Shown: in pieces, positions 1 through 64,000 of the stretch | Position numbering within the stretch: the stretch's first letter is position 1 | Layout of the letters: every line of letters starts with the position of its first letter | Assembly (NCBI GenBank): GCA_043823435.1 | Contig: JBDRAV010000016.1 | Location: 1,122 to 65,121, forward strand | Direction of reading: 5' to 3' | Length of the DNA: 64,000 nt | Origin: Candidatus Omnitrophota bacterium | Lineage (GTDB): Bacteria > Omnitrophota > Gorgyraeia > Gygaellales > Profunditerraquicolaceae | Notes under the pieces: generated by a model | Database searches by the model: none | Seen by the model: the letters and a program-made list of their open reading frames with translations, nothing else | What the model was told of the DNA's origin: nothing | Program-made: the position numbers and the translations under genes

Positions 1-1662
1 CTCGCCATGTTCGGCCTCCTGGTTCTTAAAGGAGCGGGACAATAATATATTTAAGAATTCATCGTAAGAAACCTTTAATTTGATTTTGTTTTCTTTAATA
101 AAAAGTATTACGCCTCCCGGGGTAAAAGGTTTATCCAAGAATAAGGTAAGTTCAGCGATACCATTTTTTTTTATCAGGCCTTCCAGTGTTACTTTAAAAT
201 CATCCTCATTTTTGAGCGTAAAAGTTGTACCTTTGATCACCAGGGGGTTGAAGCCGTCGGTTTGGATAAGGTTGAAGAAGGTGATGATATTGGCGTCTTT
301 GATTTGCGGATTAAACCAGACGTCTGTCCTGCGGTTCTGGTTCATATCGCGGTAATTGCCGTTACCTTGTGAGAAATAAGTGGGCTGAATCTGAAATCTA
401 TTGTAGTCCCTCTCTAGGTCACCGTGTTTCCTTGAGTATAAATAGAATACAGATTCTGTGGAATCGCTCTTTCCTGCTGAGGGAGGAATCCCAGGGGATG
501 TTGGGACAGATGAGCCGGAGAAGATCAAAGGGTAACCTCCGCGCATAATATTATCTAGGTAGGTCTGCTGGACGTAGAGGTTGAATTCCTTGGAACTACT
601 CTGCGTACTTATATCCGCCTGCAGGTCTTCGATGGTCTTTTTATTTTCCTCTTTTTTTCTTAACATGTATTCCGCAGTTGCGATCCTGGTGGTCGTAGAG
701 TTAAGCGTATCGCGGCTACGCATATATCCGATGATGGAATAAATATTCTTTTCTGAATTCTTTCCCAGCTCGAAGCCTAGGAGCGTCATCCCGCAGGGCG
801 TTTTATTTTTAGTCAGTTTATCATTTGGATATATGAAATTCCTTCTTGCTAAGAATTCAACCGGACAGGAGAAATCTGTAATCGCTCCGAATACGGATTC
901 CGGATCGACGATGGGCTTTATGATCTTTGTTTTTCCCCGTTCGCAGGAAAATCCTAGGTAGAAGTTGCCTTCTTTTATATGTATTACTTCAGGCCTGTCA
1001 GTGGGGTCAACGTCAAGTTTATAGAAAGGCACATTCTTATCGAGGTTTTCTATGTTCATCCATGCCTCGACCGTGCGGCCTAATTTCTTTAAGAAAAGGT
1101 CATTTACCCCGAATGGCACGATTTGCGGAAGCCCGTCTATGACCTGCATTTCCTTGGTCACGGCGTTTGAATTTTTTACGGTTACTATCCTTGCCAGGGC
1201 AGAATAGGAGTCGTCCGGTATTGTAAAATATTCTACCTTTACGGAAAGGCCAAGCGAAAAGTTATTTTCTTCGATGATTAAACCATGCGATGTGATGCGC
1301 ATACGGTTATCCAGTTTGTAACCTAAATTAGCAAAACCGTTATGGAAGGGTTCATAGAGGACAAATTTCTTGCCGGTAAATAATTTTATAAAAGTGCGAA
1401 AGCCATGCAGGGATACCATCTGCCAGGCTTTGTTCGCGGGGAAGAATTCCAGGATGGCATGGTCTTTATCTTTTGTGCCGAAGCTGGCGATCCCCTGGCC
1501 TCGGTTGACATAGAATACCCACATCGGTATGCCGTATTTACCAGCGATGCCGGGAAAGAAATTTGCAAAGGGTTTGGCAAGGTTGTAGTTTTCGATAACA
1601 AATTCCTTGTCCTTTGCGTTTAGGCGATATCCGGGTTTTCTGTTTTTATGATTCCTAATCAT
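1..1662 (-). CDS. Large conserved hypothetical protein, N-terminal 554 codons. The gene runs off the left edge. Possibly glycoside phosphorylase/hydrolase-like, but the family is not recognised with confidence.
   Basis: Absent from the supplied ORF track because no stop codon lies inside the window. The reverse-complement reading from ATG 1662-1660 (GGAGAG Shine-Dalgarno at 1672-1667) stays open to position 1: MIRNHKNRKPGYRLNAKDKEFVIENYNLAKPFANFFPGIAGKYGIPMWVFYVNRGQGIASF...GNGNYRDMNQNRRTDVWFNP...FKNQEAEHGE. Four 60-nt blocks were spot-checked for stops. Confidence 0.8.
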   Translation of the reverse strand, partial: MIRNHKNRKPGYRLNAKDKEFVIENYNLAKPFANFFPGIAGKYGIPMWVFYVNRGQGIASFGTKDKDHAILEFFPANKAWQMVSLHGFRTFIKLFTGKKFVLYEPFHNGFANLGYKLDNRMRITSHGLIIEENNFSLGLSVKVEYFTIPDDSYSALARIVTVKNSNAVTKEMQVIDGLPQIVPFGVNDLFLKKLGRTVEAWMNIENLDKNVPFYKLDVDPTDRPEVIHIKEGNFYLGFSCERGKTKIIKPIVDPESVFGAITDFSCPVEFLARRNFIYPNDKLTKNKTPCGMTLLGFELGKNSEKNIYSIIGYMRSRDTLNSTTTRIATAEYMLRKKEENKKTIEDLQADISTQSSSKEFNLYVQQTYLDNIMRGGYPLIFSGSSVPTSPGIPPSAGKSDSTESVFYLYSRKHGDLERDYNRFQIQPTYFSQGNGNYRDMNQNRRTDVWFNPQIKDANIITFFNLIQTDGFNPLVIKGTTFTLKNEDDFKVTLEGLIKKNGIAELTLFLDKPFTPGGVILFIKENKIKLKVSYDEFLNILLSRSFKNQEAEHGE

Positions 1663-1739
1663 AATTCTCTCCGATATGTTAACTTAATTATTGTACATAT
1701 TTTAAAGCATTTGTCCACAAGAAAATTCAGAAAAAAATC

Positions 1740-1904
1740 AGGGACGTCTTTAAATGTAATCGGAAAGCGTTTATGCTATTATTCGAAAGGGTGTCCCCTC
1801 GAGCGACATTTTTCATTCAACTGTCACCTTTTTCCTGTCTGCCCTGTCTGTCCTGACTGCTGTCAGGCAGGGGGAAGGCGGGGGTTGAATTCAATGGTGT
1901 CCCT
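1740..1904 (+). repeat. AGGGAC...GTCCCT-bounded composite element, copy R0 (165 nt)
   Basis: Begins AGGGACGTCTTTA (1740-1752). Contains AAAGGGTGTCCCC (1786-1798), CCTGTCTG tandem words (1834-1850) and the hairpin CCTGAC-tgct-GTCAGG (1852-1867). Ends GGTGTCCCT (1896-1904). Module order matches the copies at 12213 and 34936. Confidence 0.7.
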
Positions 1905-1919
1905 ACTTATTTTATCTGT

Positions 1920-1948
1920 TTGACTTTTTTAGGAAAGGATGTTATGAT
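1920..1948 (+). promoter_or_regulatory. Candidate sigma-70-type promoter for gatCAB
   Basis: TTGACT (1920-1925), 17-nt spacer, TATGAT (1943-1948), about 30 nt upstream of the gatC start. Confidence 0.45.
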
Positions 1949-1980
1949 TAAAAACTGCCGATTAATTAAGGAGAAGAGTG

Positions 1981-2268
1981 ATGGCGATAACAAAAGAAAC
2001 AGTGGAGCGCGTGGCGTATCTGGCACGTATTGATTTATCCCCCAAAGAGTTAGAGAAACTCTCTCATGAAATTAAAGAGATATTAAACTTTATAGATAAA
2101 TTGACGGAAGTAAATATAAAAGATATTGCCCCTACAAGCCATATCCTGCCTATTAATAATGTGTTAAGAGAGGATGATCCGGTTGCATCTTTGCCTTCCG
2201 ACAAAGCGCTGGAGAACGCCCCAAAAAAGCAGGGTAGCTTTTTTGGGGTGCCAAAAGTAATTGAATAA
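1981..2268 (+). CDS. gatC: Asp/Glu-tRNA amidotransferase subunit C
   Basis: 95 aa. ITKETVERVAYLARIDLSPKELEKL... is a typical GatC N-terminus. AAGGAG at 1968-1973 lies 7 nt before ATG 1981 (the track starts at the in-frame GTG 1978). Followed by gatA and gatB. Confidence 0.93.
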   Translation: MAITKETVERVAYLARIDLSPKELEKLSHEIKEILNFIDKLTEVNIKDIAPTSHILPINNVLREDDPVASLPSDKALENAPKKQGSFFGVPKVIE

Positions 2269-2270
2269 TT

Positions 2271-2298
2271 CAGTTATGAGTTGTGAACAGTGAGTTAT
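2271..2298 (+). repeat. 4 x 7-nt tandem array forming the gatC-gatA spacer
   Basis: CAGTTAT GAGTTGT GAACAGT GAGTTAT. The last unit carries the gatA ATG (2297-2299). Confidence 0.75.
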
Positions 2299-3769
2299 GA
2301 GAAATAATATAGAATTAAACAAGTTAACCGCACATGAGCTTATCGAGAAGATAAAATCAGGAGCAACCAAGCCCGGGGAGATAGTTAGTTCGTTAAAAAG
2401 AAGAATTAAGGATATAGACCATAAAATTAATGCCTACGTACGACATCTTGACTCTGAAGCCCTAGATTCCCAACTCCCAGCTTCCAGCTCCAATCTATAT
2501 TTAAAAGGCATACCTGTCTCTATCAAAGATAATATTTGCACTAAAGGTTATAATACCGAATGCTGCTCTAAGATCCTGGAGGGGTTTAATCCGCCGTACG
2601 ATGCCACAGTAATCAGGAAATTAAAAGAATCTGGTGCGACCGTATTCCCGGTAAAGACCAATATGGATGAGTTTGCCTTTGGTTCATCAACGGAGAATTC
2701 CCGCTATGGCCCGACACATAACCCCTGGGATTTAGAGACTGTTGCAGGTGGTTCTTCTGGAGGTTCGGCATCGGCAGTAGCTTCAGATGAGGCGATAATG
2801 GCCTTGGGTTCGGATACGGGCGGCTCTATCCGTCAACCTGCATCTTTCTGTGGCGTGGTCGGGCTTAAGCCTACTTATGGGAGGGTTTCACGTTATGGGT
2901 TGATTGCATTCGCCTCAAGCCTGGACCAGATCGGTCCCCTCACCAAAGATGTCAGGGATAGCGCGATCTTAATGAATGTCATTTCCGGATACGACCACTA
3001 TGATTCTACTTCCGTAAATATTGATGTGCCGGATTATACCGCATCATTGGGGGCGGATATCAAGGGATTAAAGATCGGCACTCCAAAGGAATATTTTATT
3101 GCTGGTATGGATAAAGAAGTCAAGATAATAGTGGAGGAAGCTATAGATAAACTAAAGAGCCTGGGAGCCGAGCATAAACCGGTTTCATTGCCGAATACCC
3201 GGCATGCAATACCGGTTTATTATGTTGTTGCTACGGCAGAGGCGAGCTCCAATTTAGCGCGCTTTGACGGAGTGCAGTATGGTTTTAGAACCGAGAGCCG
3301 AGAGCCGAGAACCGAGAACCGAGTGATAGATATGTATAAAGGGACACGCGGAGAAGGGTTTGGGCAGGAAGCCAAAAGAAGGATTATTCTTGGAACATTC
3401 GCTTTATCGCACGGATATTACGACGCATATTATCTGCGGGCTCTAAAAGTAAGGACCATGATAAAGCAGGATTTTGACAGGGCCTTTACAAAATTTGATT
3501 GTTTGGTTACCCCTACGTCCCCTACGCCCGCATTTAAAATAGGTGAAAAAGCAAAAGATCCCTTAGAGATGTACCTTTCGGATATATATACCATATCAGC
3601 GAATCTATCGGGGATACCGGCGATATCCGTACCCTGCGGTTTTACCAGTAAGGGGCTGCCGGTAGGATTGCAGATTCTGGCGAAGCCGTTTAACGAAGGA
3701 TTGTTGTTCAAGGCCGCTTATGCATATGAACAAAGCACGGAGTGGCATAAGATGAGCCCCAAATTATAA
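2297..3769 (+). CDS. gatA: Asp/Glu-tRNA amidotransferase subunit A (amidase family)
   Basis: 490 aa. Amidase signature GGSSGGSASAVAS..GSDTGGSIRQPASFCG. Lies between gatC and gatB. Contains two heptamer arrays (2468-2495, 3288-3322). Confidence 0.96.
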   Translation: MRNNIELNKLTAHELIEKIKSGATKPGEIVSSLKRRIKDIDHKINAYVRHLDSEALDSQLPASSSNLYLKGIPVSIKDNICTKGYNTECCSKILEGFNPPYDATVIRKLKESGATVFPVKTNMDEFAFGSSTENSRYGPTHNPWDLETVAGGSSGGSASAVASDEAIMALGSDTGGSIRQPASFCGVVGLKPTYGRVSRYGLIAFASSLDQIGPLTKDVRDSAILMNVISGYDHYDSTSVNIDVPDYTASLGADIKGLKIGTPKEYFIAGMDKEVKIIVEEAIDKLKSLGAEHKPVSLPNTRHAIPVYYVVATAEASSNLARFDGVQYGFRTESREPRTENRVIDMYKGTRGEGFGQEAKRRIILGTFALSHGYYDAYYLRALKVRTMIKQDFDRAFTKFDCLVTPTSPTPAFKIGEKAKDPLEMYLSDIYTISANLSGIPAISVPCGFTSKGLPVGLQILAKPFNEGLLFKAAYAYEQSTEWHKMSPKL

Positions 3770-3773
3770 GATA

Positions 3774-3853
3774 GCACCAGGTGCAAAGCCAATCGGGCAC
3801 CAGGTGCGAGATTAGGTTTGCAGACGGTACAAGATAGGATTGGCACCCGGTGC
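3774..3853. repeat. Phased array of the 11-bp palindrome GCACC-W-GGTGC (four sites, 23-nt period)
   Basis: GCACCAGGTGC at 3774 and 3797, a degenerate GCAGACGGTAC at 3820, and GCACCCGGTGC at 3843. Spacers contain CCAATCGG / GATTAGG / GGATTGG. Confidence 0.8.
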
Positions 3854-3865
3854 TAGGATAAAATT

Positions 3866-5284
3866 ATGTATGAAGCGGTGATAGGATTAGAGGTACATGT
3901 TCACTTAAACACAAAGACCAAGGCATTCTGCGGTTGTTCTACGGAATTCGGCGCAGAGCCAAACTCACAGACCTGTCCCGTATGTCTGGGGTTTCCGGGT
4001 AGCCTGCCGGTTTTAAACAAAGTCGCCCTTGAATATGCGATTAAGGTGGCGCTCGCCCTGGATTGCAGTGTCCAGGAATACACTAAATTTGACCGTAAGA
4101 ATTATTTCTATCCCGACCTGCCTAAAAATTATCAGATCTCCCAGTACGACCTTCCCGTATCCTTGGATGGTTTTCTGGATATGGAATCGCATGATGGGGT
4201 TAAACGCGTACGTATACGCCGCGTGCACCTGGAGGAGGATGCCGGGAAGCTGATTCATCAGGATCGCGAAAGTCTTGTGGATTTTAACCGCGCAGGGGTA
4301 CCACTGCTTGAAATAGTAAGCGAACCGGATATATCTTCTCCCCAAGAAGCACACGAATATCTGACCGCCCTAAAGAGCATTATTGAATACCTGGAAGTCT
4401 CTGATTGCGATATGGAGAAGGGTTCTCTACGATGCGACGCCAATATTTCAGTCAGGGAGAAGGGCGTAAAGGGGCTTGGAGTAAAAACAGAGTTAAAGAA
4501 CATGAATTCATTCAAGGCGGTAAAAGAAGCATTGGGGTTTGAAATAGAGCGCCAGACAGAATTATTAGATAAAGGAGGGGTCATCGTCCAGGAGACAAGG
4601 TTGTGGGACGTCAAGAGCCTGGAAACCTTATCCATGCGCACAAAGGAGGAGGCAAAGGATTACCGTTATTTTCCCGAGCCGGACTTGCCGCCATTTATAA
4701 TCACTAAAGAAAAGATTGAAGAAATAAGAAAATCCATTCCGGAGTTACCTAAAGAGAAGAAACAGAGATTCATGCAATGGATATCGGCTTCTTCTGCTAG
4801 CACCTTGGTTTCATCTAAAATAGACGCAGAGCTTAGCGAAAGATTGCTTCAGAATTACAGCAACAAGAAGCTGGTTGCCGATTGGCTTATTAATGTTGCT
4901 TCTTCTACAGCCAATAGCTTAAAATGCTCAATAACGCAACTGGAAGTTAAGGAGGAATATTATATCGAAATTTTTCGCTACTTAGACAAGGAGTCGATTT
5001 CTAATCTGACCGCGAAAGCAGTTTGGGATGAAGTGGTTAAGACTAAAAGACCGCCTTCTGAAATCATCAAAGAGAAAAACCTCATTCAGATTTCTGATGA
5101 GTCCGTACTTAAAGAAGACATAGAAAAAGTCATAAAAGAAAACCCTAAATCCGTAGAGGCCTTTAAAGCCGGCAAAGAGAATGCAGTGATGTTCTTAATC
5201 GGCCAGGTGATGAAAAAGACTCATGGTAAGGCCAATCCGAAGGTAATCCAGGATATATTAAGGAGGAGGTTGAAGGATGCGTAA
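3866..5284 (+). CDS. gatB: Asp/Glu-tRNA amidotransferase subunit B
   Basis: 472 aa. MYEAVIGLEVHVHLNTKTKAFCGC...CPVCLGFPGSLPVLN and the C-terminal GQVMKKTHGKANP are GatB hallmarks. Confidence 0.96.
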   Translation: MYEAVIGLEVHVHLNTKTKAFCGCSTEFGAEPNSQTCPVCLGFPGSLPVLNKVALEYAIKVALALDCSVQEYTKFDRKNYFYPDLPKNYQISQYDLPVSLDGFLDMESHDGVKRVRIRRVHLEEDAGKLIHQDRESLVDFNRAGVPLLEIVSEPDISSPQEAHEYLTALKSIIEYLEVSDCDMEKGSLRCDANISVREKGVKGLGVKTELKNMNSFKAVKEALGFEIERQTELLDKGGVIVQETRLWDVKSLETLSMRTKEEAKDYRYFPEPDLPPFIITKEKIEEIRKSIPELPKEKKQRFMQWISASSASTLVSSKIDAELSERLLQNYSNKKLVADWLINVASSTANSLKCSITQLEVKEEYYIEIFRYLDKESISNLTAKAVWDEVVKTKRPPSEIIKEKNLIQISDESVLKEDIEKVIKENPKSVEAFKAGKENAVMFLIGQVMKKTHGKANPKVIQDILRRRLKDA

Positions 5285-6566
5285 TAGAACTGCTGTGGTG
5301 ATAATCTCAGCTTTGCTGATCTTTGGGATTTATTCCATTGTTTCATCGGACGGGGACCAGAATAAGGCGCCCAAGGATACAAAAGACGACTTATACCGGC
5401 AGGTAGAGCTTTTTTCCGACACCTTGGCAATTATAAAATCCGAATATGTCGACGAAAGTGAGCCTCGTAGTTTAATTTATGGTGCCCTGAAGGGTATGCT
5501 TTCATCTCTTGACCCCCACAGCCAGTTTATGGACCCCGATACCTATAACGAATTGAAGGTAGATACGGAAGGGAAGTTCGGCGGCCTGGGTATAGAGATT
5601 ACCATAGCTGACGGATTGTTGACCGTCGTAACCCCCATAGAAGACACGCCGGCATGGAAAGCTGGGTTAAAGCCTAATGACAGGATTGTAAAGATCAACG
5701 GAGAATTAACCCGTGATATGACTCTCACGGAAGCAGTAAAGAGGCTAAGAGGTAATCCCGGAGAAGCGGTAAATATCACTATCTTGAGGGAGTCAGAAAA
5801 AAAGATATTGGATTTTAAGATAGTGCGCGATATTATCAAAGTGAACAAGATAAAAGAAACAAAGATCCTACAGGATAAGATCGGCTATATACGTCTGGCT
5901 GAATTCGGGGAGAGCAGCGCCAAAGATATGAACGCAGCTTTGGAGAGCTTAAAGCAGCAGGGGATGGATGCGCTTATACTGGATTTACGCAATAATCCCG
6001 GCGGGCTCCTTGACGCCGCAGTAAGGATTACCGGGAAATTTCTTGATAAAGATAAGTTGATTGTTTATACCAAAGGCCGTAAACCCAACCAGAGCCTGAA
6101 GTTTTATTCTGAGGAGAAACATCCTTTTACAGATATGCCTATGGCGGTACTGATAAATGAAGGCTCTGCTTCAGGCAGCGAAATCATGGCTGGGGCTTTC
6201 CAGGACCATAAGCGGGCCATAATATTAGGTACTAAATCATTCGGTAAGGGCTCGGTGCAGACGATAGTTCCGTTAAGCGATGGTTCTGCGCTTCGGCTTA
6301 CCACGAGCAGGTATTTTACTCCTTCAGGTAGACAGATACACGAGAAAGGTATAGTGCCTGATATAGTTGTAGAAGAAGGCAGGATAGAACTTACTGAAGA
6401 GAGTGTGCCCAAGATCCAGAAACCTGAAGAGATATTCGAGCAGATCGAACAGAAGGATAAGCCCGTGAAGAAAGAAGATTCTAAAGAATATACTTCCGAT
6501 AATCAGCTCATGCGGGCGGTGGATGTCTTAAAGGCGATCCGTATATATAAGGAAGACAGGAAATAA
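5277..6566 (+). CDS. ctpA: Carboxy-terminal processing protease (S41 family, PDZ domain)
   Basis: 429 aa. N-terminal membrane helix, PDZ region (GIEIT..DTPAWKAGLKPNDRIVKING), S41 catalytic region (LDLRNNPGG...SASGSEI...GTKSFGKGSVQ). Confidence 0.92.
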   Translation: MRNRTAVVIISALLIFGIYSIVSSDGDQNKAPKDTKDDLYRQVELFSDTLAIIKSEYVDESEPRSLIYGALKGMLSSLDPHSQFMDPDTYNELKVDTEGKFGGLGIEITIADGLLTVVTPIEDTPAWKAGLKPNDRIVKINGELTRDMTLTEAVKRLRGNPGEAVNITILRESEKKILDFKIVRDIIKVNKIKETKILQDKIGYIRLAEFGESSAKDMNAALESLKQQGMDALILDLRNNPGGLLDAAVRITGKFLDKDKLIVYTKGRKPNQSLKFYSEEKHPFTDMPMAVLINEGSASGSEIMAGAFQDHKRAIILGTKSFGKGSVQTIVPLSDGSALRLTTSRYFTPSGRQIHEKGIVPDIVVEEGRIELTEESVPKIQKPEEIFEQIEQKDKPVKKEDSKEYTSDNQLMRAVDVLKAIRIYKEDRK

Positions 6567-7358
6567 GTGAAAAGACGGCCCGTATACAAGATCCTGACCT
6601 TTATTTTATTGTCTGTGGTAATCATAGAAACCGTATTGCTTATACATCTGTGGATAAACCGGACCGTGTCCAGGAAGGCAGCCAAGATACCTGCGGTTAC
6701 AAAGAGCAGGATAGCAATAGTCATTGATGATTGGGGTTACAATCAGGATAATCTCAATATCCTGAATGAGATAAAATATCCTTTTACCGCTTCGGTTTTG
6801 CCCAGGCTTGATTATTCAAAGGAAGTTGCAAAAGAATTGCACGAAAATGGAGTCCAGGTCATGCTACATTTGCCTATGGAGCCCCGGGAAAGCTCAAGAT
6901 TAGAGAAGAATACTATACTTGTTTCTATGAGCGAACAGGAGATAAAGGGTATCATCGGGAAGGACCTGGCCGATATTCAATATGCGGTAGGTGTATCCAA
7001 TCATATGGGCTCCAAGGCTACCGAAGACCCTAAAACTATGGGTATCGTGTTTAAAGAACTGAAGAAGAGGAATCTTTTTTTTCTGGATAGCGTAGTTTCC
7101 TCCAAAACCATCTGTTCCGGGCTTGCGGAGAAATCCGGCTTAGGTTTTATAAAAAGAGACGTCTTTATTGATAATAATGAAGACCCCGGATATATAAAGG
7201 AGCAGTTCTATAAATTAAAAAGAAAGGCCTTGTTGCGCGGCTATGCCGTAGGTGTGGGCCATGACCGCAGGAATACCCTGGAGGTTATGAAGGAGATAAT
7301 GCCGCAAATAGAAAAAGAAGGATATGAATTTGTTTTTATTTCTGAGATGGTGAAATAA
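6567..7358 (+). CDS. Divergent polysaccharide deacetylase family protein (YibQ-like)
   Basis: 263 aa. N-terminal membrane helix, then IAIVIDDWGYN...VMLHLPMEP...SNHMGS, typical of the YibQ family. The ctp-yibQ adjacency is common. GTG start. Confidence 0.85.
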   Translation: MKRRPVYKILTFILLSVVIIETVLLIHLWINRTVSRKAAKIPAVTKSRIAIVIDDWGYNQDNLNILNEIKYPFTASVLPRLDYSKEVAKELHENGVQVMLHLPMEPRESSRLEKNTILVSMSEQEIKGIIGKDLADIQYAVGVSNHMGSKATEDPKTMGIVFKELKKRNLFFLDSVVSSKTICSGLAEKSGLGFIKRDVFIDNNEDPGYIKEQFYKLKRKALLRGYAVGVGHDRRNTLEVMKEIMPQIEKEGYEFVFISEMVK

Positions 7359-8338
7359 TGTATGTTTTAGGGATTGAAACTTCCTGCGATGAGACTGCTG
7401 CTTCGGTAGTGATGGACGGTGAGGCTGTTCTTTCCAATATAGTCAGTTCAAGCCTTAATGAGCATAAGAAATACGGAGGGATCGTACCTGAGATAGCCTC
7501 CAGGATGCACCTTGAGAGTATCTGCGGGGTTGTGGATTGCGCCGTAAAGGAGGCAAGGGTTAAATTGAACAGGATAGGTCTGGTGAGCGTGACCTCCGGA
7601 CCCGGCCTGGCAGGCTCTTTGCTTGTAGGTATATCTTTTGCTAAATCCTTAAGCCTCGGCCTCGGGGTTCCTTTAATGGAAGTAGACCATGTGGTGAGCC
7701 ATATGTATGCAAATCTTCTAAATGCGTCTGCCTTGCGGATGCCTTTTATTGCCCTTATTGTTTCAGGTGGACATACCTCTTTGTTTTATGTAAAAGATTT
7801 TGATAAAATATATCCTTTAGGTAGGACTTATGATGACGCCTGCGGAGAGGCATTTGACAAGGTTGCTAAGATCTTGGGGCTCGGCTATCCCGGGGGCCCG
7901 GTAATTGAACGCCTGGCCAGGTCCGGGGACCCCCAGAAGTTTAAATTTAAATGTTCTAATACTGACCGTCCGTTGGATTTCAGTTTTAGCGGTATAAAGA
8001 CGGCAGTGCTATATACCGTAAGAAAGCATTCACAAGCCGGCAGCAGATTCATCCGTGATATCGCCGCTTCCTTTCAGGAATCAGTAGTGGATACGCTTGT
8101 CAACAAATCATTATTGGCCTGCAGGATCAAAAGAACAAAACGCCTTGTTATAGGAGGAGGCGTAGCAGCGAACAACAGGTTAAGAGAAAAATTGCGTAGC
8201 GAAGCAGGGAGGGATGGTCTGGATATATTTTTTCCACCCACGAGGCTCTGCCTGGACAACGCGGCAATGGTCGCGGGTTTAGGGTACCGCCTCTTCAGGA
8301 AAGGTTACAGGTCAGGGTTGGATTTGAACACGGGTTAA
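7358..8338 (+). CDS. tsaD: tRNA N6-adenosine threonylcarbamoyltransferase
   Basis: 326 aa. MYVLGIETSCDETAASVV...SGGHT...GYPGGP motifs. Confidence 0.95.
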   Translation: MYVLGIETSCDETAASVVMDGEAVLSNIVSSSLNEHKKYGGIVPEIASRMHLESICGVVDCAVKEARVKLNRIGLVSVTSGPGLAGSLLVGISFAKSLSLGLGVPLMEVDHVVSHMYANLLNASALRMPFIALIVSGGHTSLFYVKDFDKIYPLGRTYDDACGEAFDKVAKILGLGYPGGPVIERLARSGDPQKFKFKCSNTDRPLDFSFSGIKTAVLYTVRKHSQAGSRFIRDIAASFQESVVDTLVNKSLLACRIKRTKRLVIGGGVAANNRLREKLRSEAGRDGLDIFFPPTRLCLDNAAMVAGLGYRLFRKGYRSGLDLNTG

Positions 8339-8413
8339 ATTAGCAGACCTTTATCTAAAACCTGCCCTGTTATTATTTCCGTAAGCTGCCTGTTAATTCA
8401 GAAGGAGGTTTTG

Positions 8414-8866
8414 ATGGATATGCTTACTGATACAGAGATTATTATGCGTTTGGTTTTCGCGCTTGTCCTGAGTGGTTTTATCGGATTAGAGCGCCAGATA
8501 CACCGCAGGACTGCGGGGCTACGCACACATATCCTAGTAAGTTTGGGTTCCTGTCTTATCATGTTGACATCACTGTACATTTTTGCTATATATAAAAATG
8601 AAACCCCTTTGGATCCAGGCCGTATTGCCGCAGGCGTGATTACAGGCATAGGGTTTTTAGGGGCAGGTACGATTATACGGGAGAGAGAAGGCATAAAGGG
8701 CTTGACTACCGCTGCGAGTCTCTGGGTAGTCGCGGGTGTAGGGCTTGCGACCGGATGCGGTTTTTATAAGGCAGCCCTTTTTACCACTGTTTTAGCCTTA
8801 ATAACTCTTCTCTGCTTAAGGTATCTTGAAAAGATGATACTTGGAAAAGAAGAGCAGGCGGGATGA
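8414..8866 (+). CDS. MgtC/SapB family membrane protein
   Basis: About 150 aa. GFIGLERQIHRRTAGLRTHILVSLGS...GVITGIGFLGAGTI. GAAGGAGG at 8401-8408. The start could be TTG 8411 or ATG 8414. Confidence 0.88.
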   Translation: MDMLTDTEIIMRLVFALVLSGFIGLERQIHRRTAGLRTHILVSLGSCLIMLTSLYIFAIYKNETPLDPGRIAAGVITGIGFLGAGTIIREREGIKGLTTAASLWVVAGVGLATGCGFYKAALFTTVLALITLLCLRYLEKMILGKEEQAG

Positions 8867-8885
8867 TTACAAAGGAGGTGGGGTG

Positions 8886-9389
8886 ATGGCGTTTAAAAAG
8901 AAGATTGAAGAGAAGATTTTGGATGTGGATGTAGATATGCAGGGCAATATGGTCTTTAAAGACCCGGTTAACCTGCGTATCAACGGTAAGTTCGAAGGGA
9001 TTTTGCAGATGAGGGGAAACCTTACAATCGCATCAACGGCTGTCGTCTCGGCGGATATTATAGGCGAAAATATTATCATTGACGGTAGGGTCAAAGGCAA
9101 AATAGTGGCAAAGGAGAGGTTGACGCTTTTGCCCGCAGCTGTCGTGGAGGGGGAGATATACCCTTCTAAACTTAATGTTGCGGAAGGCGCGGTGCTGGAG
9201 GGCAGGTGCTGTATGCTTCATGATTTTATGAGTGCCGATGAACTCGCGCATTATTTAGAGGTAGATTTGAATTCGATACTGGAATGGGCAAACTCCGGCA
9301 AAATGCCCGGTTTGAAAGAGGGTAATAACTGGAGGTTTGAAAGGAAGACTATTGATTCTTGGGTTGCCTCGGGTAAAGTAGGAAAATAA
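8886..9389 (+). CDS. Bactofilin-domain protein with a C-terminal excisionase-type helix-turn-helix (HTH_17-like)
   Basis: 167 aa from ATG 8886 (AGGAGG at 8873-8878; the track start 8841 overlaps the MgtC-family gene). Bactofilin beta-helix repeats (INGKFEGIL..GNLTIAST..ADIIGENIIIDGRVKGKIVAKERLTLLPAAVVEGEIYPSKLNVAEGAVLEG). C-terminus is ADELAHYLEVDLNSILEWANSGKMPGLKEGNNWRFERKTIDSWV. Confidence 0.75.
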   Translation: MAFKKKIEEKILDVDVDMQGNMVFKDPVNLRINGKFEGILQMRGNLTIASTAVVSADIIGENIIIDGRVKGKIVAKERLTLLPAAVVEGEIYPSKLNVAEGAVLEGRCCMLHDFMSADELAHYLEVDLNSILEWANSGKMPGLKEGNNWRFERKTIDSWVASGKVGK

Positions 9390-9703
9390 TGACAGAAAAA
9401 CTTTTAACCATAAGGGATGTTTCTCTGACCTTGGGTATTTCCGAGAAAGAGGTGATGGACCTTGTAGAAAATAAGCAACTGGAGGCTTACAGGGTAGGAG
9501 GGGTGTATCTTAGGTTCAAGCAGGAGCAGATAACGGAGTTCAGGAAGTCTTCTAAACCCCTTGCACATAAACACAAAACCGCGGTTTCACATAAGTACGC
9601 CTTAAAAGACTCAATCAGCGATTTCTTCTATTTTAATGATTTCTATATATTAGCTGCTTTGATCATATTGCTTATTCTGGTTATTATATTCCGGGGTTAT
9701 TGA
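9389..9703 (+). CDS. Excisionase-type HTH protein with a C-terminal transmembrane helix
   Basis: 104 aa. LLTIRDVSLTLGISEKEVMDLVENKQLEAYRVGGVYLRFKQEQITEF, followed by the hydrophobic FYILAALIILLILVIIF. The start overlaps the upstream stop (TAATG). Confidence 0.7.
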   Translation: MTEKLLTIRDVSLTLGISEKEVMDLVENKQLEAYRVGGVYLRFKQEQITEFRKSSKPLAHKHKTAVSHKYALKDSISDFFYFNDFYILAALIILLILVIIFRGY

Positions 9704-9745
9704 TCCAGCCGGTAGCCAGCCGCAAAAGAATCTTATAAATACATA

Positions 9746-10411
9746 ATGAATCGTAAACAGAGCTATTGCCATTCGGGATTCGTTAATCTTGATATAGACA
9801 GGAAAGCGCGCCGAGGCCATTCTGAAGTGGTGTATTCACCCGGAAAGACCAAGATACAGCTTAAAGAGATCGCGCGTGAGTTGTTCAGGAATAAACAGGA
9901 CCTATTGTTTACCAGGCTTGAGAAAGACAGCTTTAATTATCTAAAGAAGTCCTTTCCAAAATTAAAATATAATATCCCGGCTAAGTTAGGTTATTTGGCG
10001 AAAAAGAGCAGGATTCAGAAGGGATTGGTCGCGGTTATTTCAGCGGGTACTTCAGATATGCCGGTTGCCGAGGAGGCGTCGGTGACTTTAGAGCTGATGG
10101 GTAACCGGGTAGTCAAATTCTACGATCTTGGCGTCGCCGGAGTGCACAGGCTGATGAATAATATAGGCCTGATAAGGAAGGCAAAGGTAATTATCGTGGT
10201 CGCGGGTATGGAGGGCGCATTGGCCAGTATCGTGAGCGGGCTGGTAAGTTCTCCGGTTATCGCGGTACCTACTAGTTGCGGGTACGGCGCTAATTTTGGC
10301 GGACTCTCGGCTTTATTGACAATGCTTAACTCATGTTCGGCCGGGGTCACTGTGGTAAACATCGATAATGGTTTCGGCGCTGGTTATTTCGCCAGCCTGA
10401 TAAATAAGTAG
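9746..10411 (+). CDS. larB: Nickel-pincer cofactor biosynthesis protein LarB (PurE-like carboxylase/hydrolase)
   Basis: 221 aa. SAGTSDMPVAEEA...VAGMEGALASIVSGLVSSPVIAVPTSCGYGANFGGLSALLTMLNSC..VVNIDNGFGAG matches the LarB family pattern. Confidence 0.88.
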   Translation: MNRKQSYCHSGFVNLDIDRKARRGHSEVVYSPGKTKIQLKEIARELFRNKQDLLFTRLEKDSFNYLKKSFPKLKYNIPAKLGYLAKKSRIQKGLVAVISAGTSDMPVAEEASVTLELMGNRVVKFYDLGVAGVHRLMNNIGLIRKAKVIIVVAGMEGALASIVSGLVSSPVIAVPTSCGYGANFGGLSALLTMLNSCSAGVTVVNIDNGFGAGYFASLINK

Positions 10412-10412
10412 T

Positions 10413-10440
10413 TAGTAGATAGCAGATAGTAGTTAGGGTG
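10413..10440 (+). repeat. 4 x 7-nt tandem array forming the larB-FmdE spacer
   Basis: TAGTAGA TAGCAGA TAGTAGT TAGGGTG. The last unit carries the GTG at 10438. Confidence 0.7.
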
Positions 10441-10863
10441 ATGAGAAATAATAAAATTACTTTAAAGGAAGCAGAAAGATTCCACGGCCATTTGGGTCCC
10501 TATCTGGTCTTGGGGCTTTTAGCAGGAGAAATGGCACTCAAAAAACTTGGTTGCAGAAAATACTTTGGTTTAAATGCTAGAATTTGGGGGGCTGTTAGAA
10601 AACCAAAGTCTTGTCTTATCGATGGACTGCAATTGTCTGCCGGAACAACCTATGGAAAAGGAAATATTGTGAAATTAAACGGTTCAGGGATCAAAATAGA
10701 ATTTTGCAATAGCGTAAATCATAGAACGGTTGCTTTAAGCCTAAAGGATAATATTATCCGAATGTTAGATAATGCAGAAAGTCATAAAGAATCGGAAATT
10801 TTGGCAAAGGAATTATATAAAACAAAGTGGGATAATGTTTTTAACTTAACCACTAATTACTAA
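10438..10863 (+). CDS. FmdE-domain protein (formylmethanofuran dehydrogenase subunit E-like)
   Basis: 141 aa. The FHGHLGPYLVLGL motif is characteristic of the FmdE domain. Start is GTG 10438 or ATG 10441. Confidence 0.7.
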   Translation: MMRNNKITLKEAERFHGHLGPYLVLGLLAGEMALKKLGCRKYFGLNARIWGAVRKPKSCLIDGLQLSAGTTYGKGNIVKLNGSGIKIEFCNSVNHRTVALSLKDNIIRMLDNAESHKESEILAKELYKTKWDNVFNLTTNY

Positions 10864-10885
10864 CTGCTATAACCTGGAGTTTAAT

Positions 10886-12214
10886 ATGGGGTTTTCTGGT
10901 CTGGATATCTATAAACTTTTACCTAAGACTAACTGCCGTGAGTGCGGTTTTGTAACCTGCCTGGCTTTTGCCATGCAATTAGCTAAAAAAGCGGTAAGTA
11001 TCGATAAATGCCCTTACCTAAGCGCTGAAGCCAAGAGCGCGCTTGAAGCTTCTGCGCAGCCACCCATAAAATTAGTTACCTTAGGCGAAGGGGATAACCG
11101 GTTAGAGATGGGTAATGAGACCGTTCTCTTCCGCCACGAAGAAAAATTCTATCATCCGGCCGGGCTGGGTTTTATCATTGAAGATAGCTTATCGCCCGAT
11201 GAGATAAAAAAGCGGCTGGAGAGGATTGGCCAGTTGAAATTTGAGCGCGTAGGCCAGGAGCTGAATGTCAACGCTGTAGCCGTTAAACAGACCGCAGATA
11301 AGAAAAAATTTATTGAGGTGGTCCAGGCAGTTATAAACAATACGCATCTGGCATTGATATTGATGAGCGATGAACCGCAGGCATTAAAAGAAGCATTAAA
11401 TATATCTGCTGCAAAGAAGCCTTTGATTTACCGCTCCACGAAAGATAATGCTGCGGAGTTCATCAAATTAGCGCAGGAGTTCAAGGTACCGCTTGTTGCT
11501 TCAGCCGCGGACTTAGAAACCCTTTCTAACCTAACCAAAGAATTAAACGGCCAGGGAGTAAGTGATTTAGTTTTGGATACAGGTGCGAAGCCGGTCAAAG
11601 ATAAGATTTGGGATTTGACTCAGATTAGGAGGCAGGCGCTTAAGAAATCTAACCGCGGCCTCGGGTATCCTGTTTTGGCAATAATAGATTCCAAGGACCC
11701 TTACGAGGAAGCGATGGAGGCCGCGACCTATATTTCGAAATATGCCAGCATTGTTTTAATGTCGGGCATTGAATCATGGCAGGTGTTGACACTTTTGACT
11801 CTTAGGCAGAATATATATACGGACCCGCAGAAACCTTTACAGATAGAACCGAAGCTTTATCCTGTGGGGGCCGTAACCAAGAATTCGCCTGTATTGGTGA
11901 CCACTAATTTTTCACTGACTTATTATACCGTATTAGGAGAAGTGGAGGCGAGCAAGATTCCCGCTTACATTGTAAGCGTGGATACCGAGGGTATGTCTGT
12001 ATTAACTGGCTGGGCAGCTGAGAAATTTACCCCTGAGAAAATATCAGATTCATTGAATAAGTTTGGGCTTAAAGAAGCGGTTTCGCATACCCGGATGATT
12101 ATCCCGGGGTATGTAGCGGTAATCAGCGGAGATCTGGAGGATAAATCCGGATGGCAGGTAATGGTAGGCCCGAAAGAAGCAGCAGGCATCCCTTCGTTCT
12201 TAAAGAACTTATAG
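10886..12214 (+). CDS. acsC: Corrinoid iron-sulfur protein large subunit (acetyl-CoA decarbonylase/synthase gamma, AcsC/CdhE)
   Basis: 442 aa. N-terminal 4Fe-4S cysteine motif TNCRECGFVTCLAFAMQLAKKAVSIDKCPYL. Size and context (RACo, cooC, acsD, acsE downstream). Confidence 0.9.
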   Translation: MGFSGLDIYKLLPKTNCRECGFVTCLAFAMQLAKKAVSIDKCPYLSAEAKSALEASAQPPIKLVTLGEGDNRLEMGNETVLFRHEEKFYHPAGLGFIIEDSLSPDEIKKRLERIGQLKFERVGQELNVNAVAVKQTADKKKFIEVVQAVINNTHLALILMSDEPQALKEALNISAAKKPLIYRSTKDNAAEFIKLAQEFKVPLVASAADLETLSNLTKELNGQGVSDLVLDTGAKPVKDKIWDLTQIRRQALKKSNRGLGYPVLAIIDSKDPYEEAMEAATYISKYASIVLMSGIESWQVLTLLTLRQNIYTDPQKPLQIEPKLYPVGAVTKNSPVLVTTNFSLTYYTVLGEVEASKIPAYIVSVDTEGMSVLTGWAAEKFTPEKISDSLNKFGLKEAVSHTRMIIPGYVAVISGDLEDKSGWQVMVGPKEAAGIPSFLKNL

Positions 12215-12394
12215 GGGCGTCTTTATTATTAAAACAGAGATGATTCTAATCCAAAGCAGGGACGACTTTGTTGCCAAAGAAAAGGGTGTCCCTTTTAAGA
12301 TTTTATTTTTAGGGGACACCTTTCGGATTGACAGAAGAAACGGCTTTCCTTTTAGATTCAAAGGCGTCCCCCGATTGAATTTAAAGACGTCCCT
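12213..12394 (+). repeat. AGGGAC...GTCCCT-bounded composite element, copy R1 (182 nt)
   Basis: AGGGGCGTCTTTA (12213-12225, overlapping the acsC TAG stop), GGGACGACTTT (12259-12269), AAAGGGTGTCCC (12281-12292), GGGGACACCTTT (12312-12323), AAAGGCGTCCCC (12360-12371), TAAAGACGTCCCT (12382-12394). The boxes can pair as three nested helices. Confidence 0.8.
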
Positions 12395-12410
12395 AAAATA
12401 AGCAAGAGAG

Positions 12411-14336
12411 ATGGAAAAATTAAAAGTTACATTTTATCCGGATAATAAAACCATAGAAGTAGATAAGGGTAAGACTATCCTTTCTGCGGCCATTTCCGCG
12501 GGGGTTTATGTTAATTCCGGTTGTGGCGGTGATGGCGTATGCGGAAGATGCAAGGTTATTTTAAAGAATGGCCAGGTTGTCACCCATCCCAGCGGTAGGA
12601 TAAGTCTCCAAGAGAGAAAACGGGGGATTTATCTGGCTTGCCTGACGACTATACAAAGCGATTTAGAAGTAGTAATTCCTCCCGAGTCGCGGCTCGACTT
12701 AGAAAAATTAAGCCCGGAGGAAATGGACATCAGGCTAAAAGGCCTCTATACGGAATCGGAAGACGTAGAATCAGCGGTATCTATTTTGGGCGAAGAAATT
12801 TTTACGCACTCGCCTTTAGCAACAAAGCTCTATTTGGAATTACCGCCTCCGGACTTAGAAGATAAAATCAGCGATTTGGAAAGGCTCTACCGGCAGATAC
12901 GGCGCATCCAGGATATCCCGATTATGCAGACAGGATTGAGTAATGTCAGGCGTTTAGGCGAAGTTCTGCGCTCTGCGGATTGGAAGGTCACCGTAACCTT
13001 GGGCAAGAGAAACGGGACAGCCGAAATTGTGCTTATTGAATCAGGAGATACTTCCAAAAAGAACTTTGGCCTGTGTTTTGATATAGGCACCACAACCATA
13101 TCCGGGCAGTTAGTAGACTTAAACAATAAAAAGGTCATCGGCACAAAAGCCACCTACAATAAGCAGGCTACATTCGGAAGCGACATTATCACCCGCATTA
13201 TTTATGCGCAGGAACCGGATGGCCTGGAGAAGCTGCATCATGCCGTAATTGACGGGATGAACCAGATGATTCAGGAATTAATCCGCGAAAACAATATAGA
13301 TTTAAATGACGTCAACTGTGTCTTGTGCGCAGGCAACACTACTATGGTGCACCTTTTATTGCGTGTTGACCCTACCTATATCAGGAGAGAACCCTATGTG
13401 CCTACGGCTAATTTTGTTCCGACTATCCGCGCTGCGGAGGCGGGGATAAAGATAAATCCCCGCGGCCTTTTATCCTGTATTCCAGGGATCTCCAGTTATG
13501 TAGGCGGGGATGTTACAGCGGGAGTTTTATCCTGCGGCTTGGACAGTATAGAGGATTTAAGTATCCTGATTGACATCGGCACCAACGGCGAAATAGTCTT
13601 GGGTAGCCGGGATTTTCTCATTTCGGCTTCTGCGTCTGCCGGGCCTGCCTTTGAAGGTTCGGGCGTAAGTTGTGGCATGCGTTCCAGCCGCGGCGCAATC
13701 CAGAAAGTCAAGATTACGCCCGAAGATTTTAAGGTTACTTATAGTACTATCGGCGAAGCCAAGCCGCGCGGCATATGCGGTTCAGGTTACATTGATATTA
13801 TTGCCCAGATGCTTAAGGCAAACTTATTGGATAAGAACGGCAAGATAAAATCGCTTAAGCATGAACGTATCCGCGAAGGAGAAGGCGGAAAGGAATTTGT
13901 AGTTGTGTTTAAGGACGAATCCGAGGCAAGTTTGGATATTGTTATCACTGAAGCAGACATTGAGAATATCAAGCGGGCAAAGGCCGCGATTTATTCTGCT
14001 GCCGCCGCTTTAGTCAAGCATATGGATTTGGATTTCTCTAAGATAAAAAAGATTTTTGTCGCCGGAGGATTTGGTACGTCTATTAATATAGATAGCGCCG
14101 TAGTCATAGGATTATTGCCGGATCTAGAAAGATCTAGATTTATTTTTGTAGGTAATAGTTCTCTGGCTGGAGCGCGCCAGGCACTTTTGTCTTACGATGC
14201 CATTAAGAAGACAGACGAAATCGCCAAAAAGATAACTTATTTTGAATTATCCGTAGAGCCAGGATATATGGACGAATATATGGCAGCGTTATTCTTTCCT
14301 CATACGGATTTGTCGAAATTTCCGAGCGTAAAATAA
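12411..14336 (+). CDS. Corrinoid activation/regeneration protein (RACo/AcsV type: 2Fe-2S ferredoxin domain plus ASKHA ATPase)
   Basis: 641 aa. N-terminal plant-type ferredoxin motif CGGDGVCGRCKV. ASKHA-like DIGTTT / DIGTNGE motifs. Occupies the position of orf7/RACo in acs clusters. Confidence 0.88.
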   Translation: MEKLKVTFYPDNKTIEVDKGKTILSAAISAGVYVNSGCGGDGVCGRCKVILKNGQVVTHPSGRISLQERKRGIYLACLTTIQSDLEVVIPPESRLDLEKLSPEEMDIRLKGLYTESEDVESAVSILGEEIFTHSPLATKLYLELPPPDLEDKISDLERLYRQIRRIQDIPIMQTGLSNVRRLGEVLRSADWKVTVTLGKRNGTAEIVLIESGDTSKKNFGLCFDIGTTTISGQLVDLNNKKVIGTKATYNKQATFGSDIITRIIYAQEPDGLEKLHHAVIDGMNQMIQELIRENNIDLNDVNCVLCAGNTTMVHLLLRVDPTYIRREPYVPTANFVPTIRAAEAGIKINPRGLLSCIPGISSYVGGDVTAGVLSCGLDSIEDLSILIDIGTNGEIVLGSRDFLISASASAGPAFEGSGVSCGMRSSRGAIQKVKITPEDFKVTYSTIGEAKPRGICGSGYIDIIAQMLKANLLDKNGKIKSLKHERIREGEGGKEFVVVFKDESEASLDIVITEADIENIKRAKAAIYSAAAALVKHMDLDFSKIKKIFVAGGFGTSINIDSAVVIGLLPDLERSRFIFVGNSSLAGARQALLSYDAIKKTDEIAKKITYFELSVEPGYMDEYMAALFFPHTDLSKFPSVK

Positions 14337-14339
14337 AAG

Positions 14340-15092
14340 ATGGGTTATACCATTGCAATAGCAGGTAAGGGCGGTACGGGTAAGACTACCACTGCCGCGC
14401 TTATAGTGAGGTTACTTAAAGAGAAGAGGGTACGTTCAATATTGGCAGTAGATGCTGACCCGAACAATAATTTAGCAGAGGTTCTCGGAGCAGAAATAAA
14501 AGAGACAGTCGGTTCTATATTGGATGATGTCTGCCAGCATCCGGAGAATATCCCCTCCGGCATGTCCAAAGATATGTTCATTGAATACCAGATCCAGACC
14601 TCTATAACCGAAGGGGATGGTTTTGATATCTTGGCAATGGGCAGGCCGGAAGGCCCAGGATGTTATTGCTATGTGAATAACCTCTTAAGGAATATGATCG
14701 GTAAACTGATCAAAGATTATGATTATGTCGTAATTGATAACGAAGCGGGCCTGGAACATCTCTCTCGGCGCACAACCCGTGCCTGCGATGCGCTGGTTAT
14801 CATTTCAGATACAACAGCCGTAGGGTTAAAGTCAGCTGAGAGGATAAGCGGTTTAGTCAGGGAGTTGAATATTAAGGTCGGTAAAACTCTCTTGCTTATA
14901 AATTCTTCTGATAAGGCCCCGAAGATAGATTGGATAGAGAAAGCGGGAGTGGATTATATAGGTAATATGCCGAGAGATCCTGGGATAACTGAAATAAGCT
15001 TAAACGGCAGTTCGCTTATGGCGCTTAAGGATGACGCGGTAAGCCTTGCTGCTTTACGCACAATAGGAGATAATCTATGGCGCAGGAATTAA
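14340..15092 (+). CDS. cooC: CooC/AcsF-type nickel-insertion ATPase
   Basis: 250 aa. P-loop IAIAGKGGTGKTT, CxC motif GPGCYCY typical of CooC-family maturation ATPases. Confidence 0.88.
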   Translation: MGYTIAIAGKGGTGKTTTAALIVRLLKEKRVRSILAVDADPNNNLAEVLGAEIKETVGSILDDVCQHPENIPSGMSKDMFIEYQIQTSITEGDGFDILAMGRPEGPGCYCYVNNLLRNMIGKLIKDYDYVVIDNEAGLEHLSRRTTRACDALVIISDTTAVGLKSAERISGLVRELNIKVGKTLLLINSSDKAPKIDWIEKAGVDYIGNMPRDPGITEISLNGSSLMALKDDAVSLAALRTIGDNLWRRN

Positions 15093-16048
15093 TGTTGGAG
15101 AAGTGGTCAGGTGCTGTATCCGTTGTAAATATCGGCGCAACCAAGGAAGAGGGTGGAACGCGCTCCAGGGTTGTCCGGATAGGAGGTCAGGCGACACTAC
15201 CTTTCTTATTTCAGGAAGGAGCGATACCCAATAAGCCCGTAATTGCCTTTGAAATCTGGGATTTTGCGCCCGGAGATTGGCCACAGGGATTAAATAAAGC
15301 TTATGCCGGTGTTTTTGATGATCCGCTTGTATGGGCTGAAGAATGCGTTAAAAAACATAAGGCAGAATTGCTCTGCGTAAAATTACAGGGAGCGCATCCG
15401 GACTTCGGCAATAAATCTGCCGATGAAGAAACTAAATTCATCAGCGAGTTATTAAAAAAGGTAGATGTGCCTTTGATAATTTTAGGATGCGGAGATGATG
15501 ATAAGGATAACCTGGTTATTCCTGCGTGCTGTGAAGCTGCCAAAGGAGAGCGGTGCCTTGTAGGCAGCGCTGTACAGGATAACTATAAGACTATGACCGC
15601 AGCGGCTCTGGCCGACGGACATAACATAGTAGCGGAATCCCCGATCGATATAAATATCGCCAAGCAGCTAAATATCCTGATTTCCGATATGGGCTTACCC
15701 TTAGAGCGCATCGTTATTAACTCTACAATAGGCGCGCTGGGTTACGGATTGGAATACGCATATTCTATAATGGAGCGCGCAAGGCTGGCAGCTCTTTCCG
15801 GAGATAAAATGATGGCGTGCCCTTTTATCTGCCTCGTGGGCCAGGAGGCATGGCGGGCAAAAGAGGCAAAGGCCTCGGCAAACGAATTCCCTTCCTGGGG
15901 CCCAGAGTCAGAGCGCGGTATAGCCTGGGAGGCTATTACCGCCACAGCCTTGATTCAGGCCGGAGGCGATATTTTAGTAATGCGGCATCCCAAGGCTATA
16001 GAGAAAGTAAATAACTATATAGATAATTTGACAAGTATTAACGCATAG
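15077..16048 (+). CDS. acsD: Corrinoid iron-sulfur protein small subunit (acetyl-CoA decarbonylase/synthase delta, AcsD/CdhD)
   Basis: 323 aa. Size and position between cooC/acsF and acsE. TIM-barrel-like CdhD pattern (assignment rests mainly on context and overall resemblance). Confidence 0.8.
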   Translation: MAQELMLEKWSGAVSVVNIGATKEEGGTRSRVVRIGGQATLPFLFQEGAIPNKPVIAFEIWDFAPGDWPQGLNKAYAGVFDDPLVWAEECVKKHKAELLCVKLQGAHPDFGNKSADEETKFISELLKKVDVPLIILGCGDDDKDNLVIPACCEAAKGERCLVGSAVQDNYKTMTAAALADGHNIVAESPIDINIAKQLNILISDMGLPLERIVINSTIGALGYGLEYAYSIMERARLAALSGDKMMACPFICLVGQEAWRAKEAKASANEFPSWGPESERGIAWEAITATALIQAGGDILVMRHPKAIEKVNNYIDNLTSINA

Positions 16049-16120
16049 CGTAGAGCGTTTAGTTCTACTATACGCTAACCGCTACCCCTGCCTGCCGGCA
16101 GGCAGCGCTAAACGCTAAAG
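16046..16120. repeat. acsD-acsE spacer built from heptamer words plus an 18-nt perfect palindrome
   Basis: TAGCGTA GAGCGTT TAGTTCT (16046-16066), the perfect palindrome CTGCCTGCCGGCAGGCAG (16088-16105), and CGCTAAA CGCTAAA (16106-16119). The 14-mer ATAGCGTAGAGCGT and the word CGCTAAACGCTAAA recur at 32998-33061. Confidence 0.8.
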
Positions 16121-16136
16121 ACTGGAGCTTAAGGAT

Positions 16137-16925
16137 ATGTTTATAATCGGTGAACTTGTAAACGGGATGTACAAAAATATAGGCCAGGCGATAAAAGATA
16201 AGGATAAGGCCGTTATACAAAAATGCGCCCTTGACCAGATTAAGGCGGGCGCGGACGCCTTGGATGTTAATTGCGGGCCAGCATCGCGTAAACCCGCTGA
16301 AGATATCCAATGGTTAGTTCAGGCAATACAGGAGGTAACCGATAAGCCTATAGCCTTGGATTCGAGCAAGCTGCAGGTTATTGAATCGGGCTTAGAGGTA
16401 ATAAAAAACAAGACAATTATAAATTCCACCACTGCTGATCCGGAAAAATTAGAGGTACTGGTGCCTCTGGCAAAGAAATATAATTGTAAGCTTATTGGTC
16501 TGACCATCAGCGCAAAGGGTATCCCCCAGAATAAGGACCAGCGGTTAGAATTAGCAGCAATCATTGTTTCCGCTTGCGCTGAACATGGGTTTCCTGTCGA
16601 GGACCTGTATCTTGACCCGATAGTTATGCCGGTGAATGTGGCACAGGCGCAGATGAAGGACATCCTAGAAACTATCCATGAATTTAAGATTATTTCCGAT
16701 CCTGCCCCCAAAAGCATAGTTGGGTTAAGTAATGTGTCGCAGGGGACATGCGTACGCAGCCTGGTGAACCGCATATTCCTGACTATGGCAGTGGCTTTTG
16801 GGCTGGACGCTGCTATATTTGATCCGTTAGACAAAGAGCTGCTGGATGCAGCGATTACCGCGGAATTGATTTTAAATAAACAGATATACTGCGACTCTTT
16901 TTTGGATTCATATAGGAAGAAATAA
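16137..16925 (+). CDS. acsE: Methyltetrahydrofolate:corrinoid/iron-sulfur protein methyltransferase (pterin-binding domain)
   Basis: 262 aa. Pterin-binding (DHPS-like) barrel pattern GADALDVN...INS...GLSNVS. Terminal position of the acs cluster. Confidence 0.87.
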   Translation: MFIIGELVNGMYKNIGQAIKDKDKAVIQKCALDQIKAGADALDVNCGPASRKPAEDIQWLVQAIQEVTDKPIALDSSKLQVIESGLEVIKNKTIINSTTADPEKLEVLVPLAKKYNCKLIGLTISAKGIPQNKDQRLELAAIIVSACAEHGFPVEDLYLDPIVMPVNVAQAQMKDILETIHEFKIISDPAPKSIVGLSNVSQGTCVRSLVNRIFLTMAVAFGLDAAIFDPLDKELLDAAITAELILNKQIYCDSFLDSYRKK

Positions 16926-16926
16926 A

Positions 16927-17313
16927 ATGGCGCGTATAAAAATCTTTAGAGATCTTTTTAAATTCCGCGGTTTTCTGGAAAGCCTGAAGCTTGCGGTGAA
17001 GGGTATCGTCTATTTATTCCTATACCACCGTAATATGCGGATAATATTCATGTTAGGCGTTGCCGCCATCTTGTTGGGTTTCTATTTTAACCTTAAGGGT
17101 ATTGAATTAGTGGCCTTGAGCATAACTATTACCCTGGTATTCGTGGCGGAGATATTTAATACTGCCATTGAAATTATGGTGGATATGTTCAAAAAAGAAT
17201 ACAATACCCAGATCAAATTGGTTAAAGATATCGCTGCGGCTGTAGTTGTGCTTACTTCATTGAATGCCGCAGCTGTAGGCTATATTCTTTTTGTACGAAA
17301 GATTTTTAAATAG
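16927..17313 (+). CDS. dgkA: Diacylglycerol/undecaprenol kinase family membrane protein
   Basis: 128 aa, three hydrophobic helices, conserved EIFNTAIE motif. Confidence 0.85.
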   Translation: MARIKIFRDLFKFRGFLESLKLAVKGIVYLFLYHRNMRIIFMLGVAAILLGFYFNLKGIELVALSITITLVFVAEIFNTAIEIMVDMFKKEYNTQIKLVKDIAAAVVVLTSLNAAAVGYILFVRKIFK

Positions 17314-17405
17314 AATTGAAGGTTATCTTCTCGAATATCATCTTGAATAAAAGTATTGATTCCGATAAAAGCCTAGCAAACCTTTTCGCATACGCTGAAA
17401 ATCGG

Positions 17406-17434
17406 TTGTGTAATGCAGTGCAATAAATTATAAT
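17406..17434 (+). promoter_or_regulatory. Candidate promoter for tRNA-Met
   Basis: TTGTGT (17406-17411), 17-nt spacer, TATAAT (17429-17434). The tRNA begins at 17445. Confidence 0.45.
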
Positions 17435-17444
17435 ATTTCTTCAT

Positions 17445-17521
17445 GGCGGAGTAGCTCAGCCTGATAGAGCACGCGGCTCATACCCGCTTGGTCGGTGGTT
17501 TAAATCCACTCTCCGCCACCA
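17445..17521 (+). tRNA. tRNA with CAU anticodon (elongator Met, or Ile2 if lysidine-modified). CCA is encoded.
   Basis: Cloverleaf read by hand. Acceptor GGCGGAG/CTCCGCC, D arm GCTC-AGCCTGATA-GAGC, anticodon arm CGCGG-CTCATAC-CCGCT, T arm GGTGG-TTTAAAT-CCACT, 3' ACCA. Lacks initiator features. The T loop has T at position 56 and the D loop has A at 19. Confidence 0.85.
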
Positions 17522-17694
17522 ATTTTGTGTTCGTTTAGTTAATCGGCAAAATTGCTTCTGAGAGTGGTCCTCTTGAGGACATACTCTTCATCATATGCTC
17601 TTAAATATCTGTGATGACTCCTGAGCGAAGCGAAGGAGCTAGCCACCCATATATCAGTTTCCAAAAGTGAGTTTTATATAATAGGGGGTGTAGC

Positions 17695-17898
17695 ATGAAA
17701 GTGATATTAGTGTTAATATTGGCATTTTTGCTTTCTGGTTGTTTCTTTGTGATTAGGAATGAAGACAAGATAAAAATTTACGGTAACCCCAAAGAAACGG
17801 TACTGGATACTATTAATAAAATAGACGGGGCTAAAACAGAGGATAAACGGGAAATCAAAATGTTTAAGAAGAAGGAAGAGCCCCAACGTATAAAATAG
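17695..17898 (+). CDS. Small putative lipoprotein
   Basis: 67 aa. Signal peptide with lipobox MKVILVLILAFLLSGC. Lysine/glutamate-rich tail. No family recognised. Confidence 0.55.
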   Translation: MKVILVLILAFLLSGCFFVIRNEDKIKIYGNPKETVLDTINKIDGAKTEDKREIKMFKKKEEPQRIK

Positions 17899-17922
17899 CT
17901 TTTACTTAGCCATAACATACTG

Positions 17923-19530
17923 ATGAAGAAAAATAAAGATCAGGATTACTCCCTGGACGTCTTTAACAGCATTCCCGACCGGGCCTTTATCATAGACCCG
18001 AAAGACTATACCATTATCGACGTTAACAAAACCTACCTTAAGAAAGAGGGGGTGGCTAAAAAAGATGTAATCGGCAGGAAATGTTATGAGATGGACCATA
18101 AAAAGTTCTCTCCCTGTAAAGGCACTTTCGAGGAGTGCCCTTTAAGAAAAACGCTGAAGAGGCTCAGTCCTGCCACCTGCGAACATATCCATTACGATAA
18201 TAATAATAACCCTTATTATGTAGATATAATCACGTCGGTCATTAAAGATCCTTCTGCCAAGAGAAACCTTATACTTCATCTTTGCCGTTCCAGCCAGTTA
18301 CTTAAAAACATCAATAAAAGTGTAAGCGAAGAAAGCAAAAGATATATCACGCAACTGAAGGATCTGGTCATTAAAGACCCGCTTACCGGAGTTTATAACT
18401 ACCGCTATATTATGGAGAGATTGCCAGAGGAAGTGTACCGTTCTAAAAGGTACAATGACCCGTTTTCTTTAGCGCTTCTGGATATTGAATATTTTAAATC
18501 TATAAATGACGCATACGGCCATCATATAGGTGATAAGGCGCTGGCAGAATTTGCCGGTTTTATTAAAAACTCTTTAAGGAAGAGTGATGTTTTGGCGCGA
18601 TACGGAGGAGAAGAATTCATAATCCTGATGACCCATACCGATAAAATAGGCGCACAATACCTGGCTAACCGCTTAATAGCTAAATTGAAAAAGTATACCT
18701 TTAACATAGAAAAAGCCAAGATCAAATTAAAGATAAACATGGGTATAGCTACTCTTTCTTCGGACGAATATTGCGATACCCATGATAAATTACTTAGCGC
18801 AGCGGATAGGGCGACACAAAGGGCAAAAGAGTTTGGGAGCAGCACGGCTGTTGCTTATAGCGATTTATACAAGAACAGAAAAGGGCCGGCCCGTAAAGCA
18901 AGCCCTAATGAAGAGGTCAGTGTTTTGAAGCAGAAAATCAGCAAATTATCAGCGCGAGTTGACCGGGTGGTATTGGAATCAATGTATGCCTTTTCCAAGT
19001 CAATGGAAGCCAGGGATTATTATACCGCAGAACATGCCGACGACATGGTAGGTATTGTTTTGATGATCGGCAAAGATATAGGATTGAATCAGGATATGCT
19101 TAGTAACTTAGAAAGAGGAGCAGCGCTTCACGATATAGGAAAGATCGGTATAGACGATGCCATATTAAGAAAGAAAGGCAAGCTTACCTCAGAGGAGTAC
19201 GAGACGATCAAAATGCATCCTAGGATAGGGGCAGAAATAATCCGCGCCATGCATTTCTTAAAAGACGTTGTTCCGATAGTACTGTATCATCACGAGAGAT
19301 GGGATGGTTCGGGTTATCCTTCCGGATTAAAAGAAAAAGAGATCCCTTTACTGGCCAGAATAGTCGGGCTTGCAGACGCCTACCAGGCGCTTACTTCCGA
19401 AAGGCCTTACAGAAAAGCATACTCTAAAAAAGAAGCCCTGAAAATATTAAAAGAAGAAACAGGCACGCATTTTGATAAAGACCTGGTAGATGTATTGATA
19501 AAGTTAGAGCGCAATAGGAAATCCACATGA
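17923..19530 (+). CDS. Sensor-GGDEF-HD-GYP protein (c-di-GMP synthesis and hydrolysis domains)
   Basis: 535 aa. PAS-like, cysteine-rich N-terminus, GGDEF domain (RYGGEEF), HD-GYP domain (HDIGK...HHERWDGSGYP). Confidence 0.9.
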   Translation: MKKNKDQDYSLDVFNSIPDRAFIIDPKDYTIIDVNKTYLKKEGVAKKDVIGRKCYEMDHKKFSPCKGTFEECPLRKTLKRLSPATCEHIHYDNNNNPYYVDIITSVIKDPSAKRNLILHLCRSSQLLKNINKSVSEESKRYITQLKDLVIKDPLTGVYNYRYIMERLPEEVYRSKRYNDPFSLALLDIEYFKSINDAYGHHIGDKALAEFAGFIKNSLRKSDVLARYGGEEFIILMTHTDKIGAQYLANRLIAKLKKYTFNIEKAKIKLKINMGIATLSSDEYCDTHDKLLSAADRATQRAKEFGSSTAVAYSDLYKNRKGPARKASPNEEVSVLKQKISKLSARVDRVVLESMYAFSKSMEARDYYTAEHADDMVGIVLMIGKDIGLNQDMLSNLERGAALHDIGKIGIDDAILRKKGKLTSEEYETIKMHPRIGAEIIRAMHFLKDVVPIVLYHHERWDGSGYPSGLKEKEIPLLARIVGLADAYQALTSERPYRKAYSKKEALKILKEETGTHFDKDLVDVLIKLERNRKST

Positions 19531-19579
19531 ACCATGGCACTTCTTTGATTGCGCCAAGAAAAGTCCATAACTTGTTTGC

Positions 19580-20554
19580 ATGATTTTGGATAAAGTAAAA
19601 AATACTATCAGAAGATTCAGTCTGCTGGCTAAGGGCGACAGGGTCCTTATCGGAGTCTCTGGCGGCCCGGATTCCCTTGCCTTGCTTTATTTATTGAATA
19701 AACTAAAAAAGGAATTAAAGATTATTTTGCACGTCGCTCACTTAGACCATATGCTGAGGGAGGATTCTTCTAAGGACGCTGACTTCGTAGAGAAATTAGC
19801 CACTAAGCTTAAGATTGCCGTAACGCTGGGCAGGATAAATATCAAAGAGTTATCCAGGAAAGGTTCTCTTGAAGAGATTGCCCGCAATGCCCGCCTCGGT
19901 TTTTTATTTAAAGTAGCCAGAGACATAAAGGCGGATAAGATCGCCTTGGGACATAATCTTGATGACCAGGCCGAGACCGTGCTTATGCGCATTATCAGGG
20001 GTAGTGGTTTGTACGGATTATCAGGTATCCTCCCGAAGAGGAATATCGCGGGGTACGAAATCATACGGCCGTTGATAGAAATAAAACGCCGGGAAATAGA
20101 GGCGTATCTTAAGAAGAAGAAAGTGAGGCCGCGTATTGACGCGTCTAATTCAGAGGATGTATATTTCAGGAATAAGGTCAGGAATAGACTCTTGCCTTTA
20201 TTAGAGAAGGAATACAACAAAAATATCAAAGAGGTATTAAGCAATATGGCAGAAAGTACGGGTTACGATTATGCTTATTTAATAGATGCGGCCAACCGCG
20301 CAATAAAAGGTTCTAGTGGCAGGATTAATCTCAAGATGCTTATAAGGCTGCATCCTGCGATACGTAGATTAGTCTTACGTCTGGGTATTGCGGTGGTAAA
20401 GGGAGATACCCGAAGGATTACTTTTCAGCACATCAAGGAACTGGAAGACCTCGCTTTTAACCGGCCAGTCAACTCCATAGTCGACCTGCCTAAAGGGATA
20501 TCGGTAACCAAGAAGAAAGACCAAATTTCTTTTTACCGTAAGCCCCGACATTAA
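19580..20554 (+). CDS. tilS: tRNA(Ile)-lysidine synthetase
   Basis: 324 aa. PP-loop GVSGGPDSLAL. tilS-ftsH synteny. Confidence 0.92.
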   Translation: MILDKVKNTIRRFSLLAKGDRVLIGVSGGPDSLALLYLLNKLKKELKIILHVAHLDHMLREDSSKDADFVEKLATKLKIAVTLGRINIKELSRKGSLEEIARNARLGFLFKVARDIKADKIALGHNLDDQAETVLMRIIRGSGLYGLSGILPKRNIAGYEIIRPLIEIKRREIEAYLKKKKVRPRIDASNSEDVYFRNKVRNRLLPLLEKEYNKNIKEVLSNMAESTGYDYAYLIDAANRAIKGSSGRINLKMLIRLHPAIRRLVLRLGIAVVKGDTRRITFQHIKELEDLAFNRPVNSIVDLPKGISVTKKKDQISFYRKPRH

Positions 20555-20561
20555 TAAATAC

Positions 20562-20590
20562 TTGATTTTATAAATATCTGCATATATAAT
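20562..20590 (+). promoter_or_regulatory. Candidate sigma-70-type promoter for ftsH
   Basis: TTGATT (20562-20567), 17-nt spacer, TATAAT (20585-20590). GAGAGGAG Shine-Dalgarno before ATG 20614. Confidence 0.5.
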
Positions 20591-20613
20591 AAAATTTTAC
20601 AGAGAGGAGATAA

Positions 20614-22509
20614 ATGGTAAAGCCCAATATTCCTAAGTCTAACAAAAACAAAGTATTTAGACGCTTTCCCTGGATCTGGATAGCGGTGGTATTCCTTTTT
20701 TATCTGCTATTTAATTCTTTAACCGTACCTTTGACTGGCGTACCGAAAGAGATGTCTTATTCTGATTTCTATGCCCTTTTAAAGGAGAGCCCTGAGAATA
20801 TCGATTGGGCAGCCAAAATAGAAGGAGGGTTGAAAGTAGAAGGGGAGTTAAAGGATAAGACCGTTTTCTTTGTGTATGTCCCGGATAATGATCCTGACCT
20901 ACTCGCTCTGATGCGCCAGAACGTTAAGAATTTCAGCGTTAAGCCCCCGCGTACCTTATGGACAAACCTCATTTATTCGCTGGGCCCGGTAGTCCTGCTT
21001 ATATTCTTTTGGTGGATGATGGCGGCAAGGGGTGAGCAATTGGGGAACAGGATAATGGGTTTTGGCAAAATGCGACCGAAGATCCATAATGACCAGGATG
21101 CAGAAAAGATTACCTTTAATAATGACGTGGCGGGTGTAGATGAAGCTAAAGAGGAATTGCAGGAGGTCATTGAGTTTTTGAAGGACCCCACGAAGTTCCA
21201 GAAATTAGGCGGTAAGATTCCTAAAGGAGTTTTATTGGTAGGGCCTCCCGGCTGCGGAAAGACATTGGTCGCCAAAGCCGTTGCAGGGGAAGCAGGCGTG
21301 CCTTTCTTTAGCATATCCGGTTCTGATTTCGTGGAGATGTTTGTCGGCGTTGGTGCAAGCCGCGTGAGAGATTTATTCGAGCAGGGGCGCAAGGCAGCAA
21401 AGGTCTCAGGTAAGGGCGCGATTATTTTTATTGATGAAATAGATGCGGTAGGGCGCCTACGTTTTTCGGGGATAGGCGGCGGGCATGACGAGAGGGAACA
21501 AACCCTGAATCAGCTCTTGGTCGAAATGGACGGTTTCGCAACAGAGCAGGGCTTGATCCTTATCGCCGCGACTAACCGCCCGGATACATTAGACCCGGCA
21601 CTTTTACGCCCGGGAAGGTTTGACAGGGTTATTGTGATAAACCTCCCGGATATAGCCGGAAGAGAAGCTATACTCAAGGTGCATACCAGAAAGATAAAAT
21701 TAGCTCCCGAAGTCAATCTGAAATCTATAGCGCAGCAGACCTCGTTATTTTCAGGGGCAGATCTCGCAAATCTGTGCAATGAGGCAGCGCTCTTGGCCGC
21801 CAGGGGTAACAAGGAAGCTGTTCAGCAGCATGATATGGAGGCATCTATAGAGCGCGTGATCATGGGGCCTGAGAAGAAGAGCAAGGTAATGTCTAAACGC
21901 GAAAAAGAATTGACCGCGATTCACGAGGCAGGGCATGCCATACTTTCATTGCTTATCCCGGAGGTGGATCCAGTCACTAAAGTGTCTATTATACCCAGAG
22001 GCATGGCAGGCGGCTATACCTTGACCCCTCCGCGTGAAGACAAAGGGTATCATTCCAAGGCAGAGCTTTTAGGTGATATCGCGGTAGCGTTGGGGGGGAG
22101 GGCATCCGAGGAACTGAATTTCGGCGATATAACCACGGGTGCTGCCCGTGACCTGGAATCGGCCACGCAGATAGCCAGGAAGATGGTCTGTGATTACGGT
22201 ATGAGCGAGCGTTTAGGGAACATCACCTTAGGCAAAAGCCACGGCCCGATATTCTTGGGAAGGGATATAGTAGAAGAGAAGAATTACAGCGATGAAACAG
22301 CCAGCATTATTGATGCAGAGACAAAGAATATTATTGATACGTGTTATCAACGGGCAAAGAAGCTTATCCAGGATAACAAGGAAAAGCTCAAGATATTATC
22401 CGATACCCTACTTGAAAAAGAAGTCCTGAGCGGCGTAGAAATCAAGCGTATGCTTGGTTTAGCAGATCCAGGAACCCCGGATGCGGATCCTTCAACCAAA
22501 CAATCATAA
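20614..22509 (+). CDS. ftsH: ATP-dependent zinc metalloprotease FtsH
   Basis: 631 aa. Walker A GPPGCGKT, second region of homology, zinc motif HEAGHA. Confidence 0.97.
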
Positions 22510-23698
22510 AGAATTAAAGAAATTGATGCAGGATATCAAGGTCGATCCCTATGGCATTGAGATCATGCTGCCTAAAGCGGTATGGCATCTAGTAAGGATA
22601 GATTCTTTGTCTTCGATCGCGGCAAATATACTTAAACAGGAGATGCTTTCTTTGGGGGGGGATGTAGCGGTATCCAGGGATACCCTTACTGGTAAGGTAA
22701 AAAAAACAGATTGCCTGGTTATGGCAAACCTCTCTCAATTTAACCGCCTTACCGAGAAGCTTAAGAAACAACCGTTCGGGCTGGATAGGATCGCGCGGGA
22801 TCTTAGTGAAACTATCACTAATTATCATAGGGATGAGTTTGGCCTTGACCTGGGGAAGTATAAAATATCCCTTAAGCAAGGCATGGCCTGTATCATGGGT
22901 ATCGTTAACCTTACTCCTGATTCGTTCAGCGGAGACGGGCTTTATAAATTGGGAGCAAGGAGTCCGGAGCGAGTAATAAACAAGATCGTTGACCATGTTC
23001 AGAAAATGGCGGAGGATGGAGCGGATATCATTGATCTAGGAGGAGAATCAACCCGCCCGGGAGCAAGGCCGGTTCCTCTCAAAGAAGAATTGAAGCGCAC
23101 CATACCCGTAATCAAGAAAATTGTCAGGAAGATCAAGGTACCCATTTCTATCGATACTTATAAGCCCGAAGTGGCAAGGCAGGCATTGGATAACGGCGCG
23201 GTTATGGTAAACAATATAACCGGATTGAATAAGGATATGGCAAGGGTAGTATCTAAGTATAAATCAGGCATCGTAGTTATGCATATTAAGGGTAGGCCGC
23301 CAACGATGCAGAATAATCCGGTTTACGAATCTTTAATTGATGAGATAACACGATACTTTAAAAGTGTGATAGATAGGGCTGCCGCTTTTGGTATAAGCAG
23401 GGAAAAGATTATTCTTGATCCGGGTATAGGTTTCGGGAAAAAGTTTGAACATAACCTGGAGATATTGAGAGGCTTAAGGGAATTAAAGGCCGTAGGCAGT
23501 CCTATATTGGTGGGACCTTCACGAAAATCATTCCTTGGTAAAATACTAAGCGCGGGGCCTGACGAGAGGATCTTTGGAACTTTGTCCGCCTGCGTATTGG
23601 CGGTACAAAACGGGGCAAATATAATTAGGGTCCATGATGTCAAAGCGGCAAAGCAGGCGATAGAGGTATTAAGCGCCATCAATAACACAAAGCGATAG
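22481..23698 (+). CDS. folP: Dihydropteroate synthase with an N-terminal extension of about 130 aa of unrecognised family
   Basis: 405 aa. The C-terminal 270 aa carry DHPS motifs (GIVNLTPDSFSGDG...DIGGESTRPGA...DPGIGFGK...RVHDV). The start is uncertain (overlaps the ftsH end by 29 nt). Confidence 0.9.
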   Translation: MRILQPNNHKELKKLMQDIKVDPYGIEIMLPKAVWHLVRIDSLSSIAANILKQEMLSLGGDVAVSRDTLTGKVKKTDCLVMANLSQFNRLTEKLKKQPFGLDRIARDLSETITNYHRDEFGLDLGKYKISLKQGMACIMGIVNLTPDSFSGDGLYKLGARSPERVINKIVDHVQKMAEDGADIIDLGGESTRPGARPVPLKEELKRTIPVIKKIVRKIKVPISIDTYKPEVARQALDNGAVMVNNITGLNKDMARVVSKYKSGIVVMHIKGRPPTMQNNPVYESLIDEITRYFKSVIDRAAAFGISREKIILDPGIGFGKKFEHNLEILRGLRELKAVGSPILVGPSRKSFLGKILSAGPDERIFGTLSACVLAVQNGANIIRVHDVKAAKQAIEVLSAINNTKR

Positions 23699-23707
23699 GG
23701 GAGACAT

Positions 23708-24493
23708 ATGTACATATTAAATTTTATCCATTCATGGAAGCCGATACTCGAGGTTCTGATACTATGGTTTGTAATATACCACATCATGCTTTTCTTTGAG
23801 GGCACGCGCGCGATACAGGTTCTGCGCGGTATAGTGATCCTCTCACTTTCTTTCCTTGTATTCCAGAAATTAGGGTTGGAGATACTTAATTGGTTGCTTA
23901 CGAAATTATTCGCCATATCGGTCATCGCTATCCTGATTATCTTCCACCCGGAGATAAGGCAGGGGTTGGCGCGGTTAGGCCAACGCCATATCTTCGGCAC
24001 CAACCTGAGGGAGGAGGAGCTGGATTATATATTAAGGCAGATAAACAGGGCAACTGACAACCTCTCTAAAAACAAGATCGGTGCGCTTATCGCCATAGAA
24101 AAATTCGACCCGCTTACCGCTTATATTGAAAGCGGCGTGCTTATTGACGCCCGTATCTCTTCGGACTTGATCGAGAATATCTTCATGCCTGGCAGTCCAC
24201 TTCATGACGGGGGGCTGATCATACAGCACGGTCGTGTCGTTGCCGCCGGGTGTATATTTCCTCTTACCGAGAATCATGATTTAAGTCGCAGGTATGGCAC
24301 GCGGCACCGCGCCGCGCTGGGCTTAAGCGAAGAGACCGATGCTATAGTGATCATTGTCTCGGAAGAAAGGCAGGATATATCTTTGGTGTACCGCGGTAAA
24401 ATATACAAGGATTTGACCAGGGAGGATATGCTTTTAAAGATCAAGGAGATCATAAAACTGAAGGAAGAAGATAATGGCGAAAGAAAAAATTAG
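23708..24493 (+). CDS. cdaA: Membrane-anchored diadenylate cyclase (DisA_N domain)
   Basis: 261 aa. Three N-terminal helices, then GALIAIE...SPLHDGGLII...GTRHRAALGLSEETDAIVIIVSEE. Confidence 0.94.
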   Translation: MYILNFIHSWKPILEVLILWFVIYHIMLFFEGTRAIQVLRGIVILSLSFLVFQKLGLEILNWLLTKLFAISVIAILIIFHPEIRQGLARLGQRHIFGTNLREEELDYILRQINRATDNLSKNKIGALIAIEKFDPLTAYIESGVLIDARISSDLIENIFMPGSPLHDGGLIIQHGRVVAAGCIFPLTENHDLSRRYGTRHRAALGLSEETDAIVIIVSEERQDISLVYRGKIYKDLTREDMLLKIKEIIKLKEEDNGERKN

Positions 24494-24614
24494 CGTTGTT
24501 TATCGCATTATGCACTGGTTTACTTATCACCCGTGGTTGAAGCTTATCGCGCTTATACTGGCAATCATGGTTTGGTTTTATGCCAAGGGCGAGATAAAGC
24601 TTGTTAACTACTAA
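24474..24614 (+). CDS. 46-aa single-helix membrane peptide resembling only the N-terminal anchor of CdaR/YbbR
   Basis: Not in the ORF track (under 60 aa). MAKEKISVVYRIMHWFTYHPWLKLIALILAIMVWFYAKGEIKLVNY. The start overlaps the cdaA end. Occupies the cdaR position but has no YbbR domains. Confidence 0.4.
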   Translation: MAKEKISVVYRIMHWFTYHPWLKLIALILAIMVWFYAKGEIKLVNY

Positions 24615-24625
24615 GCTAAGCCTTT

Positions 24626-25339
24626 ATGCTTGATTTAGGAGTAAATATTGACCACGTGGCAACCTTAAGAGAGGCACGGCACGGCATTACGCCGGAACCG
24701 GTGGTCGCCGCTTTAATCGCCCAGACATCCGGAGCAGACAGTATAGTCGTGCACTTAAGGGAAGACCGCAGGCACATAAAAGACAGGGACCTGCGTATCC
24801 TGAAGGATACGGTCAAGATAAAATTAAACTTAGAGATGTCCATTGCATTGGATATCGTGGATATCGCTTGTGAAATAAAACCCGATCAGGCAACGCTGGT
24901 ACCCGAAAGAAGACGGGAGCTGACTACGGAAGGCGGGCTGGATGTGGCCTCTAATTTTAAGAAGATAAAAGATGCAGCGGGCAGATTAGAGAAGGGCGGG
25001 ATAGCGGTGAGTTTATTTATTGACCCGGATAAAAAGCAGATTGATGCCGCTAAGAGATTAGGGATAGGAATGGTAGAGTTGCACACGGGGCGTTATGCCG
25101 ATGCCAGGGTTAAAAAAGATCAGGATAAATATTTTAAAGAATTAGAATCAGCGGTTAAATATGCCTGCGGAAATAGATTGCATGTTTTTGCCGGGCACGG
25201 ATTAAATTATTACAACGTATCCAGGGTCGCCAAAATAAAAGGATTAGAGGAGCTGAATATCGGATATTCTATAGTCTGTCGCGCAGTGCTTGTGGGTTTA
25301 GAGCGCGCGGTGCGGGAGATGAAGGCATTGATGAAATGA
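24626..25339 (+). CDS. pdxJ: Pyridoxine 5'-phosphate synthase
   Basis: 237 aa. LGVNIDHVATLREAR...HLREDRRHI...ELHTG motifs. Confidence 0.95.
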   Translation: MLDLGVNIDHVATLREARHGITPEPVVAALIAQTSGADSIVVHLREDRRHIKDRDLRILKDTVKIKLNLEMSIALDIVDIACEIKPDQATLVPERRRELTTEGGLDVASNFKKIKDAAGRLEKGGIAVSLFIDPDKKQIDAAKRLGIGMVELHTGRYADARVKKDQDKYFKELESAVKYACGNRLHVFAGHGLNYYNVSRVAKIKGLEELNIGYSIVCRAVLVGLERAVREMKALMK

Positions 25340-25692
25340 TAATTGGTACCGGAGTAGATATAACTGAAGTGAGGCGCCTGCGCCAGGCAGTAGAAAAGTG
25401 GGGCAGTGGTTTCCTTAACCGCGTATTCACCAGTGAAGAATTGGAGAATGCTAAGACCAGGGGCAGCCTTTATCAGCATCTTGCCGGCAGGTTTGCGGCC
25501 AAGGAGGCAGTATTCAAGGCGCTGGGCGATGCGAAATTGAACTGGAAAGACGTAGAGATAATGAATGACAAAGAGGGCAAACCCTCTTGCGTGATTTTAA
25601 ACGGCAGGGGCAAGAAGTTGGATGTACATATATCTATTTCTCACGTAAAAAATTATGCGGTTGCCAACGCCATTATTACGCAGAAGTCCTGA
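25336..25692 (+). CDS. acpS: Holo-[acyl-carrier-protein] synthase
   Basis: 118 aa. MIIGTGVDITEV...FAAKEAVFKALG...ISISH pattern. Confidence 0.92.
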   Translation: MIIGTGVDITEVRRLRQAVEKWGSGFLNRVFTSEELENAKTRGSLYQHLAGRFAAKEAVFKALGDAKLNWKDVEIMNDKEGKPSCVILNGRGKKLDVHISISHVKNYAVANAIITQKS

Positions 25693-26524
25693 CGCGCATA
25701 AAGGCGTTTTTGGACACATTCTTATTTTAGCCGGTTCATTGAGATTGTCAGGCGCGGCAGTATTGTGCGCGGGCGCAGCAATGCGCGCAGGGGCAGGGCT
25801 TGTTACTTTAGGTATACCCGAGAGCCTTGCGCGTCCACTGATAAAAGTAAAACCGCAAGAGGTAATGTTATTGCCTCTGCCAGAAACAGGCGACGGGACG
25901 CTCGGCGCTGGCGGATACGCGAGGATTAAAGGTTTTGCCAGAGATGCCGATATATTGGTAGTCGGGCCGGGGCTTACGCGGAATAGATCAACGCAGGCTT
26001 TAGCGCGAAAAGTAATAACAGGAATAGATAAACCCATGGTCATTGATGCCGACGGCCTCAATGCCCTGGCCGGGCATTTAGAAATATTATGCCTGCCGGT
26101 CGGCAGAAAGTCGTTAAACGCTAAAATATTGACTCCTCATCCCGGCGAAATGGCAAGATTGCTGGGTATCGGCGTCAAGAAGGTTCAGGCTGATAGAAAA
26201 GGCGTTGCGGATAAGTTTGCCAGAGGGAATAAAGTAACCGTAGTTTTAAAAGGGCATGATACCGTAGTTGCAGATTACAATGGGAATATGTTCATAAATA
26301 AGACCGGTAACCCCGGAATGGCTACCGCGGGAAGCGGAGATGTTTTATCGGGGATGATTGCGGCTTTTATCGGGCAGGGTTTAGGCGCGTTTGAGGCGTC
26401 GAAATACGCGGTTTATCTGCACGGTTTAGCCGGAGATTTGGCGGTAGCGGAAAAGACCGCGGTAGGGATGGTCGCCTCCGATATAATAGAGAGAATTCCG
26501 GAAGCGGTAAAAAAGTCTTCTTAG
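25655..26524 (+). CDS. nnrD: ADP-dependent NAD(P)H-hydrate dehydratase (YjeF C-terminal type)
   Basis: 289 aa. HKGVFGHILILAGS...DADGLN...TPHPGE...GNPGMATAGSGDVLSG motifs. Confidence 0.92.
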   Translation: MRLPTPLLRRSPDAHKGVFGHILILAGSLRLSGAAVLCAGAAMRAGAGLVTLGIPESLARPLIKVKPQEVMLLPLPETGDGTLGAGGYARIKGFARDADILVVGPGLTRNRSTQALARKVITGIDKPMVIDADGLNALAGHLEILCLPVGRKSLNAKILTPHPGEMARLLGIGVKKVQADRKGVADKFARGNKVTVVLKGHDTVVADYNGNMFINKTGNPGMATAGSGDVLSGMIAAFIGQGLGAFEASKYAVYLHGLAGDLAVAEKTAVGMVASDIIERIPEAVKKSS

Positions 26525-26541
26525 ATAAGTAACGGGTTTAC

Positions 26542-26614
26542 GCCGGCGTAGCTCAGTCGGTAGAGCAGCTGTTTTGTAAACAGCGGGTCGGGGGTTCAAT
26601 TCCTCTCGCCGGCT
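26542..26614 (+). tRNA. tRNA-Thr (UGU). CCA is not encoded.
   Basis: Acceptor GCCGGCG/CGCCGGC, anticodon arm GCTGT-TTTGTAA-ACAGC, T loop TTCAATT. Confidence 0.9.
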
Positions 26615-26621
26615 TAAATGA

Positions 26622-26719
26622 GCGCACAAATTACGAATACTGTAGTATGAGTAATTTGTATGCGCGAATTTATTCCGAGCATACGCAAAAATTATGACAG
26701 AATTTTTGCGTGTTTATGC
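26622..26719 (+). repeat. Two long hairpins in the tRNA-Thr/tRNA-Tyr spacer
   Basis: GCGCACAAATTAC (26622-26634) pairs with GTAATTTGTATGCGC (26651-26665). ACGCAAAAATT-ATGACAG-AATTTTTGCGT (26683-26711) is a perfect 11-bp stem with a GACAG-containing loop. Confidence 0.75.
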
Positions 26720-26743
26720 GAAGAGTTAATTATTGACAATGAT

Positions 26744-26826
26744 GGGTAGGTACCCAAGTGGCCAAAGGGGGCAGACTGTAAATCTGCTGCGCTTGCGCTT
26801 CAGAGGTTCGAATCCTCTCCTGCCCA
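26744..26826 (+). tRNA. tRNA-Tyr (GUA), long variable arm. CCA is not encoded.
   Basis: Acceptor GGGTAGG/CCTGCCC, anticodon loop CTGTAAA, long extra arm typical of bacterial tRNA-Tyr. Confidence 0.9.
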
Positions 26827-33720: not shown

Positions 33721-34922
33721 AATATATAGTACTCGTGGGCGATGGTATGGCGGATTATCCTCTTAAAGAGCATAATAACCGTACGCCACTTGAGGTGGCG
33801 CGTACGCCGAACATGGACTTTATTGCCAAACACGGCAGGCTCGGCCGTGTCAAGACTATACCGAAGAATATGGCTCCTGCCTCGGACGTGGCGAATATTT
33901 CTATCATGGGTTACGACCCCGCTAAGTATTATACCGGAAGAGGTCCGTTAGAAGCGGCTAATCTAGGGGTAGAACTTGAAGACAGGGATGTCGCTTTTCG
34001 CTGTAACTTGGTTACGGCAGGAAGCGATACCATGATTGATTATAGCTCAGGACATATAAGTTCCGGTGAAGCCGCGATATTGATAAAATTCATCGATGAT
34101 AAGATAGGCTCGGACAGGATAAAATTCTATCCCGGAGTGAGCTACAGGCATCTTATGGTAGTCAAAAACGGCATGGATGAACGCCTGGAGGATCTGAGAT
34201 GTAGCCCACCTCATGATATCAGCGGGCAGAGCATTTCCAGGAACCTTCCTAAAGGAGATGGCGCGGGTATCATAATAAAACTGATGGAGGATTCGCGCAA
34301 GGCCTTGGAGAACCATGAGATAAATTTAGTAAGGATCGACCTAAAAGAGAATCCGGCGAATATGGTATGGTTGTGGGGCCAGGGCAGGAATTCAAGTATG
34401 CCTAAATTTAAAGAAAAATACGGTCTTACCGGCAGTGTCATATCGGCAGTGGATCTAATAAAGGGATTAGGGAAAATCGTAGGATTAGACGTAATAAAAG
34501 TCCCCGGCGCAACCGGATATTATGATACGGACTACGAAGGCAAGGCCAGGGCGGCGCTGAAATCCCTGGAGAAGAAAGATTTTGTTTTCCTGCACGTTGA
34601 GGCACCCGATGAAGCAAGCCACAACGGCGACTTGAGGGAGAAGATCACGGCCATAGAAAGGTTTGACCAGTTGGTTGTAGGCGTGATATTGGGATCTTTT
34701 AAGCGCAGCAAGAATTTCCGCATTTTAGTTTTACCTGACCACGCCACTCCCATTTCGCTTAAAACCCATACCTCTGACATCGTGCCATTCGGCATCTTTG
34801 GTAATGGGGTAGTCGGAAGAGGTTTTCTTAATTACAGCGAGAAGGAGTCAGGGAAGTCAGACCTTTATTTTGAGAATGGCTTTGAACTAATGGATTATTT
34901 TATCCGGGTTTCCGAGGACTAA
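33717..34922 (+). CDS. Cofactor-independent phosphoglycerate mutase family protein, archaeal ApgM type (the subgroup proposed as a non-orthologous homoserine kinase)
   Basis: 401 aa. MKYIVLVGDGMAD...HVEAPDEASHNGD...VLPDHATP metalloenzyme motifs. Embedded among hom, thrC and lysC. Confidence 0.8.
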   Translation: MKYIVLVGDGMADYPLKEHNNRTPLEVARTPNMDFIAKHGRLGRVKTIPKNMAPASDVANISIMGYDPAKYYTGRGPLEAANLGVELEDRDVAFRCNLVTAGSDTMIDYSSGHISSGEAAILIKFIDDKIGSDRIKFYPGVSYRHLMVVKNGMDERLEDLRCSPPHDISGQSISRNLPKGDGAGIIIKLMEDSRKALENHEINLVRIDLKENPANMVWLWGQGRNSSMPKFKEKYGLTGSVISAVDLIKGLGKIVGLDVIKVPGATGYYDTDYEGKARAALKSLEKKDFVFLHVEAPDEASHNGDLREKITAIERFDQLVVGVILGSFKRSKNFRILVLPDHATPISLKTHTSDIVPFGIFGNGVVGRGFLNYSEKESGKSDLYFENGFELMDYFIRVSED

Positions 34923-34935
34923 ACCCCAGAAACCC

Positions 34936-35098
34936 AGGGACGTCTTTATTACCAAAGCAAAGGGTGTCCCAGATTCAAAGCAAAGGCTGTCCCCTCTTAA
35001 TATGGGCACCCTTATGATTGACGCAAGAAACCACTTCCCCTGCCGGCAGGCAGTGATTGGGTCAGAGGACGTCCCCTGATTGATTTAAAGGCGTCCCT
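34936..35098 (+). repeat. AGGGAC...GTCCCT-bounded composite element, copy R2 (163 nt)
   Basis: AGGGACGTCTTTA (34936-34948), AAAGGGTGTCCC (34959-34970), AAAGGCTGTCCCC (34982-34994), GGGCACCCTT (35004-35013), CCCCTGCCGGCAGGCAG (35037-35053), GGACGTCCCC (35067-35076), AAAGGCGTCCCT (35087-35098). Colinear with R1. Confidence 0.8.
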
Positions 35099-35110
35099 AA
35101 GAAAAGGAAG

Positions 35111-36700
35111 ATGAATTCATTACTCATTGTTTTTATTGCAGCGGTATTGTTTTTTTGCGCATACAGGTTTTATGCCCGTAAGATAGAAACCCTATGGCAT
35201 ATTGACCCTCATAGGTCGACCCCGGCATATTCTAAATACGACAGCGTAGATTATGTCCCGGCGAAAAACTGGCTGGTATTGTTCGGGCATCATTTTGCTT
35301 CTATATCCGGAGCGGGCCCCATACTCGGGCCGGTTATGGCAGTAATGTTGTGGGGGTGGCTCCCTGCGTTATTATGGGTCATATTAGGCACGATTTTTAT
35401 CGGGGGAGTACATGATTTTGGTTCCTTGATAACTTCCGTTAGGGAAGGAGGGTCATCCGTAGCCGATATCGCCCAGCATGTTATATCTAGGCGAGCCAAA
35501 ATCCTGTTTGCCCTCTTTGTCTGGCTGGCATTGATCCTGATCATAGCGGTTTTTGCTTATCTATGTGCACAGACATTTATAAAGGAACCCAGGGTGGTCC
35601 TGCCGTCATTAGGTCTTATACCGGTAGCAATGCTGGTGGGATATTTCCTCTATAATTTAAGGATAAATTCTGTAGCGGTGACAATCCTCGGCCTTATTTG
35701 TCTTATGGGGTTGATGTTCCTGGGGAATTTCTGGTCTTTGAACATGGGCTTTAAGACATGGCTCCTGCTTTTATTTGCATACTGTTATTTTGCTTCGATC
35801 ATGCCGGTGAACATGCTCCTGCAGCCGCGGGATTATCTCTCTAGCTTCTTGTTATTTTTCGGGGCAGGGGTAGGGTATTTAGGCTTATTATTGTCGCGCC
35901 CCGTAATAAATATGCCTTACTATAGTAAATGGAGCACAAGCGAAGGTTATCTGTGGCCGGCTTTATTTGTTACCGTAGCCTGCGGAGCAGTCTCGGGGTT
36001 TCATTCGTTGATTGCAAGCGGCACCTCATCCAAACAGATTTCCAATGAGCGTTATGCCAAAAGGATCGGTTATGGCGGGATGATCACGGAAGCGGTTGTA
36101 GCGATATTGGCGATAATTTCAGCTGCTGTCCTTTTTAATAGCACAGACGGACAAGGCATGCTGCTTAAAAATCTTACACCTATAGAGATATTCGGGAGAG
36201 GATACGGAGTGATTACGCGGGGTATCCTGGGAGGTTACGGGCAATTAATCGCCATAACCATATTGAATGCTTTTATACTCACGACTCTTGATACCGCGAC
36301 CAGGATATCGCGTTATTTGACCGAAGAACTCTTTGGCCTGAAGAACAGGCATATTTCTACTGGGCTGGTAGTGATCTTCGCGGCAGCTTTAGCATTCAGC
36401 GGCAAGTGGACTAAGATATGGATTACATTCGGCGCTTCTAATCAGCTGGTAGCGGCGCTGGCATTATTCGTTTTAAGTTGTTGGCTTTTATCCAAGAAAA
36501 AACCTGCAAAGTTTACCTTGATCCCGGCTTTCTTTATGCTGATTACTACCGTAGCCGCCCTCTTGTTGCAGGCATCCAGGTATTTAGTTAAAAAGGAGAT
36601 CGTACTTTTTATGGTAGTTATCGTTCTTATTCTGTTGACGGGATTTATGTTCCAGGAAGTTATGCGGGCTATATTTGTCAGGAGAAGAAAACATGCATAA
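35111..36700 (+). CDS. cstA: Carbon starvation protein A family transporter
   Basis: 529 aa polytopic membrane protein. LFGHHFASISGAGPILGP and GGVHDF motifs typical of CstA. Confidence 0.9.
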   Translation: MNSLLIVFIAAVLFFCAYRFYARKIETLWHIDPHRSTPAYSKYDSVDYVPAKNWLVLFGHHFASISGAGPILGPVMAVMLWGWLPALLWVILGTIFIGGVHDFGSLITSVREGGSSVADIAQHVISRRAKILFALFVWLALILIIAVFAYLCAQTFIKEPRVVLPSLGLIPVAMLVGYFLYNLRINSVAVTILGLICLMGLMFLGNFWSLNMGFKTWLLLLFAYCYFASIMPVNMLLQPRDYLSSFLLFFGAGVGYLGLLLSRPVINMPYYSKWSTSEGYLWPALFVTVACGAVSGFHSLIASGTSSKQISNERYAKRIGYGGMITEAVVAILAIISAAVLFNSTDGQGMLLKNLTPIEIFGRGYGVITRGILGGYGQLIAITILNAFILTTLDTATRISRYLTEELFGLKNRHISTGLVVIFAAALAFSGKWTKIWITFGASNQLVAALALFVLSCWLLSKKKPAKFTLIPAFFMLITTVAALLLQASRYLVKKEIVLFMVVIVLILLTGFMFQEVMRAIFVRRRKHA

Positions 36701-37913
36701 GGCGTTAATAGTTCAGAAATTCGGCGGTACCTCCGTAGCTAATGTGGAACGGATACGCAAGGTTGCCCGTCGCGTAGTAAGTTGTCGTAAAAAAGGCTAT
36801 GACCTGGTAGTGGTGGTTTCCGCTTTGGGGGATACTACTGACGAGTTAATTGATTTAGCAAGTAAGATTACCTTTGATCCGTCAGAGCGAGAAATGGATA
36901 TGCTCCTGTCGACCGGAGAGCAGATTTCCGTAGCGCTTCTGGCTATGGCGATACATAAATTAGGATTTGAAGCTATATCCTTTACTGGAGCGCAAGTCGG
37001 GATTATTACCGATACCAGTCATACCCGTGCTCGGATTATAAAAATCAATGCCGAAAAAATAAAAGAAGAGTTAAGACGCGGCAAGATCGTCATTGTGGCG
37101 GGCTTTCAGGGAGTAGCCCTGAATCAGGATATCACTACATTGGGCAGGGGTGGTTCGGATTTGACCGCTGTCGCCCTGGCAAAGGAGCTCTCGGCGCGCG
37201 AATGCGAGATTTATACCGATGTGGAAGGGATATATACTGCTGATCCACGCATAGAGCCGAAGGCCAGGAAAATTAAAGCCATTACCTATGACGAGATGCT
37301 GGAGATGGCTTCATTGGGTGCCCAGGTGATGCAGGCGCGCTCTATTGAAGTGGCAAAAAAGTTCAATGTAGATATACATGTGCGCTCCAGTTTCAATGAC
37401 GAGGTCGGAACAATGATTACCAAGGAGGTCAAGAGAATGGAAGACGTGGTTGTAAACGGCGTAACCCTGAACAAAAATGAGGCCAAGATTACGGTTTGTA
37501 ATGTCCCTGACCGCCCGGGTATAGCGGCAAAGATATTCAAGCAGTTAGCCGATAAAGGGGTAAGCGTAGATATGATAGTCCAGAATGTTAGCCATACCCG
37601 CCAGACGGATATATCTTTTACCATAAACAAAGCAGATGTGTACAAGACTCTGAAGATTGCTAAGAAAGTGGCTATGGGTATAGGGGCAGGGCAAGTATTG
37701 CAGGATAATGATGTTGCGCGGGTTTCTATAGTCGGTGTAGGAATGAAGTCTCATCCGGGTGTCGCAGCTACCATGTTCGATTCTTTAGCGGATAATAAGA
37801 TCAACATCGAAATGATTTCTACCTCGGAAATCAGCATTTCGTGTATTATAAAAAAGAGGTTTGCCGAGAAAGCGGTCAAGGCGTTGCACGACAAATTCGG
37901 CTTATCTAAATAA
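36693..37913 (+). CDS. lysC: Aspartate kinase (with ACT domains)
   Basis: About 406 aa from ATG 36693 (GGAGAAG at 36681-36687; overlaps the cstA stop by 8 nt). VQKFGGTSV, VVVSALGDTTDEL, GRGGSDLTA motifs. Confidence 0.94.
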   Translation: MHKALIVQKFGGTSVANVERIRKVARRVVSCRKKGYDLVVVVSALGDTTDELIDLASKITFDPSEREMDMLLSTGEQISVALLAMAIHKLGFEAISFTGAQVGIITDTSHTRARIIKINAEKIKEELRRGKIVIVAGFQGVALNQDITTLGRGGSDLTAVALAKELSARECEIYTDVEGIYTADPRIEPKARKIKAITYDEMLEMASLGAQVMQARSIEVAKKFNVDIHVRSSFNDEVGTMITKEVKRMEDVVVNGVTLNKNEAKITVCNVPDRPGIAAKIFKQLADKGVSVDMIVQNVSHTRQTDISFTINKADVYKTLKIAKKVAMGIGAGQVLQDNDVARVSIVGVGMKSHPGVAATMFDSLADNKINIEMISTSEISISCIIKKRFAEKAVKALHDKFGLSK

Positions 37914-37971
37914 GGGACACTTCTTGACCCAATCAAGGGACACTTCTCCGGCCAATCGGAGAAGTGTCCCC
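37913..37971 (+). repeat. AGGGACACTTCT-type element (59 nt) with a perfect 13-bp hairpin
   Basis: GGGACACTTCT at 37914 and again at 37937 (23 nt apart). GGGACACTTCTCC (37937-37949), loop GGCCAATC, GGAGAAGTGTCCC (37958-37970). The first A is the last base of the lysC TAA stop. Confidence 0.85.
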
Positions 37972-37991
37972 AAAAGACGAAAGAAGGCAAA

Positions 37992-39560
37992 ATGTCTAAA
38001 GTAAAACTATACGATACTACTCTACGCGATGGCTCACAGGGCGAAGGTATCTCTTATTCGGTTATGGATAAGATAAATATCGCCCGGGAATTAGATAATT
38101 TAGGCATCCATTATATTGAAGGCGGGTGGCCGGGCTCTAATCCTAAAGATATGGAATTTTATTTAAAGATGGATAGGGAACGCCTGAAGAACAGCCAGCT
38201 TGTTGCTTTCGGATCTACGCGTAAAGCCAACACTAAAGCGGAGAAAGACCACAATCTTAAGGCCATTTTGAAATGTAAGAGTAAAGTCATTACTATTTTT
38301 GGAAAAACCTGGGACCTGCACGTCAGAGATGTTTTAAAGACTACCCTTGATGAAAATCTAAGTATGATCAGTGATACGGTCAATTTCCTTGCCGCGCGGG
38401 GCCTTAGCGTATTTTATGATGCCGAGCATTTCTTCGATGCCTACAATGCCAACCGCGAATACAGTTTAAGGTGTCTGTCAGTCGCGCAAGAAGCCGGAGC
38501 TAAGGCGATAATCTTATGCGATACGAACGGCGGAACCATCACCTCGGAAATAGTAAAAGTCATTAGCGATATCCGGCCCAAGATAAAAGTATGGTTGGGT
38601 ATACATTGCCATAACGATGCTGGTTTAGCCGTGGCAAACTCCATAGCAGCGGTTGAAGCGGGCGTCGATATGATCCATGGCACGATCAATGGTTATGGCG
38701 AACGTTGCGGCAATGCGGATTTAATCCCTATTATCGCAAACCTTAAGTTAAAGATGGGGGTTGATTGTATCAGTTCTGAGAAACTGAAAGACCTGACCCA
38801 TATCTCGCATTTCGTAAGCGAAATAAGCAATATGAAGCAGAGGGGCGATCAGCCCTATGCCGGGTCTTCTGCTTTCGCGCATAAGGGCGGGGTGCACATT
38901 AACGCAGTAATGAAGAACCCAAAAACATACGAGCACATTGACCCGGAGCTAGTAGGAAATCGACGCAGGATCTTAGTATCCGAACTGGCAGGCAAGACCG
39001 GGGTATTGATCCGCGCCAAAGACCTGGAGATTGATTTAAGCAAGGAAGACCCTAAGACAAAAAGGATTCTGAAACTCGTGCAGGCATTAGAACATAAGGG
39101 CTATCACTTTGAGGCAGCAGAGGCCTCTTTCGAGCTGCTGATGAAGAGGGCGCTTAAGAAATACAAGAGGTTCTTTGAGCTGGAGGGTTTCAAGGTGGTT
39201 ATAGAGAAGCGGTCTGATAAAAAGATCATGTCAGAAGCGGTCATTAAATTAAAGGTAAAAGGCATAAAGGAGCATACTGCCGCAGAAGGGGACGGCCCGG
39301 TGAACGCCCTGGATAATGCTGTGCGTAAAGCCCTTAAGGATTTTTACCCGTCGCTCTCAAAGATGCATCTTTCCGATTTCAAGGTGCGCGTGCTGGATGA
39401 AAAAGCAGGTACAGCCGCAAAGGTCCGGGTCCTTATTCAGTCGCAGGACCAGGAAGACACCTGGAGCACGATCGGCGTCTCGGAGAATATTATTGAAGCA
39501 AGCTGGCAGGCCTTAGTCGATAGTATAGAGTATAAACTTATAAAAGATAAAGTCAGTTAG
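37992..39560 (+). CDS. cimA: Citramalate synthase (2-isopropylmalate/homocitrate synthase family, long form with C-terminal regulatory domain)
   Basis: 522 aa. LYDTTLRDGSQGEGISYSV...HCHND...the N-terminal pattern matches the CimA subgroup rather than LeuA. The subgroup call is from memory of family patterns. Confidence 0.8.
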   Translation: MSKVKLYDTTLRDGSQGEGISYSVMDKINIARELDNLGIHYIEGGWPGSNPKDMEFYLKMDRERLKNSQLVAFGSTRKANTKAEKDHNLKAILKCKSKVITIFGKTWDLHVRDVLKTTLDENLSMISDTVNFLAARGLSVFYDAEHFFDAYNANREYSLRCLSVAQEAGAKAIILCDTNGGTITSEIVKVISDIRPKIKVWLGIHCHNDAGLAVANSIAAVEAGVDMIHGTINGYGERCGNADLIPIIANLKLKMGVDCISSEKLKDLTHISHFVSEISNMKQRGDQPYAGSSAFAHKGGVHINAVMKNPKTYEHIDPELVGNRRRILVSELAGKTGVLIRAKDLEIDLSKEDPKTKRILKLVQALEHKGYHFEAAEASFELLMKRALKKYKRFFELEGFKVVIEKRSDKKIMSEAVIKLKVKGIKEHTAAEGDGPVNALDNAVRKALKDFYPSLSKMHLSDFKVRVLDEKAGTAAKVRVLIQSQDQEDTWSTIGVSENIIEASWQALVDSIEYKLIKDKVS

Positions 39561-39571
39561 ATCATTTTATA

Positions 39572-42289
39572 ATGAATGATATCCCGACCCGCTATAACTC
39601 CAAAGATACCGAAGATAAATGGTATAAATTCTGGGAAGAGAATAATCTATTTTCCGCAAAAGTAGACCCTTCTAAAAAGCCTTTTTGCATCGTTATCCCT
39701 CCTCCGAACGTAACCGGAATACTGCATATGGGACATGCCCTGAACAACACGATTCAGGATATCCTTATTAGGTATCACCGTATGAAAGGGGAGGAATCTC
39801 TCTGGATGCCGGGTACCGACCACGCCGGTATAGCGACCCAGAATGTGGTAGAGAAATCTATCGCCAAGGAAGGTTTAAAACGCCAGAACCTGGGGAGAGG
39901 AAAGTTCATTGAAAAAGTCTGGTGGTGGAAGGAGGAATACGGCTCCACCATTATCCGTCAGTTAAAGAAGTTGGGCGCTTCCTGTGACTGGCAGAGGACG
40001 CGCTTTACGATGGATGCAGAGTATTCCGAATCCGTGACAGAGGTGTTCGTCAGGCTTTATGAAAGAGGCCTTATCTACAGGGGAAGCTATATTATTAACT
40101 GGTGCCCGCGCTGCCAGACGGCCTTAGCGGATGAAGAAGCTCCACATCACGAATTGCAGGGTAATCTGTATTATTTGCGCTATCCTGTAAAAGGTCGGCT
40201 CCCCGAAGAAGCAGACTTTTATATCGTCGTAGCTACTACCCGCCCGGAAACTATGTTAGGCGATACTGCGGTTGCGGTCAATCCCAAAGACAAAAGGTAC
40301 AAGAAGCTTATTGGTAAGACCATCATTCTGCCTTTAGTCAACAGAGAGATAAAGATAATTTCCGATAGTATGGTAGATATGAAATTCGGCACCGGAGCGG
40401 TAAAGGTAACCCCGGCGCATGACCCTAACGACTACGCGTTAGGCAGAAAGCACAAACTGGAATTTGTGAATATTATGCGCCCGGACGGATGCCTGAATGA
40501 AAATTCCGGGGATTACAGCGGCATGGACAGGTTTGAGGCAAGGGAGGTCGTGCTTGAAGACCTAAAAGACAAGGGTTTATTGGAAAAAGTAGAACCGCAT
40601 GGTTTATCCGCGGGGCACTGTTACCGTTGCCATACTATTATTGAGCCGTATTTATCCGAGCAGTGGTTTATAAAGATGAAGCCGTTGGCTAGGCCGGCAA
40701 TAGAGGCAGTTAAGAAAGGCAGGATCAAATTCCACCCGAAACGCTGGACAAAGGTCTATCTTAACTGGATGGAGAATATTCAGGATTGGTGCATCTCCCG
40801 CCAGATATGGTGGGGGCATCGCATCCCTGTATATTATTGTAATAATTGTCACAAGAAGGGTCAGACCCCTTCGGGGACAGATCCTAACAAGAGTAGGGTT
40901 ATTGTTTCTAAAATTAAACCGGAAAAATGCCCTCGCTGCGGCTCAAACGATATCTATCAGGATGAAGACGTATTGGATACCTGGTTTTCCTCGTGGCTGT
41001 GGCCGTTTGCGACTTTCTATTGGCCAGCACAGCAGGGTCAGTCCCCTTCGGGGACAGACCCTGACAAGGACCTGAAATATTTCTACCCAACTTCAGTTTT
41101 AGTAACTGCCCCAGAGATAATCTTCTTCTGGGTCGCCCGCATGATCATGGCAGGGCTTGAATTTATGCACGATATTCCTTTTAAAGATGTCTATATCCAC
41201 GGCACCGTGCGTGATATCGAAGGCAAGAAGATGTCCAAGTCCTTAGGCAATATAATCGACCCCCTTGATATTATAAACGAATACGGGGCGGATGCGCTGC
41301 GTTTCAGCCTGATCTCCATAACCGCACAGGGTCAGGACGTATTCCTATCACAAGAGAGATTCGAACAGGGCAGGAACTTTGCGAATAAGATCTGGAATGC
41401 TTCAAGATTTGTTTTGATGAATCTGGAACCTTCCAATATAAACACGGACCTGTGTGTATTCTTCAAGAATGAGGACCTGGATATAGTCAACCGCTGGATA
41501 TTGAGCAGATTTTATTCGACCCTGAAGGAGGTCGGGAAGAAGCTCGATCTTTATAAATTCAACGAAGCGGCAAATATACTTTATGGGTTCTTCTGGCATG
41601 AGTTTTGCGATTGGTATCTGGAGGTAATCAAGCCCGACATAAAGAAGAAACACAATCAGGTTGTAATGTATAAGGTCCTGGAGAAGTTTTTGAGGATATC
41701 GCACCCCTTTATGCCTTTTGTAACCGAAGAGCTCTGGCACAAGCTTGACGAGAATAAAGGCTCTATCATGCTGGAACCGTGGCCGCATCTGCAGGAGGAT
41801 TTGATCGATAAAAAAGCAGAGTCAAAGATGGCCGGCATCTTTGAGGCGATCTCTACTATCAGAATGATGCGTTCGGAATTAAAGATACCTCCTCAAAACA
41901 GGATCAATGCAGAGATATTCGTAAAGAACAAAGCGAGGAAAGACCTGATTTTATCCATGGAGCCGCTTATTATGGGCATGTCCAGGCTTGAATCGTTGAT
42001 CATCAAGCAAGACTATGCTCCCCTTAAAACCCAGTACGTAAGAATATTGAAGGAGATGACAATAGTCATTCCGCTTTCGGGCATAATAGACGCCGATAAA
42101 CTGAAGAAAGACAAAGAAGACGAGATAAAGAAGACGGAATCAGAGATAAAAGCCAAGAAAAATATCCTTTCTAACGAGAACTTTGTAAAGAAAGCTCCCA
42201 GGGAGGTAGTAGAGAATGAAGAATTAAGGCTGCAAGAACTCAATAAAACGTTAATAGAACTGAAAGGAATCAGAGATGGTCTCAAATAA
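39572..42289 (+). CDS. valS: Valine-tRNA ligase
   Basis: 905 aa. HMGH (HIGH variant), KMSKS, QDEDVLDTWFSS, C-terminal coiled coil. Carries two in-frame 39-nt repeat insertions. Confidence 0.97.
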   Translation: MNDIPTRYNSKDTEDKWYKFWEENNLFSAKVDPSKKPFCIVIPPPNVTGILHMGHALNNTIQDILIRYHRMKGEESLWMPGTDHAGIATQNVVEKSIAKEGLKRQNLGRGKFIEKVWWWKEEYGSTIIRQLKKLGASCDWQRTRFTMDAEYSESVTEVFVRLYERGLIYRGSYIINWCPRCQTALADEEAPHHELQGNLYYLRYPVKGRLPEEADFYIVVATTRPETMLGDTAVAVNPKDKRYKKLIGKTIILPLVNREIKIISDSMVDMKFGTGAVKVTPAHDPNDYALGRKHKLEFVNIMRPDGCLNENSGDYSGMDRFEAREVVLEDLKDKGLLEKVEPHGLSAGHCYRCHTIIEPYLSEQWFIKMKPLARPAIEAVKKGRIKFHPKRWTKVYLNWMENIQDWCISRQIWWGHRIPVYYCNNCHKKGQTPSGTDPNKSRVIVSKIKPEKCPRCGSNDIYQDEDVLDTWFSSWLWPFATFYWPAQQGQSPSGTDPDKDLKYFYPTSVLVTAPEIIFFWVARMIMAGLEFMHDIPFKDVYIHGTVRDIEGKKMSKSLGNIIDPLDIINEYGADALRFSLISITAQGQDVFLSQERFEQGRNFANKIWNASRFVLMNLEPSNINTDLCVFFKNEDLDIVNRWILSRFYSTLKEVGKKLDLYKFNEAANILYGFFWHEFCDWYLEVIKPDIKKKHNQVVMYKVLEKFLRISHPFMPFVTEELWHKLDENKGSIMLEPWPHLQEDLIDKKAESKMAGIFEAISTIRMMRSELKIPPQNRINAEIFVKNKARKDLILSMEPLIMGMSRLESLIIKQDYAPLKTQYVRILKEMTIVIPLSGIIDADKLKKDKEDEIKKTESEIKAKKNILSNENFVKKAPREVVENEELRLQELNKTLIELKGIRDGLK
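40853..40891 (+). repeat. In-frame 39-nt hairpin-forming repeat in valS, copy 1 (KKGQTPSGTDPNK)
   Basis: AAGAAGGGTCAGACCCCTTCGGGGACAGATCCTAACAAG. The palindromic core is at 40858-40884. Confidence 0.85.
41030..41068 (+). repeat. In-frame 39-nt hairpin-forming repeat in valS, copy 2 (QQGQSPSGTDPDK)
   Basis: CAGCAGGGTCAGTCCCCTTCGGGGACAGACCCTGACAAG. The core at 41035-41061 is a 27-nt palindrome with one mismatch (12-bp stem, loop TTC). It starts exactly 177 nt (59 codons) after copy 1. Confidence 0.88.
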
Positions 42290-43157
42290 AAATTTCTCTT
42301 TAAGGTCGAATCCGGAGCTTGATCCGGCAAAATTGGATACTATTATTCGGCGTGCTTTAATAGAAGATATCGGAAAAGGAGATATAACAACGCAGCTTAC
42401 CATACCCAAAGATAAAAAGATCTACGCGGAATTAGCGGTAAAAGAGGATTGCATAATCTGTGGCTTGAAGGTCGCGGAGAGGGTTTTTAGCATAAGCGAT
42501 AAAAATATAATTTTTAATCCATTAGCCAGGGAGGGGTATCCTGTTAAAAAAGGCAGGGCTGTTGCCAGAATAGAAGGGTCAGCCGGCAGCATCCTGACCG
42601 CGGAGAGGGTTGCGCTTAATTTATTGAGTATGCTTTCCGGGATAGCCACAAAGACCAGGGAATATGTAAAACATATAGAGCCTTATAAGACAAAGGTCAC
42701 TGATACCCGTAAAACTATGCCGGGTTTAAGGGAATTGCAGAAGTATGCTGTCAGGATAGGCGGAGGGCACAACCACAGGATGGGGTTAGATGAGATGGTC
42801 CTGATTAAGGATAACCATATTAAAGTTACTGAAGGCTATACCAAGCTGCCCAGCGTTCCTAAGGGTTTTAAGATTGAGATAGAAACGCAGAACCTCGAGG
42901 AATTCAGGCATGCCCTCAGGTTTAAGCCGGATGTGATCATGCTGGACAATATGGGTTTAAAAGATATAAAACAGGCAGTAAAGATCAGGAATAACACTAA
43001 ATTTACCAGCCACCATCCGCCTACCAAATTAGAGGCTTCGGGAGGGATAGATATCAAGAATGTGAGGAAGATCGCTGCTGCAGGCGTAGATATGATCTCT
43101 ATCGGAGAATTGACCCATTCTTTCGCTTCGGTTGATATAAGTTTAGAGATATTATAA
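42276..43157 (+). CDS. nadC: Nicotinate-nucleotide pyrophosphorylase (quinolinate phosphoribosyltransferase)
   Basis: 293 aa. [18 protein letters not shown] motifs. Confidence 0.93.
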
Positions 43158-43161
43158 TTTA

Positions 43162-45147
43162 GTGGAAAAATTCAAGTTAGTCTCTGATTATAAGCCTTGC
43201 GGCGACCAGCCCAGGGCGATAAAAGAGCTATCTGGCTCGATTGGGTCGGGTAATAAGCACCAGACTCTGCTCGGCGTGACCGGATCCGGGAAGACCTTTA
43301 CTCTGGCCAATGTTATCGCCAGGATAAACCACCCTACACTGGTTATCTCCCATAATAAAACCCTGGCCGCGCAACTCTATTCGGAATTCAGGGAATTCTT
43401 CCCGCATAACGCCGTAGAATATTTTGTCAGTTATTACGATTATTATCAGCCCGAGGCATATATACCTTCAACAGATATATACATAGAAAAGGACGCTTCT
43501 ATTAACGACAGGCTGGACCGCCTGCGTCTTTCTGCGACCACTTCGCTTATGTCACGCCGCGATTGTCTTATTGTGGCTTCTGTGTCTTGCATATATAATC
43601 TTGGTTCACCGGACGAATACCGCGATTTACTTGTTCTTGTTGAAAAAGGGGAGTCTGTGTCGCGCGATAACTTGATATCAGGACTTGTTAAAATACAATA
43701 TGAGAGGAACGATTACGAGTTTATCCGCGGGAGGATAAGGGTCAGGGGCGATGTCGTAGAAATATTTCCTTCGTATGAAGAGGTCGCGCTGCGTCTAGAG
43801 CTTTTCGGAGATAAGGTAGAGAAGATATCGCAGATAAACCCTGTTTCGGGAGAAGTCCTGAATTCCCTGGATAGGATAGCGATATATCCGGCCAAACATT
43901 TTATATTCTCAGGAGAGGGGCTTGGCAGAGCGCTTAAGTCTATCGGGCAGGAGTTAGAAGAGAGGCTGAATATCTTAAGGGGTAAGAATAAATTATTGGA
44001 GGCCGAGCGCCTTGAATCCCGCACTAAATATGATATGGAGATGCTTAAAGAGATAGGCTATTGCCATGGTATCGAGAATTATTCGCGGCACCTTTCAGGC
44101 AGACCTCAAGGCTCAAGGCCGTATTGCCTCATTGATTATTTCCCGGATGATTTTCTCGTGGTAGTCGACGAGTCTCACGTAACCTTGCCTCAAATAAGGG
44201 GCATGTATGAAGGTGACCGCGCCAGGAAAGAGGTGTTAGTAGAATACGGATTCAGACTCCCCTCATGCCTCGATAACCGGCCTTTGAAGTTTGAAGAATT
44301 CAGGGACATAGTAAAACAGCAGGTATTCGTTTCCGCAACGCCCGATGAATACGAGATAAAAAATAGCCAGGGTCTTGTCATTGAGCAGATTATCCGGCCT
44401 ACCGGCCTGGTTGACCCTAAAATTATAATCAAGCCATCCGATGGCCAGATCGAAGACTTGATTAAAGAAGTAAAGAAGCGTGCCCGACGAAATGAGCGCG
44501 TCCTTATCACGACTTTAACTAAAAAATTGGCCGAAGACTTAAGTGTCTATTTACAGGAGAAGGGATTAAAGGTAAAATATTTACACTCCGAGGTAGAGAC
44601 TATTGAACGTTCAAGGATTCTCAGAGAATTAAGGCGTAAAGAATTTGATTGCTTAGTGGGAATAAATCTGTTAAGGGAGGGCCTGGACCTGCCCGAAGTT
44701 TCCCTTGTCGCAATATTGGACGCAGATAAGGAAGGTTTCTTGAGATCCGCTACTTCGCTGATACAGGTATCCGGGCGTGTAGCGCGCAATATAAACGGGA
44801 CCGTGATCATGTATGCCGATACCGTAACTGGCTCAATGAAGAAGGCAATCGCCGAAAGCGAAAGGAGAAGGGATAGGCAGTTCGATTTTAACAGGAAAAA
44901 TAAGATTACGCCGCGGTCTATTAAGAAGAGCATAAAACATGGGATAGAGGATTTAGAAGGAGCGCAGGAATTTGTGGCAGATTTAACCGGCCAGGATAAA
45001 GATGAATATGAATTAAGCAGGTATATTTCGGAACTAGAATACGAGATGGAACTTGCAGCGAGGAACCTGCAGTTTGAGAAAGCAGCGGTAATCCGCGATA
45101 AGATAAGAGACCTAAAACCGATCAACAGTAACAGGGACACTTCTTGA
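43162..45147 (+). CDS. uvrB: Excinuclease ABC subunit B
   Basis: 661 aa. [13 protein letters not shown]-terminal UVR domain ([11 protein letters not shown]). GTG start. The last four codons and the TGA stop lie inside the repeat at 45133. Confidence 0.97.
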
Positions 45148-45249
45148 CCCAAAGTAAGAAGTGTCCCCTAGAAGGTAATCTTAAGTAAATGGGGACATTT
45201 CTCCGATTAGCATGAGAAGTGTCCCTCGATTGGGACGAGAAGTGTCCCT
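45133..45249 (+). repeat. AGGGACACTTCT-type element (117 nt) with three hairpin units
   Basis: GGGACACTTCT (45134-45144) / AGAAGTGTCCC (45157-45167). GGGACATTTCTC (45192-45203) / GAGAAGTGTCCC (45214-45225), with one G-U pair on the plus-strand transcript. GGGAC (45232-45236) / GAGAAGTGTCCCT (45237-45249). The first 20 nt are identical to 37913-37932. Confidence 0.85.
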
Positions 45250-45263
45250 AAGAGGGAGGAGAG

Positions 45264-46043
45264 GTGCTGTTAGCCGTTGATATAGGAAATACGAATATAA
45301 ACCTGGGATTATTCAAAGATAAGAGGATAATCAAAAGATTTATTATTCTTACGAAAGCCGGGCATTATAAGCTTCGCCTTCAAAAGATAATTAAGCGTAA
45401 TAAGGTTGATGACGCAATAGTCTGCGGCGTAGTTCCGGCGGCCGAAGAGGCCATAGGAAAAGCGCTGAGGGGATCCCTGGGTAAGCGGCCCTATATTATA
45501 GGTAAGGGGATAAGGGTGCCTATAAAGAACATTTACCGGAAGCCCCGCCAGGTAGGAGAGGACCGCCTAGTAAATGCCTATGCAGGAGTTATGCTCTACG
45601 GCGCACCGCTCATTATGGTTGATTTCGGTACCGCGGTCACATTTGATATTGTTTCAAGAAAGAAAGAGTACCTCGGGGGCATGATCATCCCGGGGCTTGG
45701 GATATCCCTGGAAGCTCTTAATATGCGGACAGCACTTCTGCCTAAGATAAAACTGGAAGAGCCTAAGGAATTCATAGGCCGGGACACTAAAAACAGCATG
45801 TTAAGCGGGATAATTTACGGGTTCGCCGCTCTCAGCGATGATCTGGTTACGAGAATAAGGCAGAAGATAGGAAGAAATGCGAAGGTAATCGGCACTGGCG
45901 GTAATATCGGCTTAATTGCTAAATACTGCCACAGGATAGATAAGATAGATAAGGATTTGACCCTAAAAGGCCTGAGCCTTATTTATAGAAATTTGTTAGA
46001 TTCTGCGGTAATGTATCGTAGCATTAAGGGGAGTATTCATTAA
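45264..46043 (+). CDS. coaX: Type III pantothenate kinase
   Basis: 259 aa. LLAVDIGNTN, VDFGTA, GTGG motifs. GTG start after GAGGGAGGAGAG. Confidence 0.93.
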   Translation: MLLAVDIGNTNINLGLFKDKRIIKRFIILTKAGHYKLRLQKIIKRNKVDDAIVCGVVPAAEEAIGKALRGSLGKRPYIIGKGIRVPIKNIYRKPRQVGEDRLVNAYAGVMLYGAPLIMVDFGTAVTFDIVSRKKEYLGGMIIPGLGISLEALNMRTALLPKIKLEEPKEFIGRDTKNSMLSGIIYGFAALSDDLVTRIRQKIGRNAKVIGTGGNIGLIAKYCHRIDKIDKDLTLKGLSLIYRNLLDSAVMYRSIKGSIH

Positions 46044-46055
46044 TAAAAATTTTCC

Positions 46056-46083
46056 TTGACAAAAAATTTTTTTCTTTTATAAT
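46056..46083 (+). promoter_or_regulatory. groESL promoter (sigma-70 type)
   Basis: TTGACA (46056-46061), 16-nt spacer, TATAAT (46078-46083). It abuts the CIRCE operator. Confidence 0.7.
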
Positions 46084-46109
46084 TAGCACTCTGGAATTAA
46101 GAGTGCTAA
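46083..46109. promoter_or_regulatory. CIRCE operator (HrcA binding site)
   Basis: TTAGCACTC-TGGAATTAA-GAGTGCTAA is a perfect match to the CIRCE consensus TTAGCACTC-N9-GAGTGCTAA. It lies between the promoter and groES. Confidence 0.95.
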
Positions 46110-46199
46110 TTATAGTCCATAGTTGATATTCCAAGCAGCACAGTTAAAAATAGATGTTAGGGACCAAGAACCAATAATTAATTAAAGGAGGTGTAAGAG

Positions 46200-46490
46200 A
46201 TGGACATCAAACCATTAGGAGACCGCGTGGTGATAAAGCCGCTTGAGGCTGAAGCAAAATCAAAGGGCGGTATAGTTTTACCTGATACAGCAAAAGAGAA
46301 GCCACAGGAGGGTAAAGTCGTAGCCGTGGGTAAGGGCAAGGTTCTGGATAGCGGCACGGTCCAGGCGCCGGAAGTAAAAGTCGGAGATAAGGTATTATAC
46401 GGAAAATATTCCGGTAATGAGATCACGACCAAGGACGGCGAAGAATTATTAATCATGCGTGAAGAGGATATACTCGCGATTATCAAGTAA
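46200..46490 (+). CDS. groES: Co-chaperonin GroES
   Basis: 96 aa. [12 protein letters not shown]...[22 protein letters not shown]. Confidence 0.97.
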
Positions 46491-46504
46491 AGGAGGAGGA
46501 ATTC

Positions 46505-48145
46505 ATGGCAAAGCAATTGTTATTTAAGGATGAAGGCCGCAGAAAGATATTGAGCGGAGTTGAGCAGCTGGCTGCGGCAGTAAAGGTGACTTTAGGGCCT
46601 AAAGGTCGTAACGTCGTCATCGACAAGAAGTTTGGTTCACCCACTATTACCAAGGACGGCGTGACAGTTGCCAAGGAGATTGATTTGCAGGACCCATTTG
46701 AAAATATGGGTGCTCAGATGGTTAAAGAGGTAGCAGAAAAGACCTCTGATATTGCCGGAGACGGTACGACTACAGCTACGGTACTGGCTGAAGCTATTTA
46801 CCGCGAAGGCCTGAAGAATGTGACTGCCGGTGCAAATCCCATGTCTTTAAAACGCGGGATTGAAAAGGCAGTGGAGAAGGTAGTAGAGGAATTAAAGAAG
46901 CTTTCCACACCCATCAAAGACAAGAAAGAAGTAGCTCAGGTTGCCTCAATTGCCGCAAACTGCGACAAAGCAATCGGCGACCTGATCGCAGAAGCCATGG
47001 ATAAGGTGGGTAAGGATGGCGTTATCACTGTGGAAGAAGCCAAATCAATGGCTACTACCCTGGAAGTAGTGGAAGGTATGCAGTTTGACCAGGGTTATCT
47101 GTCACCTTATTTTGTGACCGATGCCGAAAGGATGGAGGTAATCTTAGATGATCCATACATTCTCATCCACGAGAAGAAGATATCTTCCTTAAAGGATCTC
47201 TTACCCTTATTAGAGAAGATTGCCCGTACCGGAAAGCCGCTTCTAATTCTTGCTGAAGAGGTCGAAGGAGAGGCATTAGCTACGTTAGTAGTAAACAAGA
47301 TCCGTGGCACCTTATCAGCTTCTGCTGTTAAGGCTCCGGGTTATGGTGACAGGCGTAAGGCCATGTTAGAAGATATCGCCGTGCTTACAGGCGGAAAGGC
47401 GATCACCGAAGATTTAGGGATAAAACTAGAGAACGTGGATATTGAGGATTTAGGCCGCGCAAAGAGGATAAAGGTAGATAAAGAGAATACTACCATAGTT
47501 GAAGGCGCTGGCAAAACACAGGGCATTAACGCTAGGATCGCCCAGCTCAAGAAGCAGATTGAAGAATCTGATTCGGATTATGATAAGGAGAAGCTCCAGG
47601 AGCGGTTGGCTAAGCTTGCAGGAGGTGTTGCGGTAATCAACGTGGGCGCAGCTACAGAGACTGAAATGAAAGAGAAGAAGGCACGCGTAGAGGATGCCTT
47701 GCATGCTACCCGCGCAGCAGTCGAGGAAGGTATAGTTCCCGGCGGCGGAGTAGCGCTTTTGCGTACACTCCCTGCGTTAGAAAAAATGGGCAAGCTTGAA
47801 GGCGACGAGAAGATCGGCGTTGATATATTAAAGCGCGCATTGGAAGAGCCTATAAGGCAGCTCACTGCTAATGCCGGCTTAGAGGGTTCGGTAGTGGTGC
47901 AACGGGTAAAGCAGGAGAAGATCAACGTGGGTTACGATGTTAACCAGGATGCCTACGTGGATATGATTGAATCCGGAGTAATCGATCCGACTAAAGTCAC
48001 GCGTTCTGCATTACAGAATGCTGCCAGCGTTGCCGGGTTATTATTGATGACCGAGGCAGTGGTCACCGATAAGCCAGAGAAAGAATCACCCATGCCTATG
48101 CCACCGGGTGGAGGAATGGGAGGAATGGGCGGAGGGATGTATTAA
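46505..48145 (+). CDS. groEL: Chaperonin GroEL
   Basis: 546 aa. [20 protein letters not shown]-like region, C-terminal GGM repeats. Confidence 0.98.
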
Positions 48146-48175
48146 ACCGCAGATTCTGGGAATAAGCAATAAAAA

Positions 48176-48206
48176 GGGCGAAGCCAATGCTTCGCCCTTT
48201 TGCTTT
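48176..48206 (+). terminator. Rho-independent terminator of groESL
   Basis: GGGCGAAGC-caat-GCTTCGCCC (9-bp GC-rich stem) followed by TTTTGCTTT. Confidence 0.85.
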
Positions 48207-48213
48207 ATGGGGG

Positions 48214-48270
48214 GGGACAGGTGCCCGATTGGATTTGCACCTGGTGCCAGATTAGCTTTGCACCAGGTGC
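48214..48270. repeat. Phased array of three GCACC-W-GGTGC-type palindromes (23-nt period), inverted relative to the 3774 array
   Basis: GGGACAGGTGC (48214, a hybrid GGGAC/GGTGC box), GCACCTGGTGC (48237), GCACCAGGTGC (48260). Spacers contain CCGATTGG and CAGATTAG. Confidence 0.8.
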
Positions 48271-48282
48271 AAAAAATAATTA

Positions 48283-48311
48283 TTGACAAGATTGCGGCAT
48301 TAAGGTAAAAT
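48283..48311 (+). promoter_or_regulatory. Candidate promoter for the guaB-like/guaA operon
   Basis: TTGACA (48283-48288), 17-nt spacer, TAAAAT (48306-48311). It would give a leader of roughly 150 nt. Confidence 0.5.
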
Positions 48312-48465
48312 TTTAGACAACCTTTCTTAAATGTTCCTCGCAAAATAGATAAATATTCTTAACATATTGATAAATAATAACTTATATAGGATGCTGGTGC
48401 GATGAATAAGGAGCACCGTTTAGCACGCCTGCCGAGATGTGGGGTAGGCCGGTAAAGGAGATGAC

Positions 48466-49626
48466 ATGGGAGAATGGATAGGTATAAACAGGCGTTCCCG
48501 TAGGTGTTATGGTTTTGATGAGGTCGCGCTTGTCCCGGGAGCGCAAACCATTAACCCTAATGAAGTTGATGTATCTTTTGTGATGGCAGGCAGAAAGTTC
48601 AAGGTTCCTATATTGGCTGCCGCCATGGACGGAGTAGTAGATGTTGGTTTCGCGGTCCAGATGTCCAAACTGGGAGGTATCGCCGTATTAAACCTTGACG
48701 GAGTTCAGACCCGCTACGATAACCCGAATACAGTACTAGAAAAGATCGCTAATGCGACCTCGGAGAAGGCCACCGAGCTAACTCAGTCTATATATACTAC
48801 TCCTATAAAGGAAAAGCTGATTTCTAAGAGAGTCTCTGAGATAAAGCGCAAGAAAGGTACAGCAGTAGTAAGCTGTATCCCTGTCCATGCCGAAAGGTTC
48901 TCCAAGATCGCGATCGCGGCGGGTGCCGATATGTTCGTGGTGCAATCTACAGTGACTACCACAAGACATATCACTAAAGAATATAAGAGCCTGGATTTAT
49001 TTAAATTTTGTAAATCAACTAAGATACCGGTAATTATCGGTAACTGTGTGACTTATGAGACTACGCTTGCGCTTATGGAGACGGGCGTGGCAGCGCTATT
49101 AATCGGTATCGGACCCGGGGCAGCATGTACTACCAGGGGAGTGCTCGGTATCGGTGTGCCGCAGGTGACCTCTACCGTGGATGCCGCTGCAGCAAGGGAT
49201 TTTTATTATAAGAGCAAAGGCAGGTATATCTCTATAATCACTGACGGCGGTATGAACCGCGGAGGAGATATCTGTAAGGCATTTGCCGCAGGAGCCGATG
49301 CTGTGATGATCGGTTCCAGCTTTGCCCGTGCCAAAGAAGCTCCGGGTAGGGGTTATCACTGGGGAATGGCGACTTCCCATGTAAATCTTCCCCGCGGCAC
49401 ACGTATATATGTCGGTACAACCGGAACGCTAAAAGAGATCCTTTTTGGGCCGGCAAAGGTTGATGACGGCTCGCAAAATCTTATTGGAGCGCTGAAGACT
49501 TCGATGGGGTCGCTTGGCGCTCTTGATTTAAGGCATATGCATGATGTAGAAATTATAATTGCGCCCTCAATACAGACCGAAGGAAAGATATTTCAGGTAG
49601 GGCAGAGAGTAGGGATGGGGAAATGA
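48466..49626 (+). CDS. IMP dehydrogenase family protein lacking the CBS pair (GuaB3-like, IMPDH-related family)
   Basis: 386 aa. YGFDEVALVPG N-terminus, catalytic loop GIGPGAACTTRGVLGIGVPQ. No CBS subdomain insertion. Confidence 0.85.
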   Translation: MGEWIGINRRSRRCYGFDEVALVPGAQTINPNEVDVSFVMAGRKFKVPILAAAMDGVVDVGFAVQMSKLGGIAVLNLDGVQTRYDNPNTVLEKIANATSEKATELTQSIYTTPIKEKLISKRVSEIKRKKGTAVVSCIPVHAERFSKIAIAAGADMFVVQSTVTTTRHITKEYKSLDLFKFCKSTKIPVIIGNCVTYETTLALMETGVAALLIGIGPGAACTTRGVLGIGVPQVTSTVDAAAARDFYYKSKGRYISIITDGGMNRGGDICKAFAAGADAVMIGSSFARAKEAPGRGYHWGMATSHVNLPRGTRIYVGTTGTLKEILFGPAKVDDGSQNLIGALKTSMGSLGALDLRHMHDVEIIIAPSIQTEGKIFQVGQRVGMGK

Positions 49627-51167
49627 CCAGGCAGACTATACTGATCTTAGATTTCGGTTCACAGTACACTCAGCTAATCGCACGGCGCGTGAGGGAAAAT
49701 AAAGTTTTCTCCAAGATCATGCCTTATAATACGCCCGCTAAAGATATAGCCATCCTTTCCCCTAAAGGGATAATACTCTCCGGTAGCCCCTTATCAGTTG
49801 TAGGCAAAAAGGGGTTTTATCCGGATAAGAAGATTTTTAAACTGGGAATTCCTATTCTGGGAATATGCTACGGCATGCAGGTGATCGCTGAGATGTTAGG
49901 CGGCAAGGTCAAGCATACAAAGGGCCGGGAGTACGGTAAGATCGAGCTGTTTATTGATAATAACCGTAACTTGTTCAGCAACCTTCCGGGAAATTTGACC
50001 TGTTGGGCCAGCCACGGCGACTACGTAACAAAAACTCCTCCCGGATTTAATGTCCTTGCCCATACCCCTAACGCCCCTATCGCGGCAATGGGGAGCAAGA
50101 GGACGAAAGTATATGCTGTGCAGTTTCATCCCGAAGTGACTCACACCGATAAAGGAAATCAGATCATCGGCAACTTCTTGTTTAAGATCTGCGGTTGCCT
50201 TGGACGCTGGACAATGCAATCTTTTATCCGCGAGTCAATTGATAATATAAAAAAGACGGTGGGAAAGAAGGACAAAGTGGTCCTCGGATTAAGCGGCGGG
50301 GTAGACTCATCGGTAGCAGCGCTTTTAATACATAAAGCCATAGGCAGGAGGCTCAGGTGTGTCTTTATTGATAACGGTTTGCTCAGAAAGGATGAACCCC
50401 AGCAGATAAAGAAAATATTCCGCGGCATCTTCCATTTGAACCTGGATTATGTGGATAGGAGCAAGCGTTTTTTAAAGCGCATTGAAGGCGTAACTGACCC
50501 GGAGGAGAAGCGCAAGATCATCGGAGATGAATTTGTGAAGGTATTTGAAGAGGAGGCTGCCAAGCTGAAAGGCGTAAAATTCCTCGGGCAGGGGACTCTT
50601 TATCCGGACGTGATCGAATCTATCTCTCCTACCGGCGCGCCATCAAGCCGTATCAAGAGCCATCATAATGTCGGTGGGTTACCCCTAAAGATGAAACTTA
50701 AGCTTATCGAACCGCTGCGCGACTTATTTAAAGACGAGGTACGCCAGATCGGAAGCGAATTGGCCTTACCGGATGCGGTAATTTCCCGTCAGCCCTTTCC
50801 CGGCCCGGGCCTTGCCGTCAGGATTATCGGAGAAGTTACCATTGCCCGGCTTGACCTTCTTAGAGAAATTGATCGGCGCGTTATTGATCAGATAAAGAAC
50901 GCTAATCTCTATGATCAGATCTGGCAGTCATTTGCCGTGCTCCTGCCTATAAAGAGCGTGGGTGTCATGGGCGACGAGCGCACCTATGAAAATGTAGCGG
51001 CACTGCGCTGCGTTACCAGCTCCGACGGCATGACTGCGGATTGGGCAAAGATCCCATATGAAATTCTTGAGAAGATCGCCCACCGCATTATTAATGAAGT
51101 AAAAGGGGTTAACCGCGTAGTCTACGATATCTCATCCAAGCCTCCTGCGACGATTGAATGGGAATAA
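49623..51167 (+). CDS. guaA: GMP synthase (glutamine-hydrolysing)
   Basis: 514 aa. GATase domain (GICYGMQ), PP-loop LSGGVDSSV, C-terminal ATIEWE. Confidence 0.97.
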   Translation: MTRQTILILDFGSQYTQLIARRVRENKVFSKIMPYNTPAKDIAILSPKGIILSGSPLSVVGKKGFYPDKKIFKLGIPILGICYGMQVIAEMLGGKVKHTKGREYGKIELFIDNNRNLFSNLPGNLTCWASHGDYVTKTPPGFNVLAHTPNAPIAAMGSKRTKVYAVQFHPEVTHTDKGNQIIGNFLFKICGCLGRWTMQSFIRESIDNIKKTVGKKDKVVLGLSGGVDSSVAALLIHKAIGRRLRCVFIDNGLLRKDEPQQIKKIFRGIFHLNLDYVDRSKRFLKRIEGVTDPEEKRKIIGDEFVKVFEEEAAKLKGVKFLGQGTLYPDVIESISPTGAPSSRIKSHHNVGGLPLKMKLKLIEPLRDLFKDEVRQIGSELALPDAVISRQPFPGPGLAVRIIGEVTIARLDLLREIDRRVIDQIKNANLYDQIWQSFAVLLPIKSVGVMGDERTYENVAALRCVTSSDGMTADWAKIPYEILEKIAHRIINEVKGVNRVVYDISSKPPATIEWE

Positions 51168-51171
51168 TTTG

Positions 51172-51262
51172 GTTCGCAAGTTCGTAAGTTCTTCAGTTCG
51201 TAAGTAATTAAAGAATTGTTATGAACCAATGAACTTTAGAACTAAAGAGCAATAGAGCTTTT
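51172..51262. repeat. Two opposed octamer arrays filling the guaA-dnaE spacer
   Basis: GTTCGCAA GTTCGTAA GTTCTTCA GTTCGTAA (51172-51203), then GAACCAAT GAACTTTA GAACTAAA GAGCAATA GAGCTTTT (51223-51262). GTTC and GAAC are reverse complements. Confidence 0.75.
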
Positions 51263-51263
51263 A

Positions 51264-54200
51264 ATGCCTCACTCCGACTTCATCCACCTCCATCTACATA
51301 CCCAATACAGCCTTCTTGACGGCGCCTGCCGTATTCCCAAGCTTTTAGAGCGGGCAAAGCAATATAAGATGGATTCCCTTGCCATTACCGACCATGGCAG
51401 CATGTTCGGCGCAATAGATTTTTACCTGGAAGCCCAGAAGGCCGGTATAAAACCCATTATAGGATGCGAGATGTATATCGCACCATCAAGCCGCCTGGAG
51501 AAGGCATCCGCAGGTATTGATGAAGCAGCATACCATCTTATACTTCTTGCGCGCGATGAAGCCGGATACCAAAACCTGATAAAACTTGTATCCATAGGGT
51601 ACCTGGAAGGTTTTTATTACCGGCCGCGCATTGACAAAGAAATCCTATCCCAGCATCAGAAGGGCCTTATTGCTATGACTGCCTGTCTTAAAGGAGAAAT
51701 ACCCTCATTCTTACAGCAGAGGCGTTTTAACGACGCCCTGAAGACCGCTGATGATTTCCTGAATATTATGGGTAAAGAAAATTTCTACCTGGAGGTACAG
51801 GGCAACAGCATCCCAGAGCAGAAGATAGTAAATGAAGGATTGATAAAAATATCCAAAGAGCTGAACATACCGCTTGTCGCTACCAACGATGTGCATTACC
51901 TTTCAAGGGAGGATGCCGTAAGCCACGAAGTCTTGCTCTGCATCCAGACCCAGTCCACGCTGAATGACCCTAACAGGATGCGTTTCCAGACTGACGAATT
52001 CTATTTCAAATCCCCTCAGGAAATGAAGGAGCTTTTTAAGGATATACCGCAAGCGCTCGCTAATACTCTGGAGATTGCCGGCCGCTGCAATTTAGAGCTG
52101 GACTTTTCCAAGATGCATTTACCGCGCTATGATCCACCCGATGGCAAAAACAAAGAAGATTATTTAAGAGAACTTAGTGAAATAGGATTAAAGGAAAAAT
52201 TCCCGGAAGCGACCCCCGATATAATGACGCGCCTAGAACACGAACTAGGCCTTATTAAAGACAGAGGATTTGTAAGTTATTTCCTGATCGTCTGGGATTT
52301 CATACACTACGCAAAGAATAATAATGTTCCCGTCGGCCCGGGGCGTGGCTCAGTTGCGGGGAGCCTAGTAAGCTATCTTCTCGGGATAACAGATATCAAT
52401 CCTTTGAAGTACGGGTTGCTTTTTGAGCGCTTCCTTAACCCTGAGAGGCTTGGTCTCCCCGATATTGATATTGATTTCTGTTACGAGAGAAGGAACGAAG
52501 TCATTGATTACGTGACCAGAAAATACGGAAAAGGAAACGTTGCCCAGATCATCACATTTGGAACAATGCAGGCGCGCGCGGTAGTCAGGGACGTGGGCAG
52601 GGTAATGGGGATGAGCTATGCCGACGTTGACCGTATCGCCAAGATGATACCTCCTGATCCTGGTATTAGTCTCAAAGACGCATTAGAAAGCGAGACCGAA
52701 CTAGGAAAGCTTTATAGAAATGATACGCAGATAACTAAGTTGATCAATACCGCCATCTCCCTGGAAGGCCTTAACCGCCACGCCTCCACGCATGCCGCGG
52801 GTGTTGTCATTTCCGATAAGCCTCTGGATAACTATACGCCTTTGTTTGAGACCCAGGACGGACAGATAACCACCGGCTACAGCATGGGGGTCCTGGAAAA
52901 GATAGGTTTGCTGAAGGTAGACTTTCTGGGATTACGTACACTGACCGTGATCGATGAAACACGCAAGATAATAGAAAATACCAGGGGCATAAAAATAGAC
53001 ATTAAAAACATCTCTCTTGATGACGGCAATACTTATAAGCTTCTGAATTCAGGCCAGACTATCGGGGTCTTTCAGGTAGAGAGTTCCGGCATGCGCGACT
53101 TATTGAAAAAACTCCAGCCTGACCGTTTTGAAGACTTAATCGCGCTACTTGCTTTATACCGTCCCGGTCCTATCGGTTCGGGCATGCTTGATGATTTTAT
53201 GCAGCGCAGGCACGGACGCGTGTCCATAAAATACCAACACCCGAAGCTGGAAAATGTTCTTAAGGAGACTTATGGTATAATCGTATATCAGGAACAGATC
53301 ATGCAGATAGTTTCCGAACTCGCCGGATTCAGCCTCGCGCAGGCAGATATGTTACGCCGCGCCATAGCCAAGAAGATACCCGAGGTTATGGAACAACAGA
53401 GGAAGAACTTTATTTTAGGATGCATCAAAAACGATATCAGCGAATCCGTATCAAACCGTATATTCGACCTTATAGAGTATTTTGCAGGATACGGATTTAA
53501 CAAATCGCATTCAGCAGCGTACGCCATGATCTCTTACCGTACGGCATACCTGAAAGCTAATTTTCCGGTAGAGTTTATGTGCGCGCTCCTTACCTCAGAA
53601 AGAGACAATACCGACAAGATAGTTGAATATGTAAATGAATCCTACCGTATGGGGATAAAAGTCCTGCCTCCCGATATCAATGAAAGCGAGGCTCTATTTA
53701 AGGTTGTGGACGAGAAGACAATACGTTTTGGTCTGCTTGCGGTGAAAAACGTAGGGGGCGGAGCTGCCGAATCCATAGTCAGCTCAAGGCAGGAGGGGGC
53801 GTTTAGCTCCCTGGAGGATCTCTGCCAGCGCATTGACTCAAGGCTGGTTAACCGTAAGGTCCTGGAGAGCATGATAAAATGTGGTGCGCTGGATTCATTT
53901 GGTTTGCCAAGGGCGCAGATGTTTGTTTCTCTTGCCACAATCATGGAGATATCTTCCAGGGCGCAAAAGGATAAGGCAAAAGGGCAGATCTCATTCTTTG
54001 ACGCAGGGTTCGCGGAAGATTCATTTAAGAGCACGGCAAACAATTTGCCCTCCATAAAAGAGTGGCCCGAGCCGCAACTGCTTGCTTTTGAGAAAGAGAT
54101 GCTGGGATTTTACGTTACGGGACATCCTCTGGCGCGCTATGCCCATGAACTTAAACGCTTTACCTCTTCATCCACGGCTAACCTCCACGAGCATGAGGAC

Positions 54201-54698
54201 GGCAGAGAGATAAAGATAGTAGGGTTAATTGCCAAAATCAAACAGACAGTTACCCGCGCGAAACAGGAGAAGATGGCTATATTGAAATTAGAGGATCTTG
54301 ATGGAGCTGTTGAGGTTCTAGTTTTTCCGGCTGCCTTCCAGAAATCTTCAAGATATATCCAGCCCAGTACCGTGGTCCTTGTGAAAGGCAGGGTTGACCG
54401 TAGGGAGGATATACCTAAAATCGTAGCCAATGACCTTTTTCCTATGGACGAAGTATATAAATTGGTCACCAGCGTAAATATAAACCTTTCAGGAGTACGC
54501 GAAAACCTTTTTGAGAGCTTAAAAGAGTTGTTGGTTCAATACCCCGGTAAGATACCTATATATATGCACATGGATACGCCTGCCAGGTCAAGGGTGCATC
54601 TTGTTGTCGGGGAAGGGCTTTACGTTTCTCCTTCCGATAAATTAATCCGGGAGATAGAATCGCTGTTAGGCGAGGACCGCGTATCTTTAGTGATATAG
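51264..54698 (+). CDS. dnaE: DNA polymerase III alpha subunit
   Basis: 1144 aa. PHP domain FIHLHLHTQYSLLDG, catalytic GPGRGSVAGSLVSY..DIDIDF, OB fold near the C-terminus. Confidence 0.97.
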   Translation: MPHSDFIHLHLHTQYSLLDGACRIPKLLERAKQYKMDSLAITDHGSMFGAIDFYLEAQKAGIKPIIGCEMYIAPSSRLEKASAGIDEAAYHLILLARDEAGYQNLIKLVSIGYLEGFYYRPRIDKEILSQHQKGLIAMTACLKGEIPSFLQQRRFNDALKTADDFLNIMGKENFYLEVQGNSIPEQKIVNEGLIKISKELNIPLVATNDVHYLSREDAVSHEVLLCIQTQSTLNDPNRMRFQTDEFYFKSPQEMKELFKDIPQALANTLEIAGRCNLELDFSKMHLPRYDPPDGKNKEDYLRELSEIGLKEKFPEATPDIMTRLEHELGLIKDRGFVSYFLIVWDFIHYAKNNNVPVGPGRGSVAGSLVSYLLGITDINPLKYGLLFERFLNPERLGLPDIDIDFCYERRNEVIDYVTRKYGKGNVAQIITFGTMQARAVVRDVGRVMGMSYADVDRIAKMIPPDPGISLKDALESETELGKLYRNDTQITKLINTAISLEGLNRHASTHAAGVVISDKPLDNYTPLFETQDGQITTGYSMGVLEKIGLLKVDFLGLRTLTVIDETRKIIENTRGIKIDIKNISLDDGNTYKLLNSGQTIGVFQVESSGMRDLLKKLQPDRFEDLIALLALYRPGPIGSGMLDDFMQRRHGRVSIKYQHPKLENVLKETYGIIVYQEQIMQIVSELAGFSLAQADMLRRAIAKKIPEVMEQQRKNFILGCIKNDISESVSNRIFDLIEYFAGYGFNKSHSAAYAMISYRTAYLKANFPVEFMCALLTSERDNTDKIVEYVNESYRMGIKVLPPDINESEALFKVVDEKTIRFGLLAVKNVGGGAAESIVSSRQEGAFSSLEDLCQRIDSRLVNRKVLESMIKCGALDSFGLPRAQMFVSLATIMEISSRAQKDKAKGQISFFDAGFAEDSFKSTANNLPSIKEWPEPQLLAFEKEMLGFYVTGHPLARYAHELKRFTSSSTANLHEHEDGREIKIVGLIAKIKQTVTRAKQEKMAILKLEDLDGAVEVLVFPAAFQKSSRYIQPSTVVLVKGRVDRREDIPKIVANDLFPMDEVYKLVTSVNINLSGVRENLFESLKELLVQYPGKIPIYMHMDTPARSRVHLVVGEGLYVSPSDKLIREIESLLGEDRVSLVI

Positions 54699-54737
54699 AC
54701 TTTTCCCTTTAAATTCTCTGGCACATTGCCACAGAAT

Positions 54738-54771
54738 CAAGTAAAAGTTCCATTAAAGGAACTTTTACTTG
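54738..54771 (+). terminator. Perfect 14-bp hairpin after dnaE (possible terminator), overlapping the hup -35 element
   Basis: CAAGTAAAAGTTCC-attaaa-GGAACTTTTACTTG. No U-tract follows. Confidence 0.4.
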
Positions 54772-54797
54772 ACATCGTAAATTTTTGGTATTATTAT
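54769..54797 (+). promoter_or_regulatory. Candidate hup promoter
   Basis: TTGACA (54769-54774, its first 3 nt lie inside the hairpin stem), 17-nt spacer, TATTAT (54792-54797). Implies a leader of about 135 nt. Confidence 0.5.
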
Positions 54798-54937
54798 AGT
54801 TAGAAATGAGGTCTGTGGCAAAAAGGCTTCATAAATCATATTTAAAGTGGCGGCTGGATTAATTCACAGGCCTTACGCTATAACTTGCATCGTTCTTACG
54901 AACACCGAAACTTATCTGTTTATTAAGGAGGTGATAT

Positions 54938-55210
54938 ATGACTAAGAAAGATATCATTTTAAAGGTATCTGATGAGACTAATTTAAAACAAATAGATGTA
55001 AAAAAGGTTGTGCAAAAAACATTTGATTGCATAATTGAAGCGCTGGTAAGAGGAGAAAAGATAGAGCTGCGCAATTTCGGCGTATTTAAGATAAAGCAGA
55101 GGAAGAGCCGTATCGGCAGGAATCCGCGTACCGGCCAGATAGTACCTGTTCCGCCCCGGAAAGTAGTGGTCTTTAAGCCAGGTCTGGAGATAAAGAAAAA
55201 AGTCAAATAA
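54938..55210 (+). CDS. hup: HU family DNA-binding protein
   Basis: 90 aa. FGVFKIKQRKSRIGRNPRTGQIVPVPPRKVVVFKPG is the HU/IHF arm motif. AAGGAGGTGA Shine-Dalgarno. Confidence 0.95.
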   Translation: MTKKDIILKVSDETNLKQIDVKKVVQKTFDCIIEALVRGEKIELRNFGVFKIKQRKSRIGRNPRTGQIVPVPPRKVVVFKPGLEIKKKVK

Positions 55211-55334
55211 AAACACAGCTTACCATTTAAAATAAGGTGAGTTGCGTATCAGTATCTGAGCCCGCCATAAAAACCCTGATTATAACTAGTAGACATTTAT
55301 AGATATATAATAGACGTAACGCCATTTCTTATTT

Positions 55335-56603
55335 ATGTTTAAAAGGACCCCGGGAACAAAAGACATATTGCCCGAAGAAGTATCCTCCTGGCAGGAGATA
55401 GAGAGGGTTACTCGTAGGATCTTTTCCCTCTACAATTACAGCGAAATACGGCCTCCCATCATCGAAGAAGCGGCATTATTCTCCCGGTCATTAGGGGAAT
55501 CGGCGGAGATAGTCCAGAAGCAGATCTTCCTGATAAAAAATGATAAGGATTTTTATGCGCTGAGGCCCGAGGGTACGGCTTCGGTGGTACGGGCATACAT
55601 TGAGAATAATCTGGACAAGAGCTCTGGGTTAGCAAAGGTTTATTATATAGGCCCGATGTTCAGGGCGGAACGCCCGCAAAAGGGGAGGTTGCGCCAGTTC
55701 CATCATCTGGGTTGCGAGATGATCGGTTCGGGTGCCCCGGAGGCGGATATAGAGGTTATCTCTCTTACAGATAACCTGCTTAAGGCTTACAGGATAGAAG
55801 GCTATGAAATCAGAATAAACAGTCTTGGTTGCGCCAAAGATAAAAAGGAATTGACAGAGGTTATGCGTAAGCGCCTTAAGGATAAACATAATAAGCTCTG
55901 CGATGACTGTAAGATAAGGTTTGGGCGCAATGTCCTGCGGATTTTGGATTGCAAAAACGAAGAGTGCGTCAAGATCGTCCAAAGCCTGGAGATGGGAGAC
56001 GGCCATCTTTGCGCGGATTGTAAAGGGCATTTTCATAAAGTAAAAGGGGGGCTGGATTCATTAAGGGTGGATTATAAAGTTAACCCTTATCTTGTGCGCG
56101 GCCTGGATTATTATACCCGCACTGTGTTTGAAATCGTGCATAACGGTCTGGGCGCCCAGAATGCCCTGGGAGCGGGCGGAAGATATGACAACCTGGTCAG
56201 TGAATTAGGCGGCCCTGACCTTAGCGCCATAGGTTTTGCCTTTGGAATAGAGAGGCTATTATTAGTCAGGAGATCGGAGCCAGGAGTTCAAAGTAACAAT
56301 TTAGTTTACCTTATCACTTTAGGAGAAGAAGCCAAAAAGAAGGGCTTAAAGATATTGGAATATTTGCGTAAAAAAGATATTTGCGCGGATACGGATTACG
56401 AAGGTAAATCCCTGAAGGGTGCTATGCGTAAGGCGAATGATTTAAGGGCGAAATATGTTTTAATTCTCGGAGAGGAAGAGCTGAAAAATAATATCCTGAC
56501 TTTAAAAAATATGATTTCGGGAGAGCAGAAAGAAATTAAACATGAGAATATGCTGGAGGAATTACAAACCTGTAACTCCAAACTCCAGACTCCAAACTCA
56601 TAA
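55335..56603 (+). CDS. hisS: Histidine-tRNA ligase
   Basis: 422 aa. Class II motifs (FRAERPQKGRLRQFHH, GGGRYD). The C-terminal tail CNSKLQTPNS is encoded by a heptamer array. Confidence 0.95.
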   Translation: MFKRTPGTKDILPEEVSSWQEIERVTRRIFSLYNYSEIRPPIIEEAALFSRSLGESAEIVQKQIFLIKNDKDFYALRPEGTASVVRAYIENNLDKSSGLAKVYYIGPMFRAERPQKGRLRQFHHLGCEMIGSGAPEADIEVISLTDNLLKAYRIEGYEIRINSLGCAKDKKELTEVMRKRLKDKHNKLCDDCKIRFGRNVLRILDCKNEECVKIVQSLEMGDGHLCADCKGHFHKVKGGLDSLRVDYKVNPYLVRGLDYYTRTVFEIVHNGLGAQNALGAGGRYDNLVSELGGPDLSAIGFAFGIERLLLVRRSEPGVQSNNLVYLITLGEEAKKKGLKILEYLRKKDICADTDYEGKSLKGAMRKANDLRAKYVLILGEEELKNNILTLKNMISGEQKEIKHENMLEELQTCNSKLQTPNS

Positions 56604-56608
56604 CTTCA
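56574..56608 (+). repeat. 5 x 7-nt array spanning the hisS stop codon
   Basis: AACTCCA AACTCCA GACTCCA AACTCAT AACTTCA. The TAA stop is at 56601-56603. Confidence 0.8.
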
Positions 56609-56621
56609 AGCCCATAACCAT

Positions 56622-58025
56622 ATGTTACGCACACATACCTGCGCAGAACTAAATGAGAATCACGCCGGAAAAGAAGTCACTCTTTCTGGCTGGGTAGCGA
56701 GCCGGCGCGACCACGGAAAACTTATATTTATCGATATCCGCGACCGCTACGGCATCACCCAGGTTGTTTTTATACCCAAGGATGCCGGTGATTTTTATAA
56801 ACTCGCCCAGGACTTAAGGAGTGAATTCGTAGTTAGGGTTTCAGGATTAGTCAATAAACGGCCTGAAGGCACGATTAACCCTAAGCTCCCAACGGGAAAA
56901 ATAGAAGTCTGTGCTAAAAGCCTTGAAATACTTAATCCCAGCATGACCCCGCCTTTTGAGATAAGCGAGAGCCTGGATATCAGCGAAGAGACGCGCCTTA
57001 AATACAGGTACCTGGACCTGAGAAGAAAGAAGGTATTCGATAATTTTATCCTTAGGCATAATTTGTATAAGTCTATACGCGCCTTATTGAACAAAGAAGG
57101 TTTTATTGAGTCAGAGACGCCCATACTTACCAAGTCTACTCCCGAGGGCGCGCGCGATTACCTCGTTCCTTCGCGCCTTAATCCCAGGAAATTTTACGCG
57201 CTCCCTCAATCCCCGCAGCTATTCAAGCAGATACTTATGGTTGCCGGGATAGAGAGGTATTATCAGATCGCTAAATGCTTCCGCGACGAAGACCTGCGCG
57301 CCGATAGGCAGCCGGAATTTACCCAACTGGACATGGAGATCTCTTTTGTGGATGAAGAGGATGTATTTTTCTTAACCGAACAACTGCTCTGTTCGGTATT
57401 AAAAGAGGTTAAGGGCATTGAGGTAAAGGTTCCTTTTCCCCGCATAGCATATGACGAAGCGATGAAGAAATACGCAAGTGACAAGCCCGACATGAGGAAG
57501 GATTTAAATTCTGATTTTGCCTTTGTGTGGGTCGTGGATTTTCCTCTCTTTAAATATAATGCTGAAGAAAAGAGATGGGAGAGCGAGCACCACCCCTTTA
57601 CCGCACCGCGAAAGGAGGATTTAGATAACCTGGAGAAGGCGCCCGAAAAGGTAAAGGCGCGCTCCTATGATTTGGTATTGAACGGCATGGAGATAGGTTC
57701 AGGCTCCATAAGGATACATAACCAGGGATTGCAGGAGAGGATTTTCAGTATTATAGGTATAGATAAAGAAGAGGCGCGTAAGCGCTTTGGTTTTCTGCTG
57801 GAAGCTTTTCAGTACGGTGCGCCGCCGCACGGCGGTATCGCCATAGGCCTGGATAGGTTCCTGGCGATAATATCGGGTGAGGCGAGTATCAGGGAGATGA
57901 TAGCGTTCCCCAAGACGAGTGCGGGGTTATGTCCCTTGACAGGCGCACCCTCAGAGGTGGATGAAAAACAGCTTAAGGAATTGAATATTACTGTGAAAAC
58001 GGCAAAGGAGAGGAGGAAGGAATGA
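56622..58025 (+). CDS. aspS: Aspartate-tRNA ligase, bacterial type but lacking the GAD insertion domain
   Basis: 467 aa. Bacterial-type N-terminal OB fold (LRTHTCAELN..VTLSGWVASRRDHGKLIFIDIRDRYG) and motif 2 (FRDEDLRADRQPEFTQLD). The sequence runs DKPDMRKDLNSDFAFVWVVDFPLF with no insertion of about 130 aa. Confidence 0.93.
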   Translation: MLRTHTCAELNENHAGKEVTLSGWVASRRDHGKLIFIDIRDRYGITQVVFIPKDAGDFYKLAQDLRSEFVVRVSGLVNKRPEGTINPKLPTGKIEVCAKSLEILNPSMTPPFEISESLDISEETRLKYRYLDLRRKKVFDNFILRHNLYKSIRALLNKEGFIESETPILTKSTPEGARDYLVPSRLNPRKFYALPQSPQLFKQILMVAGIERYYQIAKCFRDEDLRADRQPEFTQLDMEISFVDEEDVFFLTEQLLCSVLKEVKGIEVKVPFPRIAYDEAMKKYASDKPDMRKDLNSDFAFVWVVDFPLFKYNAEEKRWESEHHPFTAPRKEDLDNLEKAPEKVKARSYDLVLNGMEIGSGSIRIHNQGLQERIFSIIGIDKEEARKRFGFLLEAFQYGAPPHGGIAIGLDRFLAIISGEASIREMIAFPKTSAGLCPLTGAPSEVDEKQLKELNITVKTAKERRKE

Positions 58026-58585
58026 AAACGCAGGGAGGATTTTATTTATTGGGCTTATCTTTTATTCTGGTATTATCCGGTTGCGTGGTCAGGACCTATC
58101 CCGTTACAAAAGATAGGGTTGACCAGGGGCTGACCGGTAACCGCGGGTATCTGCTGGGAGATGTCCCCGCAGGGGAGAAGAAAGAGACAAAGGCCACTCG
58201 TACTACCCGGGTCGTAGAAGTGGAATTACATTCACCCATAAGATTTGAAAAGATGCCTAAATCCAAGCCGGCGGGATATACTGAAGATAGAGAGCTGTGG
58301 GGCAACCGGGGATTTATCACAGAAAGCGCTCCCCAGGAAATTGCAGAGCCAGTATTTATGCCAGAAACATCCAAGGCATCCAAAGGAAAATCTGAAAAAT
58401 ATACCGTGCAGAAAGGGGATACGCTCCAGAAAATATCACAGAAGTTCTACGGGACCACAAAGAGATGGAATAAGGTATTCGAGGCAAACAGCGATAAGCT
58501 GAAAGCCCCGGGCAAGATCTATCCCGGCCAGGTTATAGATATACCGGTTGAATCAATGAAGGAGCCGGCAGCCAACTTAAAATAA
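58022..58585 (+). CDS. LysM-domain lipoprotein
   Basis: 187 aa. Lipobox LVLSGC. C-terminal LysM domain YTVQKGDTLQKISQKFYG...IYPGQVIDIP. Confidence 0.8.
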   Translation: MKTQGGFYLLGLSFILVLSGCVVRTYPVTKDRVDQGLTGNRGYLLGDVPAGEKKETKATRTTRVVEVELHSPIRFEKMPKSKPAGYTEDRELWGNRGFITESAPQEIAEPVFMPETSKASKGKSEKYTVQKGDTLQKISQKFYGTTKRWNKVFEANSDKLKAPGKIYPGQVIDIPVESMKEPAANLK

Positions 58586-58760
58586 GCAAAGGTATGCCCA
58601 TGGCATTTTTCAAAGGATCATTATATCAAAAATGGCATGGGTAAATTCGCGCATATGATTTACTTGCATTTTCCGCCAATCATGTAGATATGGGGCGGGA
58701 AGACCGTCTTTACTCTAAGGTAGATGAGCAGGGGTGTTCGTAAATCATGCGCTAATTTAA

Positions 58761-59717
58761 ATGGAAAAAATAATCAAATTAGAGACCCATGGCGAAGCCC
58801 AGGGGGTATTCGGCCCGCATGACGAGAATGCTATTGCCATAGAGAAAGAATTCAAGGTTAAGCTGACGCTTCGCGGTGAGCATATCAAGATAAGCGGGAC
58901 AATGGCCAATATTAAAAAGGCCTCTCTTCTTATCGAACATATGCTTACGGCTATGCGTTCTGGCCAGGGTCAGATAGGTAAGTCTGACCTGCTTTGCCTG
59001 ATAGCTAATTTTAATAAAGGCAAGGCTACGCGGCCGGTGAATATACCGGATTCGGATATTACGCGGTCATTTTCCGGGAAGGGTATCGGCCCGAAGACAC
59101 AAGGCCAGCGTGAATATGTAGAGGCGATTAAAAAGCATGATATCGTCTTCGGTATCGGGCCTGCGGGCACGGGTAAAACATACCTGGCTATGGCCTGCGC
59201 AGTCGAGGCCCTAAAGAAACAGGAGGTACGCAGGATAATGCTTACGCGCCCGGCGATAGAAGCCGGGGAATCTCTGGGGTTCCTGCCGGGAGATATGTTT
59301 GAAAAGATATCTCCATACCTGCGTCCCCTCTATGACGCTATTTACGATATGATGGATGCCGAGCGCATAGAGAAGTACCTGGAGACAGGAATCATTGAGG
59401 TGGCGCCACTGGCTTATATGCGAGGAAGGACCTTAAATGATGCCTTTATTATACTGGATGAAGCGCAGAATGCCACCCGCGAGCAGATGAAAATGTTTCT
59501 GACGCGCTTAGGGTTTGACTCCAAGGCCGTGATCACCGGAGATATCACGCAGAGCGACCTGCCCGAAGGTAAGCCTATAGGATTATTGCAGGCGCAGGAT
59601 ATATTAAAGGATATACAGGGGATAAAGTTTATTTATTTTACCGGTTCGGATGTGGTAAGGCATGCGTTAGTGCAGAGGATAATCGAAGCCTATGACAAAG
59701 TTCCTCGCGTTAAATAA
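58761..59717 (+). CDS. phoH: PhoH-like ATPase
   Basis: 318 aa. GPAGTGKTYLA, ILDEAQN, KH-like N-terminus. Confidence 0.94.
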   Translation: MEKIIKLETHGEAQGVFGPHDENAIAIEKEFKVKLTLRGEHIKISGTMANIKKASLLIEHMLTAMRSGQGQIGKSDLLCLIANFNKGKATRPVNIPDSDITRSFSGKGIGPKTQGQREYVEAIKKHDIVFGIGPAGTGKTYLAMACAVEALKKQEVRRIMLTRPAIEAGESLGFLPGDMFEKISPYLRPLYDAIYDMMDAERIEKYLETGIIEVAPLAYMRGRTLNDAFIILDEAQNATREQMKMFLTRLGFDSKAVITGDITQSDLPEGKPIGLLQAQDILKDIQGIKFIYFTGSDVVRHALVQRIIEAYDKVPRVK

Positions 59718-61092
59718 AGAAAAATTTCTTTCGTCGGAGTTCCTGCATAAGCATATCCGCCTCAGGCATACAGGGGTGAAGTTTGCCCTGTGGGCGCTAT
59801 TGGTCTTTCTGGTTAGTTATATACTGGGGGTTAACTTTATTCTTCCTTTATTTTTGATCTGTGTTTTTGTTTACCTGAGGGCATTTTTCAAGGATTGCAG
59901 GTTCTTGTACCTCTCCTTTCTTTTTGTAATTATTTTTGCGGTAAGTTATTTTATTATTCAAGAAGGCCATCCGATATACTATATCCCTTTTGTAGTCATA
60001 CCTATACTCTCGGCGATGCTCTTTGAAGAGCGGGCATTCTCCTTGTTGATTACGCTCGCCTCATCCATGACTATAGCTTATTTTGTCGGGGATATCTATA
60101 CCGGTATACTCTTCTTGACCAGCGGTATCTTTTCGATAGTCTTTGCCAGCGGAGCGCGTAACCGCGTAACGATCATACGAGCGGGTTTCATAGCGGGCCT
60201 GGTACAGGCGATCGCGGTATTCTTTATTGACAATTTCAGCATCGGTCATCCCGAGATCTATCTTATGTTCATGCTTAACGGCGTGATATCCAGCCTGGTC
60301 GTTATAGGGACCCTTCCAATATTTGAATACCTTTTTAAGACCGTAACCAATATAAGTCTCTTGGAGCTGGCTGATTTCGGCCAGCCTGTATTGCAACGGA
60401 TGATGCTTGAGGCGCCAGGAACATACCATCACAGCCTGCTAGTAGGAAACCTTTCCGAAGCTGCCTGCCAGGCAGTCGGTGCCAATGCATTGTTAGCAAG
60501 GATAGGCGCGTATTACCACGATATCGGGAAACTGCAGAAACCCGAATATTTCAGCGAAAACCAGGATGTAAAAGACAGTAAACATGACGCCCTTGCCCCG
60601 AATATGAGCAAGCTTGTGATCATGAACCATGTGAATGACGGCATTGAGCTTGCCAAGAAATACAGGCTCAACCCGAGCCTCCTGGATTTCATAGCGACCC
60701 ATCACGGCACAAGCCTGGTTTATTATTTCTACCGCCGGGCATTGGAGAACAAAGAAGAGGATGAGAATGTTGCGGAAGAGGGTTTTCGTTATCAGGGCCC
60801 GAAACCGCAGACAAAGGAGACGGCCATAGTCCTTCTTGCAGACTCGGTAGAGGCCGCGACTAAATCCTTAAAAGAGCCCAGCCATAACGATATAGAAGAG
60901 GTTGTGCATAAGATCATAAATAATAAGTTTATAGACAGGCAGCTTGATGAATGCGACCTTACCTTAAAGGACCTGGAGAAGATCGCGGTAGTATTTATCC
61001 GTATATTAAGCAGCATATACCATGCGCGCGTAACCTATCCGGAAAAAGAAGCAGCCAGTAGTGAAGATAACCATAAGAAACCTGCAAAATAA
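59692..61092 (+). CDS. pgpH: 7TM-receptor HD-domain phosphohydrolase (PgpH/YqfF-like, short form)
   Basis: 466 aa. Seven hydrophobic helices, then an HD domain (HHSLLVGNL...YHDIGK...HHG). phoH-pgpH-ybeY synteny. Lacks the long extracytoplasmic N-terminal domain of the roughly 700-aa forms. Confidence 0.85.
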   Translation: MTKFLALNKEKFLSSEFLHKHIRLRHTGVKFALWALLVFLVSYILGVNFILPLFLICVFVYLRAFFKDCRFLYLSFLFVIIFAVSYFIIQEGHPIYYIPFVVIPILSAMLFEERAFSLLITLASSMTIAYFVGDIYTGILFLTSGIFSIVFASGARNRVTIIRAGFIAGLVQAIAVFFIDNFSIGHPEIYLMFMLNGVISSLVVIGTLPIFEYLFKTVTNISLLELADFGQPVLQRMMLEAPGTYHHSLLVGNLSEAACQAVGANALLARIGAYYHDIGKLQKPEYFSENQDVKDSKHDALAPNMSKLVIMNHVNDGIELAKKYRLNPSLLDFIATHHGTSLVYYFYRRALENKEEDENVAEEGFRYQGPKPQTKETAIVLLADSVEAATKSLKEPSHNDIEEVVHKIINNKFIDRQLDECDLTLKDLEKIAVVFIRILSSIYHARVTYPEKEAASSEDNHKKPAK

Positions 61093-61498
61093 GGTTCCCG
61101 TCAGTCCCAAAATAGTAATAAAAACAGTCAAGAAAGTCTTATCGTCAGAAAGAATCAGGAAGAACGGGGAGATCGCCTTTTCCTTTGTAACTGACAGGGA
61201 GATCAGGAGGCTTAATCTGAAATATCTCGGTAAAGACAGTCCTACGGATGTGATCGCATTCGATGTCGCAGAGCCTGTCCAACCCGGGAAGATATTCGCG
61301 GATATAGTCATATCATCCGAGAGGGCCGTTGATAATGCCGTTAGATTCAAGACTACTGCGTTATACGAATTGTATTTGTATGTCATTCACGGGGTATTAC
61401 ATATCCTGGGTTATGATCACCGCGAGAAAGAAGACAGATTGATGATGCGCAAGAAGGAAGCGGCTTTAATCAAAGGTTTGTTCCTGTCGCCAAAATAA
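61061..61498 (+). CDS. ybeY: rRNA maturation endoribonuclease YbeY
   Basis: 145 aa. HGVLHILGYDH zinc motif. GTG start. Confidence 0.94.
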   Translation: MKITIRNLQNKVPVSPKIVIKTVKKVLSSERIRKNGEIAFSFVTDREIRRLNLKYLGKDSPTDVIAFDVAEPVQPGKIFADIVISSERAVDNAVRFKTTALYELYLYVIHGVLHILGYDHREKEDRLMMRKKEAALIKGLFLSPK

Positions 61499-61531
61499 CC
61501 TGTCAAGTTTAACCTGTCACTATTTTTAGTC

Positions 61532-62299
61532 ATGTCTTTACACAAAACCGAAGCATTAGTCTTAAATAAGTGGGATTTCCGCGAGACTTCCCTGATCGCC
61601 AGTCTTTACAGCCGCGATTTCGGGAAGATGAGTGGGCTTTTAAAGGGGATCAGAAAGGAGCCCGCCAAGTTTGCCAGCACCGTAGAGCTGTTTTCGCATA
61701 ACGAGATCGTATTCTATAAGAAGATAAATTCTTCGCTGCACCTGGTTTCTCAATGCGATACAAGGAATAATTTCAGTCCCATCAGGCAGGATATATACAG
61801 GGTGGGTATAGCCAGTTTTATGATGGAGTTGATAGACGCGGTTATGGCGCAGGAGGATGCTAATACCGATGTCTTTGACCTGGCGCTTACCTGCCTTAAG
61901 GAGCTAGAGATAAACCCTAACCCGGAAAAGATCGCGACTATATTCAAGATCAAGATGCTTAGCCTTTCCGGGTTTAAGCCGCACTTTGATTCCTGCGTTT
62001 CCTGCGGGGAGCGTATTATAGGGCATTCTAAGTTCAGCTTTGTATTAGGAGGGTTGCTTTGTACAAGATGCTATCCTAAAGATTTCAAGGCGCGTAATAT
62101 TTTCAGGGGGACAGTAGCATCTATCCTGCACATTGAAAAGAATGACTTCAGGATCAACCTTAACCTGGGGATGAACCCGCAGATAAAGAAAGAATTGAAC
62201 GTCATCCTGAACGCCTTTCTGACCTTTCATCTGGAAAAGGAACTAAAAACCCAGAAGGTAATGAATAAAATGGAGAATTTCGCACCCGCATTAAGATAA
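61532..62299 (+). CDS. recO: DNA repair protein RecO
   Basis: 255 aa. N-terminal OB fold (TEALVLNKWDFRETS), zinc-finger cysteines CVSCG...CTRC. Confidence 0.9.
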   Translation: MSLHKTEALVLNKWDFRETSLIASLYSRDFGKMSGLLKGIRKEPAKFASTVELFSHNEIVFYKKINSSLHLVSQCDTRNNFSPIRQDIYRVGIASFMMELIDAVMAQEDANTDVFDLALTCLKELEINPNPEKIATIFKIKMLSLSGFKPHFDSCVSCGERIIGHSKFSFVLGGLLCTRCYPKDFKARNIFRGTVASILHIEKNDFRINLNLGMNPQIKKELNVILNAFLTFHLEKELKTQKVMNKMENFAPALR

Positions 62300-62344
62300 A
62301 AAGGTCTATCCCTGATTGAAAAGATCAGCCTAAAGGAGGCTTAA

Positions 62345-63271
62345 ATGAAAATCGTTATCGTCGGTCCCGGAGCAATGGGAAGTTTATTCGCCGCCTTTTT
62401 GTCAAAATCCAAAGAAGAGATATGGCTTCTAGATAAGAATAAGGAGCGCGCAAGCCGCATACAGCAAAACGGGATATCCGTGGAGGGCGTTTCAGGCAAT
62501 TGGCAGGCCGCAGTAAAGGCAACTGCCGATGCCAAAGAGATAGGGGAGGCGAATCTGGTAATAATCTGCGTTAAGTCTTATGATACTAAAGAAGCGATGC
62601 TACACGTCAAACCTATCGTAGGAGAAAACACCAGGGTTCTTACGTTGCAAAACGGTATCGGCAATATAGAAATACTGAATGAAATAGCAGGCAGCGATAA
62701 AGTAATCGGAGGAGCGACTAACCTTGGCGCGACGCTATTGGATGCGGGCAAGGTAAGGCATGCCGGGCGCGGGGAGACGGTTATCGGCCGCATCGATGGG
62801 AAGATCCCCGTTGAAATGCGCTCTATCCGCGAGTTATTCAATAAAATCCGCCTTGAGACCAGGATATCGCGCGATATTAAAGGCTTATTATGGTCAAAGC
62901 TGATCATCAATGTAGGGATAAACGCGCTTACTGCTATCACGCGCTTAAATAACGGAAGGTTAGTGGAATTTGAGGGGACACGCAGGATATTGCGTAATGC
63001 AGTCACGGAAGCAATCCGTGTAGCCAAGAGAAAGAGGGTTAAGCTTATCTACGATGACCCGCTGGCTAAAGTAGAGGCAGTCTGTGAGGCAACTGCAACC
63101 AATGTATCCAGCATGCTGCAGGATGTATTGAAGAAGAAGCGCACCGAGATAGATTTTATTAATGGGGTGATCGTGAGGCAGGGGCAGGAGCTCGGTATCC
63201 CCGTGCCTGCGAATTCATTGATCGTTGACTTAGTCAAAACCATCGAAGCTAGTTATAAATTAATGGTCTAG
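62345..63271 (+). CDS. panE: 2-dehydropantoate 2-reductase
   Basis: 308 aa. MKIVIVGPGAMGSLFA Rossmann motif, VKSYD, SMLQD..K..TEID motifs of the ApbA/PanE family. Confidence 0.9.
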   Translation: MKIVIVGPGAMGSLFAAFLSKSKEEIWLLDKNKERASRIQQNGISVEGVSGNWQAAVKATADAKEIGEANLVIICVKSYDTKEAMLHVKPIVGENTRVLTLQNGIGNIEILNEIAGSDKVIGGATNLGATLLDAGKVRHAGRGETVIGRIDGKIPVEMRSIRELFNKIRLETRISRDIKGLLWSKLIINVGINALTAITRLNNGRLVEFEGTRRILRNAVTEAIRVAKRKRVKLIYDDPLAKVEAVCEATATNVSSMLQDVLKKKRTEIDFINGVIVRQGQELGIPVPANSLIVDLVKTIEASYKLMV

Positions 63272-63340
63272 GGACTGTCCCCGAGATATTGCTCTTAGCG
63301 GGTTGTTCTTAGGGGATTGTTCCTAAACAGTTCTTTATTT

Positions 63341-63502
63341 TGCGTGTGTCTTGGTTTGTTTCGTGCAGCACCGCTCGAAATTCCCCAGCGTGGAATTTCT
63401 CGCTTCAAGAAACTTCTCGCTCTCGCAGACTTCGCATTACAAGGCGAACCCTGCCCGCTCGAACTTTCTAGATGCTGCCCGAACCAACCCAATCCACCCG
63501 CG
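63341..63502. repeat. 29-bp imperfect inverted repeats enclosing a 104-nt GC-richer core (candidate structured RNA or MITE)
   Basis: The left arm TGCGTGTGTCTTGGTTTGTTTCGTGCAGC (63341-63369) matches the reverse complement of GCTGCCCGAACCAACCCAATCCACCCGCG (63474-63502) at 22 of 29 positions. The core holds GAAATTCC-ccagcgt-GGAATTTC and the direct repeat CCGCTCGAA. Confidence 0.55.
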
Positions 63503-63547
63503 AAAATCGATGATGCGAATGGCTTGAGTTATCAGGAGGATTAAGGA

Positions 63548-64000
63548 ATGCCGAATTTTTCTTTTGATATTGTTTCTGAAGTCAACCTGCAGGAAGTGGA
63601 TAACGCCGTAAATCAGGCGAGTAAAGAGTTGTCTCAGCGGTATGACTTTAAGGACAGTAAGTCGTCTATCACCTATGACAGAAAAGAGAAGAAACTGACT
63701 TTGATCGCGGATGATGACTTTAAGCTGCGTGCCCTTACTGATATCCTGGCTACCCGGTTAGCTAAAAGAGGGATTTCTTTGAAATCCCTTAAGTTCAATG
63801 AACCTGAAAAGGCATTCCAGGGATATCTGCGCCAGTTAGTGGATATATGTATGGGTATTGATAAGGAGAAGGCAAAAGAGCTGGTGGGTATTATAAAGGG
63901 ATTAGGTTTAAAAGTTCAGACACAGATCGAAGGGGAGAAGATAAGGGTGAGTTCTGGAAAGAAAGACGAATTGCAGACAGTTATCACCCATCTAAAGGGA
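63548..64000 (+). CDS. yajQ: YajQ family nucleotide-binding protein (UPF0234). First 151 codons; runs off the right edge.
   Basis: Not in the ORF track (no stop in the window). MPNFSFDIVSEVNLQEVDNAVNQASKELSQRYDFKDSKSSITYDRKEKKLTLIADDDFKL... is the YajQ N-terminal pattern. AGGAGG at 63535-63540. Confidence 0.88.
   Translation, partial: MPNFSFDIVSEVNLQEVDNAVNQASKELSQRYDFKDSKSSITYDRKEKKLTLIADDDFKLRALTDILATRLAKRGISLKSLKFNEPEKAFQGYLRQLVDICMGIDKEKAKELVGIIKGLGLKVQTQIEGEKIRVSSGKKDELQTVITHLKG

Follow-up and report, generated by a model that had tools for sequence, protein, structure and literature searches.

In well-studied bacteria, small palindromic repeats influence how operons are built, how stable mRNA is and how plastic the genome is, and almost nothing is known about such repeats in candidate phyla like Omnitrophota, a phylum which to our knowledge has no cultured representatives. 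Repeats of the REP/BIME type in Enterobacteria and Pseudomonas are short imperfect palindromes found only in the gaps between co-directional or convergent genes. They are present in many copies, in both orientations and in several sequence subfamilies per genome, and form dimers or clusters with short conserved linkers, a mosaic in which the number of units varies from strain to strain. REPs carry an unpaired GTAG or CGTC tag at the palindrome end, with an 8-9-bp stem and a loop of 4-5 nt behind it (PMC3733652); in the passages quoted from that paper Omnitrophota is not among the phyla named, the full list comprising eight phyla. Iterons are direct repeats of ~20 bp set at a fixed distance of roughly two helical turns, clustered at one origin beside a rep or dnaA gene with an AT-rich unwinding region, and bound by Rep. 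Pneumococcal BOX elements are built as boxA - boxB(n) - boxC, with distinct terminal modules and a boxB of 45 nt, and mycobacterial MIRUs have a module of 46-101 nt; both are modular intergenic elements inside operons, in which the copy number of one module varies by locus or strain and stable secondary structures are possible.

The analysis covered 64 kb of one Omnitrophota genome, hereafter the window, together with scattered relatives, and a full-text search of the literature found no description of repeats such as those below in Omnitrophota. An earlier note on this DNA had pointed to boxes of differing sequence that follow each other at exactly 23 nt. On re-reading, the 23-nt steps were borne out for the boxes at 3774, 3797, 3820 and 3843, for the inverted array at 48214, 48237 and 48260, for the pair at 37914 and 37937 (both GGGACACTTCT, with a further inverted copy at 37960), and for the GTCCC boxes at 12366/12389, 34966/34989 and 45221/45244; the GTCCC pair at 35071/35093 is 22 nt apart, as the note had said. 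In the first array, labelled GCACC-W-GGTGC in the note, the box at 3820 is degenerate (GCAGACGGTAC, 7/11) and that at 3843 has C instead of W at its centre. The spacers were said to contain GATTG or its complement nearly always, which agrees with the count (GATTG or CAATC in 7 of 11, GATTAG in 3 and only GATTC in one). The arrays and related elements of the window are as follows.

1741-1903, forward strand: related element upstream of the gatC promoter (-35 TTGACT at 1920), with GGGACGTCTTT (1741), AAGGGTGTCCC (1787), a CCTGTCTGC/GCAGG palindrome and AATGGTGTCCC (1893).
3774-3853, no strand assigned: four-box array in the gatA/gatB gap, read from the sequence and by TRF (period 23); 11-nt boxes GCACCAGGTGC (3774), GCACCAGGTGC (3797), GCAGACGGTAC (3820) and GCACCCGGTGC (3843); 12-nt linkers AAAGCCAATCGG (3785, reverse orientation), GAGATTAGGTTT (3808) and AAGATAGGATTG (3831); left flank TAAGATA, right flank TAGGATA.
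12259-12393, forward strand: composite element of ~135 nt in the cdhD/RACo gap; hairpin GGGACGACTTT...AAGGGTGTCCC, AT-rich spacer, GGGACACCTTT-CGGATTGACAG-AAGAAACGG..., and at its end AAAGGCGTCCC (12360), CCGATTGAATTT and AAAGACGTCCC (12383).
34937-35097, forward strand: second copy of the composite element, in the pgm/cstA gap; additional 23-nt unit AAGGGTGTCCC (34960), AGATTCAAAGCA, AAGGCTGTCCC (34983), a CTGCCGGCAGGCAG insert and a terminal pair at 35065/35087, 22 nt apart.
37914-37970, no strand assigned: F-F-R array after lysC, found by TRF; GGGACACTTCT at 37914 and 37937, inverted AGAAGTGTCCC at 37960, linker TGACCCAATCAA and loop CCGGCCAATCGG; perfect 14-bp stem at 37937-37970.
45134-45167, no strand assigned: single hairpin over the uvrB stop codon, GGGACACTTCTT - GACCCAAAGT - AAGAAGTGTCCC, conserved in L107 and L185.
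45192-45248, no strand assigned: F-R-R array upstream of coaX, found by TRF; GGGACATTTCT, CCGATTAGCATG, AGAAGTGTCCC, TCGATTGGGACG, AGAAGTGTCCC.
48214-48270, no strand assigned: array found by TRF between the predicted groEL terminator (48172-48201) and the predicted guaB3 promoter (48283-48311); boxes GGGACAGGTGC (48214), GCACCTGGTGC (48237) and GCACCAGGTGC (48260), linkers CCGATTGGATTT and CAGATTAGCTTT; perfect 14-bp inverted repeat with a loop of 12 nt.
63272-63282, forward strand: lone box GGACTGTCCCC right behind a stop codon.

A periodicity check of the window gave an excess at lag 23 over block shuffles. Exact direct 9-mer repeats at this lag are present at 5 independent loci vs 0.27 in the shuffles (Poisson p = 9e-6), and 10-mer repeats in 4 independent gaps vs 0.057 (Poisson p = 4e-7); no shuffle reached 5 loci with 9-mers at any lag. 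TRF called period 23 at four arrays (3796-3851, 37912-37957, 45214-45266 and 48218-48270). Lags 14 and 21 also peak, their source being heptamer repeats. All arrays are intergenic, and GTGTCCC is the top intergenic-enriched 7-mer of the window, with 8 copies observed vs 0.04 expected from coding DNA. In ~600 kb of other Omnitrophota loci no lag-23 excess was found except in L001 and L202, and a phylum-wide 23-nt periodicity was therefore rejected.

Each 23-nt unit is composed of an 11-nt box and a 12-nt linker with the consensus CCGATTGGnTTT, and ten clean units read box - [C/T][C/T/A]GATT[G/A][G/A]... - box in either orientation. Across arrays the linker is better conserved than the box, and the boxes of one array are identical or reverse-complementary, so that the arrays are hairpins with an extra copy of arm plus loop (23 nt). 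The earlier note missed the nature of the boxes as hairpin arms; since they are arms, the period is that of arm plus loop. It was right in presuming one underlying cause behind the common period despite the differing boxes: the box "families" are one repeat family, one homologous 23-nt module underlies every array, and a bridge between the GCACC and GGGAC families is provided by the hybrid box at 48214 (GGGAC-A-GGTGC). The composite elements, which begin with GGGACGTCTTT and end with AAAGRCGTCCC, include an AT-rich spacer and a CTGCCGGCAGG module, and their GATT cores are out of the 23-nt register. Units of arm, loop and arm (34 nt) are present in at least eight gaps of the window, all intergenic.

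Perfect stems of 12-14 bp are formed at 37937-37970, 45134-45167 and 48234-48273, and z-scores of -5.0 and -5.3 were obtained in RNA folding; the array at 3774 reaches -37.1 kcal/mol as RNA (z = -5.0), with box 1 pairing with box 4. In ten hairpins from seven genomes 95.5% of cells pair and a two-sided change is seen in 9 of 11 pairs, a level reached by 0 of 500 shuffles and compared with 39-59% in slid registers, the count being partly circular because the hairpins were picked for being inverted repeats. The sole part of the covariation evidence without selection bias is the orthologous comparison. At uvrB/coaX, the boxes are GGGACATTTCT and twice AGAAGTGTCCC in the window, and GGGGACACCCT and twice AAAGGGTGTCCC in the congener L206 (UvrB 86% and CoaX 70% identical); all three boxes changed together, while the layout and the CGATTGG linkers (in L206 CCGATTGGCAG and TCGATTGGCAG) were kept. 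The modular anatomy, the shared linker and the complementarity and co-variation of the arms are matters of observation. Moreover, CCGATTGG is strongly conserved across arrays and species (window, L001, L202, L203 and L206; in L203 it is carried by the counterpart of the 1741 element). A purely structural or selfish model leaves this conservation unexplained, which suggests a linker-recognising factor; a putative protein could possibly recognise the conserved CCGATTGG linker or the box.

Comparison with related Omnitrophota demonstrated length steps in multiples of 23 as well as presence and absence at orthologous gaps. The gatA/gatB gap is 96 nt long with four boxes in the window vs 27 nt with one box in L203, between the same flanks, the difference of 69 being 3 x 23. 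The same gap is empty in L204 and L205 (2-4 nt), measures 0-10 nt in most Omnitrophota, and holds unrelated palindromic inserts in L201, L202, L001 and L005. In L206, CGATTGGCAGAAAGGGTGTCCCT stands twice in tandem with one linker base differing, a near-perfect 23-nt duplicate. Together with the gatA/gatB lengths, this directly supports the copy mechanism with a fixed 23-nt unit that the earlier note had listed as a candidate. The uvrB/coaX element is F-R-R in the window and L206 but only F-R in L107 and L185, and the region at 12282 is homologous to 34960-34993 except that it has one unit fewer. L206 lacks the groEL/guaB3 array at 48214, and homology picks up exactly behind its last box. The composite element occupies one set of gaps in the window and another in L001: the copy at 12259 aligns with 34937-35097 and with L001:11310-11440, both in other gaps, and also with the orthologous gap of L202. 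A candidate target duplication is seen at gatA/gatB only (TAAGATA vs TAGGATA in the window, TAAGATA vs TAAGTTA in L203); at the other arrays of the window no clear flanking target-site duplication was found.

Compared with the known systems, the 34-nt units in at least eight gaps are short extragenic palindromes of the REP kind, and the alternation of boxes with the CCGATTGGnTTT linker corresponds to a mosaic organisation; the arrays further share with REP/BIME sequences the restriction to gaps between co-directional or convergent genes, the multiple copies and subfamilies in both orientations and the variable number of units. However, the units begin with GGGAC or GCACC, usually then TA, without GTAG, and CGTC is found inside some boxes only, never as a terminal tag with an 8-9-bp stem and 4-5-nt loop. 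The arms are 11-14 bp long and the best-conserved part is the 12-nt loop, whereas in REPs a conserved stem encloses a loop of 4-5 nt; the repeat unit is just 23 nt, and the window contains no RAYT gene. As in MITEs, there are terminal inverted repeats, formed by the GGGACGTCTTT and AAAGRCGTCCC ends of the composite elements and by the inverted boxes that bound the simple arrays, and presence or absence at orthologous sites is seen for gatA/gatB, groEL/guaB3 and the composite element. Likeness to MITEs and to ISNCY ends (NF033594) extends to the 11-13-nt box (T)AGAAGTGTCCC(C), to two direct copies 23-26 nt apart, to inverted copies forming hairpins, to presence or absence at orthologous sites and to a possible short target duplication at one site. 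Unlike BOX and MIRU, the arrays have a 23-nt module of unrelated sequence, and arm and loop alternate without distinct terminal modules. A CRISPR array, which would have identical repeats of 21-48 nt, unique spacers of similar length and cas genes or a leader, was ruled out, the repeats being 11 nt, the spacers 12 nt and conserved, and the units 2-4 per array.

Taken together, the arrays probably make up a family of short intergenic palindromes of the REP/BIME/MITE kind, restricted to this lineage and varying by whole 23-nt units. The building block is a hairpin in which two complementary 11-nt arms enclose a 12-nt loop (consensus CCGATTGGnTTT), and duplication or deletion of arm plus loop (23 nt) would give the F-F-R, F-R-R and four-box arrays, the likely route being slipped-strand mispairing or unequal exchange between identical arms. 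The phase is identical whatever the arm sequence because arm and loop lengths are equal in every member. The arms, which differ between arrays and match within one, are presumably kept matching by conversion or by the need to pair. The elements occupy, in either orientation, the short gaps that separate co-directional housekeeping genes, and some of these gaps gain, exchange or lose an element over time. Slippage may well be the copying step. However, the linkers inside one array are ~60-75% identical while its boxes are nearly identical, so that simple recent slippage does not suffice for every array, and the boxes must in addition be under constraint or conversion. Spread to new gaps may have proceeded through a trans-acting enzyme; neither RAYT nor another transposase was found in the window. 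The hairpins may protect mRNA 3' ends, insulate genes from each other, or have no role. In Rfam only tRNAs were found at gathering scores, with nothing meaningful on the arrays at E up to 5. Among viral contigs there was no element-like match and the GCACC unit had 0 matches; a phage origin was rejected, the 34 GTGTCCCYCGATTGG matches looking like chance within longer non-repetitive sequence (flanks judged by eye).

Such a family is easy to read, as the loop is conserved, the arms are swapped as matched sets and growth is in exact 23-nt steps, and it is a convenient system for the origin and spread of such repeats in compact genomes. The arrays may mislead gene callers as well as motif and regulon searches, and variation in unit number could provide strain markers.

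It is improbable that the arrays are iteron- or operator-like, with a host protein that binds cooperatively every 23 bp, to the CCGATTGG linker or to the boxes, and acts on nearby promoters or chromosome structure. The GATTRG core is invariant at 3-4 positions in all units, conserved in L001, L202, L203 and L206, and present in both orientations as for a double-stranded DNA site. Two arrays stop 12-16 nt upstream of strong -35 boxes (48270 vs 48283; 1903 vs 1920), and in four species the distance between an R box and the gatC -35 is similar. However, the iteron-like cooperative binding offered in the earlier note found no direct support: the arrays are dispersed among housekeeping genes in many unrelated gaps, at least eight on the chromosome, with direct and inverted copies and hairpins, and the window has neither a rep gene nor an origin signature, the cumulative GC skew being monotonic without a switch. 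Moreover, most arrays lie inside operons directly before the ribosome-binding sites of unrelated housekeeping genes, close relatives lack arrays or have unrelated inserts at the same gaps, which is unexpected for a conserved regulatory site, the GATT cores of the composite elements are not in the 23-nt register, and in other genomes the same box recurs with a period of anywhere between 13 and 43 nt. L001 has two CCGATTGG cores at a distance of 23 nt whose neighbouring and intervening boxes, three in number, all differ, so that box identity is not required. A cis-regulatory RNA, in which alternative 5'-leader hairpins (F with R1 or R2) control translation or termination downstream, is highly improbable. 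The last box mostly ends 0-20 nt before a ribosome-binding site or start codon, and the F-R-R and F-F-R layouts allow mutually exclusive hairpins. Sense-strand G-U wobbles make up ~8 of 10 single-sided stem changes in a hand count, which is not significant (~8 vs 2, p ~0.05) and could also result from mutational bias, and a strand-specific wobble bias was therefore rejected as evidence for an RNA role. However, the element at 37914 is as a whole in reverse orientation relative to that at 45192, so that the same element stands in both orientations relative to transcription, one array lies between a predicted terminator and the next predicted promoter, the elements are inserted and lost at orthologous gaps, and Rfam holds no match. 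The genes downstream (gatB, RACo, cstA, cimA/leuA, coaX and guaB3) are functionally unrelated, and a regulon was rejected on this ground; promoters and intrinsic terminators within the arrays were likewise rejected, consensus scans placing none and regional counts equalling those of shuffles.

It is possible, if unlikely, that a DDE transposase of the ISNCY/IS1202 kind binds to the boxes and that the arrays are non-autonomous (MITE-like) or relic copies of IS ends, the 23-nt phase being the spacing required between two subterminal sites and the box families reflecting diverged transposases; this could double as the spreading mechanism of the palindromic repeat family favoured above. A metagenome scan for two copies of AGAAGTGTCCC, which in other bacteria is the subterminal repeat of an ISNCY-type insertion sequence, gave ~27 distinct ends of one IS family. 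Both ends have the form TGT-N10-TAGAAGTGTCCCC-N12/13-TAGAAGTGTCCCC, the transposase scores 368 bits against NF033594 (ISNCY family), and the box is kept though the transposases are only 33-100% identical; the identity of the box with the IS is partly by construction since the box itself was the query. A 17-bp target duplication was seen in L085, vs the 7 bp suggested for the arrays. An R-R-loop-F layout is also present in the L156 copy, as is a CCAAAG+box motif like that of Omnitrophota hairpin loops, and hairpin-type elements on other contigs show direct box pairs at 23 (x4), 24, 25 and 28 nt. However, the IS boxes run AGAAG..GTCCCC inward from each end (R-R...F-F), opposite to the F...R of all Omnitrophota arrays; the arrays lack a TGT terminus 13 nt outside the boxes, are spaced at 22-23 nt vs 25-26 in the IS, and carry GATTGG in their linkers, unlike the IS. 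No transposase gene lies near the arrays, and neither the window nor ~600 kb of Omnitrophota loci gave a transposase match. Of the 120 best homologues of the L156 transposase most lack an organism name, and the four that have one are all from outside Omnitrophota. The GCACC-W-GGTGC family has no IS counterpart, and the joint change of all three uvrB/coaX boxes in the congener fits pairing better than a fixed protein specificity. A profile search linking arrays and IS ends (nhmmer E = 0.005) was discarded as circular, the IS ends having been retrieved with the box. It appears distinctly unlikely, too, that a trans-acting protein mobilises or maintains the modules by reading the CCGATTGG loop or the GTGTCCC arm core structure-dependently and puts up with complete exchange of the arms; a candidate would be a domesticated protein related to the ISNCY/IS1202 DDE transposases with the same 11-13-mer end-binding box. 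If true, the link to an ISNCY-type box would provide a second, DDE-based route to REP-like repeats, and reading by a trans-acting protein would amount to a version of the REP-RAYT partnership based on a DDE transposase. A TGTTG terminus beside the box at 12270 is absent from other copies and was therefore judged to be chance. With periods from 11 to 43 in the metagenome scan, a universal 23-nt spacing of the AGAAGTGTCCC box was rejected; the modes were 31 (one gut element, ~38 copies) and 25-26 (the IS family), and period 23 was dominant only among hairpin-type elements.

The boxes of the window are genuinely phased at 23 nt, and the signal is statistically solid. GatB and GuaB3 of this Omnitrophota chromosome stretch match proteins of an Omnitrophota MAG in NCBI at 100% identity. 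When the coordinates were re-read, start-to-start distances of exactly 23 nt were confirmed at 3774/3797/3820/3843, 48214/48237/48260 and 37914/37937 and in the GTCCC box pairs 12366/12389, 34966/34989 and 45221/45244; the spacing of 22 nt reported for the pair 35071/35093 was also correct. Two boxes are non-canonical, that at 3820 (GCAGACGGTAC) with a 7/11 match and that at 48214 being the hybrid GGGACAGGTGC. Period 23 was called independently by TRF at four loci. Within the window, exact 9-mers recurred at lag 23 at 5 independent loci against 0.27 in block shuffles (p = 9e-6), and exact 10-mers at 4 against 0.057 (p = 4e-7). GTGTCCC was the top intergenic-enriched 7-mer (8 observed, 0.04 expected). 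Further lag peaks at 7, 14 and 21 were due to heptamer repeats. Tandem heptamers were found at 3287-3323 (AGAACCG x5), 32831-32858 (GCTCCAA x4), 32993-33022 (TAGCGTA x4) and 56574-56599 (AACTCCA x3.7); two or three of them are inside ORFs, and they recall cyanobacterial STRR repeats.

The earlier note had attributed the period shared by box families of differing sequence to one underlying cause, and this is supported in that all arrays are built from one box-linker module. Ten units, oriented by their spacer, followed the common pattern box (11 nt), [C/T][C/T/A]GATT[G/A][G/A]..., box (11 nt), so that the spacer represents a conserved linker (consensus CCGATTGGnTTT), which across arrays is better conserved than the boxes. 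GATTG or CAATC was present in 7 of the 11 spacers, GATTAG in three, and only GATTC in one. Linkers were found in both orientations (in reverse complement at 3785, 37925 and 37948, for example), the 37914 element is an inverted version of the entire 45192 element, and the hybrid box GGGAC-A-GGTGC at 48214 connects the GCACC-W-GGTGC and GGGAC families.

Arrays, stems and composite elements in the window (F and R, box orientation)
37914-37970, array, F-F-R
45192-45248, array, F-R-R
37937-37970, 45134-45167 and 48234-48273, perfect stems of 12-14 bp
12259-12393 and 34937-35097, composite elements (about 135-160 nt) that share homology with one another and with L001:11310-11440 (a database locus)

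Within any array the boxes are identical or reverse-complementary, and any of the palindromic GCACC-W-GGTGC boxes is able to pair with any neighbour. Array folds were much more stable than those of shuffles (z = -5.0 and -5.3). Two 11-nt arms around a 12-nt loop thus form the basic hairpin element, and the 23-nt period equals arm plus loop. Composite elements combine parts of hairpin arrays with an AT-rich spacer and, optionally, a CTGCCGGCAGG palindrome. A recurring palindromic module, CCTGCC(TGCC)GGCAGGCAGG, was seen at 16083-16110, 35038-35060 and 1834-1875 and in contig L164 (1395-1420), at times nested inside GGGAC hairpins or composite elements.

Arms were paired at 95.5% of positions, with two-sided changes in 9 of the 11 pairs, in 10 hairpins from 7 genomes that had been picked as inverted repeats, the unbiased part being the orthologous comparison of the window with its congener L206. 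This level was reached by none of 500 shuffles, and slid registers gave 39-59%. The closest species-representative genomes by GatB are Omnitrophota with at most 69% identity. More distant Omnitrophota loci, about 600 kb in total, showed no lag-23 excess, and the module is therefore specific to the genus-level lineage of the window.

Orthologous gaps were informative about how the arrays change. The gatA|gatB gap is 0-10 nt in most Omnitrophota and 2-4 nt in the loci L204 and L205 (GatB 80%). In L203 (GCA_043809665.1, GatB 82%) it is 27 nt, GATA GCACCAGGTGT TAAGTTAATACT, with a left flank identical to that of the window, a single box and a homologous 12-nt tail. The gap in the window is 96 nt with four boxes, 69 nt longer and thus exactly 3 x 23; either three units were gained, or box 1 recombined with box 4 and three were lost. 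This difference and the near-identical tandem 23-mers of L206 directly support the fixed 23-nt copy unit proposed in the earlier note. The array flanks (TAAGATA/TAGGATA in the window, TAAGATA/TAAGTTA in L203) might represent a 7-bp target duplication that has decayed, the sole such case.

The uvrB|coaX gap retains two GGGACAYTTCT hairpins in L107 (UvrB 78%) and L185. In L206 (UvrB 86%, CoaX 70%, GroEL 95%) it has the F-R-R layout and 23-nt period of the window and shares both of its linkers (CCGATTGGCAG and TCGATTGGCAG), with all three boxes altered jointly to GGGGACACCCT / AAAGGGTGTCCC. The two 23-mers of L206 differ only at the first base of the linker and therefore resemble a recent unit duplication or homogenisation. 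The groEL terminator and the guaB3 promoter flank the GCACC array at 48214. L206 lacks this array: homology picks up precisely past its final box, and a different insert, 330 nt long, is found. The composite element occupies cdhD|RACo in the window and L202, and RACo|cooC in L001. Insertion polymorphisms of this kind show spread into new gaps.

Other palindromic inserts occur in the gatA|gatB gap of L201 (85%), L001 (69%), L202 (83%) and L005, including word palindromes and a 140-nt MITE-like element. In word palindromes, a 7-10-nt word is repeated several times in direct orientation and then in inverted orientation, the word differing by gap and species (window 32989-33063, 51168-51263 and 16049-16136; L001:570-715; L201:8328-8473); they occupy the same type of gap as the 23-nt arrays and may have a common generative process. 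Three gaps in a 17-kb stretch of L202 (5473-5612, 8359-8536 and 11745-11888) hold a MITE-like palindromic element of 140-180 nt (ends AATGACAAATGTCAAAGCACAAAAT...). A non-coding 150-nt stretch at 63347-63496, after the gene at 62345-63271, is 71% identical to L206:9548-9695 in groEL|guaB3; it is unannotated, lacks any match in Rfam and may represent another mobile element or an undescribed RNA. In four related genomes, a terminal ..GTCCCTAYTTAT.. box remnant precedes the gatC -35 (TGTTTGACTTTT) by 14-18 nt; L201 is one of these and has no other box in the gap.

Box remnant upstream of gatC
Window 1893-1925
L203:8140-8175
L201:6470-6500
L202:3555-3590

The arrays are considered here as a modular palindromic repeat family, an explanation fairly ordinary in kind. 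The common phase would result from common descent, every array copying one arm-loop module, so that gain or loss of units would always be 23 nt. Identical arms at a fixed distance are a classic substrate for slipped-strand mispairing or unequal exchange, processes expected to leave the kind of 3 x 23 difference and duplicated unit seen at gatA|gatB and in L206. Arms match inside an array and are replaceable as a set, as would be expected if pairing is selected for or if dispersed copies undergo conversion; in line with this, further loci in the window, L001 and L202 carry the ACCCTT arm variant found in L206.

The main rival, which could also be a partner of this explanation, is that the arrays are MITE-like derivatives of an ISNCY-family insertion sequence. 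When metagenomes were scanned for paired AGAAGTGTCCC copies at a distance of 13-43 nt, at least 120 contigs matched. Among the matches listed, box periods were 11 to 43, the mode at 31 representing one human-gut element (about 38 near-identical copies) and that at 25-26 the ends of a single IS family. The gut element is an iteron-like tandem repeat of 31-32 nt (AGTTGTGCAGAAGTGTCCC plus about 12 nt), seen in L087, L088, L092 and about 35 further human-gut contigs among the matches listed.

Insertion sequence carrying the box
L085:1750-3190 and about 25 further soil contigs (L082-L197) among the matches listed, ISNCY-family IS (NF033594), two 13-nt direct repeats TAGAAGTGTCCCC per end, spaced 25-26 bp and preceded by a TGT terminus

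Both IS ends have the architecture TGT-N10-TAGAAGTGTCCCC-N12/13-TAGAAGTGTCCCC and enclose an ISNCY-family transposase (NF033594, 368 bits); one copy (L085) has a 17-bp target duplication. Since the box is kept at these ends although transposase identity ranges from 100% down to 33%, the 11-13-mer is most likely a conserved putative transposase-binding repeat in other phyla. Derivation of the arrays from such an IS is favoured by the copy in L156, with an R-R-loop-F layout and the CCAAAG+box motif found in Omnitrophota loops, and by hairpin-type elements of other contigs, in which neighbouring direct boxes are spaced by 23 nt in four cases, followed by 24, 25, 28 and 31. However, box orientation is opposite (F...R in Omnitrophota arrays, R...F in the IS), the arrays have no TGT termini, GATTGG is missing from the IS linkers, and the GCACC family has no IS counterpart. 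Moreover, the ISNCY transposase was found neither in the Omnitrophota DNA examined nor among the named top homologues, and the box identity between IS and arrays was imposed by the query. The iteron-like reading of the earlier note is disfavoured, as the window has no origin or rep gene and the arrays are dispersed, with inverted copies. Cumulative GC skew climbs monotonically across the window, which therefore contains neither origin nor terminus.

The modular repeat family has known parallels: the window elements resemble REP/BIME clusters in behaviour, as they do modular repeats of the pneumococcal BOX type. Unlike REP, they have a conserved loop and variable arms, and by the GTAG/CGTC tag that defines REP membership (PMC3733652) they fall outside that class. 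CRISPR identity was rejected, as was phage derivation after a search of viral contigs; no Rfam family matched the arrays, and a full-text literature search gave no account of such repeats in Omnitrophota. Unusual features are the conserved CCGATTGG loop, arms swapped as matched sets, exact 23-nt steps, and a box common to ISNCY insertion-sequence ends.

By analogy with REP/BIME, the elements may protect the 3' end of upstream mRNA or insulate between genes. One array in an apparently untranscribed spacer and the occurrence of elements in both orientations argue for primary constraints at the DNA level. Sense-strand G-U wobbles (about 8 vs 2 by hand count) were in weak excess, which was not significant.

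The window genes are almost all on the + strand, with short gaps. A perfect CIRCE/HrcA operator (TTAGCACTC-N9-GAGTGCTAA) is present at 46078-46114, between a consensus sigma-70 promoter (46056-46083) and groES. DnaE of L206 (12829-17529) has 1566 aa and an intein with a LAGLIDADG domain; that of the window (51264-54698) has 1144 aa and is intein-free.

Follow-up and report, generated by a model that had tools for sequence, protein, structure and literature searches.

Results

Gene organization of the locus

The window, that is, the whole stretch of 64,000 nucleotides analyzed here, comes from a Candidatus Omnitrophota MAG and contains two adjacent genes, referred to as gene A and gene B. The features of the locus are as follows.

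8411 to 8866, plus strand: MgtC-domain membrane protein, upstream of gene A (Pfam MgtC, E 5.8e-42)
8872 to 8879, plus strand: Shine-Dalgarno-like AAGGAGGT, spaced 6 nt from the gene A ATG (direct sequence reading)
8886 to 9389, plus strand: gene A, bactofilin–winged-helix fusion protein, 167 aa (Pfam Bactofilin and HTH_17)
8886 to 8915, plus strand: N-terminal peptide MAFKKKIEEK of A, resembling a bactofilin membrane-targeting sequence (conservation; disordered in the AF2 model)
8916 to 9209, plus strand: bactofilin β-helix domain of A, residues 11–108 (Pfam E 2.1e-22)
9225 to 9374, plus strand: C-terminal HTH_17 winged helix of A, residues 114–163, acidic (Pfam E 1.2e-9)
9389 to 9703, plus strand: gene B, tail-anchored winged-helix protein, 104 aa (homologue directly 3' of A in 89 of 90 loci)
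9401 to 9547, plus strand: HTH_17 winged helix of B, residues 5–53 (Pfam E 8.5e-7)
9548 to 9619, plus strand: variable basic linker of B, residues 54–77 (poor conservation, low pLDDT)
9620 to 9646, plus strand: juxtamembrane motif DFFYFNDFY of B, residues 78–86 (conservation)
9641 to 9691, plus strand: C-terminal transmembrane helix of B, residues 85–101, followed only by RGY (hydropathy, AF2)

The coordinates and reading frame of gene A are exact, running from the ATG at 8886 to the TAA at 9387–9389. This 167-aa start was favored over the TTG at 8841 given by a mechanical ORF list because of AAGGAGGT, and also because the homologues all begin with MAF and have a length of approximately 167 aa. 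Gene B extends from the ATG at 9389–9391 to position 9703, and one base inside TAATG is common to both genes. Each of the two proteins has a counterpart of 100% identity among NCBI Omnitrophota MAG proteins, that of B being annotated as a "helix-turn-helix domain-containing protein". The spacing between mgtC and gene A is 19 nt, and promoter-like and terminator-like signals around the pair were as numerous as in shuffled sequence. Family HMMs run against all six-frame ORFs detected no further bactofilin or HTH_17 paralogues in the window. The best NCBIfam match, the anti-phage MADS protein MAD1 (NF047737, PADLOC mad1), was rejected, since its scores of 49.5 and 27.5 bits lie far below the cut-off of 80; the PADLOC mad1 matches were weak (E 6e-4 and 5e-6), and the neighbors are housekeeping genes with no defense context.

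Bactofilin domain and N-terminus of A

Protein A matched the Pfam Bactofilin family (PF04519, IPR007607) over residues 11–108 with 79.6 bits (gathering score, 27.9) and HTH_17 (PF12728) with 38.8 bits (cut-off, 27), the latter being accompanied by a match to TIGR01764 "excise" at 34.2 against 28.8. The original prediction that the first protein joins a bactofilin to a C-terminal HTH_17 domain was therefore confirmed, both Pfam scores lying above the gathering threshold. The AF2 model of A had a mean pLDDT of 85, with 90–97 across most of the bactofilin domain, which is predicted to form a right-handed β-helix of approximately 100 residues. A Foldseek comparison of this predicted domain gave a TMt (TM-score normalized to the target) of 0.84 with BacA (2n3d) and 0.88 with TtBac (6rib).

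Residue L104 of A aligns with the polymerization-interface residues F130 of BacA and F105 of TtBac, and the BacA F130R mutation abolishes polymerization (PMC12448750). Across 60 family members, this column was hydrophobic without exception (F in 47, L in 12, and I in 1). At the N-terminus, M1, A2, and F3 were invariant and K5 and K6 nearly invariant in the core clade; a MAF or MAL start was found in 80 of 89 A homologues, and residues 1–10 had a mean net charge of +1.8. The MAFKKK of A resembles the global bactofilin MTS consensus MFSKKKK (PMC12448750), but the residue order differs. Judged from these alignments, A retains the hydrophobic polymerization residue typical of bactofilins and a MAF-plus-basic N-terminus similar to their membrane-targeting peptide, and this N-terminal peptide may bind the membrane. 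The linker between the bactofilin domain and the winged helix comprises approximately 5–7 residues, 5 of them lying between the two Pfam matches in the window protein.

Winged helices of A and B

The HTH_17 assignment of B was marginal at 29.6 bits (gathering score, 27), and its TIGR01764 score of 27.0 fell just under 28.8. This assignment is nevertheless backed by the AF2 model, since the predicted fold matches the winged helices of RacA, BldC, and Xis with TMt values of 0.67–0.88; the best fold matches of B were the RacA DNA-binding domain, BldC, CbpM, and Xis. The predicted winged-helix fold of A matches BldC, RdfS, Xis, RacA, and CbpM. In both models, the topology α1-α2-β1-β2-α3 is correct and the TMt to BldC is 0.75–0.88, and the structural neighbors include the MerR-like protein-binding folds of CbpM and DafA.

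A recent duplication of the HTH domain between A and B was rejected, as hhalign gave 13% identity and a probability of 69%. The two domains had been described as paralogous, and this holds for their common Pfam family; on sequence comparison, they are distant relatives with no recent paralogy.

Linker, motif, and membrane helix of B

The linker of B had a mean net charge of +3.9 in 32 homologues, in which D78, F79, F82, N83, D84, F85, and Y86 of the adjoining motif were invariant; the DFFYFNDFY motif was found in 84 of 89 loci. No Pfam family matched the linker, motif, and transmembrane part of B. The best 19-residue Kyte-Doolittle window reached at least 1.9 in all 86 complete B homologues, in which 0–4 residues follow the helix. 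The AF2 model places a helix at residues 84–103, where the pLDDT is highest, and no coiled-coil is predicted in it. Together with the Pfam score and the predicted fold, these data bear out the description of the second protein as an HTH_17 domain followed by a single transmembrane helix.

Conservation and linkage of the pair

The bactofilin–winged-helix fusion is phylum-wide, and all named members belong to Omnitrophota or the PVC group. In 89 of 90 related loci, some of them with changed flanks, A is directly followed by B, and hence the pair passes the refutation test set in the original prediction, namely co-occurrence outside its source genome. The single exception, locus L088, holds the most divergent A homologue, which adjoins a volactin-family actin and a ParA-like ATPase and lacks B. 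The pair is kept in all 80 GTDB species loci. However, these 80 best loci alone cannot test linkage, because the whole Ctp-YibQ-TsaD-MgtC-A-B-LarB block is syntenic in them. The pair is also kept in seven of seven divergent lineages, whose downstream neighbor varies between LarB, SNase, ExbB/ExbD, a nucleoside transporter, and a Cpn10-like gene, and in two deep lineages (L089 and L090) with both flanks different. Synteny was therefore rejected as the cause of the co-occurrence, and the linkage of A and B is independent of the flanking genes. The MgtC gene lies directly 5' of A in 76 of the 80 loci and in 5 of 7 divergent loci, and it is absent from L082, L087, L089, and L090, all four of which keep A and B; its membership of the module is uncertain.

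The gap between A and B had a median of 15 nt and was 30 nt or less in 68 of 89 loci. By our own start calls, the start and stop codons overlap in only 2 of the 89, and the overlap was rejected as a family trait. The translational coupling originally proposed thus stands for the window, in which the TAATG overlap is real, but does not extend to the related loci. A was better conserved than any neighbor, including the near-universal TsaD, in 66 of 79 loci, a rank that is inflated by the choice of the 80 loci by similarity to A. Within approximately 6 kb of the pair, none of the 89 pair-bearing loci contained parA, parB, smc, PadC, or similar genes.

DNA-reading residues and charge

In BldC, Arg30 reads bases, and binding is lost in the R30A mutant; an equivalent arginine serves in RacA (PMC5859096). 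Of the 90 A proteins, 85 have Glu or Asp at the Arg30 position and 77 have Asn at the Lys33 position; of the 87 B proteins, 73 have Glu or Asp at the former and 78 have Glu at the latter. In the window, E133 of A stands at the Arg30 position, and D24 and E27 of B stand at the Arg30 and Lys33 positions. With regard to the other BldC contacts, K26 is replaced in A by Asn, H46 by Ser or Asn, and R47 by Trp, and R48 is kept as Lys or Arg; the K26 equivalent is kept in B. The basic DNA-contact set of BldC (K26, R30, K33, H46, R47, and R48) was complete in neither A nor B. These alignments show the loss of DNA-reading residues from the winged helices of A and B.

In a charge comparison with six DNA-binding comparator domains, the winged helix of A had a net charge of −1 to −6 in all 90 sequences, and the HTH domain of B ranged from −2 to +8, being positive in most sequences. 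The B domain was basic (+4 to +8) in 6 of 9 divergent lineages. The recognition helix of B is acidic (−1 to −3) in the clade of the window; in some divergent lineages, recognition helices carry no net charge or a positive one, the clearest case being L089, where the B domain reaches +8. Basic residues remain in the wings, namely K144, R/K150, and R153 in A and K20, R/K35, R42, and K44 in B.

Discussion

Bactofilins are β-helical polymers with disordered tails, and their clients are recruited via poorly defined contacts. The A–B pair reported here is real and undescribed. The literature searched contained no description of a bactofilin carrying a folded HTH domain, in agreement with the original suggestion that a bactofilin with its own DNA-binding domain may be an undescribed variant, and the sequences of the pair argue against a DNA-tethering role.

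We tentatively consider that the best reading of these data, at somewhat less than an even chance, is a membrane-associated bactofilin scaffold whose winged helix docks the bitopic protein B. A and B would together constitute an Omnitrophota-specific cytoskeletal module encoded by two genes. In A, the usual disordered C-terminal tail gives way to a folded, acidic MerR/excisionase-type winged helix, attached through a linker of approximately 5–7 residues beside the C-terminal polymerization interface. In a non-polar bactofilin filament, the winged helices would be presented in pairs at each tail-to-tail junction, and they may constitute a built-in docking module and not a DNA reader. B would be the dedicated bitopic (tail-anchored) membrane partner, binding A through its cytoplasmic winged helix and basic linker and serving as an additional membrane anchor or, alternatively, as a client positioned by the filament.

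The docking of B by the bactofilin scaffold is favored because the domain architecture and predicted folds are established, because the charges are complementary (A acidic, B mostly positive, with a basic linker), because the linkage survives the loss of synteny, because the bactofilin hallmarks are kept, because the winged helices lack DNA-reading residues, and because PbpC–BacA, BacR–BacE/F, and CbpM and DafA provide precedents. Against it, the closest structural relatives of both predicted winged helices are the DNA-bound BldC, RacA, Xis, and RdfS. The basic residues kept in the wings, and the recognition helices that are neutral or basic in some divergent lineages, also speak against it. 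Further, the very short linker in A might cause the winged helix to cap the end of the β-helix and hinder polymerization.

The nearest of these precedents concerns Caulobacter crescentus BacA/BacB, which share with A the β-helix, a short basic/hydrophobic N-terminal peptide, and the hydrophobic polymerization residue; the C-terminal tail of BacA is disordered, in contrast to the folded winged helix of A. The bitopic PbpC binds BacA near the C-terminal polymerization interface and can replace the BacA MTS (PMC12448750). B may be likened to PbpC as a bitopic partner, since PbpC is a single-pass client whose cytoplasmic N-terminal part binds the bactofilin and can anchor the filament. PbpC differs from B, which lacks a periplasmic domain, in being a large peptidoglycan synthase of the periplasm, and bacA and pbpC are not a fixed adjacent gene pair, unlike A and B.

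RodZ offers a parallel outside the bactofilins. Van den Ent et al. reportedly showed in 2010 that the cytoplasmic N-terminal HTH of bitopic RodZ binds the MreB polymer and not DNA. The HTH of RodZ is of the XRE type, a periplasmic domain is present, and the partner MreB is actin-like, whereas B has an HTH_17 fold, 0–4 residues after the transmembrane helix, and a putative bactofilin partner; the likeness to RodZ is one of analogy only.

A tether linking DNA, filament, and membrane, as originally proposed, was not supported and is considered unlikely. The winged helices of A, B, or both would bind the chromosome, and the filament and the anchor of B would hold the nucleoid or a locus at the membrane; such a tether may be likened to RacA–DivIVA or BacNOP–PadC–ParB. 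In favor of the tether, both domains are members of the Pfam family HTH_17, which is the only argument for DNA binding as such, and their best fold matches are DNA-bound proteins. Xis, BldC, and RdfS oligomerize along DNA (PMC5859096; PMC11963761), and a bactofilin filament could template this type of oligomerization. The basic HTH domain and linker of B, strongly basic in divergent lineages, and the actin and ParA-like ATPase beside the A homologue of L088 point in the same direction. In contrast, the domain of A is acidic in every sequence, the Arg30 equivalent is a conserved Glu or Asp in both proteins and the Lys33 equivalent is Asn or Glu, no parA, parB, smc, or similar gene surrounds the pair in the 89 loci, and the ParA-bearing L088 is the very locus without B.

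Two known systems illustrate these points. RacA links DNA to a polar scaffold, and head-to-tail oligomers on DNA are formed by BldC and Xis (PMC5859096); these small MerR-like winged helices have the closest solved folds to both domains but are basic and carry a DNA-reading arginine in place of Glu/Asp, and none is fused to a bactofilin or a membrane helix. A RacA-type chromosome anchor was rejected, the likeness being one of fold only, as an acidic residue stands where RacA has its arginine and no coiled-coil is predicted. In Myxococcus xanthus BacNOP–PadC–ParB/ParA, the bactofilin C-terminal region connects to DNA-organizing proteins (PMC5703909; PMC12448750), but this link is indirect, since the adaptor PadC binds the long disordered tail of BacP, and, unlike in the BacNOP–PadC–ParABS system, no PadC, ParA, or ParB genes adjoin the Omnitrophota pair. 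An adaptor-free version, in which the bactofilin filament's own winged helices bind nucleic acid and, with B, pin the nucleoid or a locus to the membrane of the ultra-small Omnitrophota cells, is rather improbable. DNA would then be bound through a non-canonical surface or through the basic domain of B.

A further possibility, to which we give a low probability, is that the pair is an envelope or division scaffold that positions envelope-remodeling enzymes, B serving as a transmembrane adaptor in the manner of RodZ. In that case, the winged helices would be purely protein–protein modules, and this idea refines the docking of B by naming a cellular role. Upstream of the pair, the main clade encodes a YibQ-type deacetylase and a PDZ-containing C-terminal processing protease of family S41, and L090 encodes a SPOR-domain protein and a TPR/PDZ protein; the usual clients of bactofilins are peptidoglycan enzymes bound to the membrane (PMC12448750). 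However, the tiny periplasmic part of B would allow no wall contact by B itself, the upstream genes, a run that also includes TsaD and GatCAB, could reflect conserved gene order only, and the neighbors in L089 are unrelated.

The HTH protein BacR (YhbD, DUF4004) of Bacillus subtilis and Geobacillus is encoded in a bactofilin operon and physically binds BacE/F, by which its DNA binding is blocked; in an AlphaFold 3 model, the interface lies close to the HTH, showing that bactofilin–HTH contacts exist (PMC13649987). BacR is a soluble, separate, DNA-binding DUF4004 protein, whereas in Omnitrophota the bactofilin itself carries one HTH_17 domain and a membrane-anchored protein carries the other, and, unlike in BacR, both lack DNA-reading residues in the clade of the window. 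A BacR-type switch controlling gene expression, in which B, and perhaps A, would be a transcription factor sequestered at the membrane or by the filament, is very unlikely: BacR is indeed titrated off DNA by bactofilins (PMC13649987), the B domain is basic in most divergent lineages, and A and B complement each other in charge, but B is permanently tail-anchored without a sensor domain, its recognition helix is acidic in the window's clade, the short mgtC–A spacer and chance-level promoter/terminator-like counts leave no operator room, and neither protein matched DUF4004 (Pfam, E up to 1). In such a switch, the acidic winged helix of A would serve as a competitor or DNA mimic.

With the docking of B by a bactofilin scaffold as the preferred reading, the pair offers a compact two-protein system (167 and 104 residues) for structural mapping of a bactofilin–client interface, and it may be another example of the HTH fold being re-used for protein–protein contact. 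The high conservation of A suggests an important role in the cell biology of Omnitrophota, an uncultured phylum. If a DNA tether were true instead, A would be the first bactofilin that itself binds DNA.

Domain architecture and predicted folds

Gene A (167 aa, a bactofilin with a C-terminal winged helix) and gene B (104 aa, a winged helix with a C-terminal transmembrane (TM) helix) were located as follows.

8886..9389, + strand: gene A, from the ATG at 8886 to the TAA at 9387–9389, with AAGGAGGT six bases before the ATG
9389..9703, + strand: gene B, from the ATG at 9389–9391 to 9703, read from the sequence

As the TAA of A ends on the base that opens the ATG of B, the TAATG start/stop overlap originally described is real in the window. 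Pfam assigned residues 11–108 of A to Bactofilin (E 2.1e-22; 79.6 bits vs. a threshold of 27.9) and residues 114–163 to HTH_17 (E 1.2e-9; 38.8 bits vs. 27), A was also matched by TIGR01764 ("excise"), and residues 5–53 of B passed as HTH_17 marginally (29.6 bits vs. 27). In B, the residues after this domain form a linker that is basic and variable, and then the invariant motif DFFYFNDFY; the C-terminus is a hydrophobic helix with only RGY after it. The AF2 models showed a β-helix and then an α-α-β-β-α winged helix for A (mean pLDDT 85), and for B (pLDDT 72) this winged-helix fold again, with a disordered linker and then a single long helix made of two segments, upholding the domains proposed for both proteins.

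In Foldseek comparisons, the β-helix of the A model matched BacA (2n3d) and the Thermus bactofilin (6rib) with target-normalized TM-scores of 0.84 and 0.88, respectively. The winged helices of A and B both matched BldC, RdfS, Pukovnik Xis, Tn916 Xis, RacA, MerR-family regulators, and CbpM, and DafA was an additional match for B; the binding partners of CbpM and DafA are proteins, not DNA. The two winged helices, predicted to be paralogous, do belong to the same family but are distant kin only (hhalign, 13% identity, probability 69%).

By every feature that could be tested, A is a true member of the bactofilin family, and by sequence and fold it also belongs to HTH_17, although it fails the DNA-contact residue test. 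Its membership in the RacA, PadC/ParB, RodZ, DUF4004, or MADS families was rejected. Existing database labels are generic ("polymer-forming cytoskeletal protein" or "excisionase family DNA binding protein"), and in the literature, mostly outside subscription journals, we found neither a description of a fusion between bactofilin and DNA-binding domains nor a joint report of bactofilin with Omnitrophota, excisionase, or HTH_17.

The DFFYFNDFY stretch (9620..9646, B residues 78–86), an aromatic/acidic juxtamembrane motif at the cytoplasmic membrane interface, is the best-conserved part of B (84 of 89 loci), and no Pfam family covering it was found; speculatively, it could contact the basic MAFKKK peptide at the N-terminus of A. 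At the β-helix/winged-helix junction of A (9207..9218, residues 108–111), Cys108 (57/60) and Met110 (60/60) are near-invariant and are kept across lineages just ~45–50% identical overall; in the window, residues 108–109 are a Cys-Cys pair.

Distribution and linkage of the gene pair

The window belongs to a Candidatus Omnitrophota MAG, and both proteins are 100% identical to those of a 90,783-bp NCBI contig from an Omnitrophota MAG. The 90%-clustered database contains 1,546 relatives of A, and the best 120 of these (73–100% identity, 165–181 aa, nearly all 167–168) all carry both Pfam domains. The exhaustive search of 50%-identity representatives added ~20 full-length clusters (26–54% identity), whose profile retrieved further fusion proteins of 164–190 aa; the named members are all Omnitrophota, and the deepest named clusters are labeled "PVC group bacterium". 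The representative search also yielded two tandem HTH_17 repeat proteins, P0371 and P0290 (one of 417 aa with seven repeats and one of 231 aa with three), whose recognition helices are basic, contrary to those of A and B.

An A relative is encoded in 262 species-level GTDB genomes, and the 80 kept are Omnitrophota-type MAGs/SAGs, a few of which were deposited under other labels. A B homologue lies directly 3' of A on the same strand in 80/80 loci. Since the whole block (S41 protease, YibQ, TsaD, MgtC, A, B, LarB, (FmdE), AcsC-like, and RACo) is syntenic in these loci, their linkage alone might reflect gene order. The pair is, however, intact in 7/7 more divergent lineages despite differing genes after B (LarB, SNase/TilS/FtsH, ExbB/ExbD, a nucleoside transporter, or Cpn10-like), and MgtC is absent from two of them. 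Two deep lineages have unrelated genes on either side of the pair (in L089, those for DnaE and a hybrid kinase precede it and one for a chorismate-binding enzyme follows; in L090, SPOR and TPR/PDZ proteins are encoded upstream), and A is still followed by a 97–99 aa HTH_17 and TM protein. In total, the pair was present in 89 of 90 loci, so that co-occurrence clearly extends beyond this genome; the median gap is 15 nt, with 68/89 at 30 nt or less, and overlaps are rare in these 89 related loci.

The locus with no B, L088, encodes the most divergent bactofilin and HTH_17 protein (26% identity), ~280 bp from the contig end. This A is the last gene of a co-directional cluster (290–5567 of JGI 3300009777 contig Ga0105164_10002154) that resembles a set of genes for a cytoskeleton or for segregation: A adjoins an actin homologue of the volactin family (Pfam E 2e-91) and a ParA/MipZ-like ATPase of 465 aa whose C-terminal domain is AMPK1_CBM/CBM48-like, accompanied by a 209-aa protein belonging to no family and two further unannotated proteins. 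The product of the gene after A is not an HTH protein but one with a membrane segment or signal peptide.

In the window, a 151-aa MgtC/SapB-only protein (8411..8866) lies 19 nt upstream of A; it is directly upstream in 76/80 close and 5/7 divergent loci, is well conserved in its own right (mean 71% identity), and may be a third, dispensable module partner or just a stable neighbor. Directly downstream of B (9746..14336) are LarB (NCBIfam equivalog, 283.9 bits), a protein with an FmdE domain, a corrinoid Fe-S protein resembling CdhD/AcsC, and a corrinoid activase of the RACo type. They represent parts of a nickel-pincer cofactor pathway and of a Wood-Ljungdahl-type gene set, and most of the 80 related genomes keep them. 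Co-orientation is extreme, with all gene-like ORFs of at least 150 aa over the 64 kb (1..64000) and all five tRNA genes (Met, Thr, Tyr, Gly, and Pro) on the + strand.

DNA-contact residues of the winged helices

DNA recognition by BldC combines base reading by Arg30 and Lys26, phosphate contacts from Thr27, Thr29, Lys33, and Trp31, and filling of the minor groove by His46, Arg47, and Arg48; binding is lost in R30A or H46E, and RacA employs the equivalent arginine (PMC5859096). These positions were compared using the HMMER alignment of A with BldC and family alignments.

Residues at BldC DNA-contact positions in 90 A and 87 B sequences
Arg30: A, Glu 76, Asp 9, basic 3; B, Asp 61, Glu 12, Asn 8, Lys 3
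Lys33: A, Asn 77/90; B, Glu 78/87
Lys26: A, Asn/Ser; B, kept

The net charge of the A winged helix is negative in 90/90 sequences (−6 to −1), compared with +2 to +6 in a small set of six DNA-binding domains. For B, the winged helix encoded in the window has a net charge of 0, the clade of the window is close to this value, and six of the nine divergent lineages reach +4 to +8; the B linker has a mean net charge of +3.9. In both proteins, some wing residues are still basic. A and B carry complementary charges. As judged from sequence, owing to the lost BldC-type residues and these charges, canonical major-groove reading is unlikely for A anywhere in the family and for B in the window's clade. 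The original prediction stands in its architecture, linkage, and apparent novelty, but not in its function as a tether of DNA to filament and membrane, which we consider doubtful.

A proposed docking model for A and B

The column aligned with BacA F130 and TtBac F105 holds Phe 47, Leu 12, and Ile 1 of 60; in BacA, F130R abolishes both polymerization and membrane binding (PMC12448750). The A N-terminus (MAF/MAL followed by Lys/Arg in 80/89 homologues) resembles the global bactofilin membrane-targeting consensus MFSKKKK. Just 7 residues separate the conserved Cys108 from the HTH start in 43/60 members, and a folded domain is therefore placed at the C-terminal polymerization end. The bitopic client PbpC uses its cytoplasmic tail to bind this end of BacA, and over-produced PbpC can substitute for the membrane-targeting sequence of BacA (PMC12448750).

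By analogy, we tentatively favor a model in which A would form polymers at the membrane. In such a non-polar filament, the tail-to-tail junctions would present pairs of acidic A winged helices, to which tail-anchored B would bind through its winged helix and basic linker on the cytoplasmic side, acting either as a second anchor or as a client being positioned. PbpC–BacA, PadC–BacP, and BacR–BacE/F are precedents for such docking, and RodZ–MreB is a further one.

As a specialized form of this docking model, the pair could be a cell-envelope or division scaffold, at which the recurrent upstream S41/PDZ protease and YibQ hint, together with the SPOR and PDZ/TPR proteins in L090; however, the recurring upstream genes might be gene order alone, and we regard this role as rather improbable. 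A regulatory switch, as in BacR–BacE/F, where an HTH protein from the bactofilin operon binds bactofilins and thereby loses DNA binding (PMC13649987), is less probable still.

Compact and very strongly conserved throughout an uncultured phylum, the A–B pair constitutes a cytoskeletal module that can be tested using synthetic genes.

Follow-up and report, generated by a model that had tools for sequence, protein, structure and literature searches.

Nested hairpin repeats, probably of the REP/REPIN/BIME kind, at gene junctions in Omnitrophota

To our knowledge, repeats of the REP/REPIN type have been studied almost entirely in Proteobacteria. The REP (PU) sequences of E. coli and the REPINs of Pseudomonas fluorescens are built from a short imperfect palindrome with G-T pairs in its stem, which occurs as singlets and as inverted dimers that form a long hairpin around a spacer; they are intergenic, multi-copy and non-coding, and their sequence is kept across related species. 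All of these traits recur in the elements described here (REP/REPIN and RAYT systems used for comparison: PMC3116915, PMC3337134). E. coli BIMEs, similarly, are mosaics within operons, with alternating or tandem boxes, few conserved linkers and a variable number of modules. The GTAG- and CGTC-tagged REPs (Di Nocera et al. 2013, PMC3733652) have termini that give TAG stop codons, form inverted dimers and clusters, contain G-T pairs, fall into sub-families with alternative complementary stems, and insert in uvrB and other repair genes; the terminal inverted repeats (TIRs) flanking TIRYT genes share the motif GGGGWSAS (PMC3733652). Further likenesses are found in the Correia elements (NEMIS) of Neisseria and the RUP elements of pneumococcus, in size range, terminal inverted repeats and co-transcription with neighbouring genes; in the BOX elements of Streptococcus pneumoniae (boxA-boxB(n)-boxC), likewise built of modules whose internal copies vary in number; and in the RPEs of Rickettsia, where reading into or within protein-coding sequence is tolerated, as in the uvrB and RACo tails discussed here. 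The literature searched yielded no report of such repeats for Omnitrophota.

Repeat family in the window

The repeat family is real, with GGGAC-headed boxes grouped, well above chance, at five intergenic sites and a mini-site (63270-63286). The motif GGGACRYC occurs 14 times in the window (the whole 64,000-nucleotide stretch analysed) versus 4.5 expected, a count reached by none of 100 shuffles, and 11 of these 14 occurrences lie inside three intergenic spacers. AGGGAC followed by GTCCCT 30-200 nt further 3′ was found four times versus 0.38 expected (maximum 3 in 300 Markov simulations); a scan for this pattern had been proposed in the initial annotation for the whole genome. The original description as MITE/REP-like intergenic composites holds in the broad sense: the elements do not code for protein, occur in several copies and have AGGGAC...GTCCCT as their ends. 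The GGGAC/GTCCC boxes have conserved 11-12-nt bodies and lie at 1740-1904, 12213-12394, 34936-35098, 37913-37971 and 45133-45249. All strong covariance-model matches fall in intergenic DNA or gene 3′ ends. The individual elements, with two related box families, are as follows.

12213..12394, + strand, 182 nt: focal three-tier composite between cdhD/acsD and the RACo gene
Focal boxes 1-3: 12213-12225, AGGGGCGTCTTTA; 12258-12270, AGGGACGACTTTG; 12281-12292, AAAGGGTGTCCC
Focal boxes 4-6: 12312-12323, GGGGACACCTTT; 12359-12370, CAAAGGCGTCCC; 12382-12394, TAAAGACGTCCCT
34936..35098, + strand, 163 nt: composite between apgM and cstA; fold z -2.7, 38 bits
45133..45249, + strand: type B element between uvrB and coaX
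37913..37971, - strand: type B element between lysC and cimA; covariance-model score 19.5 bits
1740..1798, - strand, 59 nt: half unit (REP-like singlet); covariance-model score 24.4 bits
63270..63286, no strand assigned: mini-palindromic box AGGGACTGTCCCCGAG, the sixth site
3770..3865, no strand assigned: related family; the self-palindromic box GCACCNGGTGC recurs in four 23-nt modules, at 3774, 3797, 3820 and 3843
48213..48270, no strand assigned: related family with a 23-nt period; a hybrid box, GGGACAGGTGCC, precedes CGATTGGATTT-GCACCTGGTGC and CAGATTAGCTTT-GCACCAGGTGC

The first bases of the focal element, which read AGGGGCGTC and not AGGGACGTC as initially given, overlap a TAG stop codon, and its end lies 16 nt before an ATG. 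Its left-hand linkers carry CCAAAGC or CCAAAG and its right-hand ones GGATTGAC or CCGATTGAATT; the apical loop is at 12293-12311. The RNA fold has a free energy of -58.2 kcal/mol (z -3.8 versus shuffles), and the covariance model matches 12258-12347 with 41.8 bits. The outer arms of the 34936 copy, AGGGACGTCTTTA and TTTAAAGGCGTCCCT, are as in the focal element; its left half consists of two tandem 23-nt modules, and a 14-nt mini-hairpin (CTGCCGGCAGGCAG) is nested at 35040-35053.

The 1740 copy had been counted with these two as a third long, colinear copy with a shared 12-13-nt terminal inverted repeat; colinearity holds for the copies at 12213 and 34936 but not for 1740-1904, the ends of which lack the common repeat. 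This region is instead made up of a half-unit hairpin, AGGGACGTCTTT, a loop with TAATCGG, and AAAGGGTGTCCCC, in the divergent promoter region upstream of gatC, followed 3′ by an unrelated hairpin and then by a solitary box, GGTGTCCCT, at 1896-1904 (fold z of the 1740 copy, -3.9 versus shuffles). Nor do all copies share one orientation, as had been stated: the covariance-model matches at 12258, 34936 and 45133 are to the + strand, whereas those at 1740 and 37913 are to the - strand.

The elements at 37913 and 45133 represent a stem variant, type B, with the box GGGACACTTCT. The former comprises one module (37913-37935) and then a perfect 14-bp hairpin, GGGACACTTCTCCG-GCCAAT-CGGAGAAGTGTCCC; the latter is a two-tier unit (45133-45226) with an extra 23-nt module, CGATTGGGACGAGAAGTGTCCCT, at 45227-45249, and the uvrB stop codon (45145-45147) lies inside its first box. 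The mini-site at 63270-63286 begins within the stop codon (TAG) that closes the gene at 62345-63271, and its box type is common to elements at two of the related loci (denoted L), L099 and L104. As for the related families, the array at 3770-3865 between gatA and gatB has the linkers CCAATCGG, GATTAGGTTT and GGATTG and is a weak covariance-model match (19.6 bits), and the 11-nt linker CGATTGGATTT of 48213-48270 is identical to the linker of type A elements in other species.

Architecture and comparison with described repeats

The basic module, of about 23 nt, consists of an 11-nt linker (CGATTGGNTTT, or its partner CCAAAGC) and a G+C-rich box of 12 nt that has GTCCC(T) at its end. A pair of modules in inverted orientation forms a REP-like hairpin of 36 nt; two of these, again inverted, form a REPIN-like two-tier hairpin of 73-94 nt; and extra nested tiers lead to composites of 158-182 nt, such as the focal element. 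Like a REP, the 36-nt unit is a short imperfect palindrome, AGGGACGTCTTT-[12-nt loop]-AAGGGTGTCCCC, within the common pattern AGGGACGTCTTT-N-CCAAAGC-N-AAGGGTGTCCCC-loop-GGGGACACCCTTCCGATTGGNTTTAAAGACGTCCCT. Two-tier units of 73-94 nt, as expected of REPINs, are present at L001, L003, L005, L016, L018, L033, L099 and 45133 in the window, and the tandem and inverted arrangements of boxes with the linkers CGATTGGNTTT, CCAAAGC or GATTCAAAGC constitute a mosaic of the BIME type. The apical loops range from 1 to 40 nt.

Pairing of the boxes as nested helices had been proposed at the outset; it is supported, as are compensatory changes in the stems, by the covariance-model matches and by covariation. 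A model built solely from type A elements of other species has its best match in the window at the type B element at 45133 (60.7 bits, E 1e-13); both stems are altered there on both sides, with the linkers kept, and the variants at L033, L099 and L016 likewise have changed stems and fixed linkers. A model-fitted alignment in which each element is represented by both of its strands has 91.4% paired cells and a covariation score of 0.287, versus 0.171 in shuffles (none of 500 reaching 0.287) and at most 0.134 with the partners slid. The complementary arms could have originated by inverted duplication instead of selection for pairing.

Unlike REPs and REPINs, the Omnitrophota elements have an NTAG-GGAC terminus with no conserved unpaired GTAG, a long unit loop of 12 nt with a conserved CCAATCG or CCAAAGC, and up to three nested tiers; unlike BIMEs, they have a strict 23-nt period, besides a different sequence and box repertoire. 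With the GTAG/CGTC-tagged REPs and the TIRtron TIRs they share the TAG stop supplied to the upstream ORF, head-to-head dimers, clusters, alternative complementary stems, copies running into uvrB and other genes, and an inner box, GGGGACAC, that fits GGGGWSAS; however, the first tag position is mostly not G, CGTC lies in the stem rather than in an unpaired tag, and most of the families described do not extend to stems of 10-12 bp with 12-nt loops. In contrast to Correia and RUP elements, they are modular and palindromic throughout, with no consistent TA duplication and no known parent insertion sequence, and in contrast to BOX elements and RPEs, to which their sequences are unrelated, they are inserted mostly at gene ends and not in frame within genes. 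The family is apparently undescribed, yet it probably belongs with the REP/REPIN/BIME repeats known from E. coli and Pseudomonas, and does not call for a new category.

Spread and turnover across species

A 22-nt pattern for the right arm matched about 15 loci in at least six Omnitrophota or PVC-group MAGs (different species), and elsewhere only three times, evidently by chance; viral contigs searched with an inner-box plus linker pattern gave no match. Elements complete with apical loop are found at unrelated loci in several Omnitrophota species and in both orientations to transcription. Near-identical three-tier copies of 158 nt, apical loop included, occur at L012 (uvrB-coaX) and at L004, which is another locus in another species; the focal element is colinear with these and with L101:13158-13315, again including the unpaired apical loop, and the 34936 copy is also colinear with 158-nt elements of other species. 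Whole elements are shown to be copied to new intergenic sites as units, and their turnover, by insertion, loss and exchange, is fast. Site density varies locally, from six per 64 kb in the window, three per 21 kb in L101 and two per 14 kb in L099 to about one per roughly 300 kb in the other syntenic relatives.

Comparison of orthologous junctions, the polymorphism check called for in the initial annotation, confirmed that elements differ between relatives. Among syntenic relatives, uvrB and coaX share a 17-nt overlap in 7 of 14, and lysC and cimA lie 2-20 nt apart in 10 of 13. In L099, with a RACo 93% identical to that of the window, another element, in inverted orientation, lies at the focal junction, and the RACo-cooC junction, a gap of 3 nt in the window, carries a near-identical inverted copy; conversely, the gatA-gatB gap in L099 is 6 nt versus a 96-nt array in the window. 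Elements usually land within operons, where they abut or overlap a stop codon and precede the ribosome-binding site (RBS) that follows. It was confirmed that the next start codon follows 12-20 nt past the end of each copy, as had been noted; this proximity arises because the ancestral junctions measured 2-20 nt or overlapped, as they usually do in syntenic relatives, so that an insert after the stop leaves only the RBS downstream. At uvrB-coaX, the RBS region seems to have been partly duplicated, with one copy to either side of the insert, although these copies are not adjacent to the element.

Origin and mode of mobilisation

Together with the pairing and the turnover, the likeness in unit, dimer and mosaic structure makes it probable that the focal sequence is one copy of a non-autonomous, hairpin-forming mobile repeat family of the REP/REPIN/BIME kind in Omnitrophota. 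An HUH tyrosine transposase of the RAYT/TIRYT type, the product of a putative single-copy gene elsewhere in the genome, would then probably mobilise the elements in trans in the form of single-stranded DNA hairpins; RAYT genes are normally single-copy. A RAYT gene such as accompanies REP/REPIN repeats was not found in the DNA searched: a phmmer search with E. coli RayT (E <= 10), a search of low sensitivity, matched no ORF of the window or of about 1.2 Mb of related loci, and the Pfam lists of L099 and L101-L105 contain no Y1_Tnp domain. TAG is present at about 11 of 15 right ends, where the outer terminus is NTAG-GGAC, and GTAG in a minority only (1896-1904 in the window, read on the - strand, L018, L101, L104 and L032). 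A conserved unpaired GTAG tag at the end of the unit was accordingly not found, and membership of the CGTC-tagged REPs was rejected, with CGTC inside the stem. The fit of GGGGACAC to the TIRtron motif, which is degenerate and 8 nt long, serves as a lead only.

Elements that are co-transcribed would produce stable RNA hairpins in either orientation, which could incidentally shield upstream mRNA from 3′ exonucleases; E. coli REPs buffer upstream mRNA in this manner. It is unlikely, in our view, that the elements are primarily host cis-acting RNA hairpins that punctuate operons by mRNA stabilisation, processing or partial termination and have spread through their usefulness. Such a role would suit their stable RNA folds, the T-rich spacer often found 3′ of the left half-hairpin, the presence of three different variants in three lineages at the uvrB-coaX junction, and their position inside operons just past stops and before the RBS (acsD-RACo; pstS-pstC in L008; dapA-dapB in L007; mdh-icd in L002). 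However, most syntenic relatives have no spacer at all at the same junctions, and the copies at 1740, L014 and L018 are in divergent promoter regions. Orientation to transcription is variable (right arms: 8 sense, 4 antisense, 4 in convergent or divergent spacers; three-tier elements: 2 versus 2), and neither strand folds consistently better: sense and antisense RNA stability, compared for 21 elements, showed no consistent difference, and a strand-specific RNA function was therefore dropped. There was no Rfam family match to the elements at either gathering or permissive thresholds, only tRNAs reaching the gathering score in the window and the best hit in 12150-12450 (E 0.16) being far below it. 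Nor is there a canonical terminator, with no T run after the elements and no excess in a consensus scan, which within the focal element gave just one weak site of 7 bp; a promoter scan gave no signal that explains them. Cross-species conservation of the unpaired loop and linker, moreover, is not needed for a plain stabiliser hairpin.

One linker is joined to interchangeable boxes (GGGAC...GTCCC, GCACCNGGTGC and the hybrid GGGACAGGTGCC), so the conserved core might lie in the linker of 11 nt (CGATTGG/CCAATCG) together with the strict period of 23 nt, rather than in the stems. We consider it unlikely that the elements were, on this basis, made or moved by a route unlike that of RAYT, for instance a linker-recognising enzyme or hairpin-templated copying, or that they serve a loop-binding protein that punctuates the operons of these small genomes. 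The CCAAT/ATTGG linker might be a site for a cold-shock protein (Y-box). The operon junctions of this lineage are also filled with many other box-repeat hairpins.

The initial annotation had likened the elements to MITEs derived from an IS630/Tc1-type insertion sequence, inserting at TA with duplication, as in Correia or RUP. Their 13-nt terminal inverted repeats, length of 60-180 nt and lack of coding capacity fit this origin, as does TA at three of the four ends of the two copies of the recent L099 pair; yet it is improbable. By-eye tallies of 16 elements gave GTCCC-TA at the 3′ flank in 11 but TA at the 5′ flank in only 7, and the inner A and T, which never vary and form a pair, are thus part of the palindrome and not a duplication. 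No convincing target-site duplication was detected in the flanks or in filled-versus-empty junctions, the RACo-cooC comparison showing no clean TA duplication; the palindrome extends over the entire element, which is assembled from 23-nt modules, in contrast to MITEs with terminal inverted repeats alone; and neither an IS630-like gene (window and loci with listed Pfam content) nor a parent insertion sequence with the same termini (window and fetched loci) was found.

Finally, arrays of DNA sites for a dimeric DNA-binding or nucleoid protein, with the 11-12-nt palindromic boxes as sites phased by 23 nt on one helix face, would account for the strict box spacing in all families, the self-palindromic GCACCNGGTGC and GGGACNGTCCC boxes and the occurrence of the linker CGATTGGATTT with two different box types, and IHF and gyrase do bind E. 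coli BIMEs, but this is very improbable given that distant boxes are complementary (1 with 4, 2 with 3) and change together, which a site array does not require, that apical loops vary from the shortest to the longest given above, and that most type A boxes are not self-palindromic.

A well-defined, cross-species family of REP/REPIN/BIME-like repeats in the uncultured Omnitrophota (PVC group) widens the range of REP/REPIN systems. The family provides a marker with which strains can be typed and problems of assembly or binning addressed in these MAGs, and it explains odd annotations at gene ends, such as C-terminal tails and N-terminal extensions, as translated repeats. Built of 23-nt modules in two to three tiers, with one linker common to several stem variants, it also offers a compact test case that could reveal what is recognised by a mobilising enzyme.

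Clustered boxes and their modular architecture

The five sites initially annotated as one family of intergenic elements are clusters of 11–12-nt boxes, all starting with GGGAC or, on the other strand, ending with GTCCC. The motif GGGACRYC occurs 14 times in the window against 4.5 expected (0 of 100 shuffles reach 14), with three spacers holding 11 of the 14 occurrences, and AGGGAC is followed by GTCCCT 30–200 nt downstream four times against 0.38 expected; clustering is far above chance. Several details of the initial annotation needed correction: the focal copy starts with AGGGGCGTC, 1740-1904 is not a long copy, and the window copies differ in orientation. All genes of the window lie on the + strand, and Pfam confirms CdhD/AcsD, RACo, ApgM, CstA, LysC, CimA, ValS, NadC, UvrB and CoaX around the elements. 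The RACo protein shares 100% identity with that of a 'Candidatus Omnitrophota bacterium' MAG in NCBI.

Repeat sites in the window
1740-1904: type A boxes (GGGAC[GA][TC]C[TC]TT); a 59-nt half unit, an unrelated hairpin and a single lone box
12213-12394: type A boxes; focal copy, three-tier
34936-35098: type A boxes
37913-37971: type B boxes (GGGACACTTCT)
45133-45249: type B boxes
63270-63286: sixth, minimal site of the GGGAC family
3770-3865 and 48213-48270: 23-nt modules in arrays; box GCACCNGGTGC, self-palindromic

Scanning a 22-nt right-arm pattern against one genome per species returned 18 loci, ~15 of them in MAGs of several species from Omnitrophota or the PVC group, to which Omnitrophota belongs. 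Their consensus, AGGGACGTCTTT-N-CCAAAGC-N-AAGGGTGTCCCC-loop-GGGGACACCCTTCCGATTGGNTTTAAAGACGTCCCT, is a two-tier hairpin; between its outer and inner stems (~12 bp each) lie a short CCAA/TTGG helix and a 4x4 internal loop that is conserved. The construction unit is a 23-nt module, an 11-nt linker plus a 12-nt box with a GTCCCT end, arranged singly, in tandem (for example, ...GTCCCT followed directly by CGATTGGATTTAAGAACGTCCCT) or inverted, with a period of exactly 23 nt in the window; 36-nt half units fold on one strand only, via three G-T pairs. When reverse-complemented, the focal element aligns colinearly, in each successive module and also across the unpaired apical loop, with 158-nt elements found elsewhere at three places: the uvrB–coaX junction of locus L012 (JAGUUJ01), a different junction of the same MAG (L101:13158-13315) and another species (L004, JAUYDQ01). 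The three long window copies are more stably folded than shuffles (z −2.7 to −3.9). The elements are non-coding, palindromic, modular and multi-copy.

Most unusually, the 11-nt linker and 23-nt period recur in the second box family, GCACCNGGTGC: its linkers CCAATCGG, GATTAGGTTT and CGATTGGATTT also occur in the GGGAC family, and a hybrid box, GGGACAGGTGCC, lies at 48214. This sharing hints that the responsible machinery recognises the linker and not the stem. Directly before the hybrid box is a run of eight Gs (48207-48214) that could be a slippage-prone tract.

A further hairpin family, with GCGTTTAGC and GCTAAACGC (or AGCGTA) boxes, lies between genes at 16049-16136 and 32989-33063; by gene order alone (CdhD-domain gene to Pterin_bind gene), the junction of 16049-16136 apparently matches one in L101 that holds a three-tier GGGAC element. 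The 14-mer CTGCCGGCAGGCAG, with no copies expected by chance, occurs at the apex of the former hairpin (16088-16105) and nested in 34936-35098 (35040-35053), with a looser relative at ~1838-1875, and resembles a mini-hairpin that has entered other elements by insertion. Hairpin motifs are also repeated around tRNA genes (26830-27010 and 29520-29700), where there are two instances of TTTTCCCGACAAGGGAAAATT(T/C)AATGGCACT and two to three of a unit resembling GGCGGTATCATTTTTTCGACA...AAAGACAGAAAAA.

Covariation of the stems and orientation of the elements

A covariance model trained only on type A units from other species found as its top window match a type B element (45133-45226, 60.7 bits), in which both stems are altered on both sides and CCCAAAG and CCGATTAG persist as linkers; additional stem variants occur in loci L033, L099 and L016. 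In the model alignment 91.4% of cells are paired, and the covariation score is 0.287 versus 0.171 in shuffles (0 of 500 as high) and ≤0.134 with partners slid. On this alignment, which is model-fitted and includes both strands of each element, pairing persists as stem sequence changes. Inverted duplication could produce complementary arms without selection for pairing.

A strand-specific RNA element is disfavoured, because elements lie both with and against the direction of the flanking genes (8 sense, 4 antisense, and another 4 in spacers that are convergent or divergent; three-tier elements split 2 versus 2) and neither strand folds consistently better. Rfam comparison returned nothing for the elements, and scans found no canonical terminator or promoter at them. 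The TA target-site duplication proposed by analogy with IS630/Tc1-type MITEs is unsupported: the A and T adjoining GGGAC/GTCCC are part of the palindrome, in 16 elements the next base outward yields TA 7 times at the 5′ end and 11 times at the 3′ end, and comparisons of filled and empty junctions gave no clean duplication.

Turnover at operon junctions among relatives

A metagenome scan with NadC yielded ~14 strongly syntenic relatives (NadC identity 61–76%), among which presence of elements at orthologous junctions differs. Of 14, 7 show a 17-nt overlap between uvrB and coaX; the lysC–cimA gap is 2–20 nt in 10 of 13, and in several the next gene abuts apgM. Hence the 116-nt and 78-nt spacers of the window are inserts. 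At uvrB–coaX, each of three lineages has its own variant (window, type B; L012, three-tier type A; L033, a further one), and in all three the uvrB reading frame runs into the element. In the closest relative found (L099, RACo identity 93%), four junctions within 13 kb differ from the window: acsD–RACo, the focal junction, holds a different, compact, inverted element; RACo–cooC, only 3 nt in the window, holds a near-identical second copy; gatA–gatB is 6 nt, versus the 96-nt array at 3770-3865; and an unrelated hairpin lies downstream of tsaD. Within 4 kb, L101 (RACo 84%) carries three elements of type A; the focal junction of L104 (RACo 85%) holds GTAGGGACTGTCCCC-AAA-GGGGACTGTCCCTAC. Across ~300 kb of other syntenic relatives, boxes of types A and B are almost absent, so the distribution of the family among lineages is patchy. 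The elements are copied as whole units, with fast turnover at operon junctions.

Several RACo homologues contain translated repeat sequence: C-terminal tails such as KEGRL correspond to the AGGGCGTCTTT box, and N-terminal extensions with PDW to CCCGATTGG. Separately, the RACo gene of JAGUUJ01 (L101:10680-10770; listed with proteins P0016, P0023, P0026 and P0046) has an in-frame 48-nt insert, missing from the window gene, that encodes TSTALSADGERSRTIG; its 14-bp hairpin and the 9-nt direct repeat on either side (ACTATCGGC and ACCATCGGC) give it the appearance of a palindromic insertion within the gene, accompanied by target duplication.

The window spacer 51168-51263 consists of GTTCGTAAGTTC-type boxes in its left part and of the complementary GAACTTTAGAAC in its right part; junctions in relatives are filled by comparable low-G+C hairpins whose arms are internally repetitive, each having its own box (L019 apgM–cstA; L032 lysC–cimA; L101:569-720; L104:13908-14050 and 21431-21531). 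Relatives also carry an interspersed, intergenic family of AACTTATGT...CATAAGTT modules with a CTGCTCATTAAGGAGG end just ahead of start codons (L104:6091-6229, 12756-12928 and 2257-2420; L099:5959-6164), two L104 copies being 93% identical over 71 nt. A conserved ~50-nt leader, CCG(T/C)TTAGCACGCC..CCGAGATGTG.GG..GGCCGG.AAAGGAGAT, ending in a ribosome-binding site, precedes different genes: that at 48466 in the window (leader 48410-48465) and an S41 peptidase gene in L101 (2151-2214).

Proposed mobilisation and kind of the family

We infer that a RAYT- or TIRYT-type Y1 transposase would act in trans to move the elements as single-stranded hairpins, because they closely parallel published REP families (PMC3733652) in having termini that provide TAG stop codons, clusters and dimers arranged head to head, stems with G-T pairs, sub-families with alternative complementary stems, and inserts in repair genes, uvrB among them. 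A further parallel is the GGGGWSAS motif carried by the TIRs flanking TIRYT genes (PMC3733652), which the inner box GGGGACAC fits. The terminus here, NTAG-GGAC, departs from the canonical GTAG tag of REPs. E. coli RayT found no match in the window and ~1.2 Mb of loci; this search is weak, and RAYT genes are normally single-copy. No repeats of this type were described for Omnitrophota in the literature searched. We assign the family to the REP/REPIN/BIME kind; like E. coli REPs, it may plausibly have a secondary role as mRNA-stabilising hairpins within operons, in either orientation.

What the first reader, a model, noticed from the sequence alone, without database searches (positions are those of the whole stretch)
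40853..41068. Two in-frame copies of a 39-nt hairpin-forming unit inside valS
AAGAAGGGTCAGACCCCTTCGGGGACAGATCCTAACAAG (KKGQTPSGTDPNK) and CAGCAGGGTCAGTCCCCTTCGGGGACAGACCCTGACAAG (QQGQSPSGTDPDK) start exactly 177 nt (59 codons) apart.
- The core of copy 2 is a 27-nt palindrome with a single mismatch (stem GGGTC-GTCCCC / GGGGAC-GACCC, loop TTC).
- It uses the same GTCCC/GGGAC words as the intergenic elements.
- Both copies fall between conserved ValRS blocks. Copy 1 lies between WWGHRIP and the CPRCG/QDEDVLDTWFSS block. Copy 2 lies between WPF and FYPTSVLVT. From my memory of ValRS alignments, only short variable linkers occur at these positions.
The established precedent for palindromic repeats inserted in frame into essential genes is the Rickettsia palindromic elements. 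I am not aware of this having been described for this element type.
Basis: partly seen in the sequence, partly recalled or inferred. Interest (0 to 1): 0.78.

Follow-up and report, generated by a model that had tools for sequence, protein, structure and literature searches.

The report
Hairpin repeat copies inserted inside valS
The essential valyl-tRNA synthetase gene of this Omnitrophota bacterium carries in-frame copies of a 27-base hairpin repeat related to repeats that flank REP-type (RAYT-like) transposase genes; this kind of insertion is already known, but the repeat family and its concentration in one gene are new.

Summary
Two 39-nt units, 34/39 identical and 177 nt apart, lie in frame in valS (39572-42289). 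A third, decayed copy lies at 40193-40219. Empty sites in close relatives show that copy 1 is a 36-nt insertion and copy 2 a clean 27-nt insertion, into loops that are short in Thermus ValRS.

The unit belongs to a widespread hairpin family, GGGACAGTCCCC-NNN-GGGGACAGTCCC, found in Omnitrophota and many other phyla. Its GGGGAC...GTCCCC "foot" is shared by the repeats that bracket a clade of RAYT-like Y1 transposase genes, including ones in Omnitrophota, and by the window's own intergenic repeats.

Across 120 Omnitrophota ValRS orthologues the hairpin occupies five loop hotspots. It is always read in one phase, G(Q/L)SPxGT(V/D)P. Its presence is patchy on the ValRS tree, and its nucleotide sequence is conserved beyond what the peptide requires.

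Best reading: a REP-type palindromic element inserted in frame into permissive loops, like Rickettsia RPEs and the intragenic REPs described in 2013. It is a new member of a known kind. The strong valS hotspot, the single reading phase and the sequence conservation remain unexplained.

The parts
39572..42289 (+). valS (valine--tRNA ligase, 905 aa), the host gene
   Evidence: ORF. E 2e-228 to T. thermophilus ValRS 1GAX. 100% identical to a Candidatus Omnitrophota MAG protein.
40193..40219 (+). Site 0: decayed 27-nt hairpin remnant (GGT CGG CTC CCC GAA GAA GCA GAC TTT = G208-F216), in the first beta-hairpin loop of the CP1 editing domain
   Evidence: Relatives carry intact short or long-loop hairpins at the same codon position, and P0004 has none. 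Its alignment score to a reverse-orientation unit is reached by 0 of 5000 shuffles. It is too decayed for the covariance model.
40853..40891 (+). The hairpin core is 40858-40884. The inserted 36 nt are about 40859-40894 (G430-S441), between the two CxxC pairs of the zinc knuckle
   Evidence: 23.9 bits. Absent from P0004, present in P0003, and decayed in P0002.
41030..41068 (+). The 14-bp-stem hairpin is 41033-41063. The inserted 27 nt are 41036-41062 (G489-P497), between WP and DLKYFYPTS
   Evidence: 47.4 bits. Absent from P0002, P0003 and P0004. The 27 nt are identical in P0006 and P0079.
37937..37970 (.). Intergenic hairpin GGGACACTTCTCC...GGAGAAGTGTCCC. It belongs to a different repeat family that shares the GGGAC...GTCCC foot. 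Further copies: 12259-12292, 34937-34970, 45134-45167, 45192-45225, 45232-45248
   Evidence: It resembles hairpins that bracket RAYT-like genes in L155 and L158. These elements are the weak next-best matches of model R1. Relatedness to the valS unit is inferred from the foot only.

Best explanation
The units are copies of a short REP-type palindromic repeat: a 27-31-nt hairpin, AGGG(A/T)CAGTCCCC-NNN-GGGGACAG(T/A)CCCT. They were inserted into the valS coding sequence at loops that tolerate extra residues, and they are now translated as G-Q-S/T-P-S-G-T-D-P.

Shown here:
- They are insertions relative to close relatives.
- The same hairpin family is dispersed in genic and intergenic DNA of Omnitrophota and other phyla.
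- Its stem covaries.
- Hairpins with the same GGGGAC...GTCCCC foot bracket RAYT-like Y1 (HUH) transposase genes in inverted orientation.
- Omnitrophota encode that transposase clade.

Inferred:
- Copies are made in trans by such a transposase acting on single-stranded hairpin DNA, as for E. coli TnpA-REP and the IS200/IS605 family.
- Only insertions of 3n length, in surface loops, and in the one phase that gives a Gly/Pro/Ser/Thr-rich peptide without Cys or Arg survive selection.
- Old copies then decay (site 0, copy 1), while others stay intact through recency, gene conversion or selection.
For: Insertion status:
- Against empty sites, site 2 is a clean 27-nt insertion and site 1 a 36-nt insertion.
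- Site 0 carries an insert in relatives.
- 1GAX has gaps at these positions.

Dispersal:
21 of those loci are Omnitrophota.
- In Omnitrophota the hairpin also lies in a MiaB-like gene, an epimerase/dehydratase, an aconitase small-subunit-like gene, an RHS protein, a recombinase and giant proteins. In a Planctomycetia genome it lies in SecA.
- REPIN-like doublets and clusters occur.

Hairpin as the unit:
- Stem pair 3 is A-T in 128 copies and T-A in 14, never A-A or T-T (P 1e-19).

Transposase link:
- The Y1_Tnp genes in L037 and L089 are bracketed by hairpin doublets in opposite orientation.
- Among 80 metagenomic homologues, foot-bearing hairpins occur at 0.71/kb next to the gene against 0.08/kb farther away. 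In 13 loci they lie on both sides, and L197/L178 use the valS GGGGTCAG variant.
- The best PDB hit is E. coli TnpA-REP 4ER8, and the best NCBIfam model is REP-associated tyrosine transposase.
- Omnitrophota homologues are bracketed by GGGGACAGGCTAC/GTAGCCTGTCCCC and sit in conserved synteny after a comM-like gene.

Tolerance:
- The canonical unit has no stop in any of its six frames.
- The inserts sit in coil, low-confidence segments of the model.

Precedent:
- Intragenic REPs, including in aaRS genes and twice per ORF (PMC3733652).
Against: - The window has no Y1 transposase gene and no intergenic copy of this hairpin, so mobility in this genome is not shown.
- The Omnitrophota transposase genes I fetched are flanked by a related but different repeat, which shares only the 8-nt foot.
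- The GTAG tag of classical REPs is not conserved; only AG is.
- Only 17-25 of the 80 transposase homologues show foot-bearing flanks.
- Simple selfish insertion does not predict three things. All 14 significant copies in 188 kb lie in valS. 55 of 55 ValRS inserts share one reading phase. The 27 nt are identical in lineages whose synonymous sites are about 50% diverged.
- Transposition by this clade has never been demonstrated.
Confidence: 0.7

Rival explanations
1. Exapted structural element. The hairpins came from the same repeat family, but in valS they are kept by selection for a nucleic-acid-level role. Candidates are mRNA hairpins that pause ribosomes at domain boundaries or stabilise the transcript, or DNA/RNA sites bound by the RAYT-like or another protein. 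They would then not be merely tolerated passengers.
For: - The hairpin codons are identical at 9/9 positions in three lineages, whereas only about 50% of identical-amino-acid codons match elsewhere in valS (P about 0.002 per pair).
- The orthologous long-loop insert at site 0 keeps its arms while its loop diverges. Stem pair 3 is T-A in P0003 and A-T in P0006.
- All 14 significant copies in 188 kb are in valS.
- In copy 1 the synonymous GAC>GAT change gives a G.U pair on the sense strand only, and the sense strand folds better.
- The five sites lie in loops near domain junctions.
Against: - Copies decay freely: site 0 and copy 1 in the window, and site 1 in P0002.
- About a third of the orthologues lack an insert at any given site, and the closest relatives lack site 2.
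- The same hairpin sits in unrelated genes and in intergenic DNA.
- Conservation could equally reflect recent re-insertion or gene conversion from genomic copies.
- No expression data are available.
Confidence: 0.2
2. Purely local event: copy 2 arose by intragenic duplication or gene conversion from copy 1, with no mobile element involved.
For: - Within the window the only copies are in valS.
- The two units share a few bases beyond the palindrome (..CCT(A/G)ACAAG) and the same GGTCAG/TTC subfamily.
Against: - The same 27 nt occur in other genes and genomes.
- The insertion at site 2 is exactly hairpin-sized.
- P0073 has a different subfamily at the same codon position, and P0006 has four different variants in one valS.
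- Copies occur in both orientations.
Confidence: 0.04
3. Protein-level motif: G(Q/L)SPxGT(V/D)P is a functional peptide (for example a Ser/Thr-Pro phosphorylation or binding loop) that is selected repeatedly, and the palindromic DNA is a by-product.
For: - The reading phase is uniform: 55/55 in ValRS and 9/10 in other long Omnitrophota ORFs.
- The peptide is conserved across orthologues.
Against: - Synonymous positions are conserved and stem pairs covary, which a peptide motif does not require.
- The same DNA is abundant in intergenic regions and around transposase genes.
- In GC-rich genomes the longest stop-free frames spanning the hairpin fall in all phases, but most of those frames are unverified as genes.
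- Reverse-orientation copies give L where forward copies give Q, as the palindrome predicts.
Confidence: 0.04

Closest known systems
Intragenic REPs of the GTAG/CGTC palindromic repeat superfamilies (Di Nocera, De Gregorio & Rocco 2013, BMC Genomics 14:522, PMC3733652)
   Same: Both are 20-40-nt imperfect palindromes. Both lie mostly outside genes, with a subset entirely inside ORFs and in frame. Both can occur twice in one ORF (O. terrae uvrA, R. conorii uvrB) and in tRNA synthetase genes, and the known ones include PVC-superphylum bacteria. GTAG REPs are linked to RAYT genes that they flank.
   Different: This stem sequence and its encoded peptides are not in that paper's text or supplements. 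The GTAG tag is reduced to AG. The stem is long (12-14 bp) with a fixed A.A mismatch. About half of the sampled Omnitrophota copies are intragenic. One gene family carries the element at five recurrent sites, in one reading phase.
Rickettsia palindromic elements (RPE; Ogata et al. 2000, as cited in PMC3733652; other details from my own knowledge)
   Same: Both are palindromic repeats inserted in frame into functional, often essential genes. Both are translated, sit in surface-compatible positions, and are present or absent among orthologues.
   Different: RPE-1 type elements are much longer (about 100-150 bp, 30-50 aa) and specific to Rickettsia, with no known dedicated transposase. Here the unit is 27 nt (9 aa), spans many phyla, and is associated with a Y1 transposase clade. 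Sequence relatedness to RPEs was not tested.
REP/REPIN-RAYT systems (Bertels & Rainey 2011, PMC3116915; bioRxiv 10.1101/2021.07.10.451892; E. coli TnpA-REP structure 4ER8)
   Same: Both have a single-copy Y1 HUH transposase gene bracketed by its cognate hairpins in inverted orientation. Both show dispersed hairpin copies, doublets and conserved synteny of the transposase gene.
   Different: According to that preprint, RAYTs form five sequence groups found as single-copy chromosomal genes, and only Groups 2 and 3 are linked to REPINs. This clade is a distant relative: 4ER8 scores E 0.002, and NF047646 scores 70 bits, below its cut-off of 80. It occurs in Omnitrophota, Planctomycetota, Aminicenantes and others. 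Its group assignment was not determined.
IS200/IS605-family single-strand transposition (own knowledge)
   Same: Both involve Y1 HUH enzymes that recognise imperfect subterminal hairpins in ssDNA, and both insert next to a short specific sequence without target duplication. Here the junctions show a constant ..AG 5' flank and no target-site duplication.
   Different: The valS copies carry no transposase and consist of a hairpin only. No cleavage site or guide sequence was identified.

Membership tests
REP / REPIN-type repeats mobilised by RAYTs | Short (about 20-40 nt) imperfect palindrome able to form a hairpin | tested here: met
   A 27-31 nt unit with a 12-14 bp stem and one A.A mismatch. 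Stem covariation is 128 A-T: 14 T-A: 0 mismatched.
REP / REPIN-type repeats mobilised by RAYTs | Many dispersed copies within a genome | tested here: inconclusive
For this genome only 64 kb is available, and its only copies are the three in valS.
REP / REPIN-type repeats mobilised by RAYTs | Cognate Y1 (RAYT) transposase gene flanked by the repeat in inverted orientation | tested here: inconclusive
   Met for the exact unit in L037, L089, L143, L148, L154 and L173, which are from other phyla or from unassigned contigs. Met for the shared foot in 17/80 homologues and in the Omnitrophota loci L207-L210. Not found in the window.
REP / REPIN-type repeats mobilised by RAYTs | Conserved 5' GTAG (or CGTC) tetranucleotide tag | tested here: not met
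   Only AG is conserved 5' of the stem in Omnitrophota copies. GTAG is seen in a minority (L096, L025) and inside the Omnitrophota transposase-flanking repeat GTAGCCTGTCCCC.
REP / REPIN-type repeats mobilised by RAYTs | Predominantly extragenic location | tested here: not met
   About 10 of 22 sampled Omnitrophota copies lie inside long ORFs. In the valS loci, all copies are intragenic.
REP / REPIN-type repeats mobilised by RAYTs | Transposase binds and cleaves the hairpin; copies are generated in trans | not testable with these tools
   This needs biochemistry or a transposition assay.
RAYT (REP-associated tyrosine transposase, NCBIfam NF047646) | Score at or above the curated family cut-off | tested here: not met
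   70.3 and 67.6 bits against a cut-off of 80. It is still the only and best family hit. Pfam Y1_Tnp is met at 54-55 bits against a cut-off of 23.
Rickettsia palindromic elements (RPE) | Membership of the Rickettsia RPE sequence families (about 100-150 bp consensus) | not tested
   The length (27 nt) and the host phylum differ, so only the in-frame palindromic insertion behaviour is shared. No RPE sequences were available for alignment.
In-frame (protein-coding) palindromic insertions in general | Extra segment relative to orthologues, length 3n, no stop codon, host gene intact and conserved | tested here: met
   27-nt and 36-nt insertions against empty sites. The ORF is intact at 905 aa, with all catalytic blocks and four invariant Cys.

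The most novel reading that the evidence does not exclude
In Omnitrophota the valS hairpins are not passive passengers. They are a maintained, phase-locked set of nucleic-acid structures at five loop or domain-junction positions of an essential gene. The REP-type repeat would have been co-opted, for example as co-translational pause sites, as mRNA-stability elements, or as a protected reservoir of master copies for the RAYT-like system. That would explain the extreme valS hotspot, the single reading phase and the synonymous-site conservation.
Probability: 0.15. Interest if true: 0.75.

Novelty: new member of a known kind. Interest (0 to 1): 0.55.

Why it matters
The finding extends protein-coding palindromic repeats, known from Rickettsia RPEs and proteobacterial or Verrucomicrobial intragenic REPs, to Omnitrophota. 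It also defines a hairpin family, GGGACAGTCCCC-NNN-GGGGACAGTCCC, that I did not find in the searched literature. The family spans many phyla and is tied by its foot to a large, distant RAYT-like transposase clade.

There are three practical consequences:
- Length variation in Omnitrophota ValRS (874-980 aa) comes largely from repeat-derived loops. Alignments, phylogenomic markers and annotation should treat these loops as insertions.
- Contigs may tend to break at these repeats.
- The five recurrent sites map loops of ValRS that tolerate 9-30 extra residues.

Conceptually, the valS hotspot, the strict reading phase and the nucleotide-level conservation offer a tractable case. It can be used to ask whether selfish hairpins inside essential genes are merely filtered by selection or are put to use.

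Tried and rejected
- **Local duplication only.** Rejected, because the same unit occurs in other genes and genomes, and different subfamilies occupy the same site.
- **Two independent 11-bp palindromic protein-binding sites (GGGACAGTCCC x2).** Rejected in favour of one long hairpin. In the T-A variant each 11-mer loses self-complementarity while the long stem stays paired.
- **Same family as the window's intergenic repeats.** Only the GGGAC/GTCCC foot is shared. The interiors differ, and model R1 scores them at E>1.
- **Universal neighbouring gene.** All-vs-all clustering of ORFs near 119 loci gave no common neighbour. Only 2 loci had an adjacent Y1 transposase.
- **Exact 11-mer next to transposase homologues.** Present in only 5 of 80, so I had to generalise to the foot.
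- **Known RNA family.** Rfam found only tRNAs in the window.
- **Literature.** A raw-sequence search, 'Omnitrophota + palindromic' and 'Omnitrophota + transposase/repeats' gave nothing relevant. The peptide signatures are absent from the supplements of PMC3733652.
- **Phage vector.** Only 3 pattern hits in IMG/VR.
- **AlphaFold2 model of ValRS.** Only moderate (mean pLDDT 73.5), and low confidence is not specific to the inserts, so I used it only as weak support.
- **Polarity of gain versus loss at site 2.** Parsimony on an NJ tree gave 17 changes for 25 carriers, and the P0003 linker fits either a pre-insertion site or a precise 27-nt excision. Unresolved.
- **comM and the transposase in the window.** Absent, so the expected transposase locus of this genome could not be examined.
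Full report
**Observation**

The ORF 39572..42289(+) encodes a 905-aa valine--tRNA ligase. It matches T. thermophilus ValRS 1GAX at E 2e-228 and is 100% identical to a protein of a Candidatus Omnitrophota MAG.

- Unit 1 (40853-40891, KKGQTPSGTDPNK) and unit 2 (41030-41068, QQGQSPSGTDPDK) are in frame, start 177 nt apart, and share 34/39 nt.
- The 27-nt core matches only these two places in the window, against 0 expected in shuffles.
- Copy 2 is a 14-bp stem with a single A.A mismatch (41033-41063). It is the strongest GC-rich hairpin in coding DNA of the window, at -24.9 kcal/mol, z -4.4.
- Copy 1 has lost two pairs (-14.0 kcal/mol, z -2.0).

**Are they insertions?**

Yes, on three lines of evidence.

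- Against Thermus ValRS, both places are gaps.
- In an alignment of 120 Omnitrophota ValRS (68-100% identity, 874-980 aa), both places are hypervariable in length. About a third of the sequences have only a minimal linker.
- Codon alignments with the three closest relatives, which share cimA-valS-nadC-uvrB synteny, show empty sites.
  - Site 2: the window has AQQ[GQSPSGTDP]DKDLK where P0003 has VQKGEDLK. This is a clean 27-nt difference, essentially the hairpin itself.
  - Site 1: there are 36 extra nt relative to P0004 (CQDKGVIV). They are shared with P0003 and are decayed in P0002.
- Copy 1 lies between the two invariant CxxC pairs of the zinc knuckle, and copy 2 lies between WP and DLKYFYPTS.
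- An AlphaFold2 model (mean pLDDT 73.5, only moderate) places residues 210-212, 431-440 and 488-492 in low-confidence coil between secondary-structure elements.

**A third copy, and five hotspots**

Comparing the window with its relatives revealed a third site.

- At G208-F216 (40193-40219) the window has GGT CGG CTC CCC GAA GAA GCA GAC TTT.
- At the same position P0003, P0002, P0006 and P0079 have the same arms with 24 extra nt in the loop.
- P0073 and P0109 have a short reverse-orientation unit there, and P0004 has none.
- The window segment aligns to the reverse unit better than any of 5000 shuffles.

Across the 120 orthologues, hairpin-type peptides occur at five positions, near reference residues 208, 426, 488, 616 and 728. 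There are 41 short and 14 long-loop inserts, and every one is read as G(Q/L)SPxGT(V/D)P. None is in the other two phases, although the canonical unit has no stop codon in any of its six frames. Presence at site 2 is scattered on an NJ tree: 17 parsimony changes for 25 carriers, against a shuffled mean of 22.9. So gains and/or precise losses have been frequent.

**What the unit is**

- The consensus is (A/G)GGGACAGTCCCC-NNN-GGGGACAGTCCC(T/C).
- It occurs in Omnitrophota (21 loci), Planctomycetota, Aminicenantes/Acidobacteriota, Actinomycetota, Gammaproteobacteria, Oxalobacteraceae, Myxococcaceae, Anaerolineae and others.
- It is often found in tandem or inverted pairs.
- The valS copies are the GGTCAG...ACAGACC variant.
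- At the one stem pair the pattern left free, 128 copies are A-T, 14 are T-A, and none is A-A or T-T (P 1e-19). The long hairpin is therefore the conserved object. The A.A mismatch is present in 127 of 147 copies.
- In Omnitrophota, about half of the sampled copies lie in long ORFs: a MiaB-like enzyme, an NAD epimerase/dehydratase, an aconitase small-subunit-like protein, an RHS protein, a recombinase and giant proteins. Nine of ten are in the same phase as in ValRS.
- In a Planctomycetia genome the hairpin is in frame in SecA.
- The pattern is rare in viral contigs, with 3 hits. Rfam has no matching family.

**Link to a transposase**

- Two loci, L037 (Planctomycetota) and L089 (Aminicenantes), have a Pfam Y1_Tnp gene bracketed by hairpin doublets in opposite orientation.
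- The closest solved structure is E. coli TnpA-REP (4ER8). The only NCBIfam hit is REP-associated tyrosine transposase, at 70 bits against a cut-off of 80.
- Of 80 metagenomic homologues, 5 are flanked by the exact 11-mer. Many others are flanked by longer hairpins that all begin GGGGAC(A) and end (T)GTCCCC but differ inside.
- By a strict count, 17 loci have such flanks, 13 of them on both sides. The density is 0.71/kb beside the gene against 0.08/kb farther away.
- L197 and L178 use the valS GGGGTCAG variant.
- L155 and L158 resemble the window's intergenic repeats (GGGACACTTCTCC...GGAGAAGTGTCCC at 37937-37970, and others).
- Omnitrophota encode this clade (P0255, P0257, P0275). The genes are bracketed by GGGGACAGGCTAC / GTAGCCTGTCCCC. 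In two genomes they sit directly after a comM-like gene, as expected of single-copy, vertically inherited RAYTs.
- The window contains neither comM nor a Y1 gene.

**Conservation**

- At site 2 the 27 nt are identical in the window, P0006 and P0079. P0006 and P0079 are 74% and 69% identical to the window's ValRS by BLASTP, or 76% and 73% over aligned columns.
- Elsewhere in valS only about 50% of identical-amino-acid codons use the same codon (P about 0.002 per pair).
- P0073 carries the other subfamily (GGACAG, TGC loop) at the same codon position.
- P0006 has four different variants in one valS.
- In the orthologous long-loop insert at site 0 the loop has diverged while the arms persist. Stem pair 3 is T-A in P0003 and A-T in P0006.

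**Hotspot**

Covariance model R1, built from 37 diverse copies, finds only the two valS copies in the 64-kb window. In 124 kb of orthologous valS loci and transposase loci it finds 12 copies, all inside valS and none in about 105 kb of flanks. I chose some of those orthologues because they carry inserts, so the figure is biased. Even so, the absence of copies from the flanks and from the window's other 61 kb is striking. No other window ORF encodes a hairpin-type peptide.

**Interpretation**

The best-supported reading is a REP-type palindromic element of a RAYT-like system, inserted in frame into permissive ValRS loops. Selection then filters for 3n length, loop location and the one benign reading phase. 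The other phases introduce Cys or Arg/Leu.

- Shown: insertion status, family membership of the hairpin, its association with the transposase clade through identical units or the shared foot, and the presence of that clade in Omnitrophota.
- Inferred: mobilisation in trans, and the selective filter.
- Not explained: the valS hotspot, the strictness of the phase, and the nucleotide-level conservation. These keep open a reading in which the hairpins are maintained for a nucleic-acid-level role.

**Comparison with what is known**

In-frame palindromic repeats are established.

- Rickettsia RPEs are one example.
- Intragenic GTAG/CGTC REPs are another. Reported cases include tRNA synthetase genes, double insertions in one ORF, and the PVC bacterium Opitutus terrae (PMC3733652).
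- That paper's text and supplements contain neither this stem nor its peptides. I found nothing on Omnitrophota in the held literature.
- The classical GTAG tag and the extragenic bias are not met here, and the transposase falls below the curated RAYT cut-off.

I therefore file this as working like a REP/RAYT system with intragenic copies, and as a new member of that known kind rather than a member of any catalogued REP family.

**Verdict**

The finding is real and richer than reported, but the phenomenon is not new in kind. Interest is 0.55. Confidence in the main explanation is 0.7.

Noticed in passing
window 12259-12292, 34937-34970, 37914-37970, 45134-45167, 45192-45249; 23-nt units at 12348-12393 and 35075-35097: An intergenic repeat family of 34-nt hairpins (GGGAC-N24-GTCCC) and 23-nt units ending in GTCCC, clustered between genes (for example upstream of cimA and downstream of uvrB). 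They resemble hairpins that bracket RAYT-like transposase genes in metagenomes (L155, L158).
   Followed up: partly
window 32830-32860 (ORF 31876-32985, PALP-family enzyme): A (GCTCCAA)x4 heptanucleotide tandem repeat lies in frame and encodes SKLQAPSSK. It is absent from the relative L122. The same SKLQAP-type peptides occur as loop inserts in other Omnitrophota ValRS (P0047, P0076, P0096).
   Followed up: partly
L126:1705-4584 (P0109 valS, site 1) and many other orthologues: Other palindrome-derived insert families use the same ValRS loops. An example is GAGTTCATAGTTCATAGT...ACTACGAACTACGAACTA, read as EFIVHS...TTNYELRT. The hairpin studied here is therefore only one of several repeat families colonising these sites.
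   Followed up: no
L207/L208:10001-10660 and L210:1820-2491: Omnitrophota RAYT-like genes lie immediately downstream of a ComM/Mg-chelatase-like gene in two different genomes. They are bracketed by GGGGACAGGCTAC / GTAGCCTGTCCCC inverted repeats.
   Followed up: partly
L075:2225-5224 (Planctomycetia): The canonical hairpin lies in frame within SecA (..IREDQGQSPAGTVPDEDALK..), another essential gene in another phylum.
   Followed up: no
L010 about 3482-3506 and L038 about 920-944: The hairpin, with similar flanks, sits just downstream of rplK (ribosomal protein L11) in both a Planctomycetales and an Omnitrophota genome.
   Followed up: no
L122:21993-22721 onward: The dnaE gene of the close relative carries intein domains (Intein_splicing, LAGLIDADG_3), according to the precomputed Pfam hits.
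   Followed up: no
window 17445-17518, 26542-26614, 26744-26826, 27161-27231, 29691-29765: There are five tRNA genes. AT-rich perfect hairpins (for example 26824-26858 and 27232-27299) lie next to the tRNA cluster.
   Followed up: no
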